NCBI GenBank assembly: GCA_049320885.1
Contig: JBMORA010000018.1
Coordinates: 1 to 64,000, forward strand
Direction of reading: 5' to 3'
From: Thermodesulfobacteriota bacterium
GTDB lineage: Bacteria > Desulfobacterota > Desulfobacteria > Desulfobacterales > SURF-7
Length of the DNA stretch: 64,000 nt
Shown: piece after piece, positions 1-64,000 of the stretch
Layout: each line of letters starts with the position of its first letter
Numbering within the stretch: the stretch's first letter is position 1
Notes under the pieces: model-generated
Told to the model about the DNA's origin: nothing
Seen by the model: the letters and a program-made list of their open reading frames with translations, nothing else
Database searches by the model: none
Translations under genes and position numbers: made by a program

Positions 1-188
1 AAATCGTGGAGCGTCATGGCGGACGCATATGGGTCGAATCCACTGAAAACCAGGGGACTACTTTCTTCTTTACATTGCATAAATCATCGTACGACCAGGG
101 CGGGGAAATGAAAACAGAAGGCGCGAGACCCAAAGATGAAATCTCATGGCCGGAAGTGAGGGGAAAACGACAGGGTAAGCAAGCGTAA
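1..188 (+). CDS. C-terminal fragment of a sensor histidine kinase (HATPase_c); 5' end outside window
   Basis: Translates as [25 protein letters not shown], the typical end of an HATPase_c domain. Confidence 0.85.
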
Positions 189-204
189 AAGGAAATTTCG
201 GATT

Positions 205-3069
205 ATGGATCAAGCGACCGCAACGAAAAGAATCCTGATTGTCGACGATACGCCGGTGATGGCCCAGCTGCTGGCCCGCACCCTGAGCCCGGATTACGAT
301 ATCCTGGTTGCCGAAAACGGACGCGACGGTATCGCCGCCGCAGCCGCCCAACCGATGCCGGATTTGATTTTACTGGATATCGCCATGCCGGAAATGGACG
401 GGTATGAGGTCTGTCGGCGACTGAAAAACAGTCCGTCAACAGCGGATATTCCGGTCATTTTCCTCACCGCCATGGACTCCAACGACGACCAGAACAGGGG
501 CTTCGCCGCCGGGGCGGTGGATTACATCACCAAACCCTTCAATCCGATACTGATCAAGGCCAGGGTAAACGCCCACCTCCAGACGAAACGCAATCAGGAA
601 GAATTGGAATTTCTGGTTCAAGAACGAACCCGTGAACTATTGGAGATCAATCGGCGCCTGCAGCAGGAAATCCAGGATCGGAGCCGATCGGATGAAATCA
701 ACCAGGCGTTGTATTCCATATCGAACGCGGTCAACACCAGTTCGGACCTGGATGCACTGTATCGTTCCATTCACCGGATCATGAGCCGCGTCATCGATGC
801 AGCCGATTTCCTGATCGCCACCTATGAGCCTGGAACCGAAACGATCCGATACCCATACTGGGTAAATGAATCCCGCCACAGGCTGGAAACGGAAGAAAGT
901 ATCAGGGTGTCGAACATCCTGTTGATGGAAGTCATCAAGACCGGTCGTTCCATGGTCTTCAGGCGCCAGGATATCCTGGCGCTTGTCCAGGCTGCGGTCT
1001 ATGAATACCAGGGCCTTCTCCCGGAAGTCTGGCTGGGAGTGCCCCTCAAAAGCAGGGACACCATCATCGGCGCCGTCGCCGTTCAACACGATTCCGATCC
1101 CGATCATTTCGATGTTCCGGATGTCAACGTGCTGCACACCGTTTCCGGACAGATCGCCATGGCCATTGAACAGAAACGCGCCCAGGAAGCCTTGCGCAAG
1201 AGCGAGGAACGACATTCAAAAGTCCTCGAAGCCACCAGTGACGGCATCTGGGACTGGGATATCCGCACCAACGGCCTTTACGTGGATCCGAGTTATTACC
1301 GCCTACTCGATTATGAGCCGTATGAATTCCCCAACCGGATCGAGGAATGGTGGAAAGTGGTGCATCCCGACGATGTCAAGCCGCTTCGGAGAGCGTTGAT
1401 CGCCCACCTGAAGGCCGGGACGGAAAAATTCAACGCGGAATTCAGGGCCCGGAAAAAAAACGGCGACTTTGTCTGGATATCGGGCAGAGGCAAAGTGGTT
1501 GAAATCGATGCGGAGGGGCGGCCCACGCGCATGGCCGGCACCCACACGGAGATTACTCATCGAAAGCTGGCCGAGCAGGCCCTGAGTGAAAGCCAGGAGC
1601 GGTATAAACGGCTTTCCGAAGTGACCATTGAAGGCGTCCTGTTTCACGACAAAGGGGTCGTCATCGATTGCAACGATTCCTTTGCCGCCATGTTTGGATA
1701 TCAGCGCGACGAACTGCTCGGTAAAAACGTCATCGAAGTCTGCGCCTGCCCGGAATACCATGAGATGATCTATCAGAACGTCCGCGACTCCTATAATGAG
1801 CCATATGAAATCAAAGGTCTGAAAAAGGACGGCACTGTTTTTCCCGTGGAATTGGAAGGCAAGGAATCGCATTACTTCGGCAAGATCCTGAGGGTCACGG
1901 CGGTCAGGGATCTGTCCGAAAGAAAGCGCACGGAAGAAAAAATGATCCGCATGCAGAAAATGGAGGCCATCGGCACCCTGGCCGGTGGAATCGCCCATGA
2001 CTTTAACAATCTTCTCGGGGGCATCCTCGGAAATATCGGCCTGCTGCAGATGTATTTGCCTGAAGGCGGTCCTGCCTGGACCCGTTTGAAGACCATTGAA
2101 AAAATCGTCCACCGCGGCGCCAATCTTGCCAAACAATTGCTGGGATATGCCCGTGAAGGCAAATATCAGATCTCCCCGATCAACATCAATCTGCTGATCC
2201 GGGAAACCCTGGAAATGTTCGGCCGGACCCGCAGACAGGTCATCATCCATTCCCATTTGCAAAACGATCCATGGACGGTGGAGGGTGACCCGACCCAGAT
2301 CGAGCAGGTACTTCTCAATCTCTATATCAACGCGGCCGACGCCATGCCCAACGGCGGAGAACTGTTCGTGGAAACCGAAAACATGGTGATTTCCAAAATC
2401 CACGCCAAACAGCATCTGGGCGAGCCCGGACAGTATGTCATGATTTCGGTGCGGGACACCGGCCACGGCATGGACAAGGAAATCAAAAAAAGGATATTCG
2501 ACCCGTTTTTCACCACCAAGGATGTCGGCAAGGGGACCGGACTGGGACTGGCTTCCGCTTACGGAATCATTAAAAATCACAACGGCAATATCGATGTCTA
2601 CAGTGAGCCGGGCAAGGGCAGCATTTTCAAAATTTATCTGCCCTCATCGGACAAACACGCCGGGGAAGTCGTCCAGGCGGAGGAAAAAACGCTAAAAGGC
2701 AGCGAAACCATCCTGCTGGTGGACGATGAATACGAATTCCGCGATGTCGGGGAGGAAATGCTGCGGGAACTCGGTTATGAGGTGATCACCGCCGTAAACG
2801 GACAGGAAGCCTGCGACATTTTTACCGCCCGGCACGGGGCCATCGACCTAGTGATCCTGGACATGATCATGCCCATCATGGGCGGCGGCAAAACATTCGA
2901 TTTCCTGAAAACCATCCAGCCATCCGCGCGGGTTCTGCTGTCCAGCGGATACAGCGCCGACAGCGAAGCAGCTGAAATCCTCTCCCGCGGTTGTGACGGA
3001 TTCATTCAAAAGCCCTTCCGCATGTTCGAACTGTCCAAGAAACTGCGGGAGCTGCTGGACAAAGATTAA
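205..3069 (+). CDS. Hybrid sensor histidine kinase (REC-GAF-PAS-PAS-HisKA-HATPase-REC)
   Basis: N-terminal receiver (ILIVDD...LLDIAMP...KPF), GAF-like segment, PAS segments (DGIWDWD...VHPDD), H-box AGGIAHDFNNLL, G-boxes DTGHG and GTGLGL, C-terminal receiver. Confidence 0.95.
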   Translation: MDQATATKRILIVDDTPVMAQLLARTLSPDYDILVAENGRDGIAAAAAQPMPDLILLDIAMPEMDGYEVCRRLKNSPSTADIPVIFLTAMDSNDDQNRGFAAGAVDYITKPFNPILIKARVNAHLQTKRNQEELEFLVQERTRELLEINRRLQQEIQDRSRSDEINQALYSISNAVNTSSDLDALYRSIHRIMSRVIDAADFLIATYEPGTETIRYPYWVNESRHRLETEESIRVSNILLMEVIKTGRSMVFRRQDILALVQAAVYEYQGLLPEVWLGVPLKSRDTIIGAVAVQHDSDPDHFDVPDVNVLHTVSGQIAMAIEQKRAQEALRKSEERHSKVLEATSDGIWDWDIRTNGLYVDPSYYRLLDYEPYEFPNRIEEWWKVVHPDDVKPLRRALIAHLKAGTEKFNAEFRARKKNGDFVWISGRGKVVEIDAEGRPTRMAGTHTEITHRKLAEQALSESQERYKRLSEVTIEGVLFHDKGVVIDCNDSFAAMFGYQRDELLGKNVIEVCACPEYHEMIYQNVRDSYNEPYEIKGLKKDGTVFPVELEGKESHYFGKILRVTAVRDLSERKRTEEKMIRMQKMEAIGTLAGGIAHDFNNLLGGILGNIGLLQMYLPEGGPAWTRLKTIEKIVHRGANLAKQLLGYAREGKYQISPININLLIRETLEMFGRTRRQVIIHSHLQNDPWTVEGDPTQIEQVLLNLYINAADAMPNGGELFVETENMVISKIHAKQHLGEPGQYVMISVRDTGHGMDKEIKKRIFDPFFTTKDVGKGTGLGLASAYGIIKNHNGNIDVYSEPGKGSIFKIYLPSSDKHAGEVVQAEEKTLKGSETILLVDDEYEFRDVGEEMLRELGYEVITAVNGQEACDIFTARHGAIDLVILDMIMPIMGGGKTFDFLKTIQPSARVLLSSGYSADSEAAEILSRGCDGFIQKPFRMFELSKKLRELLDKD

Positions 3070-3234
3070 GGCTATACTTTTCAGCGGCACCGCAAAGAAG
3101 CCCCACGGCGCCGAGGTTTTCTTCTGTTTCCCCGGTGTCCCCTTGGGCCAGGAACGTTCCCGCTTTCATGCTTGACATCCCTTCCGGGTTAGCGTATCAG
3201 CCTTAATTCGCACTTCATTGTTTTGGGACATATC

Positions 3235-3987
3235 ATGATCAATCGCATTATTTCCGTCGGTTTCCTGGTATTCATCGCCCTCAGTTCCATCCTGTTTTTC
3301 CTGATCGCCCTGACCCTCCGCTTGCTGACCGGATTCTTCGACCGCCGTCTGGTCCTCTTGCACTATTTCACCTGTTTCTGGGCCTCCGTTTATACCTGGA
3401 TCATGCCCGCCTGGTCCGTTTCCATCCATGACCGCCGCCATATCCGAAAAGGAGTGACCTACATGGTGGTGTCCAACCATCAGTCGCAACTGGATATCCT
3501 GCTGGCGTTCCGCCTTTTTTTTCCGTTCAAATGGGTCTCCAAGGCCGAAGTGTTCAAGGTTCCCCTGATCGGCTGGAACATGGTGCTCAACCGGTACATA
3601 AAACTTAAGCGGGGGGACAAGGACAGCATCCGGCAGATGATGGATCAGTGTGAAGAAACCCTTTCCAATGGAAGTTCGGTGTATTTTTTTCCGGAAGGGA
3701 CTCGCTCGGAAACAGGCGTTCTGAAGCCCTTCAAACCGGGAGCCTTTATTCTTGCCAAAAAATTACAAGTGCCGATTCTGCCCATCGTGATCAACGGCTC
3801 CAAAAACGCCCTGCCGAAACACAGCCTCAATTTTCACGGCAAGCATCATATGCACATCACCGTTCTGGAAGAAATCCCGCCCGCAACCTTCGCGGAATTA
3901 CCCGTGGAGGAGATCATCCGGATGGTCCGGGAAAAGATCGCAGCCTGCCTGGGAGGAGATCGCGAATCCGCGGGCCATCCTTCCTGA
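3235..3987 (+). CDS. 1-acyl-sn-glycerol-3-phosphate acyltransferase (PlsC family)
   Basis: NHQSQLD (HX4D) and FPEGTRS motifs; ATG at 3235 preferred over TTG at 3223. Confidence 0.9.
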   Translation: MINRIISVGFLVFIALSSILFFLIALTLRLLTGFFDRRLVLLHYFTCFWASVYTWIMPAWSVSIHDRRHIRKGVTYMVVSNHQSQLDILLAFRLFFPFKWVSKAEVFKVPLIGWNMVLNRYIKLKRGDKDSIRQMMDQCEETLSNGSSVYFFPEGTRSETGVLKPFKPGAFILAKKLQVPILPIVINGSKNALPKHSLNFHGKHHMHITVLEEIPPATFAELPVEEIIRMVREKIAACLGGDRESAGHPS

Positions 3988-4208
3988 TCGCCGTCCGGCC
4001 CGGGCCCGTCCCGCATACGCCCTGCCGCTGGAAGAGGCAACCATCTTACGGCGGCACCCCAATCCCGGGTCTTTTCAGACAGCTGCCAAAAAAAACTTGC
4101 CTGGGCTTGGGGGGGTATGCTAAACGAAATCTTTGATTCATTTTGTTTCATTTTGTCTCAAGAAGAGGTTACCTTACCTGACTTTGTTTCGAAAGGAGCG
4201 GCGCCATC

Positions 4209-4787
4209 ATGCCCCCCCAAAAAAAGCTGCGGCTGACATACATTCTGGCCTTGGTCCTGCTGCTTGCCGGCGCCATATGCTATGCCGCATTCCCGGTCAA
4301 ACAACCGGAAGATCCCATTCGAAAAATGTTCAAAACCACCGCGGGAAAAGTTCTGTTTACCCACCATCAGCACCGGGCGGAAAAAGGGTACGCCGTCGCC
4401 TGTTTCGATTGCCACCATCACCATGAGGAGGATGCGGAAACACTTCGGCCGTGCGGCGACTGTCATCAGCCGGAAGATCCGCGGGAAGTCCCCGAGACCT
4501 GCCGCGAATGCCATGAGCCCGGTGAAGCCCACCATCCCGAATGGGAGGAAGGCGAAACGGAATCCGGCGGTGATGAAGTCCGGGCCTGCAAGGACTGCCA
4601 CCTGGTCAAGGACGGTGAATCCACTCCCGGGACCTGCCTTGACTGCCATGAAGCCGATGAAATCGGCGAACAGGAAAAAAAGATGAATTTTCAGAAACGT
4701 TCCGACGCGTTCCATAACCAGTGTATCGATTGTCACCGCCAATTCGGCAAGGGACCGGTGGAATGCGCGTCCTGCCACGTTATGTAA
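4209..4787 (+). CDS. Multiheme class III (c3-like) cytochrome c with 7 CXXCH motifs, first gene of the rnf operon
   Basis: Hydrophobic N-terminus; GKVLFTHHQH c3-type motif; CFDCH, CGDCH, CRECH, CKDCH, CLDCH, CIDCH, CASCH; AAGGAG RBS. Confidence 0.92.
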   Translation: MPPQKKLRLTYILALVLLLAGAICYAAFPVKQPEDPIRKMFKTTAGKVLFTHHQHRAEKGYAVACFDCHHHHEEDAETLRPCGDCHQPEDPREVPETCRECHEPGEAHHPEWEEGETESGGDEVRACKDCHLVKDGESTPGTCLDCHEADEIGEQEKKMNFQKRSDAFHNQCIDCHRQFGKGPVECASCHVM

Positions 4788-4804
4788 ATTCGGAAATGGA
4801 CCCA

Positions 4805-6097
4805 ATGATAAAAAGATCATTCATCGGATTGTATCAAGCCAGGCTGACATATGACGCCGTCGATCCCGGTGTTCAAAAAGCCAGAGCGGTCCGGCCGCGC
4901 CAATCGGTCCGGCTCCTCGTGGAATGTCCCATGCCCCCCGGCAAAAAACTGCTGCTGGCAACAGGCGACAAGGTCAAAGAAGGTCAGAAGCTGCTGCTGT
5001 CAAACAACTCCTCCTGTTACGCCATCGCGACCGCCGCCGGGATCATTTCCGCCATCGAACCCCATACCGGCAATTTCGGCCGGAAATACACTGCCGTCAC
5101 CATCACCCTCGACCCGGCCTCAGGGACGGACGACAGCTTCCGGACCGAATGCGGGCAACCGTCCATGAAGGTCCTCCGGGATTTTCTGGCCCACCTCCCT
5201 GGAACGCTGCCGCCTGCCCTGCTACCCCCCCTGGCAGGAAACAGACCGGAGCTTCATACCCTGGTGGTCCTCGGCATGGACAGCGACCTGCTGGTCAATA
5301 CCCGCCGGCATATTCTCCAATCGGGGACGGCGGCTGTCAAAACCGGTGTCCGCCTGCTGAAACAGATCACCGGCATCCAGAAAATAATTCTGGCCGTACC
5401 GGATGCCCTTTCCCAGGAAGCCCTTTCCGTGGGGGAACCGGTGCAAACCCTTTCCGCCGCCTATCCGTCGGCCCTGCCGCGTCTCATCGTGAAGAGCATA
5501 TCCGGGAATCCGGTCCCGGCGAGCAAGACCTGCGAAGAAGCGGGTTTCTGTTTCGTCAGCGTCGAAACGGCCGCCGCATTGGGCTCGGCCTTTGAAACCG
5601 GCGTCATCCCCAAGGAAAAACGCCTGACAATCGTCGACAAGCAAGGCCGGAAAACCATGATTTCCGCCGTTATCGGAACGTCCATCAAGGATATCCTGGA
5701 TGACCTCCATATCTCCCTGAACGAGGGGGACCGGCTCATCAACGGCGGCCCCATGACCGGCGAGGCGCTGCAAAGTGAATTCCATCCTGTCTGCCCGGAC
5801 ATGGACGCGATCTGCATTCAGGATAAGAACGCCATCCCCCTGGTGGAGAATTCCTATTGCATCAATTGCGGTGAATGCATCCGTATCTGCCCGGTGAATG
5901 TTCCGGTCAATCTGCTGGTACGCTACCTGGAAGCCGGTAGATATGACGAAGCCCGGGATCGTCAGGATCTGGACGCCTGCATCGAATGCGGTCTTTGCAG
6001 CTATGTCTGCACCGCGCGTATCCCCATATTTCAATATATCCGGCAGGCGAAATTCGAATTGGCCGGAGTTCATCCAGCGGAGGCCGGGAATGCATAA
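4805..6097 (+). CDS. rnfC: Rnf complex subunit C (divergent)
   Basis: GDKVKEGQ N-terminal barrel motif, GGPMTG (SLBB), two [4Fe-4S] motifs CINCGECIRICP and CIECGLCSYVC; position before rnfD. Start placed at MIKRSF (4805); 4796 is possible. Confidence 0.85.
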   Translation: MIKRSFIGLYQARLTYDAVDPGVQKARAVRPRQSVRLLVECPMPPGKKLLLATGDKVKEGQKLLLSNNSSCYAIATAAGIISAIEPHTGNFGRKYTAVTITLDPASGTDDSFRTECGQPSMKVLRDFLAHLPGTLPPALLPPLAGNRPELHTLVVLGMDSDLLVNTRRHILQSGTAAVKTGVRLLKQITGIQKIILAVPDALSQEALSVGEPVQTLSAAYPSALPRLIVKSISGNPVPASKTCEEAGFCFVSVETAAALGSAFETGVIPKEKRLTIVDKQGRKTMISAVIGTSIKDILDDLHISLNEGDRLINGGPMTGEALQSEFHPVCPDMDAICIQDKNAIPLVENSYCINCGECIRICPVNVPVNLLVRYLEAGRYDEARDRQDLDACIECGLCSYVCTARIPIFQYIRQAKFELAGVHPAEAGNA

Positions 6098-7052
6098 TAC
6101 GCGTAAATTGATCGTCTCACACGCCCCCTTCTGGCACGCCGGAAGCTCCATCACCGCAAGAAGCTGCCATATCATGGGAGCCGCCATGCTGGCCGTCATC
6201 CCGGGAATCGCCCAATACGGCGTCCCGGCCGTGGCGGTTGTCTGCCTGGCCATATCCTCCGCCATGATCTGGGAACTCCTGTTCAGCGTCATCGCCAAGA
6301 GACCGGTGGCCATCGCCGACGGCAACGCCGCCATGATCGGCATGATTTTCGCCATGCTGGTGCCGGCCACGACGCCCTGGTGGGCCGTTCTCACCGGAAC
6401 CTTTGTCGCGGTTATCATCGGCAAGCAAATTTACGGCGGCATCGGCGGGAACCCGTTCAACCCGGTTCTGATCGGCATCGCGATCCTGTCCCTTTCCTGG
6501 AAGGATTATTTCGACTTCACGGAAGCCCTGCTGGTGTATGACTTCGATTTTCCGGCGATCTACCCCCTTGCAGCCCTGAAAGCTTTCGGAACCGGCGCCA
6601 TCTCTTCCTTCACCCCCCTGGATTTGTTTCTCGGCCGCCAGATCGGGGGCATCGGCGCAACCTGCGGCCTGGCCCTTATGGTGGGCGGCGTCTACCTGAT
6701 CCTGCGCGGGTTCATCCGCTGGGAAATTTCCGTTTCCTTCCTCGCCGGCGTGTTTTTGTCCGCCCTGCTGTTTCAATTTTTCGGCGAGCCCGGCCGGTAT
6801 GCCGGCCCCCTGTTCCATCTGCTGACCGGCTATACCCTGATCGGCGCCTTTTTCCTGGCAACCGAGGACTCTTCTTCACCGGTTTATTTCTATCCCATGC
6901 TCATTTACGGCGCGGCTGCCGGCGTCATGACCGTGATGATCCGCAATATCGGCGCCTATGCGGATGGTGTCGTATACGCCATCCTGCTTCTGAACCTCGT
7001 CAACCCGATCATTGACAAAATCAGACCCAAAGCCATAGGAAAGGTAATCTGA
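6090..7052 (+). CDS. rnfD: Rnf complex subunit D
   Basis: Polytopic membrane protein with GKQIYGGIGGNPFNP and AFFLATE motifs; ATG at 6090 overlaps the 3' end of rnfC. Confidence 0.92.
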   Translation: MHNTRKLIVSHAPFWHAGSSITARSCHIMGAAMLAVIPGIAQYGVPAVAVVCLAISSAMIWELLFSVIAKRPVAIADGNAAMIGMIFAMLVPATTPWWAVLTGTFVAVIIGKQIYGGIGGNPFNPVLIGIAILSLSWKDYFDFTEALLVYDFDFPAIYPLAALKAFGTGAISSFTPLDLFLGRQIGGIGATCGLALMVGGVYLILRGFIRWEISVSFLAGVFLSALLFQFFGEPGRYAGPLFHLLTGYTLIGAFFLATEDSSSPVYFYPMLIYGAAAGVMTVMIRNIGAYADGVVYAILLLNLVNPIIDKIRPKAIGKVI

Positions 7053-7054
7053 CC

Positions 7055-7648
7055 ATGCGTGAAATCCTAAGTATGGTGATTGTATTGACGGTTCTGAGCG
7101 CCATGTCCGGCGGCCTGCTGGCCGCGCTCCGGGACAACACCATGGAAAAAATAGAATACCAGAAACTGAAATTTCTCAAGGCTCCCGCTGTCAAGGAGAT
7201 TCTCAAAGGCGCCGCCAATGATCCCATTACGGATAAATTCAAATTGAATGATGGCGAAACGGAAATCAGTTTCTTCGTGGGCGAGTTCGACGGCAAAAAG
7301 AATACGGTTTGTTTTGAAACCTTCGGCAAGGGGTATGGTGGGGACGTGGGCCTCATGGTGGGCGTCAACCTGGAAGAAGACAAGATCGTCAGCGTCGGTG
7401 TGACGACCCACAGCGAAACCCCCGGCCTGGGGGCCCGGGCCAAGGATTCCCAGGATCTGGCCAAACAGTTCAAGGGGATTTCCCTGGAGTCCCCTTTTAA
7501 AGTCAAAAACGACGGCGGCCAAATCGACGCCCTGGCCGGAGCCACCATTACTTCCCGGGCCGTCTGCAACGCCGCCAGCGACGCCGGGGCCATTTACAAA
7601 CGCCTGAAACCGGATATTCAGCAGAAAATCGACGCTCTCGAGAAATAA
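7055..7648 (+). CDS. rnfG: Rnf complex subunit G
   Basis: N-terminal TM, GKGYGG, ETPGLG and flavinylation-type motif DALAGATITS. Confidence 0.93.
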   Translation: MREILSMVIVLTVLSAMSGGLLAALRDNTMEKIEYQKLKFLKAPAVKEILKGAANDPITDKFKLNDGETEISFFVGEFDGKKNTVCFETFGKGYGGDVGLMVGVNLEEDKIVSVGVTTHSETPGLGARAKDSQDLAKQFKGISLESPFKVKNDGGQIDALAGATITSRAVCNAASDAGAIYKRLKPDIQQKIDALEK

Positions 7649-7674
7649 CCCGGACCGGCAAGGAGTACCAGCTT

Positions 7675-8298
7675 ATGGCAAAAACATTGACACAGGAATT
7701 CGTCAAGGGATTATGGGCGGAAGTGCCTCCCTTCCGGCTCGTGCTGGGTCTCTGCCCGACCCTGGGCGTCAGCACAAAAATGGAATACGGCATCGGCATG
7801 GGGCTTGCGACGGCTTTCGTATTGATCTGCTCCAACATCCTGATTGCAATGCTGCGCAACTATATCCCTTCCAAGGTCCGGATCGCCAGTTTTATCATCA
7901 TCATCGCCACTTTTGTCACGGTGGTTGAATTGCTGATGCAGGCGTATACCTATGAAATTTTTCTGCAACTGGGCATTTTCATCCCGCTGATCGTCGTCAA
8001 CTGCATATTGCTCGGCCGGGCCGAGGCATTTGCCAGCAAAAACGGAATACTAGCGTCCACGATGGACGGCGCCGGCATTGGTATCGGCTTTACCCTGGCG
8101 CTGGCCTCCATCGGCGCCATCCGGGAAATCCTGGGGACGGGTTCCCTGAGCGGAAACATTCTCAACCTGGTTACATACAATCTTCCGAACCTGTTCGGCA
8201 GTTCATATGAGCCTTTCACATTCATGACCCAGGCCCCCGGAGCCTTTGTCTGTCTCGGCATGATGCTGTGCCTGATGAATCTTGTCGGCAAAAAGTAG
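7675..8298 (+). CDS. rnfE: Rnf complex subunit E
   Basis: LGLCPTLG and FIPLIVVNCILLGRAEAFA motifs. Confidence 0.95.
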   Translation: MAKTLTQEFVKGLWAEVPPFRLVLGLCPTLGVSTKMEYGIGMGLATAFVLICSNILIAMLRNYIPSKVRIASFIIIIATFVTVVELLMQAYTYEIFLQLGIFIPLIVVNCILLGRAEAFASKNGILASTMDGAGIGIGFTLALASIGAIREILGTGSLSGNILNLVTYNLPNLFGSSYEPFTFMTQAPGAFVCLGMMLCLMNLVGKK

Positions 8299-8310
8299 GA
8301 GAAGAAATTC

Positions 8311-8886
8311 ATGACCCATTACCTTCTGCTCGCGATCAGTTGCATTCTGGTCAACAATATTCTGCTGGCCCAGTTTTTAGGCAATTGTCCGTTTCTGGGG
8401 ACTTCCAAAAAAATGGAAACCGCCGTGGGTATGGCCATGGCGGTAATCTTCGTTCTGGTGATGGCCGGCGCCTTCACCTGGATGACCAATACCTTCATCC
8501 TGAAACGGTTCGGGTTGGAATATCTGAAAACGATTTCCTTCATCTTGGTGATCGCCTCCCTGGTCCAGTTTGTGGAAATGTTTTTAAAGAAAAGCATCCC
8601 GGCTTTGTATGCCGGGCTCGGAATTTTCCTGCCCCTGATCACCACCAACTGTGCGGTTATGGGAGCTTGTCTGATCAACATCGACAAGGAATATACTTTT
8701 GTCGAATCCTTGGTCACTTCATTCGCATATGCGGCCGGTTTCGGTCTTGCCCTGATCCTGTTTGCCGGAATCCGGGAGCGCATTCTGCTGGCCAGAGTGC
8801 CGAAGCCCCTGCAGGACACCTCCATCGGGCTGGTGACCGCCGGCTTGATCGCCCTGTCTTTTTTTGCTTTCAAAGGCATGGTGTGA
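8311..8886 (+). CDS. rnfA: Rnf complex subunit A
   Basis: FLGNCPFLG and FLPLITTNCAV motifs. Confidence 0.95.
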   Translation: MTHYLLLAISCILVNNILLAQFLGNCPFLGTSKKMETAVGMAMAVIFVLVMAGAFTWMTNTFILKRFGLEYLKTISFILVIASLVQFVEMFLKKSIPALYAGLGIFLPLITTNCAVMGACLINIDKEYTFVESLVTSFAYAAGFGLALILFAGIRERILLARVPKPLQDTSIGLVTAGLIALSFFAFKGMV

Positions 8887-8930
8887 TCGCTTTTTTGAAA
8901 AGAAATGTTGATTCACGTTAGGAGGCCTTC

Positions 8931-11021
8931 GTGACAGTAGCCGTATTATTCATGTTGGGACTGGGTGTCGCCTGCGGCGCCATTCTGGCTGTCGCAGCCA
9001 AAGTTTTTTACGTCTTCGAGGACCCGCGGATCGCCGTCGTGGAGGGCCTCATGGCGGGAGCCAACTGCGGCGGATGCGGATTTGCCGGATGCTCGGCAGC
9101 GGCGGCGGCCGTCGTCAACGGCGAGGCGCCGCCCAATGTCTGTATCGTATCCGGTCCCGAGGCCGCTCAGCAGGTCGCGGCCGTCATGGGAATGGCCGTC
9201 GGCGCATCGGAGGCCCTGATTTCCAGGAATGAATGCAGCGGCGGTGATCGGGCCGATGACAAATTCATTTACATGGGTATCCCCACCTGCCGCGCCATGG
9301 CCTCCCTTTCCGGCGGCCGGCGCGTCTGCCGTGTCGGGTGCATCGGCCTGGGAGACTGCATCAAGGCCTGCGCCTTTGATGCCGTCAAAATGGGCCCCGA
9401 CGGCTATCCGGTGGTGGATGAGGCCAAATGCGTCGGCTGCGGCGCCTGTGAAAAAATCTGCCCCAAAAACATCATCCAGGTCCGCAGCATGTCCGAAAGG
9501 CTCCTGACCTTCAATCATACCGAAGCGGCCATGGCGCCCTGCGCCCAAACCTGCCCGGCTGAGATCGACATTCCACGCTATATTCGGCAGATCAAGGAAG
9601 GGGATTATGCCGCCGCCGTTCAGACGATTCGGGAACGCAATCCCCTGCTGCTGTCCTGCGGACGGGTCTGCCCCCACCCGTGCGAAGACAAATGCCGCCG
9701 GGGAATCGAGGATGAAGCCGTTTCCATCAACCAGCTCAAACGGTTTGCGGCCGATTATGAAATGAACAGCGGACGGCGCCTGCCCATCGCCTGCGCCCCG
9801 GATACCGGGAAAAAAGTGGCCGTGATCGGCGGCGGTCCCGCCGGATTGAGCTGCGCCTATTTCCTCCGGAGGCTCGGCCACAGCGTCACCATTTTCGAAA
9901 TGATGCCCAAGCTGGGCGGCATGATCCGGTACGGCATCCCCGAATACCGCCTGCCCAAAAAAGTCCTCCAATGGGAAATCGACGGCATTCTGAACCTGGG
10001 CGTGGAGGCCCATACCAACGTGAAACTCGGCTGCGATTTCGATCTGGCCTCCCTGGTGGCCTCCGGTTACGACGCCATTTTTCTCGGCATCGGCGCCTGG
10101 AAGGATTATAAAATGCGCATTGAGGGCGAGGATTTGAAAGGCTGCTATACCGGCATTGATTTCCTAACGCGGTTTTCCCGGCACCAGCAGGGCGACAGTG
10201 ATGTCAGCGTACCCATCGGCCGCAAATGCGCCGTGGTCGGCGGCGGCAATACCGCCATCGATTGTGTCCGCACCTTGATCCGCCTGGGCGCCGAGGAGGT
10301 TTCCATCGTTTACCGGCGCAGCCGCAAGGAAATGCCGGCCAATCTGGTGGAAATCGAGGCCGCCGAGCACGAAGGCGTCAAATTCCATTTCCTGGCCGCG
10401 CCCAACCGGGTTATCGGCAATGCCGACGGCCATGTCACCGGATTGGAATATCAACGCATGGAACTTGGTGAACCGGATGCCAGCGGTCGCAGGAGGCCGG
10501 TGCCGGTGCCGGGTTCGGAAACCGTGCTCGAAGTGGACATGCTGGTGACCGCCATCGGCCAGGGACCGGATATCGCCTTCAAGGACAAGGAAACCGGCAG
10601 GCGCCTCGCCGAACTGGAAACCTCCCGGTGGGATACCATCCAGTTCACCGATCCGGAAACCCTGCAGACCAACATCCCGTACATCTTCACCGCGGGCGAC
10701 GCAGCCACCGGCGCCTCCCTCGTGGTGGAAGCCATCGGCGGCGGTCGCCGGGCGGCTCGGTCCATCCATCTGTATCTGAATAATATGCCCATCACGCCGG
10801 TGCCCAATTCCCTGTTTAAAACCCATATTCCCGGCACCATTTTTGAGTCCGTCCCCGGCGTCGGCAAAAAGAAGCGGACCCCCATGCCGGAATTGCCGGT
10901 CCAGGAGCGGATCAAAAACTTCGCCGAGGCCGACCTGGTTATCAGCGAAACGGACGCCAGGTACGAAGCCGGACGCTGTTTGGATTGCTGTCGGATTTGT
11001 TACAACCAGGACGCGGCATAA
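8931..11021 (+). CDS. rnfB: RnfB fused to a GltD/SudA/NfnL-like FAD/NAD(P) oxidoreductase
   Basis: N-terminal TM, GANCGGCGFAGC and polyferredoxin motifs, then APCAQTCP/CGRVCPHPCE clusters, GGGPAG FAD loop, GGGNTA...YRR nucleotide site; GTG start with AGGAGG RBS. Confidence 0.92.
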   Translation: MTVAVLFMLGLGVACGAILAVAAKVFYVFEDPRIAVVEGLMAGANCGGCGFAGCSAAAAAVVNGEAPPNVCIVSGPEAAQQVAAVMGMAVGASEALISRNECSGGDRADDKFIYMGIPTCRAMASLSGGRRVCRVGCIGLGDCIKACAFDAVKMGPDGYPVVDEAKCVGCGACEKICPKNIIQVRSMSERLLTFNHTEAAMAPCAQTCPAEIDIPRYIRQIKEGDYAAAVQTIRERNPLLLSCGRVCPHPCEDKCRRGIEDEAVSINQLKRFAADYEMNSGRRLPIACAPDTGKKVAVIGGGPAGLSCAYFLRRLGHSVTIFEMMPKLGGMIRYGIPEYRLPKKVLQWEIDGILNLGVEAHTNVKLGCDFDLASLVASGYDAIFLGIGAWKDYKMRIEGEDLKGCYTGIDFLTRFSRHQQGDSDVSVPIGRKCAVVGGGNTAIDCVRTLIRLGAEEVSIVYRRSRKEMPANLVEIEAAEHEGVKFHFLAAPNRVIGNADGHVTGLEYQRMELGEPDASGRRRPVPVPGSETVLEVDMLVTAIGQGPDIAFKDKETGRRLAELETSRWDTIQFTDPETLQTNIPYIFTAGDAATGASLVVEAIGGGRRAARSIHLYLNNMPITPVPNSLFKTHIPGTIFESVPGVGKKKRTPMPELPVQERIKNFAEADLVISETDARYEAGRCLDCCRICYNQDAA

Positions 11022-11024
11022 AAA

Positions 11025-11050
11025 TAATTACGAATTGGGGATTACGAATG
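11025..11050. repeat. Heptamer-based repeat copy 1 (TAATTACGAATTGGGGATTACGAATG)
   Basis: AATTACG/AATTGGG units directly after the rnfB stop; inverted relative to copies 2 and 3. Confidence 0.85.
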
Positions 11051-11126
11051 ATGGTACAAGAGGTGAGTCGGGCATAGCTTCCACCCGTTTGTATTGGCGC
11101 CGTAAGGCGTTTCCCTCCCAGCACAC

Positions 11127-11170
11127 AAAAAAAGCCCGGCCCGCGCAATGCGCGGCCGGGCTTACATTTT
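11127..11170. terminator. Probable bidirectional intrinsic terminator
   Basis: GC-rich hairpin AAGCCCGGCC...GGCCGGGCTT with an A-tract on the left and a T-rich tail, between convergent genes. Confidence 0.75.
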
Positions 11171-11251
11171 AAACAGGCCAATCGATCAATGAAATCTCGA
11201 TAAGGCTGTTACTTGTTAATCAGTTCCGAAATACAATTGACCACCATCCCT

Positions 11252-11284
11252 CATTCGTAATTCGTAATTCCCAATTCGTAATTA
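11252..11284. repeat. Heptamer-based repeat copy 2
   Basis: CATTCGTAATTCGTAATTCCCAATTCGTAATTA, including the stop codon of the minus-strand gene. Confidence 0.85.
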
Positions 11285-12604
11285 TTCTAGCGCCGTTTCC
11301 GGGTGAAATACCCAGACATCCTTCAGATCATCGCCAAGGTAGGCGCGCTCATTGGGACCGAGAATCCCCAGGGAAAGCGCCAACAGGGTCCAGATGTGCA
11401 CTACTCCGTAATGCCCTTCATAATGCTCGCTCAGCTCATGAATCTGGGCGTGGCAGTTGTGACATCCGGCGATGCAGTACGTCGCGCCTGTCGCTTTGAT
11501 CTGCTCGTCCTTGATCTTGCCGTAGGCCAGGCGCTCGTCCTTGAATCCGGATTGGAGGAAACCGCCGCCGCCGCCGCAACAGAAATTGTTGGACTTGTTG
11601 GGCTGCATGTCGACGAAATTTTCCTCGCCTACGATGCTTTTGACCACAAAGCGCAGATCATCGGCAATGCTGTCGCCGAAACTCTTGCGGACGATCTGGC
11701 AGGGATCCTGGACCGTGAACTTGATTTTCAGGTCCTTGTTCCAGTCGGGATTCGGCTTCAGCCGGCCTTCCCGGATCCACTTGGCATAGTATTCATAAAT
11801 GTTCTTGACTTCGAAGGTGTGGGGGATGTTGAATTTTTTCAGTCCGGCCCGGACTGCGAATGTCACGTGCCCTCACTCGGTATTGAGGTACGTCTTGCAC
11901 CCCAGTTCCTCCACTTGCCTGGCTTTCACCCGAACAATTTTCTCCCAGTTCTCATTGTCGGCGATGAACAAGCAATAGTTTTCTCCTCCCCACCCTTTGC
12001 TGCCGTAAGTCCAGTTGACGCCGGCCAGATGCAAAATTTTCCAGAGCGGAACCATTTCATCCGGCTCCGTCACCGGTTCGCGGGAATTCTGGTTCAGGAA
12101 AAACTCGGCCCCCTCCTTGTCGACGGGCGCTTCCATGTCCTTGAACTCCGGCTGAATTTCCCGGTATTCGTTCAGCACATCCTCCACCACATAGGTAAAG
12201 TCGTCCGGAGAAGTGCCCATGGCGCTGCAACTTTCATTCCGGAGCGCCATATCGCAGGAGCCCAGGATGCCCTTGGGCCGTTGATCCCTGGGGCGCAATT
12301 GCCGCGCATTGAAAACCAGCTGCGGAATATCAATCTTCATGGGGCATACATATATGCACCGCTGACACATGGTGCACATCCACGGCCAGTTCGACGCGGC
12401 GATCTCATCGTCCATTCCCAGGGCTGCCATGCGCAGAAACTTCCTCGGATCCAACCCGGCCAAACCGGTTGCAGGACAACCCGATGCGCAGGCGCCGCAG
12501 GTCAGACAGGCATTCAGATTCCCGCCTTCCGGCAACAGCGCCTTCACCTTGTCTAAAAATATGCTTTGTTTCTTTCCGCCGATCTTTATTGCCTCATCAG
12601 CCAT
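11282..12604 (-). CDS. HdrD/DsrK/TmcB-like (Fe-S)-binding CCG-domain oxidoreductase, probable selenoprotein (Sec TGA at 11873-11875)
   Basis: ORFs 11873..12670 and 11282..11866 share a frame and join as YLNTE-TGA-GHVTF (family motif ECGH); two [4Fe-4S] motifs, DPC, CCGGGGG and CHNC; ATG 12604 with AGGAGG RBS; hairpin after the TGA. Confidence 0.9.
11840..11856 (-). promoter_or_regulatory. Candidate bacterial SECIS hairpin
   Basis: On the minus strand CAGTCCG-GGC-CGGACTG, a perfect 7-bp stem starting 16 nt after the in-frame UGA, with a G-rich loop. Confidence 0.75.
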
Positions 12605-12836
12605 ATGGTGTTTCCCTCCTGAAATGATATATACACCGTCTTCGGCAATGCCAGCGCTGCCAGCATGCAATCCGGTGAATGGTCACCATAGCATTTTCGC
12701 CGCCCATTTGGAAGCGAAGAAAATTTATTTCAGATTACATTACCCAAAACCGTTTTCAAGTCAATGCAATTTTAAAATTTACAGACCGGAGCTGACAGCT
12801 GAAAGCTCGCAGGAACAGCAGAAACCGGAACTCCAC

Positions 12837-12869
12837 CATTCGTAATTCCCAATTCGTAATTCGTAATTA
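12837..12869. repeat. Heptamer-based repeat copy 3
   Basis: CATTCGTAATTCCCAATTCGTAATTCGTAATTA, same orientation as copy 2. Confidence 0.85.
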
Positions 12870-12882
12870 TCTTTCCCACCAC

Positions 12883-12911
12883 TTGACACAAGCTCTGCGC
12901 TCGCCTATAGT
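12883..12911 (+). promoter_or_regulatory. sigma70-type promoter for the ExeA-family ATPase gene
   Basis: TTGACA-N17-TATAGT. Confidence 0.65.
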
Positions 12912-12977
12912 CTCTTAAATTTATTCGGCAGGTTACGTGCAAGAGCGGCCAATCCGGCAAGGGGGAGTGACCACACC

Positions 12978-14102
12978 ATGTACAAATCTTTTTACGGTTT
13001 TACGGAAAAGCCCTTTCACATCGTCCCCAATCCCCAGTTCCTGTTCATGAGCCAGAAACACCAGAACGCCCTGACCTATCTGGAATACGGTCTCGTGGAG
13101 CGGACGGGATTCGTCACCCTGACCGGCGAAATCGGCACGGGTAAGACCACGCTGATCCGGTATATCCTGGATCGCATGGAGCCGGACATGGAAGTGGCCG
13201 TCATCTTCAATACCAATGTTTCCTCGGACCAGATCATCAACCTGATCCTCCAGGAATTCGAGATTGAACCGCTCCCGGGGAACAAGGCCAAATCCCTGGA
13301 CCTGTTTTACAAATTTCTCATCGACCGCTATGCCCGGAAAAAACGCGTGCTGCTGGTCATCGATGAAGCCCAGAACCTGTCCCGGGAAGCCCTGGAAGAA
13401 ATCCGGATGTTGTCCAATCTCCAGAGCGACGAGGAAATGCTCCTGCAAATCATGCTGGTGGGACAACCGGAACTGAGAGACAAACTGCGGTCCCCGGCCC
13501 TCACCCAGTTTGCCCAGCGCATCGCCGTGAGCTATCATCTGTCGCCGCTCACCCGGGAAGAAACCGGCAGCTATATCGCCCATCGGCTCAAGAAAGCCGG
13601 AGGGGATGAGCATACATTCGCCGAAGACGCCGTGGATCTCATCCATCAGGCCGCCGGCGGCATTCCTCGGACCATCAACCTGCTATGCGACGCAGCCTTG
13701 GTGTATGGCTTCGCCGATGAGTTGAAACACATCGAAAGACCGGTAATCGAGCAGGTGATTCAGGACAAGGGCGGGATGGGTCTGTTCCTGGAGGAAGGCG
13801 GCCGGGATGAGAGCTCACCGCTTCCGGCCGGCGAATCGGCAAACAGCGTCCTTGAAAAACGCGTCGAACGCCTGGAAACCGGCCTGGCCGAATTGCGGCT
13901 GCAGGTGGAATGGAAGATGGAACAGTTGACCGATATTGCCGATGGCTATAAAGACCAGGTGGTCCATAAACTCCAGCGCCTGCTCATGATGGAAAAAAAG
14001 CGCAACGATATGCTGCTGATCGCCTATGGGAAGTTGAAAGAACGGCTGCAGGGGTTGAAAACATCGGAGAAGCCGTCAACGGAGGAAGACGGTAATTCAT
14101 GA
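12978..14102 (+). CDS. ExeA-family AAA ATPase (PEP-CTERM/exosortase-system associated)
   Basis: MYKSFYGFTEKPF start, Walker A GEIGTGKT, Walker B IDEAQNL, LVGQPEL, GIPRTINLLCD; coiled-coil C-terminus. Confidence 0.9.
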   Translation: MYKSFYGFTEKPFHIVPNPQFLFMSQKHQNALTYLEYGLVERTGFVTLTGEIGTGKTTLIRYILDRMEPDMEVAVIFNTNVSSDQIINLILQEFEIEPLPGNKAKSLDLFYKFLIDRYARKKRVLLVIDEAQNLSREALEEIRMLSNLQSDEEMLLQIMLVGQPELRDKLRSPALTQFAQRIAVSYHLSPLTREETGSYIAHRLKKAGGDEHTFAEDAVDLIHQAAGGIPRTINLLCDAALVYGFADELKHIERPVIEQVIQDKGGMGLFLEEGGRDESSPLPAGESANSVLEKRVERLETGLAELRLQVEWKMEQLTDIADGYKDQVVHKLQRLLMMEKKRNDMLLIAYGKLKERLQGLKTSEKPSTEEDGNS

Positions 14103-14215
14103 TGAATGCCGGCCTTCTGCAATCATGTCTCGAAGCGAGAGTCCCTTCAGGGATTGGTCTTCACGAAATTTGCGCAACTCACGAATCGTCTGTTCAGGCG
14201 ACCTCTTTATGGATG
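14097..14215 (-). pseudogene. Possible remnant of a Phd/YefM-type antitoxin C-terminus
   Basis: Reads PEQTIRELRKFREDQSLKGLSLRDMIAEGRH, resembling antitoxin C-termini; no intact N-terminal domain. Confidence 0.45.
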
Positions 14216-14244
14216 AGCTCTTTCGTAATTCAATCAAAATAGTT

Positions 14245-15078
14245 TCAGCTGCCGCTACCGTACAAATATTTGTCTTTCTCCGAGAGTCTCTGTTTGTTGA
14301 GCACGAATCCCAGCATTTTTTCATGGGGTATCAGTTCCATGGCCTTGGTCACATCCCGCATGGAGGTCTTGCCTTCTTCAACAACGACGATAATCCCATC
14401 CACCAATGGGGCAAAGGCAATGGTGTCGGCGCCGGTCAAAATCGGCGGGGTATCGAAAATGACATAGCGGTCGTCATACCGGTGCTTCATTTCCTCCACG
14501 ATCGCCTTCATGCGCGGCGACCCCAGCAGCTCCGCGCTGTCCTTGATGGTTCGCCCCCCGGAAATCACGGTCATTTTATCGATCCCCGGCCAGATGATAA
14601 TATCCTTCATGGGGCGGTCGTCCATCAAATAATCCGCGAGCCCCTTGTCGCTGCGAATTCCGAGATAGTGGTGAATCATCTGCTGCCGCAGATCGCAATC
14701 CACCAGTAGCACCGTCTGGCTGAAGGCCTTGGCAAACGTTAGCGCCAGGTTGATGGCGGTAAGAGTCTTTCCTTCCCTTGGCTGGACGCTCGTGATCATG
14801 ATGGCGTTCCAGCCCTGCTCCTTTGTTCGGTGCTCCACCTGGGTGCGTAGGATCTTATAAAAATCGATTTCCGGAGAGTCGGGGAACATTCCCACGCAGC
14901 GGTTCTGTTCCAGAATCATCGGGTCCACCATCACATGAGCGGATTCCGAATAGGTGGGAGGCTTCCAATCCCCATCCGGAATGCGGGTGGTCTGAACGCG
15001 CTGTTCCTGTGTTTCGGTTCCATCTCCGTCCCCCTGCCTGGCCTGTTTGGCCTTCTCGAGCGCTTTTTGTAGTTTCAT
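14245..15078 (-). CDS. Polysaccharide biosynthesis tyrosine autokinase (CpsD/CapB family)
   Basis: TSVQPREGKT Walker A, LLVDCDLR, IFDTPP, GFVLN, Tyr residues near the C-terminus. Confidence 0.92.
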   Translation of the reverse strand: MKLQKALEKAKQARQGDGDGTETQEQRVQTTRIPDGDWKPPTYSESAHVMVDPMILEQNRCVGMFPDSPEIDFYKILRTQVEHRTKEQGWNAIMITSVQPREGKTLTAINLALTFAKAFSQTVLLVDCDLRQQMIHHYLGIRSDKGLADYLMDDRPMKDIIIWPGIDKMTVISGGRTIKDSAELLGSPRMKAIVEEMKHRYDDRYVIFDTPPILTGADTIAFAPLVDGIIVVVEEGKTSMRDVTKAMELIPHEKMLGFVLNKQRLSEKDKYLYGSGS

Positions 15079-15145
15079 GTCCTTATTATCTCCCTAACTT
15101 TGAATTCAGCAGGGCAACAACGTATCGTTGAACAATTTTTACCTG

Positions 15146-16720
15146 TCACATCAATTGAAACTTACGCATTATCTTGGCCCAAAAGACATCAAGATCCATG
15201 ATAAATATATGAAATAATGTGATAGTGATAATAATGGAACAAAAAACAACCGCAACCACAGTGACATTTTTTATTTTCCGGAGTTTTAAATCTCTTTTGG
15301 TCACTATCAATGGGATACCTGATAATACAGGAAATTTTGTGGCATTTGAAACACTCATTGAGTTGTGAATGGAGTCGTCTGAGAATTCTATCAAGGAAGC
15401 AAAACCCGCCCCGACTCCTAATCCAAATATAATCCCGATCAATATTATCGCAACACGATTTGGCTTGAATGGCCTTTCCGGGAATCTTGCTGGATCGATG
15501 AGCGTAAATCTCTCGCCTTTCTGTTCTTTCTCAAGCCCATGGGCAACTCGCGCTTCCATCATCTTGCGCATTAAGTCATCATACTTTGCCTTACTATTGT
15601 TTCTTTCTGTAATAAGTTCATTATAGGCGCCCTCAATTCTTGAAGTTGTCCCAATTCTCAGATTGTATTGATTTATTTTTTCTCTTGTTGTTTTTATCTG
15701 GCGGCTAATGGAATCTATCTCAGCCTGCGTACTGGCGAGTTGCGATGAAAGCGTTACATAAGCGGGATTATCTGGACGAACCGAATTACTGTTTGGCGAT
15801 TCCGCCTTTTTTTTCAATCGCTTTTCAAGCTCTTCGATTTCCATTTTCATTTTAATGATATCTGGATATTCATTCGAAAATTTACTTTGAAGAGCGATCA
15901 ATTGCACCCTCAAGTCTTCAAGCCTCCTTTGATCCGTATCAAAGGTTTTACTTGGTGAAAGAGCGGCGACTTGGGCTTGCAGATACCCCTCTCGCTCTTT
16001 GACCATTCTCATTTGCTCATTCAAGCGGTCAATACTGGTTTCCAAGTTATTCACTGTCTGCAAATTAACATTTAACATTTCAGGGAGTTCATTTATATGT
16101 GTTTCTTTAAAAGCAGAAATTTTTGCATCCACAGCCTCAATATCCGCTTTGACTTTTTCCATTTCATCTTCCAAAAACTCCGAGGCTTCCATCGTTTGAC
16201 GTTCTCTAGCCTTTAGGTTTTCCTGCAAAAAAAAGGACGCCAAATCATTTGTTACTTGTTGGACTTTATTCGGATTTTTCCCTTCGTAAGATAGGGTGAA
16301 TGCAATGGTTGGGATAGCCTTTACGCCAGTTCTGGGATTTATCACTTCCGCACTGATTTTTTCGAACTTAATATCCTCCCGCATTTTGCCGATTATTTCC
16401 TCTGTAGTCCATTTATCTTTCAATTCGGGATAGAGTGACAAACGATTAATCAGGTCCAGTAGCCGCGTCGAACTCATTATCTGTTGATTTATGGACTGCA
16501 GCCGTTGATCGACATAGCTTGTAACCGTTGCCATTACGAAATCTTTAGGAATTTCCTGCTCCTCTATTAGAATGGTGGCGCTTGATTTATAGTAATTCGG
16601 AAGTGATAGCCCCACTATTAAAAATATAATAAAAACAATTCCGGCTGGAAGTATCAGGCTCCATTTCCGCCGCTTGACAATTTGGATTAAGTCAGACGGG
16701 GTAATGTTATTTCCCTCCAT
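15146..16720 (-). CDS. Polysaccharide chain-length determinant / co-polymerase (Wzz/GumC/Wzc-N family)
   Basis: Two terminal TM regions around a long coiled coil; YPD and IDPARFPERPFKPNR motifs; ATG 16720 with AAGGAG RBS. Confidence 0.9.
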   Translation of the reverse strand: MEGNNITPSDLIQIVKRRKWSLILPAGIVFIIFLIVGLSLPNYYKSSATILIEEQEIPKDFVMATVTSYVDQRLQSINQQIMSSTRLLDLINRLSLYPELKDKWTTEEIIGKMREDIKFEKISAEVINPRTGVKAIPTIAFTLSYEGKNPNKVQQVTNDLASFFLQENLKARERQTMEASEFLEDEMEKVKADIEAVDAKISAFKETHINELPEMLNVNLQTVNNLETSIDRLNEQMRMVKEREGYLQAQVAALSPSKTFDTDQRRLEDLRVQLIALQSKFSNEYPDIIKMKMEIEELEKRLKKKAESPNSNSVRPDNPAYVTLSSQLASTQAEIDSISRQIKTTREKINQYNLRIGTTSRIEGAYNELITERNNSKAKYDDLMRKMMEARVAHGLEKEQKGERFTLIDPARFPERPFKPNRVAIILIGIIFGLGVGAGFASLIEFSDDSIHNSMSVSNATKFPVLSGIPLIVTKRDLKLRKIKNVTVVAVVFCSIIITITLFHIFIMDLDVFWAKIMRKFQLM

Positions 16721-16769
16721 AATTGTCTCCTTTTCTAAGCTGTTCACCCGATGAGACCTATAAGCATTT

Positions 16770-18074
16770 TTATTTCAACATCTCGTAATTATATGATAAT
16801 TTAATGTATATACTGCTTCTATTTACGGTTTGAGATTTCAGCTTATCCAAAATTTTCGTATATCCGCATGCGCCCTCGAGCGCAAGCTTGGTAGAAAAGC
16901 TATACTGTAGCGTCGGAATAATACTGAATGTATCCTCATTAATATTATTTGTCGCAAGTTCGAAGGCATTGGCTTTATTTGAATAATAAATAATGTATAG
17001 ATATCCAAAAAATTCATAGGTAAAACGACGAGATACCATTAGTTTAAAATTTTCCCTCTGAGTAGCGCCATTTCTGCCACTTGCGGGTTTAACATCATAT
17101 GAATAAGACAATTGGGAAAATATTTTTTCCCCTTGATACGATATAGCGGTTTGCCCGACCCAGCCCGTTTGCTCATAGGCATTTTCAACCGTTTTATATT
17201 GGTAACTTATCGGATCGAATTGGATATCTGTAAAAACTGTTCTAGTATGTAGAATTCCCAAATTGAGAGCAAAAACCATCTTCTCGTTCATTCCCCATTT
17301 TGCATTTCCCATAACATAGTTTTGATCTAACTTTTGGTTTGAAAATGAGTACTTCGCGGAGCTTACCGTTAATTGGCCCAACAGATTCGGAATATACAGG
17401 GATAAATCACGGCTGGCCGTCAGGAAAATACTGTGAGCTTTCAGATCGCTAACAGATTCGTTGAGCAGATCTTCTTCATCATAATCGTCCTGCTCATACA
17501 CATAGGAAATATTTCCGGAGGTGATTTCTGAAAATTGATAATCACAAAGCAGATTGCCATAGTAGCGTTTGCGGTCAAGGTTTCCCAGTAGGATGCCGCT
17601 TGATTCCAAATCGCGATCCGGTTTCGAATCTTCCACAAATTTCGCTTCCGATGCAATAGAAAACTTGGGGCTGAAACGATAATCCATACTGCCCATATAA
17701 TTCTGATCCACTGCATCAAGATCTTTGTTCTCCCCGTATATGCGGAAATCGATATTCCCTAATAGTTCAACATTCGCTTTTTCTGTCCTTTCTGTCAGCT
17801 CAAGACCTGGAGAAAGAGTGGTTATCGCATCCTTGTTTTTATCCGTCGAGCTCCAAAAAATATTATCAACATATTCCTCCTTCATGTTGATGGAAGGTGT
17901 AAATTGGAAATCATCACCCCACGCGGGAATAGCTGTTAAAAGAGTATAAAAAACGGGTCCAATGATCGCCCGGCAATAAAATTGTAATATTTTCTTCCAT
18001 TTAAATCGAAATTTTCTACGGAAAAAAAAAGTCGGCTTTTGACTGCAACTATTTGTTCTGATTGTGAGTCTCAA
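16770..18074 (-). CDS. Outer-membrane beta-barrel protein of an EPS export locus
   Basis: FTPSINMKEEYVDNIF...DAITTLSPGL start of the barrel, amphipathic aromatic-rich strands; start codon uncertain (TTG 18074 chosen). Confidence 0.75.
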   Translation of the reverse strand: MRLTIRTNSCSQKPTFFFRRKFRFKWKKILQFYCRAIIGPVFYTLLTAIPAWGDDFQFTPSINMKEEYVDNIFWSSTDKNKDAITTLSPGLELTERTEKANVELLGNIDFRIYGENKDLDAVDQNYMGSMDYRFSPKFSIASEAKFVEDSKPDRDLESSGILLGNLDRKRYYGNLLCDYQFSEITSGNISYVYEQDDYDEEDLLNESVSDLKAHSIFLTASRDLSLYIPNLLGQLTVSSAKYSFSNQKLDQNYVMGNAKWGMNEKMVFALNLGILHTRTVFTDIQFDPISYQYKTVENAYEQTGWVGQTAISYQGEKIFSQLSYSYDVKPASGRNGATQRENFKLMVSRRFTYEFFGYLYIIYYSNKANAFELATNNINEDTFSIIPTLQYSFSTKLALEGACGYTKILDKLKSQTVNRSSIYIKLSYNYEMLK

Positions 18075-18114
18075 GCGTTTCCTTAATTGTATAGACGATA
18101 GTAGAACAGTATAA

Positions 18115-18690
18115 TTAAGGGACAATAATGATATCATCACGTTGTAGCATTATATTTTGGATCAGGCTTCGTCCTTCTGCAACATCAGAGTAATCAAATT
18201 GTAATACATTGATTTTTCCATCAATTTTTCTAAAAATCTTGATTTCATCTTCTTCGGCAAAAGGATTTAAACCACCGGCCATTGCCAAGGCCTGCAGAAC
18301 GTCGGTATTACCCCGCAAATCATAGCGACCTGGCCTATTAACCCTTCCAATCAGATAGATTGCGAGGCTGTTCACCTGTTGAACTTCCAAGTGAAGAATC
18401 GGATCTGGAACATACTTTTTAACCCGCTCCTTAATTTCCTGTTGCAGCTCCGCAACCGTCTTGCCGGCTGCGATTAATTCACCGACCAAAGGAAAATAGA
18501 TTTTACCGTCAGGTAATACGATGCATTGTTTTGTCAGGGCCTCATCCTTCCATACGGAAATAAAAAGCACATCGCCTTGGCCGATTTGATAGTCCTGTCT
18601 GACCGCAGCAGACGACTTTTCAATTTCGCCAGCCAGGGGAAAAGATGGGAAAAAAAATATGTAAATGGCGATAAACAGAATTTTTTTCAT
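18115..18690 (-). CDS. Polysaccharide export protein (Wza/Poly_export + SLBB)
   Basis: YQIGQGDVLFISVW, PDGKIYFPLVG, GRVNRPG, ALAMAGG; signal peptide. Confidence 0.92.
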   Translation of the reverse strand: MKKILFIAIYIFFFPSFPLAGEIEKSSAAVRQDYQIGQGDVLFISVWKDEALTKQCIVLPDGKIYFPLVGELIAAGKTVAELQQEIKERVKKYVPDPILHLEVQQVNSLAIYLIGRVNRPGRYDLRGNTDVLQALAMAGGLNPFAEEDEIKIFRKIDGKINVLQFDYSDVAEGRSLIQNIMLQRDDIIIVP

Positions 18691-18770
18691 AACGTTTCCT
18701 CTATGTTATTTGGCATCCCATTTTATTTGAGCTGCGCCCGGCTGTCGCAGGATCGGCGAAACAGCGAATT

Positions 18771-21185
18771 TTACCTTATCGTTTTTAATTGTTGCAGCCT
18801 CTTCAGCACACGCTCCGCGTCCCTTTTCCACCCTACGTCTTTTTCTCCCTCAACCGCTTTTTCCAACTTCTCCTGCGCCTCTGCTGTTCGCCCCAGTTTT
18901 TCGTAGACCATGCCGAGATGATAGTTCACGATGTTGTTTTCCGGGGCTTCCGCTGCAGCCTGTTCTATAAAAGTCAGCGATTTGTTATAATCTCCCATGC
19001 GGTAATGAATCCAACCTAGCGTGTCGGCAACCATTGGATCTCTAGGGCGGAGCTTCATGGCTTTCTCCCCCAATTCAAGGGCTTTTTTCAGATCCCCCTC
19101 GGAAACGGAATGCTCGCCCAGCAGATAAGCTAGGTTGTTCAAGGCGGTCCAATTGTTCGGATTGGTCGCGACCAGTTTTTCATAGACTGACCTGGCCTTT
19201 TGATGATCGCCACTTTGTTCATGAAGTCCGGCCAGTGAGAGCGCGGCGGCCACGTTAGTGGGATCTGCCTGATAGGCCTTATCGAATTTTGCGACGGCTT
19301 CATCCTTTTTGCCCATCACCAGATACAGTTGGGCAATGTTGTTATGGGGTGTCTGCCATTCGGGTTGATAATCGATGGCTTTCAGGAAAGCAGTTTCCGC
19401 CCTTACGAAATCACGCTTGGCGGAATACACATTCCCCAACAAATTATAGTTGAAAGCCGCCTCCTGGGGTTTCTGTTTTATCCGATCCTCGCACACCTGA
19501 ATGGCCTTGTCGAATTGCTGGGTGGCATTATACAGGCGGACAAGGCCTGACAATATCTCAGCGGACTGTCCCGTTCTGGCATATCCGTTCTCCAGCTCGG
19601 CAATCGCCCCCTCCAACTTGTTCTGCCTTGCCTTCAGCTGCGCCGTTCGAATATAGCCCAAGGGTAAATCCGGTACCTGGTTCTTCACCATCTCGTATTG
19701 AACGGCTGCATTGCTGAAGTCACCTCTGGCCACATAAAAATCCCCCAAATCCAGGCGGGCTTTCGGATCCTTCGGGTCATCCTCCAAAATCGTTTTCAAT
19801 TGTTTTTCAGCGCTCGTCGGGTCTTTTTGGATCACATTCAATCTTGCCAGGGCTCGCCGCAGTTCTTTGGATCCGGGATTGCTTTTCAGCGCCGCGCTTA
19901 AAACATCCACGGCCAGATTCATTTCCTTGTTCATCACATGGGCCGCAGCGAGCTGCAAATGGCCTTCCACAAAATTCGGTTTTTCAGCCACCACGGTTCG
20001 CAAAGCGGCGACCGCGCTTACGCCGTCTCCCTTTAACATGCCGATGCGGCCTTTGGCATAGGAAGCATCTATGTTTTTACCGCTTTCCTTCAGCACTTCG
20101 TCCGTCAATTTTTCCGCCGGCTCTATCTGGCCCAGCATCAAGTAAAGACTGGTCAACGAGTTCTTGGCATTGATGAGGCCCGGATTGGCCGGATCTTTTT
20201 CAAATGTCAGGGCGTTTTTCAATACTCCCAGGGCTTCATCCGTTTTTTGCCGGCCCACCAGAAATTCGCTCATGGCGATACTCAACTGGAAGCTTTTGGG
20301 GCATTTTTCCATCCCCTTGCGTAGCATTTTTTCAGCATCGTCGATCAATTCCCGACTGGCGTAAAACTGGGCGATCTTGATATACCGCTCATCATCCTCT
20401 GGTTTTTCCGAAACCATTCTGGAAAAAAGTTCCTCTGCCTGATCCGGTCTTTCGGAATCCCAATAGATACTCGCCAGAATATACCGATAATTGGTATTCT
20501 CCGGTTCCAGTTTGATTAATTCCTGGATCGCCGTTTCCGCTTGCCGAATATCCTTGATTTCATAATAATGACGCGCCAGAGCTGAATACGCCAGTGTTGA
20601 TTTAGGGTTCCGTTCGATTCCGGCCTTTAAAACTTCCTGCACTTTTTCCGGCTGCTTCTCCAGGGCGTAGGCTGACGCCAGCATGACGTATACATCCGGT
20701 TCCGTCATTCCTTTTGTAATCAGATCCTCCAGGCTGGCAATTGCTTCCATCGCCTTTTTCTGGCTTAGCAAAACCGCGCCCTTCAGTTTCAGCGCTTGCC
20801 GACTCCCAGGGTCCAGCTTTAATACCAGATCGATTTTTTCGCTTGCCCGTTTCACATCCCGGGCAGCCAGAAACAGCTTACCCAGCTCCAAATTGGCGTC
20901 CTGGTGCTCCGGCATCAGATCGACCGTTTTACTAAAAGCGCCGAAAGCGTTCTGGAATTTTTTTGCCTTCAGCTCTGCCATTCCCAGCATATAGTAAGCT
21001 TCCGCATATTTCGGATCAATCTGGAGGGCGTTCTTGAACTCAAGGGACGCTTTGACAAAATCACCCTTTTCATAAAGCTCTTTGCCCTTGCTGTAAAATT
21101 TCTGTTTTTTTTCTTCAGGACCGCTGCAGGCTGCAATGAGACAGATCAGCAGTACCGTCATCGTCGTTGTTATGGTTTTTTTCAT
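18771..21185 (-). CDS. TPR-repeat lipoprotein (PrsT-like, PEP-CTERM system)
   Basis: Lipobox IAAC, many TPR repeats (EFKNALQIDPKYAEAYY), C-terminal LNNLAY...DTLGWI. Confidence 0.88.
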   Translation of the reverse strand: MKKTITTTMTVLLICLIAACSGPEEKKQKFYSKGKELYEKGDFVKASLEFKNALQIDPKYAEAYYMLGMAELKAKKFQNAFGAFSKTVDLMPEHQDANLELGKLFLAARDVKRASEKIDLVLKLDPGSRQALKLKGAVLLSQKKAMEAIASLEDLITKGMTEPDVYVMLASAYALEKQPEKVQEVLKAGIERNPKSTLAYSALARHYYEIKDIRQAETAIQELIKLEPENTNYRYILASIYWDSERPDQAEELFSRMVSEKPEDDERYIKIAQFYASRELIDDAEKMLRKGMEKCPKSFQLSIAMSEFLVGRQKTDEALGVLKNALTFEKDPANPGLINAKNSLTSLYLMLGQIEPAEKLTDEVLKESGKNIDASYAKGRIGMLKGDGVSAVAALRTVVAEKPNFVEGHLQLAAAHVMNKEMNLAVDVLSAALKSNPGSKELRRALARLNVIQKDPTSAEKQLKTILEDDPKDPKARLDLGDFYVARGDFSNAAVQYEMVKNQVPDLPLGYIRTAQLKARQNKLEGAIAELENGYARTGQSAEILSGLVRLYNATQQFDKAIQVCEDRIKQKPQEAAFNYNLLGNVYSAKRDFVRAETAFLKAIDYQPEWQTPHNNIAQLYLVMGKKDEAVAKFDKAYQADPTNVAAALSLAGLHEQSGDHQKARSVYEKLVATNPNNWTALNNLAYLLGEHSVSEGDLKKALELGEKAMKLRPRDPMVADTLGWIHYRMGDYNKSLTFIEQAAAEAPENNIVNYHLGMVYEKLGRTAEAQEKLEKAVEGEKDVGWKRDAERVLKRLQQLKTIR

Positions 21186-21363
21186 TTTACCCTCGGATAA
21201 GATTGAATGCTGGTAACGCACCTATAGTGAATTTATTCTAATAAATCAATATGAAATCCAACACAGAGGTCGCAACGGAATAATCTCTTTCCGTTTTGGT
21301 CTCTATCATGGTTCTTTTGAGCCTTCGTTTTGGCGCTGGGAGCTGATCCGATTTGGTTGGTTC

Positions 21364-23016
21364 TTATAGATTAAAATGAATGCCTCGAACGGCCAGGATC
21401 ATCAACGCCAGTACCGTGCTTAACGCCAATCCATCATATTCTTTCCGCAGTTCACCGATCAAGACTTCATAGCTGAACAGAAAAATGATCACTCGAACCG
21501 TAAGCATGCCTAAATTGAAAGTTTCGATATTCAAATCCGCCAGATTCGGTCCGATTAACGCAATGAACAATATCAGAAAATCCATCGGCGTCGTCTTGAA
21601 TCCTTTGGTTCTTCGAGTGAATTTCAGCGTAAAAATCACGAATATCGTCAAAACACCAAAGGAAATGTTATATACTGTAAATACTTGTGAATTAAGCCAT
21701 GAGGCAATGTCGATTTCAGCGATATAGGCTAAAAAGGGAATAATCAGATACAATGATAGCCTGATCACACTCCCAAGGAATTCAATTACGAATAATCGAA
21801 TCCATACAATCAGAAAAATAAAGATTAAAGCGATAACCGGCAGATAAAGCGGCATTGCCGATGGAATGAAGCATGTGAGAAAAAATAAGGTGGGAAGTCC
21901 ATACTTCAAAATCCGAAACGATACCTTTATGGCGATATTTTGTTCTTTTATCGCCTTTAGCCGTCCTTTGATGACCCTGTCAAACAGGTCGTATCTTTTG
22001 AATTGCCAACTAGCTCGGTCGGCAAGTAAAAAACCGGCAATAATAGTGCCCGAAAAGCCGCAGTATACTATCAACAGAAACCATTCGGAATAGAACCTGA
22101 ATATGTAAGCAGAACTGACCAAACAAGCTTGCAGAACATAGATAATAAACACAGCTTCGGAATGAAAAAAACCAAGCCGGATCAATTTATGATGAAAATG
22201 GTTCTTATCAGCTACAAATGGCGAGTGTCCTTTGGCGATACGTTCGGTCATGACCACCAATGTGTCCAAAACCGGAAACCCGATAATAATCAAGGGGAGA
22301 ATCGGGCTATAAGGTGAGTCCGATTGTGTAAGCTGAAGAGAAAAAGCAATGGCGAGAAATCCTAATAGCTGACTGCCGGTATCCCCCATGAACACACTTG
22401 CAGGATGGGTATTAAAGCGTAAAAAACCAAAAATGGTTCCGGTAATGGCGATGGCCATTACGGAAATCTCTGTATTCTCAGTTTTATAAGCCAGAAAACC
22501 GATGCAAACAAAGCACAGCATGGAGATCCCGCCGGCTAAACCATCCAAGCCATCGGAGAGGTTGATGGCATTGGTGACACCGATGATGACGAGTAAGGTC
22601 AAGAGGATTGAAACCGATTCAAAAACGATTCCTTCAAATTGAATGGGAATCAGGCTTCCGAAAGAGCGTATTAAAACGTTTCCATGGCTGACCAGTACCA
22701 AGGCGGCTGAAATCTGCCCAACAAGTTTAATTTTATATCCCAGGTTTTTCAAATCATCTGCCAAACCGAAGGCGACAAGAATTCCGGCGCCAATGAGAAC
22801 TGATTGGATGAAATCACTAGTCGGCAGCCATAGTATGATGGGTATGCACCAGCCAATTGCCATAGCGAGTCCGCCTGTTCTAGCAATTGGAACTTTATGT
22901 ACCTTGCGCTCATCCGGAAGATCGACGAAGTGAAATCGTATGGCGATATTCCGGAATATGGGGACAAGCAGAATACTGATAAACATGGACAAAAGAAGAG
23001 AGATAAGGTATATCAT
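21364..23016 (-). CDS. MraY/WecA-family undecaprenyl-phosphate sugar-1-phosphate transferase with extra C-terminal TM region
   Basis: RKVH...GGLA, GLADD, NAINLSDGLDGLAGG, FMGDTGS, DKNHFHH motifs. Confidence 0.92.
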   Translation of the reverse strand: MIYLISLLLSMFISILLVPIFRNIAIRFHFVDLPDERKVHKVPIARTGGLAMAIGWCIPIILWLPTSDFIQSVLIGAGILVAFGLADDLKNLGYKIKLVGQISAALVLVSHGNVLIRSFGSLIPIQFEGIVFESVSILLTLLVIIGVTNAINLSDGLDGLAGGISMLCFVCIGFLAYKTENTEISVMAIAITGTIFGFLRFNTHPASVFMGDTGSQLLGFLAIAFSLQLTQSDSPYSPILPLIIIGFPVLDTLVVMTERIAKGHSPFVADKNHFHHKLIRLGFFHSEAVFIIYVLQACLVSSAYIFRFYSEWFLLIVYCGFSGTIIAGFLLADRASWQFKRYDLFDRVIKGRLKAIKEQNIAIKVSFRILKYGLPTLFFLTCFIPSAMPLYLPVIALIFIFLIVWIRLFVIEFLGSVIRLSLYLIIPFLAYIAEIDIASWLNSQVFTVYNISFGVLTIFVIFTLKFTRRTKGFKTTPMDFLILFIALIGPNLADLNIETFNLGMLTVRVIIFLFSYEVLIGELRKEYDGLALSTVLALMILAVRGIHFNL

Positions 23017-23079
23017 CTATCCAGCAGCCGAATTCTTTTTATTAGTAATTCAGAATTTTCTTAACAATTTCTTTAAAAG

Positions 23080-24702
23080 TCAATCCGGTAAGTATTGGGA
23101 AAGAATTGGAATGACATCCTTAGTAAATTTTGTTAAGCGCTCTTCAGCCTCTATATTGCTCTCGCCATCATATATCGGTGTTATTAATCTTATCATGGCA
23201 CCATCAGTTCTTTGCCGAGTCAGTGCATCCCAAAAATTATATAGTTTCATTTGATATGCGTTTGTCAGAATTCTACCACGCATTGAAAACCAGAAATAAA
23301 CGAGCTGTTGTATATCAAATTGCTGCATGATGGCTCGGTTGATTATTTTTGTCTCCATTTCACCAGTACCGGTCAATTCCACTTTTCCTGCTTGCTGGAA
23401 AATCCATCCGCTGCTTGGCAGGCAGGTTTCCGGCGAGTGGATGGATTCCGCTTTTCTCTGACTTTCATAGTATGCGGCATAAAAATTAATGGATTTACCG
23501 TCATTTCTTTGATAGTCGACGAGAATATACTCACTCAAGTGCAAAGCCTGAAGAATATTTTCTTCCATTTTTTGGTTTGTACCGGTCCACTCTCCGATTA
23601 CGAGCGGAAATTGATCAAATGACTTCCGAATGGGAACCCTTTCTCGGAAATCGACGTTTTGATGAATGAGAATAGTGGCGCACATCAAAAGAACGGCAAT
23701 TACCGATTGAGGATTTTTAATCAGAGAAAGAAGCGCCTTTGGGGTTTTCAATTTTTCCTTGAATTCTTCTTTACATTCCGAGGACTGTTCTTCTTTTCCT
23801 GTTTTATACTTGTTGTCCAATTCTTTTATGTCTTTTTCAGGGAAAACCTTTCCTAAAATCCAGATTTCTCCTACAAGAACACCCAACGAAACCATAAAGA
23901 TCAGCCATCCGGAAAAACCGTGGAAAAATCCTTCTGCGACTTGTGCTCCCCACAACTCATAAAGAATGCCCGTCATGGCAATTCGCAGGCTGTTCGTGGC
24001 AATTGATAATGGTATCGTTGAAAACACAATTATTATTTTTTTCCAGAATTGCGATCGATAAAAATACGTTACAAGAATTCCCAGGACAAAAAGCGGAATG
24101 ACGTACCGTAGCCCGCTGCAGGCATCCACAACCTGCAATTTGGTAAATCCGAGATCGATGATATTGCCTTCCCGATAGGCCGATAATCCATAGGCCTGCA
24201 TCAGTTTCACACCAATCAAGCTGGAAATCAGCTTCAAACGGACCAAAATTTTCTGGTATAAAAAGTTTGGCAATGGGAACATCGTGAGCATTATCAAAAA
24301 AGGGAAAAACAGCTTTCTTATATTCGCCCATCCGATATGCATCCAACTCAATCCAAGGATGGCAAGCCAAAATGATATATAAATAGTGAAAAACTCCCCA
24401 CCCAACTCTCCAACCCAAAAAATAACAATACCCGCCATAAAAACAAAAACACCCGGCCAAGAAGAATAAAATTGACTGTGTGTCAAGTCATCGCGCTTGT
24501 CATAGACCAGATACAGCACAACGAAGGGGATCAGGTAACAATAACTGTAATCCTCTTTCATGCCCCACTGCTCTATCATCACTGCGAGGGAGGAGTAATA
24601 GATAGCGATCATCAAAGCGATATAAACTATCACTCTGATATAAAATTCAGGTGATATGCATCGCAGTACTTGCGAAATCGCTACAGCATGTAATTTTTCC
24701 AT
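23080..24702 (-). CDS. Exosortase fused to an EpsI domain (XrtD-like architecture)
   Basis: REGNII, VVDACSGLRY (catalytic Cys), NSLRIA (Arg), FHGFSGW (His); C-terminal EpsI-type IHSPETCL and RTDGA. Confidence 0.9.
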   Translation of the reverse strand: MEKLHAVAISQVLRCISPEFYIRVIVYIALMIAIYYSSLAVMIEQWGMKEDYSYCYLIPFVVLYLVYDKRDDLTHSQFYSSWPGVFVFMAGIVIFWVGELGGEFFTIYISFWLAILGLSWMHIGWANIRKLFFPFLIMLTMFPLPNFLYQKILVRLKLISSLIGVKLMQAYGLSAYREGNIIDLGFTKLQVVDACSGLRYVIPLFVLGILVTYFYRSQFWKKIIIVFSTIPLSIATNSLRIAMTGILYELWGAQVAEGFFHGFSGWLIFMVSLGVLVGEIWILGKVFPEKDIKELDNKYKTGKEEQSSECKEEFKEKLKTPKALLSLIKNPQSVIAVLLMCATILIHQNVDFRERVPIRKSFDQFPLVIGEWTGTNQKMEENILQALHLSEYILVDYQRNDGKSINFYAAYYESQRKAESIHSPETCLPSSGWIFQQAGKVELTGTGEMETKIINRAIMQQFDIQQLVYFWFSMRGRILTNAYQMKLYNFWDALTRQRTDGAMIRLITPIYDGESNIEAEERLTKFTKDVIPILSQYLPD

Positions 24703-24764
24703 TTAACAATCATCCTGATGGTCATAAGTTTTATGAATGGAGGGCATCAAAACGTTTAGGCGGA

Positions 24765-25556
24765 TTACAGATCGTTTTTCATTCCTCTTTTCATTTGTTG
24801 CATTTTTTCTTTTAATATCCAGAACAGGAATTTTGGCGCGGATTTCATATTCCTCTCCCACAATCTTACGGGTTCGTGCAAAAAACGTGGCAACCACTCA
24901 AGCCCAATACTGCACCAAAATCGCGATGCTCGTTTCTTCGTCCCTGCGTAAAATTCGAAAACCGCCCCGATAGCTCCGATAAAAGGCACGCTCAGCTTAT
25001 CCCGATTCTGATAAATCCATTTCTCCTGTTTTGGAGCTGTCATCCCAACCCAAAGAACATCCGGTTTGGCTATATTGATGGCATTCACCATCTGGATTTT
25101 TTCGTCTTCGGAGAAATCGGGTTTGAACGGGGGAGAGAAGGTGCCACAAACGCTTATGTTTTCATATTCGATGTTTATTTTATTCGTAATACGTTCCAGG
25201 ACATCATTTGTAGAACCAAGAAAAAAATATCTCGCGCCGCCTTCTTCTGCGAGTGTTTTGTTCAGTCCCTGAAAAAATTCGAACCCGGCTACTCTCTGGT
25301 AAATGGGTAGGCCCAGAATTCTAGCGGCGAGAATAATACCAATTCCATCGGGGAGGAGAATATCCGCCTCTTTTAACGCCGAAGCAAAAACCTTATCATT
25401 TGCGGCAACCACAAGGGAGTGGGGATTAGCACATGCCGCATACCGATTATTCCTTCCGGATTGCATCAATTGTAAAGCCTGGGCGATATCGCCCCGGAAA
25501 CCTCTATTGCTTATCCGGTAACCCAAAAGGTTTGAGGTGGTCAGATTCTCTTTCAT
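24765..25556 (-). CDS. WecB/TagA/CpsF family glycosyltransferase
   Basis: ANPH, PDGIG, WVGMTAPKQEKW, GLEWLPR motifs. Confidence 0.92.
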   Translation of the reverse strand: MKENLTTSNLLGYRISNRGFRGDIAQALQLMQSGRNNRYAACANPHSLVVAANDKVFASALKEADILLPDGIGIILAARILGLPIYQRVAGFEFFQGLNKTLAEEGGARYFFLGSTNDVLERITNKINIEYENISVCGTFSPPFKPDFSEDEKIQMVNAINIAKPDVLWVGMTAPKQEKWIYQNRDKLSVPFIGAIGAVFEFYAGTKKRASRFWCSIGLEWLPRFLHEPVRLWERNMKSAPKFLFWILKEKMQQMKRGMKNDL

Positions 25557-27799
25557 TTGTTAAGTTTCAAATATGATCGAATCATTAAGAATGCCTCTCT
25601 CGGAACCTGATCAACTTGATTCTGATTCCTCTGAAGTCCAATTTTATCAATGGGTATTGGTTTAAATCCCTTTTTCAAGGCAGGAGATCGACTAGATAGC
25701 CGATAATCCTTTTTATCTATATCCTTGAAAATCGGATCGGCGACTATGCTGTTGCGATCCAGTCCTTTTTCTTTCCACAGACTCCACTGCATACCAGGCG
25801 GTTTTTTAAGATAAGGAATGAACAGGCCTTTACCTCCATTGTAGATCGTATTGTAATCCGATTCAGTGCCCGTAAAATCAAAATCATTGAATATACCGTA
25901 CAGCGGCGACGACTTTTCCGGATAGTAAATTATGTTCCTAACAAATCTATTACCAGACATTTTAGCGCCGGTTTTTTCATCCGTGATGGTTGCAAGCCTA
26001 GGATATTTTGTGTTTTTCGTTTCACGCACCTTTGCATTCATCAAGGGAAGCCATTTCTTTGAAACCGGATGCTCCGGAAGCCATGCAGAGTATACCATTT
26101 GACCCAATCTGCCACCATCTATGATGATATTATTTTCGACCTCATTATCTCTTCCACCGTGTATGAAAATGCCACCGCTTGCAATATTTTCTACTATATT
26201 CCCGAAAACTCTTGTTCCGCTCGTCCAGTCATCCAAGTAGATACCGTAGGTATCAAAAAAAGTTTTCCAGTTTCCGGTGGCCTTATCAAACCCGAATCCT
26301 CCGCTATCATGAAGATAATTGAATTGCACCACATTACCACGTTTTGTCCAATCGATCTGGCTGCAATAGATAATTCCGCTGTCTTGGGTTTCTCGATTGA
26401 CATCGTAAATATGATTGTATTCAATCAGGTGCTCATTGCCGTCAAAACGGATCCCCATTCGTGGCGTTGAATAAATCAGGTTGTGAGAAATGATATTCCC
26501 AATTCCTCTACAGTCGACACCGGCTCTGTTTTTGATTATCCTCCCGATATGATGGATGGTATTATTTTGGATACGATTGTTTGAAGGAATCAGTTTTTCT
26601 TGATCACCCCCCGAAACTTTTACCCCTATACCGCCTATTTCGTATATCCAATTTTCAGCAGCCATGTTTTCATAGCCATTCTGAATTTCAATCCCATTAT
26701 CACCCGCATTATAAATCGTGTTCTCTATTACAGCCGTCTTTTCTGCGTCCCTGATTACTATAGCGCTGCCTTCACATCCATCCATTGTAAACCCTTCGAT
26801 TCTGATATTGGATGGAGTTCCATAATAATTTTTCCCAAGTTTTTTGCCCCTGATTTCGATTATCGATCCTACAACTGGGATGGATACGGTTTCCAAACTC
26901 AAATCATTCTGGGGCCAAAAATACAGTTCCTTATCTTTTTTGTTGAAATACCATTCTCCTGGCGAATCAAGTTCTTCAAAAATGTTTTGAAAAAAATATC
27001 GATTATTTTTCAGAATAGGATGAGATGTCTTTTGATGCAACACCAACATCTGCGAACTTCTATTGATATCGAAACCTTGAATAATATTATTCGTCCAATT
27101 ATTTCCTGGGAAAATTACGATTTCAGCTTCCTGGGGGGTTGCCCACGTTTTTATGGAACTTTCCCCATATTGGAAAGATTTTTTATCTCCATGCTTTCCC
27201 TCATCCTCAACATACAAAAAATTTCCATTTCTATCGTCGATCGAATCTTGGTTCGGATATCTGGCAAGGATTTGTCTCTTCCCGGCGGCGAATACTTGCC
27301 TTATTGAATCTCCACTGGCAATCACTGTACCTATTTTGGCCTTGAAAATATCTCCCTGGTGGGGCACAAAATCGCGAACACCTTTCAACCCGCTTAGCAC
27401 TGGACATTCTTTTTCATAGGCTTTTATAATCAATGGGGCTGAATCTGTTCCAGAGTCCTCCGGTTCCAGAACAAGCGTCTCTTTCATCTGGTATACTCCG
27501 CCACGCACCAAAATGCTAAAGCCGTTGCATTGACCAGATTCTCTTAGTTGTCTGATTGCATTGCGAGCGCATCGTAATGTGGCAAAAGGACCGTCGCTTC
27601 TCTTTTTATCAGGCTCCGGCAGCCTTCCCGACCAATGATCGTTTCCGTTTGTGGCGACATAAAATATTGTCGTGCAATCTGTTGAATATACCACTTCAGG
27701 CCATATGACCCATCCAGTACTTAGAATCATCAAAAAGGCCATATTCCATATGTTAATTTCGGCACCCCTTATTACGCCGTCATTTTGTAGTTTATGCAT
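25553..27799 (-). CDS. Secreted right-handed beta-helix protein (possible polysaccharide lyase/hydrolase)
   Basis: FYVATNGND...DGPFAT, LARYPN, ELDSPGEWY, GIYLDD, repeated N-x-I beta-helix turns, ADPIF...YRL end. Confidence 0.8.
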   Translation of the reverse strand: MHKLQNDGVIRGAEINIWNMAFLMILSTGWVIWPEVVYSTDCTTIFYVATNGNDHWSGRLPEPDKKRSDGPFATLRCARNAIRQLRESGQCNGFSILVRGGVYQMKETLVLEPEDSGTDSAPLIIKAYEKECPVLSGLKGVRDFVPHQGDIFKAKIGTVIASGDSIRQVFAAGKRQILARYPNQDSIDDRNGNFLYVEDEGKHGDKKSFQYGESSIKTWATPQEAEIVIFPGNNWTNNIIQGFDINRSSQMLVLHQKTSHPILKNNRYFFQNIFEELDSPGEWYFNKKDKELYFWPQNDLSLETVSIPVVGSIIEIRGKKLGKNYYGTPSNIRIEGFTMDGCEGSAIVIRDAEKTAVIENTIYNAGDNGIEIQNGYENMAAENWIYEIGGIGVKVSGGDQEKLIPSNNRIQNNTIHHIGRIIKNRAGVDCRGIGNIISHNLIYSTPRMGIRFDGNEHLIEYNHIYDVNRETQDSGIIYCSQIDWTKRGNVVQFNYLHDSGGFGFDKATGNWKTFFDTYGIYLDDWTSGTRVFGNIVENIASGGIFIHGGRDNEVENNIIIDGGRLGQMVYSAWLPEHPVSKKWLPLMNAKVRETKNTKYPRLATITDEKTGAKMSGNRFVRNIIYYPEKSSPLYGIFNDFDFTGTESDYNTIYNGGKGLFIPYLKKPPGMQWSLWKEKGLDRNSIVADPIFKDIDKKDYRLSSRSPALKKGFKPIPIDKIGLQRNQNQVDQVPREAFLMIRSYLKLNK

Positions 27800-28406
27800 T
27801 TTCCCTATCAGTTGCTGTTGGTTTTGAAACTTTCATCCGTCTATCGTTTTTATCCAAAAATTCATCATGAATTTTCATTTCATCTTTCGTAAAGCGCCAT
27901 TTAATAATCCGAGCCGGATTTCCGCCAACGACAGCATAGGACGGCACATCTTTTACCACCACCGCACCGGCAGAAACGATAGCGCCACGACCGATAGTGA
28001 CCCCGGATATGATAATGGCTCCATGGCCGATCCAGACATCATCTTCTATTACAATCTTAAACTTGTCTCCACGACTTGAATCCCAAAACGTTGCACCGGG
28101 AATATCGATCCGGTGATCATCACGTCCTACCAAAGCGACGTTTCTGGCAATCAAAACATAATTTCCGATTTCAGCATCGCAATTCACGATAGTGCCGGCG
28201 CCGAATTGGACGTGGCTTCCTAAAATGATATGCCGATGGGGTGACCATAAATCCACTGACCAGGGAAGACGAACGAATCCCTTGTACTGGAGCCAAGGGC
28301 ATCTCAGTTTGCGGTATGCCCATGTCCGAAGTATCGACATATTGTATCTTAGATAATTATACCATTCCGGTCTTCCCGGACGAACATTTTTCATGGGAAG
28401 CATCAT
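27792..28406 (-). CDS. Hexapeptide-repeat O-acetyltransferase
   Basis: IVIEDDVWIG...GVTIGRGAIV...VVGGNPARII. Confidence 0.88.
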   Translation of the reverse strand: MMLPMKNVRPGRPEWYNYLRYNMSILRTWAYRKLRCPWLQYKGFVRLPWSVDLWSPHRHIILGSHVQFGAGTIVNCDAEIGNYVLIARNVALVGRDDHRIDIPGATFWDSSRGDKFKIVIEDDVWIGHGAIIISGVTIGRGAIVSAGAVVVKDVPSYAVVGGNPARIIKWRFTKDEMKIHDEFLDKNDRRMKVSKPTATDRENA

Positions 28407-28413
28407 AATGCAC

Positions 28414-29619
28414 CTACAGCTCGGCGTCTGTTTTCCGGGCTAACGGCCATACTTGTAAAAGATCTTTTGAGAGATTCCCAAGGGAATACCTGCTGATGAC
28501 CATATCGGCATAGGAGGCCACGTCAGGGAGATTCAGAGCCTTTTCCATAGCAGTTGAAAATTCCACCGGTTCCCGCTCGACGACAAAGCCGTTAATCCCG
28601 CTTTGCACAATTGTATCGGCGCTGCTGAATCGAGTCGTAACAATGGGGATTTGGCAAGCCAAGGCCTCTAAAAGCACAGTGCTCCAGCCTTCTTTCCATG
28701 AGCCCATCAAAAACAAATCGGAAGCTTGAAGATAGGAAGCGATCTTCATCGAATTTTGATACCCGACCGCTATCACCTTTTCCTGCAATCCAAGGTCAAT
28801 CACATACTGCTCAAGTTGTTTCCGTTCTGCACCGTCGCCCACATAAATGAATACCGCCTCCGGGAAACGTGTTACATAGAGACGAAATGAATCCAATAAA
28901 AATCTCCATCCTTTTGCCCAATGTATACGACCGGTAGTCACTGCAATAATTTTATTTTCAGGCAGGGACAATTTCCGCCGCATTTCCATTTTATCTGCCG
29001 GATGGAAGATCTCCGTATCAACGCGGGTGGGAAACGGCAGAATAGCCTTATTCCTCAATGTTTCGCTTGCTCTCCTCTTGAGCTCTTTGATGGCTTGGTC
29101 ATCGGCTGCGGCTAGAATGCAATTCGCCTTTCTTGCTAGCGCCATAAAAAATAAATGATCGAAAATTCCGGAAAAACGTTTGGCCCAGGAATACCGCGAA
29201 ATACTCAATGGCGCTTCCGTTCCCGGAAAATAGAAACATAGATTGTGTGCCGGGATCGTTTTAAGCGCCATTATCACGGCATGTTCCCGAACGAGGATAT
29301 TCGGTATGCCGAGTGATAGTATTCGTTTCTGATATTTTTTGATCTGGAACCATGTGGCAAGTCGTTTCGGAATCAACGGTTTTTTATCGGTCTGGTGATC
29401 ACCACATATGGCGAAATATCGATAAACCGTTCCATCAATTTCTTTATTGAACCAGCATCCTATCGGATCGGAAGGCGCACTCGCCCATCCGACCAATGCC
29501 AGACGATTTCCCAAAGCCTTCATCAATTGTCGCGAAAAATTGAGCTGCCCGCCGGCGGGCTTGTCTATAAAATTGCAGCTTTCAATGTGAAGAATATCGG
29601 GCGTTACAAGATCAGTCAT
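28414..29619 (-). CDS. Glycosyltransferase family 4 (GT-B)
   Basis: GRIHWAKG, VGDG, EGWSTVLLEALAC; ATG 29619 overlaps the end of the upstream gene. Confidence 0.88.
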   Translation of the reverse strand: MTDLVTPDILHIESCNFIDKPAGGQLNFSRQLMKALGNRLALVGWASAPSDPIGCWFNKEIDGTVYRYFAICGDHQTDKKPLIPKRLATWFQIKKYQKRILSLGIPNILVREHAVIMALKTIPAHNLCFYFPGTEAPLSISRYSWAKRFSGIFDHLFFMALARKANCILAAADDQAIKELKRRASETLRNKAILPFPTRVDTEIFHPADKMEMRRKLSLPENKIIAVTTGRIHWAKGWRFLLDSFRLYVTRFPEAVFIYVGDGAERKQLEQYVIDLGLQEKVIAVGYQNSMKIASYLQASDLFLMGSWKEGWSTVLLEALACQIPIVTTRFSSADTIVQSGINGFVVEREPVEFSTAMEKALNLPDVASYADMVISRYSLGNLSKDLLQVWPLARKTDAEL

Positions 29620-30817
29620 TTCCGGCTCCCGAATACACTTTTTCAAACCACCTGCTTATTCTTGCGGCATTTTTACGATATTCAAGTTTCGGTAAAACCT
29701 CCACGAATGCTTTCGATGAGATCCTTTGGACTAAATCCGGACTTGATAACAACTGATCCAGAGATTGCGCGCAACCTTCAATATCGCCCGGTTTATAAAA
29801 AATCGCGTTTTCATCGTTCATGAAATAACCGATCTCACCGATCGGTGTGGTGACAACAGGTCTGCCGGCGGCCACATATAATCCCAGTTTCGTTGGAAAG
29901 CGTGTTTTCGATCGATCGTCATCCCACAAAGGCATCAGAAGCGCCTCCGCTTGCCTGCAATGTTTCCAAAGCAGATCATCCGATACAAACCCCAAAATAT
30001 GAATACGTGTCAGGTCAATTTTTTTTGAATCCGCATGACTGAGCAGTATTTTTCTGGATTTATCGGAGCATGGACCGATGATTTCGAATACGCACATGGA
30101 ACCTTTCACGGATTTCATTGCCGCCATAACATCGATGAAAAAAAGTACATCCCGCAAATATCCATCCACCATGCCGCACCAAAAAATAACCGGCAGAGCC
30201 GACCCTGACGATTCAGTTTTTTCGTCCTGCGTTTTGTTCTCTTCCGAATCAACAAGGGCGGGGACACGCAACACTGGAAAATCTGCTTTACATAACTGCC
30301 GGATACGCTTTTCGATTTCATGCGATATCGGCATCGCCCCTCGGCTCCATTTGAACATGATTTTGTGGTACATCCATTCCATGAAAACAGAACCATTCTC
30401 TGTTTTGGGCCACCACTCACAGGCCTCTTGAACAGGGGGTATTCGCATTGCCCGGCACAAAAATAGAACCCATAAATTTATCAAATTACCTTGGTAATAG
30501 ATATAAACCACGCTGTTTCGTCGATGCTTCGCCAGCACCAATGGCAGCATCATGCATCCCCAAAAATAGTATAGAACTCGTTTAACAATCCATTTCGGCC
30601 AGACCACAGAAGGGCTCAGGTATTCAAATGACAGCCCCTCGAATTTCCCCTTTCTTGCTTTGTTTTCTTTAAATGAGCTGGGCCCAATATGCAGGACATT
30701 GAATGGAATCCCGCTTATTGCCAAACATTTTCCTATAAGAGTGATTCTTTTGGCGCTTGCTGTTCCGATGGGGAAACCAAATCCACCGCAAACACAATAA
30801 ACAGTAAATTTATTCAT
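29612..30817 (-). CDS. Glycosyltransferase family 4 (GT-B)
   Basis: FPTKLGLYVAAGRPVVTTPIGEI motif. Confidence 0.85.
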   Translation of the reverse strand: MNKFTVYCVCGGFGFPIGTASAKRITLIGKCLAISGIPFNVLHIGPSSFKENKARKGKFEGLSFEYLSPSVVWPKWIVKRVLYYFWGCMMLPLVLAKHRRNSVVYIYYQGNLINLWVLFLCRAMRIPPVQEACEWWPKTENGSVFMEWMYHKIMFKWSRGAMPISHEIEKRIRQLCKADFPVLRVPALVDSEENKTQDEKTESSGSALPVIFWCGMVDGYLRDVLFFIDVMAAMKSVKGSMCVFEIIGPCSDKSRKILLSHADSKKIDLTRIHILGFVSDDLLWKHCRQAEALLMPLWDDDRSKTRFPTKLGLYVAAGRPVVTTPIGEIGYFMNDENAIFYKPGDIEGCAQSLDQLLSSPDLVQRISSKAFVEVLPKLEYRKNAARISRWFEKVYSGAGND

Positions 30818-30889
30818 TTCGTAAATGGCACCATTTTTTCATTTATCCGGTACAAAAATATTATAACGATTCGTATAAACATATATTTC

Positions 30890-31528
30890 TTAACCCATCC
30901 GGATAATTTTGGCTGGGTTCCCGGCTGCGACAACATTGGGGGGCAATGATCGATTCACTATACTCCCCGCACCGACCAATGTATTATCGCCTATTGTGAC
31001 ACCTTTTAAAACCGTTACGTTTATTCCAAGCCAAACATCGTTTCCGATAACGACTGGTCCGTTGCGGCCGGCTCTTTTATCATCGCCATGCCAGTCCGTA
31101 TCGGTAATAACCGTGTTGGCACCACACCTTACATTGTCGCCCAGAACGATACGCTCGGCACAACCGATGACCGTTCCGCTGAACCCGCAACTTTCACCTA
31201 TTGCAATTTCTGCTTCTTCCGCCAAAGTCGACAACATGCAGGGTTTGTTGATGCCGATGAGATTCGAAGACGGCAACGAAAGAAATCGACACTCACTACC
31301 AATTCTGATCGTGCTACCTGGGTGCCGCCGAAAAAACGGCATGCCATGGAAAACACATCCTCTTCCTAAAGAAATCCCCCACCATTTCGCAACAGAATAT
31401 GCCACCCCCGTATACCAGTACTGTTGGATCATTCGCCCAGCGCAATTCACAACATGCGGTAGACTGTCTCTGTCAATTGGTCTCAAAAAATGTTTCCTGT
31501 TATTTAAATGATTGTAAAACGGACTCAA
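30890..31528 (-). CDS. Hexapeptide-repeat acyltransferase
   Basis: PVVIGNDVWLG...GVTIGDNTLVGAGSIV...GNPAKII; start uncertain. Confidence 0.85.
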   Translation of the reverse strand: MSPFYNHLNNRKHFLRPIDRDSLPHVVNCAGRMIQQYWYTGVAYSVAKWWGISLGRGCVFHGMPFFRRHPGSTIRIGSECRFLSLPSSNLIGINKPCMLSTLAEEAEIAIGESCGFSGTVIGCAERIVLGDNVRCGANTVITDTDWHGDDKRAGRNGPVVIGNDVWLGINVTVLKGVTIGDNTLVGAGSIVNRSLPPNVVAAGNPAKIIRMG

Positions 31529-31529
31529 A

Positions 31530-32750
31530 TCATGTCCGCTGGTTTTCCGATCTGTTTAATTTCATCAGCTTCTTCCTGAAACGCTTCAAAAATCTTACAG
31601 CCGCCATTTTAAATAGGTATACTGAATACACCCAAATGAACTTTCTTTTAATATCCCGAATATCATATTTGATAATGTTTATTGCGTTCGATTCAACCTG
31701 CCCCCGGAAATGATTGACACATCGACGGCCGGTATCGTAGCAAAAGATATCGTTTCCTTCGATTTGAAAAAAGATGTTCTCCTCATGCGGCCGCATCCGC
31801 AGGCCGAAGGAGGAATGTATCTTATAATTCATTTTTTCCATCGTAATCCAAAATGTTGCACCCTGCCTGTTTCCTTTTGTTGCGTAAAGGTCCATACAGA
31901 TATCTTTTTCCGGAAGCCCCACTTCCTTTCCCACGCCGACCCTTTCAAAAAAGACGTCATAACAAATCGAATCGCTGTTACAATCCGGAAAAGTATATTT
32001 CTTTTTGACTCCGATCAGCAACGGAACCTGAAAACTTGATGAGTACTCAGATACATGCTCGCCCCTATCGCCGAAATTTGTCGTCAGGGAAATTTTCGGG
32101 TAAACAAAATATCGATTGGTTTTAACGATATATCGATTGAAGTATTTAAGCCAAGACGTATCAGGCCATGACGTAACGCGTTCTGGCAGGTCCGGTTCGG
32201 GATAAATCTTGCCTGAATTCGTTTTATACCATTCAACAAATCCTTGCCACATTGTTTCGCTCCAAACCTGACCCCAGGATTGAGCGAATTGCAAGAAATA
32301 GGCATCCGTGCCATCATCCGCCGGAATAAACGGCCGCGAACAGTTTACATTCCACAGATGGCTGTAAAGCGATATCCCGGCTATCTGATCCACAGTCGCA
32401 TATTTACAAATAGCATTTTTCGCATACAAGTAAAAACTCGGTGAAACTATCAGATCGTCTTCTAAAACAGCCACGCTCCCATATTCAAAACTGAGATTTC
32501 CGCATGCGATGATATGATTTCGAAGGCCAATCCTTTCTGCTTGGATTTTGATAATTTTTTCCCCAAAAGGCCAGTGATAATCATTCGCAATATCTACAAC
32601 CCGCTGATTATCACTTTTATCCAGGCTGATGATCAGCGGCACTTTTTCATTATCATAGTCCGCCGTTGACAATGATTTCAGCAAACGTAAAAGTGACTTG
32701 TCTCTGTTATATCCGACCGCAACAACAGCTATACTTGACATTTGTTTCAC
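31530..32750 (-). CDS. Glycosyltransferase (GT-A fold, GT2-like)
   Basis: VVAVGYNR, IISLD, VLEDDL, QSWGQ motifs. Confidence 0.8.
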   Translation of the reverse strand: MKQMSSIAVVAVGYNRDKSLLRLLKSLSTADYDNEKVPLIISLDKSDNQRVVDIANDYHWPFGEKIIKIQAERIGLRNHIIACGNLSFEYGSVAVLEDDLIVSPSFYLYAKNAICKYATVDQIAGISLYSHLWNVNCSRPFIPADDGTDAYFLQFAQSWGQVWSETMWQGFVEWYKTNSGKIYPEPDLPERVTSWPDTSWLKYFNRYIVKTNRYFVYPKISLTTNFGDRGEHVSEYSSSFQVPLLIGVKKKYTFPDCNSDSICYDVFFERVGVGKEVGLPEKDICMDLYATKGNRQGATFWITMEKMNYKIHSSFGLRMRPHEENIFFQIEGNDIFCYDTGRRCVNHFRGQVESNAINIIKYDIRDIKRKFIWVYSVYLFKMAAVRFLKRFRKKLMKLNRSENQRT

Positions 32751-32842
32751 CTACCCGCATCAGCATAAGCAATGTCTTGATGCGATTATCAATTTTCTCT
32801 ATTCGCCCACCTTGAAAAGCTGAAGGTGCTGTACAGGAAAAA

Positions 32843-33532
32843 TCACCGTTGGATAAGACCAATATTTTGGATGAATTTATCGATATCATCAAACAAGTGC
32901 GCATTCTCTTGAAGCCAGTTTTTATCTTTATCCCACCACTTAAGCCTTAATAAAAATTCAATTTGTTCACTGCTGAATCGGTAACGTATCAGTCTTGCCG
33001 GCGCACCGCCATAAATTCCATAGGGCTCCACATTTTGGTTGAGTATGGATCCAGCTGCAATTATCGCCCCATCGCTGACCTTTATGCCGGGCATGATGAT
33101 TGTATTGGCACCAATCCAAACATCATTTCCAATAACTATCGATATTCCATTTTTTTCATCGAGATATTTTCCTTCGTCGAACAACTGTTCGCCAACATAG
33201 GTGAAGCCTGACTGTTTCTGTAATGAATAGAAACAGGGATGCGTGGAAACAAACATACTGGTTGGATGCAGGCCGCTAATTGTTTTGACTCCAGACGCAA
33301 TGGAAGTGTATCGACCGATTTCCGTCTTTACAATCACGCTGTCATCGCCAACATACGAGGCATAACCGATATGGCTGTCAAAGAACGTAACGCGATCCGT
33401 GAGTTTATTCATTCCTTCAAAGCTGACTTTCCAACCCACACGGCAATTATGTCCAAAACGGACGCCCTTTTGCCGATAGAATAGATTCTTTCTGATAAAC
33501 TTGGCTATATTCTTTGAAATGTTCATAATCAT
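32843..33532 (-). CDS. CatB/Vat-related O-acetyltransferase
   Basis: EIGRYTSIA, HPT...STHP, IGNDVWIG, GGAPARLIRYRF, KWWD. Confidence 0.88.
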   Translation of the reverse strand: MIMNISKNIAKFIRKNLFYRQKGVRFGHNCRVGWKVSFEGMNKLTDRVTFFDSHIGYASYVGDDSVIVKTEIGRYTSIASGVKTISGLHPTSMFVSTHPCFYSLQKQSGFTYVGEQLFDEGKYLDEKNGISIVIGNDVWIGANTIIMPGIKVSDGAIIAAGSILNQNVEPYGIYGGAPARLIRYRFSSEQIEFLLRLKWWDKDKNWLQENAHLFDDIDKFIQNIGLIQR

Positions 33533-33606
33533 GGATAATTCAATTTTGTTATCGATTTAGACCGCTGCTTGAATCTATCCGTCGAAAACTTTTCGAAAGG
33601 ATTGGA

Positions 33607-34911
33607 TCATGAAGGGGACTCGCTTTCTTTCGTTTGTCGATACAGGCTCAGCATGGTTATTGCGCTGTATGTAATTCCCCAGCTCTCCTTGAACATCCAA
33701 TTAATGACGCCGAAAAGAAACAACGCAACGATAAGCCTGCCATCCAACACCATTGTTGATTTCATCATTCCAATTTTCAGCATTGATACGAAGCAAATAA
33801 AAAGGACGATGATCAGCAATCCGAAGCCCACGACACCCTGGCCGGCAAGCACTTCCAAATAATAATTGTGCACTCGAGGAATCGGAGTGGAAACTCCTGT
33901 ATAAATAGATCGTGGAAGAATGTAGCAACTTCCAACACCGACAAACGGATTTTCTTTCCATTTTTTATAGGCATATTCGTATGCTTTTGTCCGGCCTGTC
34001 GACATCTCCGCAAATGTTTTGCCCGAACTTTGTTCAATTCTTTGCTGAATCAGTTTCGAAAAATAATCTTCCACACTTCCTGGTAACAACAGCAAGCTTG
34101 TCGATGAGAGCAACGCAAGGGTCAGCATCCACGCAATAAGTCGTTTAGAGACGTTTGGATACATAAAATACAAAAGGCACAACAACGTCGCCAGGAACCG
34201 GGTTCGAGAATTTCCCAGCACAAGCCCTGCGAAGGCAAGCATTCCATACCACATGATCATGCTCGATCTGACTTTTCGCCCGACGAATGCATACGCCAAA
34301 AAAATAAGGAACAAACCGGATTCCCAATAGATCGGAGGCGTATCGAGGATTCGCATGAGATGCAAATCATAAATTGAATTACCCAGAGCCAAAAAAAATA
34401 CCGCTGCTAAAACAACCAAAAGGTGAACTACGATAAACAATTGAAATGTCGCGTAAAGAAATTTTCGAATATCGTCCCGGGAACCAAGTGCGGCCGGCAT
34501 AAGGAAAAGGATCACAATCGACAATATACCGCGCTGATAAATCGGGTTCTGGGTGAACGTTATTGGAAGGCCATAAGGCACGGGATATAAAAGCGGACTG
34601 AAGAATGACCAAATGATGATAAAGGCTGATAGAATGATGACTATACGATAGCGAAAGCCCAAAATGGCGCTCAATATTTTTCGTACATACTTAATTACGA
34701 GAAACAATATTAACGGATAGCACGGATATAGCGTAACAATCGGTTTCCATGGCGCCGACCAGAGCAGCGTCGGGTAAAAGCACATCAAAGAAATCGCCAT
34801 GAGCGGCCGAAACTGAGCGATCAATAACAGCAGTGTGCTAAACGCCAACCAACCCCACAAAGAATTTGTCAATCTTATGAAATCAACATATTCATTGATG
34901 CTTAATTCCAC
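33607..34911 (-). CDS. O-antigen ligase/polymerase family (Wzy-like) membrane protein
   Basis: Many TM segments, NSRT, STGRT...PFVGVG...HNYYLEVL...GVVG motif. Confidence 0.82.
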   Translation of the reverse strand: MELSINEYVDFIRLTNSLWGWLAFSTLLLLIAQFRPLMAISLMCFYPTLLWSAPWKPIVTLYPCYPLILFLVIKYVRKILSAILGFRYRIVIILSAFIIIWSFFSPLLYPVPYGLPITFTQNPIYQRGILSIVILFLMPAALGSRDDIRKFLYATFQLFIVVHLLVVLAAVFFLALGNSIYDLHLMRILDTPPIYWESGLFLIFLAYAFVGRKVRSSMIMWYGMLAFAGLVLGNSRTRFLATLLCLLYFMYPNVSKRLIAWMLTLALLSSTSLLLLPGSVEDYFSKLIQQRIEQSSGKTFAEMSTGRTKAYEYAYKKWKENPFVGVGSCYILPRSIYTGVSTPIPRVHNYYLEVLAGQGVVGFGLLIIVLFICFVSMLKIGMMKSTMVLDGRLIVALFLFGVINWMFKESWGITYSAITMLSLYRQTKESESPS

Positions 34912-34990
34912 GAAAGACTCCCAACTATCAATCAGCCTGACGTTACCCTTTTATGACCACTTTATTCGATGCCCCTAAAAACCGAACTTA

Positions 34991-36298
34991 TCATTGTTTT
35001 ACTATGCTGGAATCATACCAGGAAAAACAGTTGCTTATCAATACCGAAACCATTTTGCAACCAACTGATGTAATTACAATTTTCTGTAGTGTTACCGGCT
35101 CTGAGGCATTCGAATAGAGGAGTAAAATCAGCAAAAATAATACGAAACTCAATGCGATCGAAAATCCGAACTGTTTGGTTCGCTTTGCTATTATCAGAAG
35201 CTGTTTCGGCAGATCTATTATGGGAATCAATGCCAACCAGCAAAGACACCTTGCGATCGGAATGCTTTCAACATATTTGGGAAGTATAAATGTCACCAGC
35301 GGATCGACCAGCCAGTATGTAAGCAGAATCAACGGCAACATTACCACCGAACCCACTATGGTGCATTTTATGCAATACCGAAAACTTATCGACATGTTTT
35401 TACCAGACGAACCATACAGCATGGCAATCCGCGGATGAAATACCTGACTGATGGAAGTTGCAACAGCCGTGAGACCAGCGCATAATGACCCGGCAAAAAC
35501 AAACACGCCCAACGACTTTTCGCTCATCAGTTTTAGAATATAGGTCCGCTCGACAGCTCCCCAAAGACTGGTGGAAATGTACGTAAAAACCATCAGTGGA
35601 GCACCGAATGCGATCATCTTCCATAGTATTTCCATTTTACAGTATGGTCTGAGTCTGAGAGGTCTGTTTCTATGGGCATACAACATGGATATAACGTCTG
35701 GCAAGGAATAGCGGGCACATAAACCCACATAATTGAAAAAAGCCACCAAGGGAAGAAACAATAAGGAGGCCGCCGATGAAATAATCGACGCCTTCGACCA
35801 GGTGATGAATTCGCTGCTGTTGCGATAGGTGCTGCCGAGGTAAAACATATAGAGAGAAGTATTTGTAACGATTATCTGCGTTCCCCAGCCAAGTGCTGCA
35901 TTCCAGTCTTGATGAATGCATGCCCAAATGCAAGGAATGGCAAATACAGCCGCATGAACCCCACAAAGAAATTGGGTCCACCGCAACGCATTGGCGGCAT
36001 GCTGCAATGCAGTATCCCGCTCTCCTTTTCCGATATAGTATGGGTATTGTCTGGCAAGCGATGTAAAAACGCCTAAATGAAGAAAAAACATGTAACCGGG
36101 GAGAATGGTGAATTTTGTATAATATCCTAGTGTTTCAGGTCCGACAAAACGCCCCTGGATGATTCCGCCGATGAATCGAACCCCCACGCTTATCAATCCA
36201 CTCGCTGCAAGCGATGAAATCGAAATCATCACCTGCTGACGTGATTCGCTTCCCAGCAATCGTACGATGAAGTCGCGCCAGTATACTATCGGCCTCAT
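34991..36298 (-). CDS. Oligosaccharide flippase (Wzx family)
   Basis: Polytopic membrane protein, RFVGPETLGYY and LPKYVESIP motifs, position in the EPS locus. Confidence 0.78.
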   Translation of the reverse strand: MRPIVYWRDFIVRLLGSESRQQVMISISSLAASGLISVGVRFIGGIIQGRFVGPETLGYYTKFTILPGYMFFLHLGVFTSLARQYPYYIGKGERDTALQHAANALRWTQFLCGVHAAVFAIPCIWACIHQDWNAALGWGTQIIVTNTSLYMFYLGSTYRNSSEFITWSKASIISSAASLLFLPLVAFFNYVGLCARYSLPDVISMLYAHRNRPLRLRPYCKMEILWKMIAFGAPLMVFTYISTSLWGAVERTYILKLMSEKSLGVFVFAGSLCAGLTAVATSISQVFHPRIAMLYGSSGKNMSISFRYCIKCTIVGSVVMLPLILLTYWLVDPLVTFILPKYVESIPIARCLCWLALIPIIDLPKQLLIIAKRTKQFGFSIALSFVLFLLILLLYSNASEPVTLQKIVITSVGCKMVSVLISNCFSWYDSSIVKQ

Positions 36299-36355
36299 AA
36301 AATCCGTATCGTATATGTCGTTTTTTTCATGGATTTTTTTTCCTTATGCTTTTTT

Positions 36356-37567
36356 TCATTGGTCTGAACGTATTAATCCCCGACGTTTTGCTGCCGCGAT
36401 CACACGATGCGCAAAGCTAAGCGGAAGATAGCAAAATTTGTAATAGTTGTTGTAATCACCATTTTCAATCATAGCCAAAGCCAATTTTCGAAAAATCGGC
36501 CGCGGATAGATGGTGCCTCTAAGCCTGCCGACATTCTTGGACGCTGTAGCATATTCACTTTCCTTGGCGATGACATGCCTGGCCCGAATCAACTGCCCGA
36601 TGACATCCTTGCCTTTCCTTGTATTCGCGAAAACAACGGAATCTCCGCGTTGATCATGCCAATCTTCCGGTATTCCCCAAAAATCTCCAACGGTTATATC
36701 CCCTGATCTTGGAATTGATCCGAAACGGCAGCCGAAGCAGCTCTTTTGCAAAAATAAATGATACACCATTGCCGATCGAAACCATGTATCTTTTCCGCAT
36801 TCTATAAGATATTTATCCCCCGCCCTCGTGATGCCGCAGATCGTTTGAGAAGAAATCTCCTTATTCCGAAAGGAAAAAGACCCGAGTTGATTTCGTCCGC
36901 CGAATTTCCAATCCAAATAACTCCAAAACGATTTTAATGATGGTACCCCATGGCAGACCAAATCCATCAACAAGAGGTTTTTTCTTGCTTCGGTTGGAGC
37001 GATCAAATCTAGTCCCGCCACTTGGCATGGCGTCCCACAAAAAAGTATCGTCGTGCCGGCCTTGGCCAGATCAATGATCCCGCGATGAAACCGTTCATCA
37101 ATATAGCTTGGAATGTACTTGGACCCGCGCAATCTTGCAAGATTGTCCCAATTTCTGACCATGATATGCCGCGGCGTCCAATTGTCGCCCCATTCGCAAC
37201 CGCATACTGCCCCTGAATTGCTGAGAACATTCCGCGCCACTTCCGAAAAAACACCTCCAGACGAACTCGCCAGATGGATTTCCTCATCCGTGGACCATGC
37301 GGCATATATTTCAGAGACCTCGTTTCTTATACGGGGTCGTTCCATGGCTTCGATCACCGGGCAATACCGCAGACAGGCCATACAATCATTGCAGCGACCT
37401 TCCTGAAGCACCGGCCTGTAAAAACCTTCCTGATTGAGTTTCATCACGATCGCCGATTGGGGGCATGCATTCGCACAGGAAGCACATCCAGCACATTCAT
37501 CATCGCCGATGCGAGAAAAACAGGCCGGAACCCCCTCCATGGAAATAACGTGACTCTTTGTTTTCAT
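36356..37567 (-). CDS. 4Fe-4S / F420 hydrogenase beta-subunit (FrhB)-like protein
   Basis: CAGCASCANACP, CNDCMACLRYCP, SSSGG, RGSKY, GTPCQ, DLVCHGVPS, DITVGDFWG. Confidence 0.88.
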   Translation of the reverse strand: MKTKSHVISMEGVPACFSRIGDDECAGCASCANACPQSAIVMKLNQEGFYRPVLQEGRCNDCMACLRYCPVIEAMERPRIRNEVSEIYAAWSTDEEIHLASSSGGVFSEVARNVLSNSGAVCGCEWGDNWTPRHIMVRNWDNLARLRGSKYIPSYIDERFHRGIIDLAKAGTTILFCGTPCQVAGLDLIAPTEARKNLLLMDLVCHGVPSLKSFWSYLDWKFGGRNQLGSFSFRNKEISSQTICGITRAGDKYLIECGKDTWFRSAMVYHLFLQKSCFGCRFGSIPRSGDITVGDFWGIPEDWHDQRGDSVVFANTRKGKDVIGQLIRARHVIAKESEYATASKNVGRLRGTIYPRPIFRKLALAMIENGDYNNYYKFCYLPLSFAHRVIAAAKRRGLIRSDQ

Positions 37568-38685
37568 CGGTTTCCCAGCGCGTCCACCAAGAATTGAATT
37601 GACCGGTCAATGCTGGCTTGAAGTTTTCGGTTCACGGTGCTGTACTGGATCGAATTTTTCAACATATCCCTCACGGCCCGGCCGCTGACATCCTCCAGTT
37701 GCCGATCAAGAAGCCCCGCTGTTTCCAACAGGCTGTATTGCCTCGAATTCGTGCCCGAATGGGGGACACCGAAAAAATTTTTTTGATATAACATTGAAAA
37801 GACGGTTCCATGGAATGAATTGGTGCAAACGATGGAGGCATTCTTAAACAGACCGAGAAACTCGCTGGGACCAGCGTCCAGAACCACCCGATCCGCAATC
37901 ATCAGCCATCGAAAATCAAAAACAAGCGGCAGAACGCAGACAATCGGAAGCCCCGTACTTCTTTTCACTTCATTCACCAGATTGAAAAAAGCGCGGTTTT
38001 TTCCCAATTCCATAGGGTATACAAGCACATATTCAGACGTAAAGGCTGGTAGCTGAACAATCGCCTCATAATCCTCTGCCAAAAGAAGCAGCGTGGGATC
38101 GACTACCTGTTCGGCTTTTCGTCCGGAGAGTTCAAATATGATTTCCTGGGCCCGCCGTTCTCTTACAGACAGGAAATGATACCGTCTTAGATACTCGCCA
38201 AGTATCTTGGCATGATGTTCCGGTATCCTACTGACTCCAAAACTGGGGGCATAGGAAATCAGACGGGATTGGTCGGGCGAAATAAAATTCAGGTGAAATG
38301 CCGCTCCGATTTTCTGGTCAAGATAATGCGGCCGCCAAACCTGATCGCTGCCAGTTATATAGGCATCAAACTTTGGAGGATCGGCATATAATCGTTCAAT
38401 GCTGTCATAGGAAGCCTCTGTCAGGGGGATCTGTTGTCGAATGAAATCCCGGAAGCGTCTGGTATGAAGCTTGTTTGCTCGCCAGCGACATAAATTGTAC
38501 AGATTCGTTATTCGTTCACCTGGATGCCTTGCCTTTCTGAAAAGCCGATTTGATCCAGGGTCGATATTACAGTCAATGGTCTTGCACTGATGGCCAAGCC
38601 GTCGCACTATCTTATTTAATGCGTATGCCTGAAGAATGGCGCCGTAGTTATTATGATTATGAATGGTTATAATACCGACGCGCAT
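37564..38685 (-). CDS. Polysaccharide pyruvyl transferase family protein
   Basis: NYGAILQAYAL, GSDQVW, SYAPSFG, SVRE, DPTLLL, TNSFHG. Confidence 0.92.
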   Translation of the reverse strand: MRVGIITIHNHNNYGAILQAYALNKIVRRLGHQCKTIDCNIDPGSNRLFRKARHPGERITNLYNLCRWRANKLHTRRFRDFIRQQIPLTEASYDSIERLYADPPKFDAYITGSDQVWRPHYLDQKIGAAFHLNFISPDQSRLISYAPSFGVSRIPEHHAKILGEYLRRYHFLSVRERRAQEIIFELSGRKAEQVVDPTLLLLAEDYEAIVQLPAFTSEYVLVYPMELGKNRAFFNLVNEVKRSTGLPIVCVLPLVFDFRWLMIADRVVLDAGPSEFLGLFKNASIVCTNSFHGTVFSMLYQKNFFGVPHSGTNSRQYSLLETAGLLDRQLEDVSGRAVRDMLKNSIQYSTVNRKLQASIDRSIQFLVDALGNR

Positions 38686-38846
38686 TCCGTCAGCTCCTTA
38701 TCGCCAATCCGCACTGTTCGATAGTTGATACACATATCAGCTCACATCGATGGCTCCATGTAAGCTCAACTCTTCGCCTTTTCAGTTCCATTTATCATGG
38801 ATGCCCGTTTCAGCCTGACCACATCAATATGGTGCTCTAAAAAATT

Positions 38847-39242
38847 CTACCAGATCGTGGAGATATAATTCGCCTCCGACAGATACGCATCGGCGGTCAC
38901 AAGTTTTGCCTTTTTTACAATAGCCGTAGCGGCAATAATTCTGTCGGCAATGTCAAGACCGGGCTTGAAAGGCAGACTGGCTGCCCGCATTGCGATGTCC
39001 GCCGTCAGGCCGCATAGTTCATACTTATTCGATTTTAATATTAAATCGATGAACTGCTCATATTCAATATTGATCGAAAGCATTTTGCTTTCAAACATCA
39101 AGGCGATTTCGATCATGGAGATTTCACAAAAAATAATGCCATCCTTTTTATTGGCTTTGGTGATCTCAGTTTTAGCTCTTGCTGAAAGCATCTCCGGCTT
39201 CAATGCATCCCAGATAATCGCATGTGTGTCCAGGATGATCAT
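38847..39242 (-). CDS. PIN-domain toxin (VapC family)
   Basis: IILDTH start, ISMIEI, DIADRIIAATA, LVTAD. Confidence 0.88.
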   Translation of the reverse strand: MIILDTHAIIWDALKPEMLSARAKTEITKANKKDGIIFCEISMIEIALMFESKMLSINIEYEQFIDLILKSNKYELCGLTADIAMRAASLPFKPGLDIADRIIAATAIVKKAKLVTADAYLSEANYISTIW

Positions 39243-39469
39243 CGGGCACTTTCTCCATCTACTTCCTTCCTGTTAACGATATCCCCCACCGCTGCCCCCT
39301 CCCTCAGCTCCTTCAACGCCTCCCTTGCCGATTTCATATGATGTGATACCGGTGTCACGACAGCGATGGATTTGCCTCGCGAAGTAATTGTGATGCTTTC
39401 CCCACGCTCCACGCGCTTAAGAAATGCCAATAGATTTTCCCTGAATTTACTGACTCCTACATGTTCCAT
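39239..39469 (-). CDS. Phd/YefM family antitoxin
   Basis: VGVSKFRENL...RVERGESITITSRGKSIA; 4-nt overlap with the toxin gene. Confidence 0.88.
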   Translation of the reverse strand: MEHVGVSKFRENLLAFLKRVERGESITITSRGKSIAVVTPVSHHMKSAREALKELREGAAVGDIVNRKEVDGESAR

Positions 39470-39582
39470 TTTCGATTTTCAACTTGAGCGCATTATACCA
39501 GGAAGCTGGTATGGATTTTTAACCGTTGAACTTGGAGTTTGAAGTTTCTATATAGCTCCGCCCCTTGACTTGCATCTTTAAA

Positions 39583-39599
39583 ACAATATAATATATTGT
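39583..39599. promoter_or_regulatory. AT-rich palindrome upstream of the TA operon (possible operator)
   Basis: ACAATATA-A-TATATTGT perfect inverted repeat about 115 bp upstream of the antitoxin start. Confidence 0.4.
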
Positions 39600-39652
39600 A
39601 ATAATTTATAATTTATCATAACCATCGCGACCACCGCGAATGGATACGGTTC

Positions 39653-39838
39653 TCACAACCGTGTGAGAACTCCGCTAGGTAACGGTATGGGGCCGGTTAA
39701 TTCTGTACAAATGTCCATGTCCCGGCAGTCCGGGTTTTCAAAAAAGGGTTCAAAAAAATAAGCGAAAACAACCCTGGCGTTTTTTTCCAGAATGCGGTTT
39801 ACTTTGGCGAGATCAACGGCTTGGCCGGCAAGTTCCAT
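39653..39838 (-). pseudogene. Degenerate minimal nucleotidyltransferase (MNT antitoxin-like) remnant
   Basis: VVFAYFFEPF...RDMDI resembles the FAYLFGS...DxD motif with GS lost; short frame. Confidence 0.5.
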
Positions 39839-40324
39839 ATTCACTATCGTTTTCTTCGCACCCGTTCGTGGCAGAAATAATTTGTACAATCTTATCGTAC
39901 AAATATAATAAAAAAGCAAGCTTTTTGTAATGGTTACAATTTTTTGTTAAAGTACCGCACGCGGCATGGGAAATCGCAGCCCATGCCGCACGTCCCATGC
40001 GCACAAATTGGTATTGATCGCATGGGATTGTTAGGATCGTGTTTTCTTCCTGTGCCGACAGGATAGTTTCGCATGCCAATGGTTCCGGCGAGCCAGCCGA
40101 TTAATCGGCAGGAAGGCAACCGATTGCAGGTTTGCCTTGACTATTCTGCAATGTATTGATGAAAACCGAACAGCATATGGATGGCGTTTCCGTGGTTTCC
40201 GCCTATCGATGGTCAGGGGAACTGAGTGCATAACCAACCCTTCATCCGGAATGAAGCGCAGGCCAGTTCCCATGAAACCGCTTGAAGGGCCGATTGGATA
40301 CAAGCTGCTGTAATTACGTTGCCC

Positions 40325-40353
40325 TTGACACACAAACGTCTTTGACATATTCT
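40325..40353 (+). promoter_or_regulatory. sigma70-type promoter for the DAGK-led operon
   Basis: TTGACA-N17-TATTCT. Confidence 0.55.
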
Positions 40354-40441
40354 TGATTTTCACAACAACCGGGTCAGGCCGGACAGCACCGCACATCCAT
40401 CGGCAGGCATACGTTTTTTATCTGGATACGGGAGTTGCGTC

Positions 40442-41329
40442 TTGAAGATACTGATCATCGCCAATCCGATTGCCAGCGGGGGCGATGCGGGAAAGCGAGC
40501 CGAACGGCTTTCCGCCATCCTGGAACAGCGCGGGCATCGAACCGAACTGCATCTAACCCGATTCGCCGGCGATGGACGGCAGCGTGTGGCCCGGACCACC
40601 GGCGACGTCGACCGGATCGTCATCGTGGGCGGCGACGGCACCTTCAATGAAGTCCTCAACGGCATCCCGGAAGGGTGCTCCATCCCCGTGGCTCAATTGC
40701 CCACCGGCAACGCCAATCTCCTGGCCCATGATCTCGCCCTGCCGAAAGAACCCCTGGACACCGCGAATCTTCTGGAAAACGGCCGCATCCTGATGGCGGA
40801 TACAGCCAGGATGAACCGACACAAATTCATCATGATCGCCAGCGCCGGGTTTGACGCCAGGGTGACGGAAGAATTGAAAAAAGTCCGGACCGGAAGGGCA
40901 AGCAATTTCAGTTATATTCTCCCTGCTTTCCGGGCGCTTCGCAACAAGGAACGCACGTCTTTCACCGCTGTGGTGGATGACCGGGTGTTTGTCAAAGGGC
41001 AATGGGTGGTTGTTTGTAAAACCCGCAGTTACGGCGCCATCTGCGAGATGGCTTTCGACGCCGGGGTCGACACCGGCCTCTTGGATATCATCGTGCTGCC
41101 TTGGGAAAACGCCGGCGCTTTGCTGCTGTATTTCCTGCTGGCCAAATTCAGCCGCATCACCCGGCTGAGTCAGGTCAGCTACCTGAAAGGGAAAAAAGTC
41201 GCCATCACGGCCGATGCGCCCATTCCCATGGAGGTCGACGGCGATTTTGCCGGAAGATTTCCGGAAGTGATCATTGAAATCCTTCCGGGCTGCCTGCCCC
41301 TGATGGTGCCGCAGCACTATAACTATTGA
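40442..41329 (+). CDS. Diacylglycerol/lipid kinase family protein (YegS/DgkB-like)
   Basis: IANPIASG, GGDGTFNEV, LPTGNAN, GFDA, EVDGD. Confidence 0.92.
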   Translation: MKILIIANPIASGGDAGKRAERLSAILEQRGHRTELHLTRFAGDGRQRVARTTGDVDRIVIVGGDGTFNEVLNGIPEGCSIPVAQLPTGNANLLAHDLALPKEPLDTANLLENGRILMADTARMNRHKFIMIASAGFDARVTEELKKVRTGRASNFSYILPAFRALRNKERTSFTAVVDDRVFVKGQWVVVCKTRSYGAICEMAFDAGVDTGLLDIIVLPWENAGALLLYFLLAKFSRITRLSQVSYLKGKKVAITADAPIPMEVDGDFAGRFPEVIIEILPGCLPLMVPQHYNY

Positions 41330-41353
41330 ACACTGCCAATAAGGATACTGCAG

Positions 41354-42493
41354 ATGAAACGATCAAGCATTTTTCTTCTCTGTTTTCTGATTCTGGTGTG
41401 CGGTCATGATATCGGAGCCGCTGCGGAAAACGACCCCGTAACCGTCACCGGTATGGCGGCGGCGAACAGCCCCAACGCCCGGGACCAGGCCTTGAAGGAC
41501 GCTTTCCGGATGGCCATCGAACAGGCGGTGGGGGTCAACGTGACCGCCGACTCCGTCATCAAGAACAACACCCTGCTGAAAGACGAAATCTACGCGCACT
41601 CCGAAGGGTTCATTGAAAAATGGGATATCGTCAAGGAAGACACCAGCCATGGCAACCTGACCCTGACAGTCAAGGCCTGGGTTCGGGAGGGGCGATTGAA
41701 CAAAACCTTGTTTCTCAACGGCCTGGATGTCAAAAAGATCTATTCCTGGATCGGCGAACCCCGGGTGCTGATCATGATGCAGGAATTCACGGACAACCAG
41801 GTTTCGGAAATGGGTATTTCCCAGACCGAACTGGAAAACGAATTCATTGAAAAAGGCATCGATGTCTTCAACCAGATGCAGATCGCCGAAATCAACGCCC
41901 GGGACAAGGAGCTTGCCTTCAAGGATGCCAAGGCCGCCGTGACTCTCGGTAAACGCTTCGGGGCCGAAATCGTGGTTTCGGGAAAATGTATCGCCAATTT
42001 CAGCCGGGAAATCCCCATCGGCCAGTTCAAGATGAATTTCTATTCCACGATCATGCAAATCCGGGCATACAGCACGGCCACCGGCAAACTGATCCATTCC
42101 GCGAACTACAGCAGCCCCAAACGCGGTGATACGAGCGCCATGGGAAAATTCGACGCGGCGGTCAACTCCATCAAGGCCACCCTTGCGGCCTCCAAATCCG
42201 ATATCCTCTACCGGATTGTCAAGAACTGGTATGATGATTTTTCCCAACCCAAAACCTACCAGGTCATGGTCCGGAACCTGAATTACAGTGATCTGGAAAA
42301 ACTGAAACAGCAGTTCTATACCTTTGAAGGTTTTCAGAAGTTGCTGGTGAGAAGTTTTGCCAACAACATCGCCGAGATCGATATCCGGTACGAAAGCCTG
42401 CGCGGAGATTTCATGAAGGATATCCAGAAACCGGAGTTCCCGTATCGCATCACCCAGCAGGAACAAAACCGAATTCATTTGGAGCACAAATAA
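41354..42493 (+). CDS. Secreted protein with FlgT N-terminal-like domain and CsgG/TolB-N-like middle domain
   Basis: Signal peptide; ARDQALKDAFRMAIEQAVGV...SEGFI; PRVLI...LGKRFGAEIVVSG. Confidence 0.65.
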   Translation: MKRSSIFLLCFLILVCGHDIGAAAENDPVTVTGMAAANSPNARDQALKDAFRMAIEQAVGVNVTADSVIKNNTLLKDEIYAHSEGFIEKWDIVKEDTSHGNLTLTVKAWVREGRLNKTLFLNGLDVKKIYSWIGEPRVLIMMQEFTDNQVSEMGISQTELENEFIEKGIDVFNQMQIAEINARDKELAFKDAKAAVTLGKRFGAEIVVSGKCIANFSREIPIGQFKMNFYSTIMQIRAYSTATGKLIHSANYSSPKRGDTSAMGKFDAAVNSIKATLAASKSDILYRIVKNWYDDFSQPKTYQVMVRNLNYSDLEKLKQQFYTFEGFQKLLVRSFANNIAEIDIRYESLRGDFMKDIQKPEFPYRITQQEQNRIHLEHK

Positions 42494-42494
42494 T

Positions 42495-44003
42495 ATGAAA
42501 GCAGGACTTCTTTTCGGAACGGCGGCTCTCTGTCTCGCTCTTTGGGCAGGCGACTCTCCGGCGGCCCCCATGTTTTCCGACGCCATCAAAAACAAAACCC
42601 GTATCATGCTCATCGTTTCCGATGGCGGCAATGCCGGCGATTTCGTCGATTATGCCGAGAACCTGCTCAAAAAAGGGTTCAAACAAAAAGGCGCGATGAT
42701 CATCAACCCGGAAATAATGAAGAAAATCAAGGAAGACAAGTTGCTCTGGGAAGCTATCCAGAACGGCAACGCCACCGCCATGGCCAAAATCAGCACCGAT
42801 TACGGCGCCGTGATTCTGGCAAGGGGCACGCTTTCCGTGGACGCCCGCCAGCGGTTCGCCGCCTCCTGGGAAGGGTCGGCCTCTCTCAGCCTTTTGGCCG
42901 TTGACACCAAGACGGCCGAGGAAATCGCCAACATCACCAGCGATCCGCTGGGTACCACCATGAGCCCGGCGCCCATGGAAGATTCGCCCCTCATCGCCAA
43001 GCAGATCGCGGTTCAAAAAGTGTGCGACAATGTGCTGATGAAAGCCGGGCTGAGCTCCGGCGAGGAAGACATCACCGGGGCCGCATCCGTTCAGCTGGAA
43101 TTATACGACGTCTTCGATCTGAGCGACCGGCCGGCCGCTTTGGTCTTTTCCATGGACGGCAAGAAACTCTTCGTTTCCTCCGGCAGCAACGTTCAGGTCT
43201 TTGGACTTCTCGAACGCAAGGTCCTCAGCACCCTGGAACTGAATGAGACCGGCTGCGTACTGGATGTGAGCCCCAACGGCCGCTTTCTGGCAACAGTGGA
43301 CACCGGCGGAATGCTTTATGTCTGGGATGCTGACAGCGGCAGCCTCAAAACAAAAACGGAAACCGCCGCCGGCGCAGCCACCGCAATAGCTTTCCGGCCG
43401 GACTCGGCCACCGTGGCCCTGGCTGGAGACGATTACAAGATCCACCTCGTGAACACCATGAGCGGCAAGGAAACCGCTGCCTTTGAAGGGCATCAGGACA
43501 TGATCAACTCCCTGGCCTTCACCCCCAACGGCGATCACCTGATTTCCGCTTCCCAGGACCTCTCCACGAGGTGGTGGGACGTAAACGTCAAACGCGAAAA
43601 AAAGGCCCTGACCGAAAACACGGACAAACTCTTGCGCATGTCCCTGAGCCAGGATGGCTCCCTGGTGGCCCTGAGCACGGTGGATATCCATATCGACCTG
43701 ATGCGCAATACCCGCAAGGACGTCCGCCACATCAAGGTGCGCAACACGGTTACCGGAGAGGAAATCCGCACCCTGGACGGCCACAGCAAAGATATCACGA
43801 CCCTGAACTTTCACGCCAGCAAACGCTTCTTGGCTTCCGGGGCCGTCGATGACAGCGTTCGCATCTGGGATGTGCAAAAAGGCGATATGGTGTCACAACA
43901 AGATTTGGGCGGCGATGTCATCCAGGTGGTGTTCAGCCGTGACAGCAAATGGCTGGCGGCCGTTTCCGACGACCATAAATTGACTGTCTGGAAATTGCGG
44001 TGA
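42495..44003 (+). CDS. Secreted WD40-repeat protein with N-terminal alpha/beta domain
   Basis: Signal peptide; repeated GH...WD units (GHQDMINSLAF...SASQDLSTRWWD; GHSKDITTL...SGAVDDSVRIWD). Confidence 0.85.
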   Translation: MKAGLLFGTAALCLALWAGDSPAAPMFSDAIKNKTRIMLIVSDGGNAGDFVDYAENLLKKGFKQKGAMIINPEIMKKIKEDKLLWEAIQNGNATAMAKISTDYGAVILARGTLSVDARQRFAASWEGSASLSLLAVDTKTAEEIANITSDPLGTTMSPAPMEDSPLIAKQIAVQKVCDNVLMKAGLSSGEEDITGAASVQLELYDVFDLSDRPAALVFSMDGKKLFVSSGSNVQVFGLLERKVLSTLELNETGCVLDVSPNGRFLATVDTGGMLYVWDADSGSLKTKTETAAGAATAIAFRPDSATVALAGDDYKIHLVNTMSGKETAAFEGHQDMINSLAFTPNGDHLISASQDLSTRWWDVNVKREKKALTENTDKLLRMSLSQDGSLVALSTVDIHIDLMRNTRKDVRHIKVRNTVTGEEIRTLDGHSKDITTLNFHASKRFLASGAVDDSVRIWDVQKGDMVSQQDLGGDVIQVVFSRDSKWLAAVSDDHKLTVWKLR

Positions 44004-44089
44004 GACGAAGTACCGGGAATGGAACTCATACAGGCAATCGTCGTTAAACAGAAAACAAACAACCTCAACCAAACAGAAAGGAAAAGGCC

Positions 44090-44647
44090 ATGATGACGAA
44101 AAAAACGACTCTTGCGACAACGGTAACGACAATACTTTATTTTGCGGTTGTAACCTCGGCGTTTGCGAAAATCGATCAGTTGGAAGGCCGCAAGGCCATC
44201 ACCGCCAACGCCAGCTATCAGATCACCTCGGTTGAAAATCAGGACGACGATTCAAAGACCAGCATGGCAACCCTGGGCTTCAGCTACTACCCCAAAAACT
44301 TCCTGGAAACCAAGTTGGCCATGCTGGGAATGAAGGTCGAGTCCGGCGACTTCGACACCACCATCTACAGCCTTGCCGGTGTGGTCAATTTCAACCTGTT
44401 CAAGCCCGGCTGGGTGGCGGTGCCGTATATCGGCGGCCAGCTCGGCATATCTGGCTACGATGCCGGCGAATATGACGATACCGCTCTCTCCTATGGCGGC
44501 CAGGGAGGTGTCAAGTTTTTTCTCAGCGAGGACCTGAGCCTCAACGTGGAATTGAATTATCTGATGACCACGGTCGACGCTGGCGAGGGGGAGGAACTGG
44601 ATGTCGACAACACCAGCGTTCTGCTGGGATTTTCTTACTATTTTTAG
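44090..44647 (+). CDS. Small outer-membrane beta-barrel protein
   Basis: Signal peptide ending AFA, PYIGGQLG, GGVKFF, C-terminal LGFSYYF. Confidence 0.85.
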   Translation: MMTKKTTLATTVTTILYFAVVTSAFAKIDQLEGRKAITANASYQITSVENQDDDSKTSMATLGFSYYPKNFLETKLAMLGMKVESGDFDTTIYSLAGVVNFNLFKPGWVAVPYIGGQLGISGYDAGEYDDTALSYGGQGGVKFFLSEDLSLNVELNYLMTTVDAGEGEELDVDNTSVLLGFSYYF

Positions 44648-44687
44648 CCCCAGACTTCGGCAAATACATATAGGAAAAATATAAGGC

Positions 44688-44713
44688 GCCGCCCGCTGAT
44701 GGCAGCGGGCGGC
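44688..44713. terminator. GC-rich hairpin between convergent genes (possible terminator)
   Basis: GCCGCCCGCTG-ATGG-CAGCGGGCGGC, 11-bp stem; weak U-tract. Confidence 0.5.
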
Positions 44714-44797
44714 CTTGCGAAAACACCTGACGCCGGGATTGTAAACAGTTCCCGGGCGCCTACCCGGTTTCCTCCATCACACCGGATTTATTTTTCC

Positions 44798-45682
44798 CTA
44801 TCCTGCAATCCGCTCCTCCATCCATGCCCAGATGGCCGCAAATGTTTCATCGCGGTTTATTTCGTTGAAATTCTCATGATAGTTGTCGGCATGCACAACC
44901 ATGGTCAACAACTGGGGCGCAATGGTTTTCAGAGCCGCCTGGGATGCCTCGGCATCCGCCAGTTGATCGTCACCCGCGATAACGGCGAACAGGGAAAACA
45001 TGTTCCAGTTCCTCAAATTGGCCAAAACCCAGGCCTGGGTTTTTTCACTTTCCACACCCAGCTTCGCCGTTACTTTGCTGCCCCTGAGCCCGCTTTTCTC
45101 GTCCTCATGATGGCGCCGGGTGATGGCGGCATCCCGGGTGAGCTGATCCGTCAGCGACGGTGGTTTGATGGAAAACGTGGGATACAGAACGGCAATCACC
45201 TTGGATATCTTTTTCAGCACCGCAGAAATTTTTACCCGATTGACGAGCCAGGGAGAAGAAATGATGAATCCCCGGATGTCCTCTTTCTTTCCGAGTGTCA
45301 GACCGTAATACAGGGAAATGAGGGCGCCGTTGGAATGGGAAATGATAAAAATCGGCTTGCCCGGATGGCGGGCTTTCACCCATTCGTAGATTTTGTGGAC
45401 ATCCCTTGTATAGACATCGTAGGATTCGATGTGGAAAAAATTTTTCCCGCCGGGATTGTGCTTGTCATAGGTACCGTGATGCCGCAAATCCGGCGCATAG
45501 GTGGCGACACCCTTTTCCCGGAAATAAAGCGCCGGGGTCACCCAGTCGCCCCCGTGGGCCAGGCCGCCGTGCAAGCCGATCAGGACGGCCTGGATGTCCG
45601 ACTGCGGAAGCCATTCGTATACCAGCAGCTTTGTATCGGCATCCGCCTGAAAAATTTCCGTTTTTGTCTCAGAAAAATTCAT
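44798..45682 (-). CDS. Alpha/beta hydrolase, lysophospholipase/monoacylglycerol lipase family
   Basis: LHGGLAH, DLRHHG, nucleophile motif SHSNG, C-terminal YHENFNE. Confidence 0.88.
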   Translation of the reverse strand: MNFSETKTEIFQADADTKLLVYEWLPQSDIQAVLIGLHGGLAHGGDWVTPALYFREKGVATYAPDLRHHGTYDKHNPGGKNFFHIESYDVYTRDVHKIYEWVKARHPGKPIFIISHSNGALISLYYGLTLGKKEDIRGFIISSPWLVNRVKISAVLKKISKVIAVLYPTFSIKPPSLTDQLTRDAAITRRHHEDEKSGLRGSKVTAKLGVESEKTQAWVLANLRNWNMFSLFAVIAGDDQLADAEASQAALKTIAPQLLTMVVHADNYHENFNEINRDETFAAIWAWMEERIAG

Positions 45683-46036
45683 TCCCCCTCCTGTGGTGGC
45701 GCAGGGCTGAGGCTGCGCCGAACTCGGTTGGCACGTTATGGACCGTCAATTTGTATCGGGTTATACCGGTTTGCAGTCGGAATACCGTTTCCGTCCTATT
45801 GTTGAGACTTAGCTGAAAGGATCACGGCTGTCAAGGAGCTGCCGTTTCATAAAAAGCTCCCCTTGGTTTCTTGTTATCGAAGGATTTGCTTCCGTTCGCC
45901 GCGGTAACCGACAGGTTGTTGAAAAAATCAGTTGACTAACGGATACAAGCCGATATATCGTCAAGTGAAACGTAACACTATTCGTATAACATTTCTTTAT
46001 TTATATTTTATCATGCTATATGGCACTGGAGGCGTG

Positions 46037-46396
46037 ATGAAACTGTGGTCAAGAGGCCTGGGAAGAACGGAAGTGCTCATGGACTTCCGCTACTACAAAC
46101 TGCTCCAAAAGCCCGGAAGCCGGGAACTGTATATCATCGGCCGCATGCGGGATCCCGTGAACTGGGAATTCCGCATCACCCTGCAACCCGAAGATCTGCC
46201 GGGATTCATGAGAATGTTTTTCCATCTTGCCATGCTCAAATTTATTTTCCGGAATATCCACCGGTGCATCATTGATTTCTTTCAACGGAATTCGTCCATC
46301 AGGGCAGAACAGGAACACCTGGAGGAACGGGTTGATTCGGCCTACGAACAGGTGATGAGCGGCGGCAGAACAGCCCGGAGACCCCTCACGCTATAA
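46037..46396 (+). CDS. Small hypothetical protein leading the flavoprotein pair
   Basis: GGAGG RBS then MKLWSRGLGRTEV...; backbone-like codon usage; co-oriented with the two following genes. Confidence 0.75.
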   Translation: MKLWSRGLGRTEVLMDFRYYKLLQKPGSRELYIIGRMRDPVNWEFRITLQPEDLPGFMRMFFHLAMLKFIFRNIHRCIIDFFQRNSSIRAEQEHLEERVDSAYEQVMSGGRTARRPLTL

Positions 46397-46458
46397 AAGA
46401 CGGAAGGCGCGCCGCGCCCCGGGGCTCATCACGAACCAATGCAACGGAAGGAAACACC

Positions 46459-48174
46459 ATGACGGACTACGACGTCATCATCATCGGCGGCGGCATCAAC
46501 GGCCTGACCTGCGCCGCTTATCTGGCCAAGGCCGGTCTGAAAACATTGGTGCTGGAAGCCCGGGGGCAATGCGGCACCCATTGCGACACCACCGAACCGG
46601 GAAGGCCGGGGTTCCTCCACAACCTGCACGCCACCTGGCTGATCAGCGCCATGAGCCCGGCCATGACGGATCTGGAACTGGAAAAATTCGGCCTGGAATG
46701 GCGGGCCACCCGGTACGCCTTCGGCAAAACCTTCGACAACGGCACCAATGTCCTGATCGGCAACGACCCGACCGATACCCTGGCCAATTGGAAGAAGCAT
46801 TCGGAAGTAGATGCCGCGCTGCTGGAAAAAGCCCTGGCCTTCATGCTGCCGCGGATGGCGGAACTCATCGACGCCATGCATACCTGGATCTATACGGCGC
46901 CGGATCTGGCCAAGGAACGCGCCCTGGGGGCGGTATTCGAGGATTTTTTGAACTCCCTGGGCCTTCCCATCCGTTTTGCCGACATTCTCAAACTGAACGG
47001 ATTCGACACCCTGGATCTGATGTACCAGTCGGAACCGATCAAAACCACCATCCAGGCCCTTTCATGGCTGGCCGGCTTTCCGCCCATCCATCCCCGGGTA
47101 GGGACATTGGGTGCATCGGTTTTCGGCAACTTCACCGGCCCGCTTTTTCCGGTGCACACCGCCAAAGGGGGATCTCATGGCCTGACCCACGCCCTGGTCA
47201 AAGCGGCCCTTTCCCACGGCGTCACCATCCTGCCCTGCTGCCCGGTCAGGCAAATCGCCATCCGCAACGGCACGGCCGAGGCCGTAACCCTCTCGGAACA
47301 CGCCGTCTATCCCAATGAAACCTTCACCGCCCGCAGGATAGTCAGCAATCTGACCGTGGCGCCCACTTTCCTTTCGCTGGTGGGCGAAGAGCACCTGCCC
47401 GGGGAACTGGCCGGCCGCATCAAACAATTCTGCTACGAGGATCAGAATATCATTGTGGTCAACTACGCCCTGGACCAGGCGCCCCGGTTTCGATCAGCGG
47501 ATTTCGATCCGGGCATCCAGGAAACATTCATGGGATATTTCGGCGGCAACTCCTCCCAGGCCATGCGGGGGATCATGGAGAGCATCCACAACAAAACCAT
47601 TTACGACGAAATCATCGTTAACTGGTACGTACCCACCCTGGCCGATCCCGGACAGGCGCCGGAAGGCTGCCATGTGGTCAACACCTGGCTGGATGTGCCG
47701 CCCAATCCGGCCCGCTGGAAGGGAAAAAGCATTCAGGGCGGTCTTCAGGCCTGGGATACCTTGAAGTACGAACTGGCGGACGAGATCGACGCCGCCTGGG
47801 AACGCTATGCGCCGGGATTCGGGCGACACGTCCTGGATCGAATCCTGTATTCCCCCCTGGATCAGTTCCGCAACAACCCTTCGGCCGTCATGGGAACCTG
47901 GGCGGGAGGCAGCATGATTCCCGAGCAATTCTATGAAAACCGCCCCGTTCCCGGCGTGCTCAAAGGCGGCGGCTCCCGGACCTTCATCCCCAATCTGTAT
48001 CTATCCAACTCCGTTCATGTGTTCGGGAACTCACTGCTTTCCTCGGGATACATGACCGCTTGCGAGGTGGCGGAGGACGCGGGCGCCAGGGACTGTGACT
48101 GGTGGCGGGCCAAGGCCTTCAACTGGTATGTGGAAAATTCCGCGCGAATTCCCATCAATTCAGGGGTGAGGTGA
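46459..48174 (+). CDS. Phytoene desaturase-family (COG1233) FAD oxidoreductase, subunit 1
   Basis: YDVIIIGGGINGL...YLAKAG...LEAR Rossmann motif, KGGSHGL, RTFIPNLYL. Confidence 0.88.
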   Translation: MTDYDVIIIGGGINGLTCAAYLAKAGLKTLVLEARGQCGTHCDTTEPGRPGFLHNLHATWLISAMSPAMTDLELEKFGLEWRATRYAFGKTFDNGTNVLIGNDPTDTLANWKKHSEVDAALLEKALAFMLPRMAELIDAMHTWIYTAPDLAKERALGAVFEDFLNSLGLPIRFADILKLNGFDTLDLMYQSEPIKTTIQALSWLAGFPPIHPRVGTLGASVFGNFTGPLFPVHTAKGGSHGLTHALVKAALSHGVTILPCCPVRQIAIRNGTAEAVTLSEHAVYPNETFTARRIVSNLTVAPTFLSLVGEEHLPGELAGRIKQFCYEDQNIIVVNYALDQAPRFRSADFDPGIQETFMGYFGGNSSQAMRGIMESIHNKTIYDEIIVNWYVPTLADPGQAPEGCHVVNTWLDVPPNPARWKGKSIQGGLQAWDTLKYELADEIDAAWERYAPGFGRHVLDRILYSPLDQFRNNPSAVMGTWAGGSMIPEQFYENRPVPGVLKGGGSRTFIPNLYLSNSVHVFGNSLLSSGYMTACEVAEDAGARDCDWWRAKAFNWYVENSARIPINSGVR

Positions 48175-48179
48175 GTTCC

Positions 48180-49778
48180 ATGAAACGACAATCCTATGAT
48201 GTGACGGTGATCGGCGCAGGCCCCAACGGCCTGATCTGCAGCGCCTACCTGGCCAAGGCCGGATTGAAGGTGGCGCTGCTGGAACGGCGGCATGAAACCG
48301 GGGGCGGTCTGGACACCCTGGAATTCGGCGGGTTCAAATTCAACCCCCACGCCGTCTACCATCTCATGGCCGAGGTGATGCCGGCCTATACGGATCTGGA
48401 CCTGAGGTCCAAGGGACTGCGCTATATTTTTCCGGAAGTCCAGGCCGCCTATTTGACGGAGGGCAGACCGCCGTTGCTGTTCTACCATGACCCCATGCGC
48501 ACCATCGACCACATTTCCCGCGCTTACTCCCCGCGGGAAGGCGAGAAATACCGCCGGATGTATTTCGATTTCAAGGATTTTTCCGAGAAAATCCTGATGC
48601 CGCTGACCTATGTGCCGCCCATGCCGGCCATGGACCAATTTTTATCGCTGGAAAGAGCCGCTGACGATGTGGGCAAGCGCTTCAATTCCATCGCGGATCT
48701 GACCGCCGTCGAAATTCTCGACCGGTATGGACTGGAGGAACCCCTCAAGGCCGCCCTGTTGAACCTGTTTGTCATGTGGGGCCTTTCACCTTTTGAAACC
48801 ATCGGGTATCTGCTGCCCCTGTATATCTATCGGATGACCAACGCCGCTCTCTGCGTGGGAGGCTCGCACCGGCTCTCGTCCGCCCTCCATAAGGTCCTGG
48901 TCAAGGCCGGCGGCGCGGTCCTGGATTCCTCGGAGGTGCGGCGGGTCAAATTGTCAAACGGCAAGGCCTGCGGCGTGGTCCTTTCCGACGGCAGTGAAAT
49001 CGACGCCCAAGCCGTGGTCTCCACCCTGGATCCCAGGCAGAGTTTCCTGGAATTTTTCGAGGAAGGCCAGCTGCCGGAAACTGTCAGGGAAAGCGCCAGA
49101 CGCTGGGAATGGGAAACATCCACGTTTTTCGGCGTCCATGCGGCCTTGAAAGAGGCACCCCGCTATGCGGCGGCCGAAGGGAATATGGACGCAAACCGGG
49201 CCATGATCACTTTTCTCGGCGTCCGGGATACGGATCAGCTGCTGGATCACATGGAGGAACTTTCAGCGGGAAAGCTGCCGTCGCATTTCCTGGGGCATAC
49301 CACCTGCGCCTCCCTGTTTGACCCACTGCAAGCCTGCGAAGGCTTCCATACCGGCAGATGGGAATCCCTTGTGCCGTTCGATTGCGACTGGGAAAAAATC
49401 AAGGACGACTACGCGCACCAATGCCTGGACGCGTGGCGGCGGCAAGCACCCAACCTGGAGACGCTCCACATCATGGCCTACCCCCCCACCTATATTGAAC
49501 AAAAGCTCAAAAATATGGTGCGGGGATCGTTCAAGCACGGTGCCTACCTGCCCCTGCAGATGGGCTATTTCCGACCCAACGACGTCTGCTCCCGGACCTA
49601 CACCCCTCTCGCCGGTTACTATGTCTGCGGCGCCAGCGTTTATCCCGGCGGCATGATCCTGGGCGGCGGCGGCTATATCGGCGCCAACATCATTGCCGAC
49701 GATTTCGGCGTTAAAAAGACCTGGGAGGAACCGGAAATGGTCAAGCAGGCCCGGGCCGCGGGGTTTATCGGGGAGTAG
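48180..49778 (+). CDS. Phytoene desaturase-family (COG1233) FAD oxidoreductase, subunit 2
   Basis: YDVTVIGAGPNGL...YLAKAG...LERR, GGSHRL, TPLAGYYVCGASVYPGG; ATG 5 nt after the previous stop. Confidence 0.88.
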   Translation: MKRQSYDVTVIGAGPNGLICSAYLAKAGLKVALLERRHETGGGLDTLEFGGFKFNPHAVYHLMAEVMPAYTDLDLRSKGLRYIFPEVQAAYLTEGRPPLLFYHDPMRTIDHISRAYSPREGEKYRRMYFDFKDFSEKILMPLTYVPPMPAMDQFLSLERAADDVGKRFNSIADLTAVEILDRYGLEEPLKAALLNLFVMWGLSPFETIGYLLPLYIYRMTNAALCVGGSHRLSSALHKVLVKAGGAVLDSSEVRRVKLSNGKACGVVLSDGSEIDAQAVVSTLDPRQSFLEFFEEGQLPETVRESARRWEWETSTFFGVHAALKEAPRYAAAEGNMDANRAMITFLGVRDTDQLLDHMEELSAGKLPSHFLGHTTCASLFDPLQACEGFHTGRWESLVPFDCDWEKIKDDYAHQCLDAWRRQAPNLETLHIMAYPPTYIEQKLKNMVRGSFKHGAYLPLQMGYFRPNDVCSRTYTPLAGYYVCGASVYPGGMILGGGGYIGANIIADDFGVKKTWEEPEMVKQARAAGFIGE

Positions 49779-50358
49779 CATCCATGTCTCCGATCCCCCA
49801 CTCAACGGCCGCATCGCCCACGGTGACCGAAGCCACATGATCCTCGCAATAAAAATGTTCCACCGACCATCGCCGGTTCCGGAAATCGATTTCGAGATGG
49901 CGGTCGTCGACAATGTGAACGACCCGGCAGCGGGAAAGACCCTTCAGGCCTTCCCCGACGGCTTTCAGCACCGCCTCCTTGGCGGTCCAATAACGAAACA
50001 GTTGTTCGGGAAGGAATCCGCCGCAGAGCGACCATTCATCCGGCGCGGCGACCTTATCCTGAAGTCCTTCCCGGAACGGTCTGATTTTTTCAATGTCGAT
50101 GCCCACAGGTTCCGGACCGGCCACAGCCGCCACAAATTCCGGTTTATGGGTAATGGACCAGAATAGACCATCCAGAGGCATGGGAACCCCGCTGTCATTC
50201 TTGGCAGGCCAGCCGGGCGGCAGGGAGACCCCGTATTTCCGGGCGGAGATCGTCAGGGCGTTGCGGGCGTGCCGGCTCAAAAAAATGACCAGGTCCCGGC
50301 CTTTGCGTTGCCGCTCCGATTCCGGCACCTTGAGAATAACGGGATGAATCAGCGCCAC
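49765..50358 (-). CDS. 4'-phosphopantetheinyl transferase (Sfp type)
   Basis: SITH, VGIDIE, WTAKEAVLKAVGEGL; GTG 50358 with GGAGG RBS. Confidence 0.88.
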   Translation of the reverse strand: MALIHPVILKVPESERQRKGRDLVIFLSRHARNALTISARKYGVSLPPGWPAKNDSGVPMPLDGLFWSITHKPEFVAAVAGPEPVGIDIEKIRPFREGLQDKVAAPDEWSLCGGFLPEQLFRYWTAKEAVLKAVGEGLKGLSRCRVVHIVDDRHLEIDFRNRRWSVEHFYCEDHVASVTVGDAAVEWGIGDMDATPR

Positions 50359-50374
50359 CGCGAGCCTCCAGCGA

Positions 50375-52510
50375 CTACCGTTGAGACTCGACCGGTTCCA
50401 GGATGATGCGCACGTCAGCCACGACGGCCCCCTCACCCTCCTTGTAGACCAGCAGGGGATTGATATCCAGTTCCTTGATTTCGGGATGGTTGATCACCAG
50501 ATCCGACAAGCTGACCAGCAGTTTATGGATGCATTCGATATCCGCCTTGGGTTTGTTGCGGAACCCGTTCAGCAGGGGGAAACTCTTGATGCTCCGCACC
50601 ATCCGCCTGGCATTGTTCCGGCCCACGGGCGCGAGGCGAAAAACCACATCCTTGAGCAGTTCGACGAATACCCCCCCCAGGCCGAACATGATCAGGGGGC
50701 CGAATCCGGGGTATCGGTTCATGCCCAGGATCACCTCATTGCCCGAGGGCGCCAGTTTCTGGACCAGCACCCCTTCGATTTGGGCATCGGCTCTGTAGTT
50801 TCTGGCGTTGGTGATGATCTTGGCATAGGCAGCCCGCACGGCCTTGGCGGTTTTCAGACCGACCATGACGCCGCCGGCGTCGGATTTATGGATGATCTGG
50901 GGCGAAACGATTTTCAGCACCACCGGATACCCGATCCGGTCCGCGATTTCTGTAGCCGCTTCCTCACTGCCGGCCAGTTCCATGGGCAGGATGTTGAAAC
51001 CGTAACATTTCAGCAGACGGGTACCGTCCATCTCCCCAAGATAGGTCTGACCGCTTGCAAGGCATTTCTCGATAATGGATGTCGCCTGATCCTTGTCGTG
51101 CTCCAGCACAAACTGGGCCAGCCGCTGCCGGTCGAGCCAGCGCCGGGCGGAATAGAGTTTGCCAAGCGCCTTGGCGGCGCTTTCGGGAAAGCGGTACACG
51201 GGGACATGATTTTCCTGAAGGTATTTCACACCGGCGGAAACGTCCACAATGCCCATGAAACTGCATACAATCGGTTTGACGGTTCTCTTGGAAATCCGGA
51301 CAATGGCCTCGGCTGTTCCGATGGCGTTGGTCATGGATTGGGGCGTCAGAATCACCAGTGCGCCGTGAACGTTTTCGTCCTTGATGACCGCCTCCAGGGC
51401 GTTCTCATAACGATCCTGGGCCGCATCGCCGATGACATCCACGGGATTGCGGATGTTGGCCGTGGGTGGCAGATGACTGGCCAGCACCTCGATGGTCTCC
51501 TCGTCGAAACGGGCCAGTTCCAGACCGGAAGTCACGGTCACATCCGTGGCGACAATACCGGGTCCGCCGGCGTTGGTGACGATGGCGATCTGGTTCCCAC
51601 TGGGGATTTTCTTGGCCGCGAACGCCGTGGCGTAATCGAACAGCTCGTTGACCGAATCCACCCGGATGATGCCGGCTTCATCGAAAATGGCGTCATAAAC
51701 GGCTTCGGTGCCGGCCAGCGAGCCGGTATGGGAAGCCGCGGCCCGGGCTCCGGCCACGGTGCGGCCGGATTTGATCACCAGAATCGGCGTGGGGCGTTCA
51801 CCGGAAGTGATTCCCTTGACCGTATTGATGAAATTATGGTCTCCGCGGCGCAACTCCTCCATGTAGATCATGATGACTTCCGTATGGAGATCTTCGTGCA
51901 GATAGCGCAACAGATCGAGTTCCTCCACGTCGGCCTTGTTGCCGATGGAGATAAACTTGGAAAAACCGAACCCCCGGTCCGCGGCGAAATCCAGCACCGC
52001 GGTGCACAAGGCGCCGCTCTGGGAAATGAAAGAAATGTTGCCTTCATCGGGCATACGAGCTGAAAAACTGGCATTCAACCGGATATCCCGGTGGGGGTTG
52101 ATCACCCCCAGGCAGTTCGGCCCCACCAGGCGGATGCCGGCCTTCCGGCACAGATCAACGATCCTGTTTTCGATCACCAGGCCTTCCCCGCCCACTTCCC
52201 GGAACCCCGCCGATACGATGACGATCCCCTTGACCCCTTTCTTGACACAGTCTTCCACCGCCGACAGGGCCACTTTGGGCGGCAGGATGATCATGGCCAG
52301 ATCCACCTCATCCGGTATATCCAGCAGGGTCGGATAGGCCTTGATGCATTGGATGGACTTGGCCTTTGGATTGACCGGATACAAGGTTCCCTTGTACCCC
52401 CCTTTTAAGATATTCTGAAAAATATCATGGCCGACCTTGCCGGGAATGGCCGAAGCCCCCAGCACCGCAACCGATTGGGGGGAAAAGATGGCGTCGATTT
52501 TATGGGTCAT
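50375..52510 (-). CDS. Acetate/acyl-CoA ligase (ADP-forming), fused alpha-beta form
   Basis: CoA-binding domain, GPNCLG, SQSGA, SHTGSL (phospho-His), ATP-grasp HKSDAGGV and ELDINPL. Confidence 0.92.
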   Translation of the reverse strand: MTHKIDAIFSPQSVAVLGASAIPGKVGHDIFQNILKGGYKGTLYPVNPKAKSIQCIKAYPTLLDIPDEVDLAMIILPPKVALSAVEDCVKKGVKGIVIVSAGFREVGGEGLVIENRIVDLCRKAGIRLVGPNCLGVINPHRDIRLNASFSARMPDEGNISFISQSGALCTAVLDFAADRGFGFSKFISIGNKADVEELDLLRYLHEDLHTEVIMIYMEELRRGDHNFINTVKGITSGERPTPILVIKSGRTVAGARAAASHTGSLAGTEAVYDAIFDEAGIIRVDSVNELFDYATAFAAKKIPSGNQIAIVTNAGGPGIVATDVTVTSGLELARFDEETIEVLASHLPPTANIRNPVDVIGDAAQDRYENALEAVIKDENVHGALVILTPQSMTNAIGTAEAIVRISKRTVKPIVCSFMGIVDVSAGVKYLQENHVPVYRFPESAAKALGKLYSARRWLDRQRLAQFVLEHDKDQATSIIEKCLASGQTYLGEMDGTRLLKCYGFNILPMELAGSEEAATEIADRIGYPVVLKIVSPQIIHKSDAGGVMVGLKTAKAVRAAYAKIITNARNYRADAQIEGVLVQKLAPSGNEVILGMNRYPGFGPLIMFGLGGVFVELLKDVVFRLAPVGRNNARRMVRSIKSFPLLNGFRNKPKADIECIHKLLVSLSDLVINHPEIKELDINPLLVYKEGEGAVVADVRIILEPVESQR

Positions 52511-53396
52511 GGAATCGTTCTCCTTTTATTTTCATTGCCTGTTCATACACTTTTTTCCTGGGAAAATGATACTTCGCCGCAATCCGCCGGGCCACCTCCG
52601 AAGGCCGGGCCCCGGGCTCAGCGAGTGCTTCCGCCAACTCGGCCTCCAGAAATCCATCTCCGGAATCCGGGACGCCGTGCTCACATCCCGCCACCAGCAG
52701 GGTGCATTCCCCCTTGATCAGCGGCCGCTGTTCCAGGCGCGAGGTCAGTTCCGATAAACGCCCCCGCTGAAACTCCTCAAACGTTTTGGTCATCTCCCGG
52801 GAAAGCACCGCCTGTCTGTCCCCGAAAATTCCATGCACACTCTGCAGCAGCCCCATCAGCCGCCTGGGGGACTCATAAAAGATCACGGTCCGCGGCTCCC
52901 GGGCCAGGATTTCCAACTGCTGGACGCGGCGACCGGATTTCCGGGAAAGAAAACCGACGAACACAAAGGAATCGGTGGGCAAACCGGACACGGAAAGAGC
53001 GGCGGTTACCGCCGATACGCCGGGTATGGGAACCACACGGATATGATTCCCGATGGCCGCCTGGACCAGGCGGAAACCCGGATCGGAAACCGAAGGGGTT
53101 CCGGCATCGGAGATCAGGGCAACGCTCAATCCGGATTTGATTTTGTCGATAAGGGAAACACAACGAGCCATTTCGTTGTATTCATGACAGGAAACCAGCA
53201 GCCCTTTGATTCCATGGTGGGCCAGGAGCCGCCGGGCTTCCCGGGTGTCCTCGGCGGCGATCAAGTCAACTTCCCCGAGGATCCGAATGGCCCGCAGCGT
53301 CATATCCTCCATGTTGCCGATGGGGGTTGCGACGACATACAACACCCCTTCTCCGCCGGGAGTTTTTTCCTTATGTGGTGACAAGGGGAAAGGCAT
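52500..53396 (-). CDS. rsmI: 16S rRNA (cytidine1402-2'-O)-methyltransferase
   Basis: LYVVATPIGN, AEDTR, SDAGTP.VSDPG, YESPRR, REMTK; start uncertain. Confidence 0.93.
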   Translation of the reverse strand: MPFPLSPHKEKTPGGEGVLYVVATPIGNMEDMTLRAIRILGEVDLIAAEDTREARRLLAHHGIKGLLVSCHEYNEMARCVSLIDKIKSGLSVALISDAGTPSVSDPGFRLVQAAIGNHIRVVPIPGVSAVTAALSVSGLPTDSFVFVGFLSRKSGRRVQQLEILAREPRTVIFYESPRRLMGLLQSVHGIFGDRQAVLSREMTKTFEEFQRGRLSELTSRLEQRPLIKGECTLLVAGCEHGVPDSGDGFLEAELAEALAEPGARPSEVARRIAAKYHFPRKKVYEQAMKIKGERFHDP

Positions 53397-53742
53397 TCTG
53401 CACGATTTCAATCGAGGGGGTTTCCCTGCTGGAATCAACGGCCACGACGTCGAATCTTGCCCGGTCATGCATCCGGCCGGTCTCTTTCAAAAACACCAGG
53501 GCCGCCAGGGATATCTTTCTCTGCTTGGCCGGTGTCACCGCGTATTTGGGATTGCCGTACCGGTGGGAGCGTCTGGCTTTGACCTCCACAAAAACGATCA
53601 CATCGCCTTCCATGGCGATGATATCGATCTCCCCGAGGCGGTTGCGATAGTTCTGCGCCAGAATCCGATAGCCGCGGCGTTTCAAGGCCTTGACCGCCAG
53701 CAGTTCTCCCTTGCCGCCGAATATCTGTTGCTTGTTCAACAT
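53371..53742 (-). CDS. yraN: YraN family protein (UPF0102)
   Basis: GEIDIIA, VFVEVKAR, RFDVV. Confidence 0.9.
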   Translation of the reverse strand: MLNKQQIFGGKGELLAVKALKRRGYRILAQNYRNRLGEIDIIAMEGDVIVFVEVKARRSHRYGNPKYAVTPAKQRKISLAALVFLKETGRMHDRARFDVVAVDSSRETPSIEIVQNAFPLVTT

Positions 53743-53833
53743 GATCGGGCACCCTGAAACGTCCACTCCTAGCGCTCTTGATCGGCCGTCGGGAACCGCT
53801 GGTTGTCATCGGCCGGCTTTCCGTTGGGAACGT

Positions 53834-54436
53834 CTATGCTGCATATTCCCGGGCTCCGCTGAAAGTCCGCCGGTGGATGGGACAGCAGCCGAACCGGCGG
53901 ATGGCCTCTTTGTGCGCTTTTGTCGGATAGCCTTTATGGCTGGAAAAACCGAATTGGGGAAACTCCTGGTCATATCGTCCCATCAACCGGTCACGGGTGA
54001 CCTTGGCGACAATGGAAGCCGCCGCGATGGAAATGCTCAGGGAATCCCCTTTTTTGATGGCCTGCTGGGGCAAGGAGGTTTGAATCCCGAACGGGCCGTC
54101 GATCAACAAATGATCCGGCTGGGGCGAGAGGTTGCGGACGGAAAGCTCCATGGCGCAGAGGGACGCCTGCAAGATATTGATCCGGTCGATCTCGGCCGCG
54201 TCCACAATCCCGATCCCTACCGCGGTTGCCTGGCGATAGATCTCCCCGTACAATCGTTCCCGCTGTCTCTCCGTGAGTGTTTTGGAATCCTTCACGCCAT
54301 CCAGGGCAACCCCATGGGGCAGGATCACGGCTGCGGAAACCACCGGGCCGGCCAACGGACCCCGACCGGCCTCGTCGATTCCAGCGATCCTGGAAAAGCC
54401 CCGCTCTCGCAGCATCGTTTCCAACGTCCACATCAC
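53834..54436 (-). CDS. rnhB: Ribonuclease HII
   Basis: GIDEAGRGPLAGPV, DSK, AAASIVAKVTRD, HKGYPT. Confidence 0.95.
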   Translation of the reverse strand: MMWTLETMLRERGFSRIAGIDEAGRGPLAGPVVSAAVILPHGVALDGVKDSKTLTERQRERLYGEIYRQATAVGIGIVDAAEIDRINILQASLCAMELSVRNLSPQPDHLLIDGPFGIQTSLPQQAIKKGDSLSISIAAASIVAKVTRDRLMGRYDQEFPQFGFSSHKGYPTKAHKEAIRRFGCCPIHRRTFSGAREYAA

Positions 54437-54534
54437 GGTTTTCCCGCCTGTTGTCCTGTCGCCGGCGTCAGTGGTGCCATGGGAGACCGGCGGAATCCAG
54501 GATCACACAAGGTTACCATTGCTGCGGCAGAAGC

Positions 54535-54879
54535 TCAGAAACGACGTTCCTTGATCCTGGCCGCCTTACCGCGCAGGTTCCTCAAATAATAGATTTTCGC
54601 GCGCCGCACCTTGCCGCGGCTGTTGACTTCAATCCGGTCGATAACCGGCGAATGTAATGGAAATATCCGCTCAACACCCACGCCGTAAGATACCTTGCGG
54701 ACGGTAAACGTGGCATTGGTCATACCCCGGCGCCGGCTGATCACGACACCCTGGAAGGCCTGAACTCTTTCCTTCTCACCCTCCTTGATGCGCACATGTA
54801 CGGTAACGGTATCTCCAGGAGCGAAATCAGGATGATCCAGCCTCATCTGTTCGCGTTCAATCGCTTCAATCAATTGCAT
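54535..54879 (-). CDS. rplS: 50S ribosomal protein L19
   Basis: [28 protein letters not shown]. Confidence 0.97.
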
Positions 54880-54891
54880 GTTCTTTTCTCC

Positions 54892-55467
54892 TTATCTGTT
54901 TTCTCCCATCAGACGATCGAATACAATGGACGCAGCCGATCGAACCGAGAGATGATTATATTCCGTGGGGCCTTTCACTGGCTCCAGTATGATGTCCGCC
55001 GCCTGGATCATTTCCTCCGCCAGCCCCCAGGCCGTTCCGAACAGAAACAAAAAAACACCCTCCTCCTTAAGACGGGCGCGCATGTCCTGAAATCCGATGG
55101 CTCCGGGCTTCCGCCGGGCGCTGGTGACAACGGTTATCGGCTCTCTCCCGGTCCATCGACGTATATCCGCTTGTACGCCCGCCACGGAATCCATGATCCG
55201 GATCAAATCCAGAGCCTGCTTTCTGGCCGGATTCCGGAAGGCGGCCACCCCACCGGACCAGTGGGATACAATCCGTTTGACCATCGCCTGCTGATCCACA
55301 AGGGGTGTCACCACGTAATACCCCGCAAGGCCATAGGTCTTCGCCGTCCTGGCAATATCATGCAAATCCAGGTTGGTCACGGCGGAAGCAATGGTTCCGC
55401 CATCCTTGTCCGCCACCGGATAATGAATCAGGGCCACATATGCATCAGCTGCTGATGAGGTCTTCAA
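54892..55467 (-). CDS. SPOUT-class RNA methyltransferase (TrmD-associated family)
   Basis: ALIHYPV, TNLDLHDIAR, FGTAWGL, YNHLSVRSA. Confidence 0.85.
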   Translation of the reverse strand: MKTSSAADAYVALIHYPVADKDGGTIASAVTNLDLHDIARTAKTYGLAGYYVVTPLVDQQAMVKRIVSHWSGGVAAFRNPARKQALDLIRIMDSVAGVQADIRRWTGREPITVVTSARRKPGAIGFQDMRARLKEEGVFLFLFGTAWGLAEEMIQAADIILEPVKGPTEYNHLSVRSAASIVFDRLMGENR

Positions 55468-56194
55468 TCGTGCGACACCACTTCTTCAGTATCCCGATTT
55501 CCCGGTCGCTCAATACTTTTTTTTTCAGCAGGTCCGGCCGTTTTAATAGCGTCCGGACCAACGAGGATTCCAGCCGCCAGTTATCAATCTCCCGATGGTT
55601 GCCATTCAGGAGGACTTCCGGAACTTCCTCGCCCCGAAACACAGCCGGACGGGTATAATGCGCATGCTCCAAAAGCCCTTCCTCGAAGGAATCCCGCTCG
55701 GCGGAGTCTTCCCCGCCCAACGCCCCGGGAATAAAACGCGTCAACGCGTCGATAATGGCCGCCGCGGCCAGCTCGCCGCCGGTCAGGACGTAATCGCCGA
55801 TGGAAATTTCCTCGTCGACCCTGTCCAGGATGATCCGTTCATCCACGCCCTCGTACCGACCGCAAACCAGGATCAGACCCTCTTCCCGGGACAAGGCCCG
55901 GGCCAGAAACTGATCAAACTTTCGCCCCTGGGGAGAAAGCAGGATGGTTCTGGCGGACGGCATCCGCGACTTTACGGCATCGATGGCGCCCTCCAAGGGC
56001 TCCGGTTTCATCACCATGCCGCTTCCGCCGCCGTAAGGCCGATCATCCGTCACGCGGTGCCGTCCCTCGGCAAAATCGCGGATATCAACGGCATGAACGG
56101 CTATCAACCCGCTTTCGACCGCCCGCCGGACGATCCCGTACCCCAGAAACGAGGCGATCATTTCCGGAAAGATCGTCAGAACCGCGATATTCAT
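55445..56194 (-). CDS. trmD: tRNA (guanine37-N1)-methyltransferase
   Basis: DDRPYGGG, CGRYEGVDER, SIGDYVLTGGE. Confidence 0.96.
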   Translation of the reverse strand: MNIAVLTIFPEMIASFLGYGIVRRAVESGLIAVHAVDIRDFAEGRHRVTDDRPYGGGSGMVMKPEPLEGAIDAVKSRMPSARTILLSPQGRKFDQFLARALSREEGLILVCGRYEGVDERIILDRVDEEISIGDYVLTGGELAAAAIIDALTRFIPGALGGEDSAERDSFEEGLLEHAHYTRPAVFRGEEVPEVLLNGNHREIDNWRLESSLVRTLLKRPDLLKKKVLSDREIGILKKWCRTIEDLISS

Positions 56195-56228
56195 CTTCCT
56201 GCGACACCGCCTTTTTCATGAGCCCCGG

Positions 56229-56738
56229 TCATAGCCCATCCGGGAGCCTAACCCGCATCCGCCCTGCCCGCAGATCGACATCCAAAATCACCGATTGAAG
56301 CGCTGGCACCAGGGTTTCCCTGGCGCCGTCCGTCACCACATACACATCGTTGCTGCCGGTGGGGACAATCTCCCGCACGCATCCCAGATAAACGTCGTCC
56401 TCCCCGTACACCCGGAGTCCCAGAATATCGCACCAGTAATACGTGCCCTCCTCCGGCTCCGGCAACTGTTCCCTCGCCACCAGAATCTCCGCCCCGATCA
56501 ACTCTTCCGCCTGACCGCGATCTTCCAGTCCTTCCAGAGAGAACAAAAGCAGCTGCTTATGGGGGCGGACCCAATTGATGGTCCGCATCTGCCCGCCCGT
56601 GCGCGTTCCTTCCACCAGAATCCGGCCACCCGGTTGAAACAGGGAGGGGTTCTCGGCGTAAGAACGCACCTTCAACTCCCCCTTGACGCCATGGACGCCA
56701 ACAATCTCCGCCATGGTGATGTAACCGTCCCCGCGCAT
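56229..56738 (-). CDS. rimM: Ribosome maturation factor RimM
   Basis: HGVKGE, YYWCDILG, GSNDV; position in the rpsP operon. Confidence 0.93.
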   Translation of the reverse strand: MRGDGYITMAEIVGVHGVKGELKVRSYAENPSLFQPGGRILVEGTRTGGQMRTINWVRPHKQLLLFSLEGLEDRGQAEELIGAEILVAREQLPEPEEGTYYWCDILGLRVYGEDDVYLGCVREIVPTGSNDVYVVTDGARETLVPALQSVILDVDLRAGRMRVRLPDGL

Positions 56739-56742
56739 CCGC

Positions 56743-56973
56743 CTATTCGATAATTTCCAGAACGGTCCGTTTCTTTTCCTTTGCGGCTGCCGCGCTCAGC
56801 AGGGTCCGCAAGGCCTTGGCCGTCCGGCCCTGTTTCCCGATCACTTTGCCAAGATCATCCTTGGCCACTTTCAGTTCCAGAACCGAAGTCTGATTACCCG
56901 TCACCTCCGACACCGCCACCTCTTCCGGATGATCAACTAGCGCCTGTGCGATGTACCTGATCAGTTCTTTCAT
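56743..56973 (-). CDS. khpA: KH-domain RNA-binding protein (KhpA/YlqC)
   Basis: [16 protein letters not shown] 56973 with GGAGG RBS. Confidence 0.9.
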
Positions 56974-57018
56974 CCTCCCGCCTCCTTCACCGGTGATTGA
57001 GAAATGGGTATTCAATCC

Positions 57019-57273
57019 CTATGCGGCTTGATTGGCGGCGCTTTCCTTTTTTAACAGGTTTTTCACCGTATCGGTGGGGATGGCGCCCCGATCCAGCCAA
57101 TATTTCAACCTGTCGTTCTGCAGACGCACCTCGGCCGGTTCCGCCACGGGATTGTACGTTCCGACGATTTCCAAAAAACGGCCGTCTCTCGGGCTCTCGC
57201 TGTTCGCCACAACGATACGGTAAAAGGGCCTTTTCTTTGCGCCTTGTCTGGCCAACCTGATTTTCACTGACAT
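57019..57273 (-). CDS. rpsP: 30S ribosomal protein S16
   Basis: [19 protein letters not shown]...PRDGRF. Confidence 0.97.
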
Positions 57274-57286
57274 GCTTGTTTCTCCT

Positions 57287-58618
57287 TTAAAACGGCAATA
57301 GCCCGCGACCGAGGGATCGCAAGCCGCCTTTATTCATTTTCTTAAACACTTTCATTACCTGGGAATAATTCTTCAGCAACGTATTGACATCCTGCACGCG
57401 GGTTCCGCTGCCGGCGGCGATCCGCTTGCGGCGGCTTCCATTGATAATGGCATAATCCCGCCGCTCCTTGGGCGTCATGGAATTGATGATCGCCTCCACC
57501 CGCACCAATTCGCTTTCATCCACCTCCAGCTTTTTAAACTGCTTGTTGTTCGCCACACCGGGAATCATCTTCAGCAGGTCCTTTATGGACCCCAGCTTCC
57601 GCAACTGGACCATCTGATCCCTGAAATCCTCCAGGGAGAATTCGCTCTTCCGGAGCTTTTTTTCCAGTTCGATGGCTTTTTTCTCGTCCACCATATTCTG
57701 GGCTTTCTCGATGAGGGTCAACACATCCCCCATCCCCAGAATCCTGGAAGCCATCCGATCCGGATGAAACGGCTCCAGTTCGCTCAGCTTTTCACCGACA
57801 CCGATAAACTTGACCGGTTTACCGGTGACCGACCGGATGGAAAGAGCAGCCCCGCCCCGGGCATCGCCATCCATTTTGGTCAGAATCACGCCGCCGATTT
57901 CCAGATAACTGTCAAAGGACTGGGCGATGTTGACCGCATCCTGACCGGTCATGGCGTCGGCCACCAGCAGGATGTCGCTGGGAGTGGTGGCCGCCTTGAT
58001 GCGCTGAAGCTCGCCCATCAAATCTTCATCAATATGCAGACGTCCGGCGGTATCCAGAATGAGGGTGTCGCAACCCGATTGGCCCGCGCTTTTCCGGGCC
58101 TGACCGCAGATATCCACCGGATCCATGTCCGTACTGGAGGGAAAAACCGGAACCCCCAACTGGCTGCCAAGCTTGGTCAGTTGCTCGATGGCCGCCGGGC
58201 GATACACATCAGCCGGCACCAACAGCGGTTTCTTGCCCATCTTCCTAAGCAATACCGACAGTTTGCCGGCAGTGGTGGTTTTACCGGATCCCTGCAGCCC
58301 CACCAGCATCACCGCCGCCGGTTTGGCACCGCTCAGTTTCAGCCCCTCATGATGGGCGCCCATCAATTCCGTGAGGGTCTCGTTCACGATTTTAACCACC
58401 TGCTGTCCGGGCGTCAGACTGGACAGCACTTCAACCCCTAAAGCCCGCGATTTGACATCGGCAATGAACTGCTTAACGACCTTGTAATGGACATCCGCCT
58501 CCAGGAGCGCCATGCGGACCTCCCGCAGCCCCTCCTCGATGTTATTCTCCGTTAACTTGCCCTGCCCTTTTAATTTTTTAAATACCGAATTGAGTCGGTC
58601 GCTTAAATTGTCAAACAT
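57287..58618 (-). CDS. ffh: Signal recognition particle protein
   Basis: [26 protein letters not shown]-domain SRRKRIA.GSG. Confidence 0.97.
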
Positions 58619-58699
58619 CGGAGCAACACCCCTTAATGAAAAACTAAACTCTTGAAATTAATATTTCACCAATGGTATGTCAAGGGAAATAATCAATGA

Positions 58700-59770
58700 A
58701 TGAAACCCATTTGGTATATGAACCTGGCGGAACCCCTCATCGACATAAAAAATCTTAATAAAAACCAATTATTGAATTGGCTTGCCGAACAGAAGATCGA
58801 GCGTTTCCGGGCTGACCAGATCTTCAAATGGATCTATCTTCGCCAGGCCGACCATTTCGATCAAATGACCGATCTGGGGAAATCCGTTCGCAGCCGGTTG
58901 ACCGCCGCTTTTTTCATCGAGCGGCTGCCGGTGGAGCGGATCGAGACATCCTGCGACGGCTCCCGGAAATATCTCTTCCGGCTGTCCGACGGCAACCGCA
59001 TCGAGACCGTGTTGATACCGGAAAAAAGCCACCACACCCTGTGCGTCTCCACCCAGGTCGGATGCGCCCAGGGCTGCCGCTTCTGCATGACGGCCCGGCA
59101 GGGATTTGTCCGCAACCTCCGGACAGGGGAAATCATCGCTCAAATCCGGGATGTCCAACAACACATGGCTTCCCCCGCCCAGTTGAAAAACATTGTGTTC
59201 ATGGGCATGGGGGAACCCCTTGCCAATTTCGACAATCTTCTCAGCGCCATCGACATCATTACGGATGGCGACAGCGGGCTGAAATTCTCCACCAGGCGGG
59301 TGACGGTTTCCACCGCCGGCATGGTTCCCAAGATATCGTCTCTGGGCCAGGCAAGCACCGTCAATCTGGCCATATCATTAAACGCCACCGATAACAAGAC
59401 ACGAAGCATGCTGATGCCCATCAACCGCGCCTTCCCCATCGAAGAGCTGCTGGAAGCCTGCGCGCACTATCCCCTTTCGCACCGGCGCAAAATCACCATT
59501 GAATATATCCTGATCCGGGATCTCAACGACTCGCTGGAAAACGCCCGGCGGCTGTCGGATTTCATCCGCCGTCTGAAAGCCAAAATCAACCTGATTCCCT
59601 TCAATGAGCACCCGGGATGTGAATTCAAAACACCGACCGAAAGCACCGTCGAGACGTTTTTGAAATTTCTCCATGACCGGGGGCACACCGCCATTGTTCG
59701 ATACAGCAAGGGACGGGACATCTCGGCCGCCTGCGGTCAACTGCGCGCTGACACGGCCCTGGAATATTAA
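58700..59770 (+). CDS. rlmN: Dual-specificity RNA methyltransferase RlmN (radical SAM)
   Basis: CAQGCRFC, FMGMGEP, AACGQL. Confidence 0.95.
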   Translation: MKPIWYMNLAEPLIDIKNLNKNQLLNWLAEQKIERFRADQIFKWIYLRQADHFDQMTDLGKSVRSRLTAAFFIERLPVERIETSCDGSRKYLFRLSDGNRIETVLIPEKSHHTLCVSTQVGCAQGCRFCMTARQGFVRNLRTGEIIAQIRDVQQHMASPAQLKNIVFMGMGEPLANFDNLLSAIDIITDGDSGLKFSTRRVTVSTAGMVPKISSLGQASTVNLAISLNATDNKTRSMLMPINRAFPIEELLEACAHYPLSHRRKITIEYILIRDLNDSLENARRLSDFIRRLKAKINLIPFNEHPGCEFKTPTESTVETFLKFLHDRGHTAIVRYSKGRDISAACGQLRADTALEY

Positions 59771-59920
59771 TATCCACTTATAGTCCGCTGTCTCTGGGGG
59801 GAAGGACGGCGTGGAGATGGATGGAAAAAACCGGCGGGCATAAAACGGATCGACTGCGAAACCGCCGCCGCTCCCATGAGATGGCTAAACCGCCCTGGCG
59901 TAACGAAGGCCGCAAGAATT

Positions 59921-59950
59921 AAAAAAGCGCTTGGACTCAAGCGCTTTTTT
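59921..59950. terminator. Bidirectional intrinsic terminator
   Basis: AAAAAAGCGCTTG-GACT-CAAGCGCTTTTTT between convergent genes. Confidence 0.85.
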
Positions 59951-59974
59951 GAATCTGGTGCGAAGCGAAACGGA

Positions 59975-60175
59975 TCAGCCGCGCACCCGCTTGATGGTTT
60001 GATTTGCAATAAGATCTTGAAATTGCTGCAACAGCTTTCTTTCATACTCATCGATCACGCCGTCACTGTCCGCCATCGCCATGATCTCGTCATATTCCTT
60101 GGGGGTCACCTCGCAATCAGCGATGGCTTTTTTAATCAGCTCACCTAACTGCAACCCGCTTTTCGCCGGTTTCAT
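59975..60175 (-). CDS. Small hypothetical protein with an acidic EF-hand/TerB-like loop
   Basis: 66 aa, GAGG/GGAG RBS, ADSDGVIDEYE. Confidence 0.7.
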   Translation of the reverse strand: MKPAKSGLQLGELIKKAIADCEVTPKEYDEIMAMADSDGVIDEYERKLLQQFQDLIANQTIKRVRG

Positions 60176-60294
60176 TCTCCACCTCCTCGCAATCCGTTTT
60201 GCAATATTGACCTGCCGGGTGATCTGCCATTGGTGTATTATACTATATCGCATCCGCCTTGAATGCAACCCCCGGTCCCAACGAAATTATAAGT

Positions 60295-61356
60295 TTATGC
60301 CGCCTGCTCATTGGGAACGGCGGCGTTGGGTTCGGCGCACAAACCGGACTCCCCCCAGATGTAGCGGCCGTATTTCAAATACCCCTGAACGTTATTGAGC
60401 CGGGAGTCGATTCCTTTTTCCACGGGAATTACATTGCCGCTGATGAGGGGTTTTAAATGGGCGGCCAATTCCATGCACCCGCCGCCGGTCAGGATGATCG
60501 CGTCCATGTCCCAATCATCCGCCCACAGGCGATCGATATCGTTGGCCATGGCCTCGGCGGCCTGCTTGAACACCTGGTCGCGAATTTTGGAGATATCGTA
60601 TTCCTGACCTCTCATCTTGATGATACCGCTTTCCACCGCATTATACATCCGGTACAATTCCACATTGATGCCGGTTTTTTCCTGTAATTTATTGGCGATC
60701 ACCCGAAAAATCTTGGAAATACCCGTATCCATGGTTGCACTGCCGCGGTCGATATAGCGCAGTTTGTCAAAAATGGTATAATCCGTGGTGCGAAAACCGA
60801 TATCCACCACGCCCACCTTCTGGCGGGTCAGATCGGCATTGACGATCTTTCCTTTTTCGTCCATCAGCAGATTGAAAAAGCTGCCCAGCGGCTGTGGCAT
60901 CATCCGCACCTTCTTGATGGCGATTCGACGCGTGATGTCCGTCCCGTCCGGCCGGTGATAGGTAATGTTGTGCTGCCCTGTCAGAATTTTGGCGAGACGC
61001 GCGTTGTTGTCCTTGAAGTAGGCAACCGGGAGACCGGAAACCACATTCATCGGCTGCTCTTTTTCCGAAAATTTGCCGGCCGCGGTCAGAGCAAGAATCC
61101 TCGCGAACTCGGTCAGGAGCTTTTCCTGATCCAGGGTGAACTGACGTACGTTGGATTGCTGCTCCGCATAGTCGCCGACAAAATACGATTTCTCGCCGAT
61201 GGTCACATGCAGATTGCTCGCGAAGGTGGTGTTACCGAAATCGGAGCGGAACTGGATATCCACCGCCTCGCCGAAAATCGATTTAAACATGACGGTTTCT
61301 TTCCCATTGAAGGCTTTCGTGAAACCGAAACCGATGTCAAGTCCCAGGATATCCAT
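60295..61356 (-). CDS. ParM/StbA-family actin-like ATPase
   Basis: Phosphate-1 GLDIGFGFTK, SGLP, MPQPLG, phosphate-2 VDIGFRTTD, adenosine LTGGG, NVQGY; ATG 61356 with GGAGG RBS. Confidence 0.9.
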   Translation of the reverse strand: MDILGLDIGFGFTKAFNGKETVMFKSIFGEAVDIQFRSDFGNTTFASNLHVTIGEKSYFVGDYAEQQSNVRQFTLDQEKLLTEFARILALTAAGKFSEKEQPMNVVSGLPVAYFKDNNARLAKILTGQHNITYHRPDGTDITRRIAIKKVRMMPQPLGSFFNLLMDEKGKIVNADLTRQKVGVVDIGFRTTDYTIFDKLRYIDRGSATMDTGISKIFRVIANKLQEKTGINVELYRMYNAVESGIIKMRGQEYDISKIRDQVFKQAAEAMANDIDRLWADDWDMDAIILTGGGCMELAAHLKPLISGNVIPVEKGIDSRLNNVQGYLKYGRYIWGESGLCAEPNAAVPNEQAA

Positions 61357-61418
61357 GGCTCCCTCCACAAGTAGGTCCGTAGGGTGATGGTTGAGGCGAG
61401 TATTTGAATCTAAACATA

Positions 61419-61434
61419 AGCAAATATAATGCCA
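61419..61434 (-). promoter_or_regulatory. sigma54 (-24/-12) promoter upstream of the ParM-like gene
   Basis: Minus strand TGGCAT-TATAT-TTGCT (GG-N10-GC) about 60 bp upstream of the ATG. Confidence 0.7.
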
Positions 61435-61738
61435 TGTGCATTTAGAACCGCGGCGGTTGACGCCCTCCCACGGAATGCCCGCCGCTTCAAGTCCCTTCAC
61501 CTGTTTCCTTTCCCGGTCATCGCCATTTTCGACGAAATCTTGACTTCGGGCACGCCAATATTTTGGCTCTCCACGGTTATCGCCCTTATGACGGGAGGAG
61601 AATTATCGCTCCGGGTCCGAACCGGAATCCCTCCGCAAGGGAATATTGCCATCTGCGAACAAATCTGTTATGTAGGGAAAAATCATGCCGCACAGCCGGC
61701 ATATTCCCCCGAAAAGTCAATTCGTACGAGGAAGTCCC

Positions 61739-62218
61739 ATGCACCCTATCAACCTGAACGATGGAACCATCGAATACGAAGGCAGATGGCTCACGATCCA
61801 TGATCTGACGGCGGCGATCCAAAAGAAAATAGAATCCGGCGACATGAAATTCGCGGAGCTGGCCGCCGCACTGGAGGAACTGAACAAGGCGATTGAAAAC
61901 TCGCGGACCATATCCGTCAAATTGATTTTGGAAAAAACCGAATACGAAGCCTTGCGGGAAAAGGGCCAAGCCGATGACCGCGAGTGTATCCTCAAGGCAA
62001 TCAAGGCCTTCATCGGAAAAGAGCCCGCCGCTGTCAAGGAATCCTTTGCCGAAACCATCGCTTATATGCCGCCGCCCAAAAAAATAAAAAAGAAAGGCAA
62101 GATCAAATGCGCCGGCTGCGGCAAGCCCATTGAGGTTTCTCTCGACGAGGAGGAGAGTGAAATCCATTGCAGCCATTGCGGCGCCAGGGGGCTTCTCAAG
62201 CCGCGGCAGATGGAATAG
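61739..62218 (+). CDS. Hypothetical protein with possible ribbon-helix-helix segment and C-terminal Zn ribbon
   Basis: ISVKLILEKTEYEALREKG...RECILKAIKAFI; CAGC...CSHC; GAGG RBS. Confidence 0.75.
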   Translation: MHPINLNDGTIEYEGRWLTIHDLTAAIQKKIESGDMKFAELAAALEELNKAIENSRTISVKLILEKTEYEALREKGQADDRECILKAIKAFIGKEPAAVKESFAETIAYMPPPKKIKKKGKIKCAGCGKPIEVSLDEEESEIHCSHCGARGLLKPRQME

Positions 62219-62289
62219 GAGTTCGTTACCGGACAACCCCCGCCGCTATCGGCATCGGCCGAGGGTGACGCGAACCGTCTTCCCGGCTC

Positions 62290-62787
62290 TCAGCCTCGGG
62301 AACTGATCGCCGACCGGATTTTCTCGATAATGTCAGCCGTCACCCGCCGGGTTGCTTCCATTTTTGAAGCGGAAGTCACCGCATCCACCGCCAGCGACTC
62401 CGGCGTCCATTCTTCATCTCCCGCGGTGACCAGAACCACCAGACGCTCCTTGGCGGGAAGAGCCTCGATGAATTTCAGCACCTCGGGGCTTAACGACCAG
62501 GCGATGCAGGAATTGAGGATGATGATCCCGTCATACTCCTCGGCCCGCTCCTGCCCCAGATTGGTCACGTCGATCATTTTGACGTAGACCCGATCGTTTT
62601 CCAGGGCCTCGATGACGCCTTCCACAACAGCGGTCTTGAATTCACTGGATTCCGTCGCGATCAGCACCTTGTGTTCAAACCGCGCCATGTCGCCGATTTC
62701 AACGGTCCTGACCGGCGGAAGTGTGCACCCGGCAAGCCCTGCCAGCACCATTACCCACAGAACCCCAAACGCCATCCTGCAAGTCAT
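62290..62787 (-). CDS. Hypothetical lipoprotein (flavodoxin-like alpha/beta pattern)
   Basis: Lipobox LAGC; KVLIA...YDGIIIL pattern. Confidence 0.7.
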   Translation of the reverse strand: MTCRMAFGVLWVMVLAGLAGCTLPPVRTVEIGDMARFEHKVLIATESSEFKTAVVEGVIEALENDRVYVKMIDVTNLGQERAEEYDGIIILNSCIAWSLSPEVLKFIEALPAKERLVVLVTAGDEEWTPESLAVDAVTSASKMEATRRVTADIIEKIRSAISSRG

Positions 62788-62850
62788 CTTCCGGCCTCCT
62801 GATGTCCCCGGGACAGGAATGAACGTGATTTCAAAACGGTTGTAAAACCC

Positions 62851-63036
62851 TCAGGATGATTTCTTGGCGGCATACCCGTCGGCGTACCATCCGCCGCCCT
62901 TCAGGGAGAAGGTGCATTGGGAAATGATTTTTTTCGCTTTCTGATGGCATTCCGGGCATTCGATTTCCTCGGTGCCCATGCCGACCAGTCTTTCCGTGAT
63001 GGTTCCTTGCGGACATTCAAACTCATAAACCGGCAT
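62851..63036 (-). CDS. FmdB-family zinc-ribbon regulatory protein
   Basis: MPVYEFEC...CPEC...FSLKGGGWY; AGGAGG RBS. Confidence 0.88.
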   Translation of the reverse strand: MPVYEFECPQGTITERLVGMGTEEIECPECHQKAKKIISQCTFSLKGGGWYADGYAAKKSS

Positions 63037-63370
63037 GATCGTTTTCCTCCTGTAATGGCCTTGACGCATCCCGCCCATGACGCTGCTCCATAAGCCAAGG
63101 TCCGGGATCCGTTTTTCGATCAAGGTGACATTTATACCTTTCCTTGAACCCAAGATCAAGCTTCTTTTTGATAACAGCGGCCCGAAAGAAACTGGACGAA
63201 CCGCTTTTCACCCAAAAATGGCATGGAATGACAAAGGCTTCCGGATCGTGTCGCTCTTAATGGTTGACATTACCGCCGCTTGTCCGGTAGCATGGTTGCA
63301 TATAATAAAATAAGGACATTATCTCCTTCATTCCCGTATTCACCTTCAAACAGCCGTCGGGGGATGGGCC

Positions 63371-63979
63371 ATGCGCCGCTTCATCTGCTTCGCAGGTTTT
63401 TTTACCCTGTTATATTTCAGCACAGCCGCGGCTGAAAAGTCCGATTCGACCCGGGCGCGGATGGGGATTCAAATCAAACGCGGGCAACACGCGGTATTGG
63501 CGGAAAACACCCGGAGCCTGCAACCCGGTGATCAACTTAGAATTTATGTGATCCCGGAAAGCGAAGCCTTTGTTTATGTTGTTCACTCCGACCAGGCAAA
63601 GGCAAGTTTACTGAATCAAGATCGCGCCGGGATGAAAGAATCCAACCTGATTCTTCCCTCACCGGGTGGTTTTTTCGAGGTGGATGGTCAAAGCACCCAT
63701 GAAGCCATCACCATTGTTTGCAGCCACCGGGAATTGAAGGAACTCGCCGGTCTTTTCCACCAGGGTACGGCCTCCCATTCGGAATGGAAGGGCCTGGAAC
63801 AAAAACTGCTTGGACAAAACCGGATCGAGTTGAACCAGAATATAGAAAAACCCCTGACCATCGCGGGAAACGTCAGAGGCATATCCCCGGCCCTGCCGGA
63901 TCCGTTTATCGGACGCCTGCGGGCTTATTCCGGCCATAAGGTTCTGGTCAAGACCTATGCCTTCGCCGTTCAGAAATAG
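63371..63979 (+). CDS. Secreted hypothetical protein (DUF4384-like)
   Basis: Signal peptide; LQPGDQLRIYV...FVYVVH...E.ITIVCS pattern. Confidence 0.6.
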   Translation: MRRFICFAGFFTLLYFSTAAAEKSDSTRARMGIQIKRGQHAVLAENTRSLQPGDQLRIYVIPESEAFVYVVHSDQAKASLLNQDRAGMKESNLILPSPGGFFEVDGQSTHEAITIVCSHRELKELAGLFHQGTASHSEWKGLEQKLLGQNRIELNQNIEKPLTIAGNVRGISPALPDPFIGRLRAYSGHKVLVKTYAFAVQK

Positions 63980-64000
63980 AAACAGCCTCACATTTATCGC

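Follow-up and report, generated by a model that had tools for sequence, protein, structure and literature searches.

An Rnf2-type operon of a sulfate-reducing lineage lacks the covalent-FMN residues of RnfD and the FMN/NAD residues of RnfC

The Tol2-type Rnf is reportedly traced to a 2016 article by Wohlbrand in Proteomics, as another paper cites it. In the accessible parts of later sources this complex, known from Desulfobacula toluolica and designated Rnf2, is already described as combining a long RnfB, a stripped RnfC and a cytochrome (PMC5109826, PMC11887813). Specifically, those parts report an RnfB of approximately 700 aa with nucleotide-binding sites, an RnfC without the NADH-binding domain signature, an acidic cytochrome within the cluster and a canonical Rnf1 in the same genome, and suggest a non-classical mode of action. 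As far as the available text goes, Rnf2 belongs to the core genome of the Desulfobacteraceae, is abundantly made, and is read as linking NADH with the ferredoxin and NADP pools (PMC11887813); D. multivorans, which has neither hydrogenase nor formate dehydrogenase in its periplasm, produces Rnf2 and Qrc in every condition, and what donates electrons to Qrc is called unknown. The same portions mention neither loss of the RnfD FMN site nor export to a cytochrome pool, and no biochemical test of Rnf2 was found in the published work available.

In Desulfovibrio, the dhcA-rnfCDGEAB-apbE operon (Dde_0580-0587 in D. alaskensis G20; DVU2791-2798 in D. vulgaris) has been treated as a ferredoxin:NADH oxidoreductase (PMC4215793) and, in the accessible text of PMC11887813, grouped with Rnf1; a ferredoxin:cytochrome c3 role has been named as one option (PMC10920352). 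Published work on G20 reports that attempts to assay ion pumping coupled to ferredoxin:NAD+ in vesicles did not succeed, that an rnfA mutant is worse off than an rnfD mutant, that the rnfD mutant grows poorly on H2 and with a lag on formate, and that dhcA mutants show unimpaired fitness under almost every condition, with the authors placing DhcA outside the Rnf path. The Rnf-MmcA system of Methanosarcina acetivorans (PMC4023990), compared by description, pumps Na+ and has a co-transcribed cytochrome, no NAD(P) at RnfC and a modelled exit from RnfG to the multihaem cytochrome, like the path proposed below; it differs in being archaeal, in its ferredoxin donor and methanophenazine acceptor, and in an RnfD with a possible flavin motif.

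The operon examined here, on the forward strand of the window (the whole 64,000-nucleotide stretch analysed), is an intact copy of Rnf2, the described membrane redox pump of sulfate-reducing bacteria. Gene calls and profiles agree with the order cytochrome c-rnfC-D-G-E-A-B and the coordinates proposed in a sequence-only reading: a heptahaem cytochrome c3 gene (4209..4787), rnfC (4805..6097, alternative ATG at 4796), rnfD (6090..7052), rnfG (7055..7648), rnfE (7675..8298), rnfA (8311..8886) and rnfB (8931..11021, 696 aa), all on the + strand. All seven frames are open, without internal stops, and dN/dS is below 0.3 in every gene, which rules out a pseudogene or frameshift. The six subunits RnfABCDGE are all present with Rnf folds and score higher against Rnf than against Nqr models. 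A promoter and terminator scan of the operon gave a result at chance level, so that a claim of co-transcription relies on gene spacing and G20 data. Every Rnf2 trait tested here was found, namely RnfB length and nucleotide domain, loss of the RnfC signature and a clustered cytochrome gene; the assignment follows the published description, and the closest named loci are Desulfobacterales MAGs. Differences exist nonetheless: the Rnf2 cytochrome of D. multivorans is 15 kDa whereas seven haem motifs occur here, and RnfB sites called NAD+-binding in the accessible literature correspond here to NADP-type motifs. Whether such rewiring had been described, a question the sequence-only reading raised, thus has a divided answer: three of its four traits are published as Rnf2, whereas loss of the RnfD FMN site was not found in the text available, and the Rnf2 supplement of PMC11887813, which lies outside that text, may note the change.

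Several features are common to this operon and the canonical Rnf complexes of A. woodii (9ERI), C. tetanomorphum (7ZC6) and A. vinelandii (8AHX), including the six subunits and their folds. Firstly, RnfG keeps its flavinylation-type motif, as proposed: DALAGAT, with Thr164 at 7544-7546, aligns to the flavinylated motif, and the protein passes the NCBIfam model RnfG_DVU2794. Secondly, the four cysteines thought to be kept at the membrane Fe-S site, C26 and C114 of RnfA and C27 and C110 of RnfE, align gap-free to the four A. woodii ligands. The Na+-pump residues are also kept in RnfE (L24, R69, L105, E117) and RnfA (L23, P108, L109, T111, T112, R155), as are, at the level of sequence, the riboflavin-site asparagine and acid and the ligands of both RnfC [4Fe-4S] clusters. 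Unlike canonical Rnf, the operon is without the RnfD covalent-FMN site and the RnfC FMN/NAD motifs, and adds a FAD module on RnfB and a cytochrome. The latter is a class III c3-type protein (PF02085) with seven CxxCH motifs and an N-terminal hydrophobic helix, homologous to the 4-haem Rnf2 cytochromes and to the decahaem DhcA-type protein.

The absence of recognisable FMN/NAD motifs from RnfC was confirmed by profile scores below curated cut-offs (24.4 bits against Complex1_51K, cut-off 31.2; 161 bits against TIGR01945, cut-off 246), a profile search without an SLBB match at E 0.01, and motif alignment. LPGTLPP stands in place of the GxGGAxFP loop and LGMDSDL in place of NGAECEP (NGxECEP), within degenerate segments at residues 129-165 (5189..5299, +), and YPSA occupies the position of canonical YPQG. 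For RnfD, the suspected loss of the flavinylated threonine proved more extensive than claimed, with five pocket residues changed (C. tetanomorphum first: T153>Y158, R130>I130, E185>A190, G237>Y248, S284>V295). Tyr158 (codon 6561..6563, +), aligned with the covalent-FMN threonine T153, reproduces the exchange of the engineered NqrB-T236Y mutant (PDB 9ud3) and occurs in 119/119 of the closest homologues, Y248 in 118/119. The genome's second Rnf, a canonical one (C43, L001), has every motif that is lost here, such that the losses are not alignment noise. To call this branch decayed was an overstatement: RnfC keeps both [4Fe-4S] motifs (8 Cys, 68/68 clade loci), RnfD keeps riboflavin ligand N124 and presents the acid E259 at C. 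tetanomorphum D248, and purifying selection acts on both (dN/dS 0.086 in the RnfC ferredoxin domain, 0.11 in RnfD); a pure scaffold role for the two subunits is accordingly no more than a possibility. AlphaFold models retain the folds (RnfC, pLDDT 91.4, TM-score 0.79 to a solved Rnf subunit; RnfD, of ordinary length, pLDDT 86.5, TM-score 0.82-0.85). While a 2025 review describes membrane cofactors as strictly conserved across RNF/NQR, the Rnf2 clade departs from this, judged by its residues.

RnfB does carry a whole FAD/NADP oxidoreductase, according to domain profiles and motifs. Residues 1-190 form the RnfB part (membrane helix, mobile Fe-S domain, ferredoxin domain), and residues from about 196 to 690 a GltD-family FAD/NAD(P) module bearing GGGNTAID and YRRS, both motifs of the NADP type, and a C-terminal RCLDC; a profile search matched the RnfB N-terminus, Fer4_20 and Pyr_redox_2. 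The best structural-database matches of the extension are StnC/NfnA(ABC) (8OH5, 9N5U, 9BOV) at 379-422 bits, versus 331-338 for NfnB/NfnL, and Lys270 sits at the StnC K170 cluster-ligand position, as in that GltD-like NADPH module (PMC10482914). Unlike StnC/NfnA(ABC), the module is fused to a membrane-anchored RnfB, and the operon encodes no HydBC-like bifurcating partner. Electron bifurcation by RnfB was rejected because this lysine, as in non-bifurcating StnC, replaces the proximal-cluster Glu ligand of the bifurcating NfnB type and no nfnA was found in the operon.

The distribution of these traits was examined in 96 loci, 68 with the RnfC and RnfD losses and 28 canonical, with RnfD motifs scored on the linker region for the two-class counts and tree support from FastTree with SH-aLRT. 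The two losses coincide and mark one clade; having arisen once, they count as one event. None of 68 clade loci has any of the three RnfC FMN/NAD motifs, [ST]xATP or R130 of RnfD (W130 in 32/68), and E185 occurs in 2/68, whereas the RnfD set is complete in all 28 canonical loci, and two or more of the RnfC motifs are present in 27. Retained in the clade are the RnfG GA[T/S] (67/68), RnfA C26 (62/62), RnfE C27 and R69 (66/66), and RnfD N124 (60/68) and D/E248 (68/68). A multihaem cytochrome lies 5' of rnfC in 50/65 clade loci with upstream sequence and in 0/28 canonical loci; the other 15/65 clade loci have none adjacent. RnfB is fused in 37/57, with the NADP motif degenerate in 13 of those 37, and is short, without any nucleotide site, in 9/68. 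The proposed co-occurrence of four traits therefore stands for the RnfC and RnfD losses, which are clade-wide; the cytochrome and the RnfB fusion are optional, and an obligatory package was rejected, since all four traits, including an intact NADP-type fusion, occur in 13/56 loci with both ends visible.

The clade also includes the Desulfovibrio operon, which has the same gene order, a homologous cytochrome and the RnfG_DVU2794 family, but differs from the present one in its short RnfB (289 aa) without the NADP module, decahaem cytochrome and apbE inside the operon. Published G20 rnf primers matched eight metagenome loci; only L103 matched all 12, the other seven being chance matches without rnf genes. 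L103, a G20-type operon, shows the same RnfC and RnfD losses and falls inside the clade.

Together these data suggest, with slightly better than even credence on our part, that Rnf2 complexes without the RnfD covalent-FMN and RnfC FMN/NAD residues act as a one-way transmembrane wire instead of a loop. The electrons would come from NADPH, oxidised at the non-bifurcating FAD module of RnfB, or from ferredoxin in relatives whose RnfB is short, such as the G20-type operon. By way of the RnfB Fe-S clusters they would reach the [2Fe-2S] centre of RnfA/E and cross the membrane there, accompanied by Na+ (or H+) in the manner of A. woodii Rnf; the RnfG FMN would then hand them to the cytochrome of the operon or to the c3 pool at large. 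Qrc would take the place of the RnfD/RnfC return leg by bringing them back to menaquinone, for use in sulfate reduction, and RnfC and RnfD would keep RnfB and RnfG positioned. The step may be near electroneutral and reversible, with outward flow its presumed main direction. Of the earlier proposal, the path from cytochrome pool through RnfG, RnfA/E and RnfB to NADP(H) is thus the best-supported reading, although the traits do not form a block and RnfC and RnfD may be more than a scaffold.

Several observations count in favour of the one-way wire: across the clade the ligands of the outward leg do not vary and those of the return leg have disappeared; Na+ pumping has been placed at RnfA/E, with RnfD called electron transfer only (PMC11889175); the cytochrome adjoins rnfC in the clade alone; L103 shares the losses, and in G20 vesicle assays failed and the rnfA defect exceeds that of rnfD; and the M. 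acetivorans Rnf offers a precedent. QrcD, moreover, occurs in 57/69 genomes with clade Rnf versus 3/94 with only other RnfD/NqrB matches, kin here not being independent. The joint production of Rnf2 and Qrc by D. multivorans, in the absence of the periplasmic enzymes, counts in favour as well. The genome studied encodes QrcCD, DsrP, ApbE and several c3-type cytochromes. Counting against the wire are the dispensable dhcA and impaired rnfD mutants of G20, the loci without a cytochrome and the 12/69 genomes without a QrcD match, the selection on RnfC cysteines and RnfD riboflavin ligands, the degenerate NADP motifs, the single origin of the losses and the published NADH-linked reading of Rnf2, as far as its text is available. 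By extension, it is quite possible, if just short of even, that the main Rnf of sulfate-reducing Desulfobacterota, G20 included, is a half-loop pump clade instead of a ferredoxin:NAD+ oxidoreductase, delivering NADPH or ferredoxin electrons to the c3 pool and, with Qrc, providing the missing route from organic carbon to menaquinone in complete oxidisers. Given the core status and abundance of Rnf2 in Desulfobacteraceae, the ligand audit ties its reaction to the Qrc donor question; with G20 in the same clade, the idea is testable in a model strain, whose mutant data would need re-reading.

An altered loop is unlikely but the most durable alternative. Here the RnfG flavin, or a non-covalent one, would enter the vacated RnfD pocket and pass electrons via riboflavin to menaquinone or, via the RnfC clusters, to a cytoplasmic acceptor other than NAD+; such a complex would resemble Nqr by convergence, as a Na+ pump of the NADPH:quinone (or NADPH:disulfide) type with the cytochrome as accessory branch. 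The selected riboflavin and RnfC Fe-S ligands and the G20 dhcA and rnfD phenotypes fit this account, an RnfC partner still to be named is called for in accessible published text, and insertion of the RnfG flavin into the pocket has been modelled for a related RnfD-like protein without the threonine, which also counts against the wire. Na+-Nqr, too, has a module that oxidises nucleotides in the place of RnfB and an RnfC homologue without cofactors, and two-subunit Nqr/Rnf-like systems have an RnfD-like subunit without the threonine and proposed one-way export (PMC12174285, PMC10979944). Yet NqrB keeps covalent FMN and NqrA is without Fe-S, and the Nqr/Rnf-like systems are without RnfA/E and RnfC. 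Against the altered loop, bulky residues replace small ones in the pocket (Y158, Y248, W130 at the frequencies above), G237 touches the flavin ring in canonical RnfD, and the extra N-terminal helices of the NqrB quinone site do not occur in RnfD, the present one being of ordinary length. Identity with Na+-Nqr was rejected, as the operon has no FNR-type NqrF, no NqrB that combines covalent FMN with the helices of the quinone site, and no NqrA free of Fe-S.

Less probable still is a mainly inward use of the same wiring, which would supply biosynthesis and CO2 fixation by carrying electrons from periplasmic H2 or formate through c3, RnfG, RnfA/E and RnfB to NADP+ (or ferredoxin). G20 expresses its rnf genes about 2-fold more on H2 and requires them there as well as on formate, DhcA has been proposed in print to hand hydrogenase electrons to Rnf, and the present genome has a NiFeSe-type hydrogenase match; however, G20 also needs Rnf on ethanol, malate and fumarate, the proton motive force is reduced in its rnfA mutant, D. 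multivorans abounds in Rnf2 without the periplasmic enzymes, as far as its source is available, and ferredoxin reduction from c3 would be uphill. We give very little credence to swapped entries, in which RnfC receives ferredoxin, RnfB binds NAD(P) and the complex still joins both pools: this is nearest to the published treatment of Rnf2 in its available parts and suits the conserved RnfC ferredoxin domain, but depends on electron transfer through an RnfD FMN for which the ligands have been lost, is inapplicable to short-RnfB members and, with pump residues unchanged, would in its downhill direction admit Na+ instead of expelling it. Finally, a divergent but ordinary ferredoxin:NAD+ Rnf, or a decaying paralogue, is hardly credible, for although the RnfC and RnfD folds are intact and the genome has its canonical Rnf plus a separate nqr-like cluster on C30, all diagnostic ligands are lost here and kept by that paralogue, every gene is under constraint, Rnf2 is, in the accessible source, a core and abundant complex, and 42/69 genomes with the Rnf2 type have only one RnfD-family match.

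Each of the seven genes of the Rnf operon (4209..11021) was found as an open reading frame when the window sequence was checked, and family scans identified them, in order, as a cytochrome c3-type gene, rnfC, rnfD, rnfG, rnfE, rnfA and a long rnfB. Ligand calls, settled by alignment to solved Rnf subunits, likewise agreed with the sequence-only reading: RnfG keeps its flavinylation motif, RnfA and RnfE keep their four Fe-S cysteines with gap-free alignment around them, and RnfC, with eight cysteines kept, lacks the glycine loop, ECEP and YPQG motifs of the NuoF-like domain, which we take to be FMN/NAD-binding. Additionally, the long RnfB carries an extension whose best matches are StnC/NfnABC-type modules, with a Lys at the StnC K170 position and GGGNTAID and YRRS motifs; from the NADPH use of the matched modules and the usual fingerprints of such sites, we take these motifs to be NADP-type. 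Loss of the flavinylated Thr of RnfD was also confirmed, since all five FMN-pocket residues named in PMC9588780, mapped by hand on the alignment, are changed (C. tetanomorphum first: T153>Y158, R130>I, E185>A190, G237>Y248, S284>V295), the S284 position being variable among canonical loci too. The RnfD riboflavin site retains N124 and has E259 in place of D248, and Y158 occupies the position of the Tyr in the engineered NqrB-T236Y mutant. Among the RnfA and RnfE residues named for gating and Na+ binding in PMC11889175, L23, K33, P108, L109, T111, T112 and R155 of RnfA and L24, R69, L105 and E117 of RnfE are kept, and RnfA differs at two (Y105 = F106, E158 = L159). The same genome encodes a canonical Rnf with all motifs, as well as an Nqr-like cluster.

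RnfD was matched in 163 of 401 genomes of the phylum. From the 150 matches listed, 80 were taken (the best 40 by score and 40 hand-picked down the list) and joined by 13 named loci, the window, the canonical paralogue L001 and the G20-like locus L103, giving 96 loci in which close relatives are over-represented. Motif scoring separated these into two classes, 28 canonical and 68 non-canonical. Canonical RnfD carries [ST]xATP, R130 and E185 in 28/28, and canonical RnfC carries at least two of the three motifs in 27/28, L083 having one. In the non-canonical class [ST]xATP and R130 are found in 0/68 and E185 in 2/68; none of the 68 RnfC proteins, one of them (L087) truncated, has any of the three motifs, and the flavinylation column of RnfD holds Thr in six and Ser in eight with the motif absent. 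The 62 non-canonical loci among 91 tree rows separate with FastTree support of 1.0 (RnfE+A) and 0.997 (RnfD), and the same split receives an SH-aLRT of 100 in the RnfE+A tree, built from proteins that took no part in defining the two groups. On these trees the 68 non-canonical loci are one clade, and the RnfC and RnfD losses thus count as one event, not as repeated evidence. A canonical-motif subtype (L067-L072), whose RnfG and RnfA are long, at about 300 and 320 aa, and whose RnfB is very short in some cases, is a second copy in genomes also carrying the non-canonical type.

Co-occurrence of the four traits had been set beforehand as a refuting test, and the outcome was divided: RnfC and RnfD losses always occur together, but the cytochrome and the RnfB fusion do not always accompany them. 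A cytochrome lies upstream of rnfC in 50 clade loci and is lacking in 15, the other 3 being cut off there; none of the 28 canonical loci has one. For rnfB, the 68 comprise 37 loci with a fused gene, 9 with a short one, 2 whose short copy lies on the opposite strand, 9 with no adjacent copy and 11 where it is cut off. The NADP-type motifs of the 37 fused proteins are intact in 20, degenerate in 13 and an acidic variant in 2, the remaining 2 proteins being truncated. All four traits with an intact NADP module are seen in 13 of the 56 loci with both ends visible. The 13 degenerate proteins (L004, L010, L012, L016, L020, L021, L026, L039, L041, L049, L056, L079, L092) keep their Fe-S ligands, and their FAD motif is mostly altered. 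Two clade loci (L023:6628-9197, L024:282-2851) have an nfnA-nfnB-like pair after rnfA in place of rnfB, and at L005:625-1437 and L006:8340-9152 a short rnfB-like gene is divergent from a cytochrome-led operon.

The description of the RnfC/RnfD branch as decayed was not borne out. Both RnfC cluster motifs are kept in 68/68, both folds are retained in predicted structures, and dN/dS, taken from one pair only (the window and its nearest relative, L084; dS 0.6-1.1), is low: 0.28 for the RnfC FMN domain, 0.086 for its ferredoxin domain, 0.11 for RnfD, 0.10 for RnfG and 0.014 for RnfA. Mean identity of the FMN domain falls from 0.55 in canonical loci to 0.26 in the clade, that of the ferredoxin domain being 0.45 in the clade versus 0.49. 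This conservation is the main fact for which a scaffold-only role does not account.

The rnf operon of D. alaskensis G20 has twelve published primers (PMC4841214), one of which led to 8 metagenome loci; L103 alone matches 12/12, exactly and in order, and serves as a stand-in for G20, not as its reference sequence. Its products are a decahaem cytochrome, RnfCDGEA, an RnfB of 289 aa and, going by the gene order in PMC4841214, an ApbE-like protein; its RnfD has LVNPL at the Thr site, its RnfC misses the glycine loop outright, and trees place it within the clade, next to fused-RnfB loci. The G20 complex was taken as a ferredoxin:NADH oxidoreductase; it was required with H2, formate, ethanol, malate or fumarate, and dhcA was dispensable (PMC4215793). 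Vesicle assays for ferredoxin:NAD+-coupled pumping failed, and an rnfA mutant had a lower proton motive force, the rnfD phenotype being milder (PMC4841214).

On sequence grounds the operon adds one more member to the already described Rnf2 type. PMC5109826 gives Rnf2 a roughly 700-aa RnfB bearing NAD+-binding sites, an RnfC without NADH domain and a cytochrome in the cluster, and suggests a different mode of action, citing Wohlbrand 2016; PMC11887813 places Rnf2, differing in RnfBC, in the family core genome as a sodium pump that connects NADH with the pools of ferredoxin and NADP, and Desulfovibrionaceae under Rnf1. For D. vulgaris Rnf, ferredoxin:cyt c3 is put forward as one of two possibilities (PMC10920352), two-subunit Nqr/Rnf-like systems are described (PMC10979944; PMC8238504), with Thr loss recorded (PMC10979944), as is an archaeal analogue (PMC4023990); PMC12174285, PMC4014512, PMC4046663 and PMC2702500 provided background only. 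No statement that RnfD has lost its pocket, whether for Rnf2 or for the Rnf of Desulfovibrio, was found in the openly accessible text of the literature searched. What the analysis adds is the RnfD pocket loss, a single clade holding both Rnf2 and the G20-type complex, and a link, open to test, to the donor of Qrc, the membrane complex passing c3 electrons to menaquinone.

The rewired path of the sequence-only reading is supported in so far as outward-leg ligands are intact and return-leg flavin ligands gone; its decayed branch and constant co-occurrence of gains are not. We lean, by a narrow measure, towards a path from NADPH through RnfB, RnfA/E and RnfG to the c3 pool and Qrc. Because the return leg is cut, RnfG would have to discharge outside, the candidate acceptor being the c3-type cytochrome encoded in front in most clade loci. 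The potential of c3 is about -300 mV, and NADPH at about -370 mV could reduce it in a near-electroneutral step, with charge separation made later, by Qrc. Electron and Na+ are described as crossing together at RnfA/E (PMC11889175). QrcD is present in 57/69 genomes with this Rnf, in 3/94 with only other RnfD/NqrB matches and in 25/238 with none, counts in which kin are not independent and genomes were grouped at an RnfG score of 155 bits, with one further genome assigned by its motifs; this Rnf and QrcD may both just be markers of sulfate reducers. The same genome encodes QrcCD, DsrP, ApbE and several c3-type cytochromes. Counted against export are the dispensability of DhcA in G20, the absence of a cytochrome from 15 clade loci and of QrcD from 12 genomes, retention of the Fe-S/riboflavin segment, and the 13 degenerate NADP modules. 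An altered loop delivering electrons to quinone or another acceptor is conceivable and rather unlikely; the same wiring used mainly inward is improbable.

Downstream of the operon, a minus-strand gene for an HmcF/TmcB-like Fe-S protein (11282-12604) is interrupted in frame by a TGA as codon 244 (NTE-x-GH) and is likely to encode a selenoprotein, predicted at 440 aa with TGA read through as U; the hairpin downstream of this TGA does not exceed shuffled sequences (z -1.1). A 14-base word has three exact intergenic copies around this gene (11026-11039, plus strand; 11270-11283 and 12848-12861, minus strand), against 0.03 expected by chance. An exopolysaccharide export-like cluster, named by eye from translations, follows at 12978-21221 and comprises ATPase, tyrosine-kinase-like, chain-length, outer-membrane and TPR proteins.
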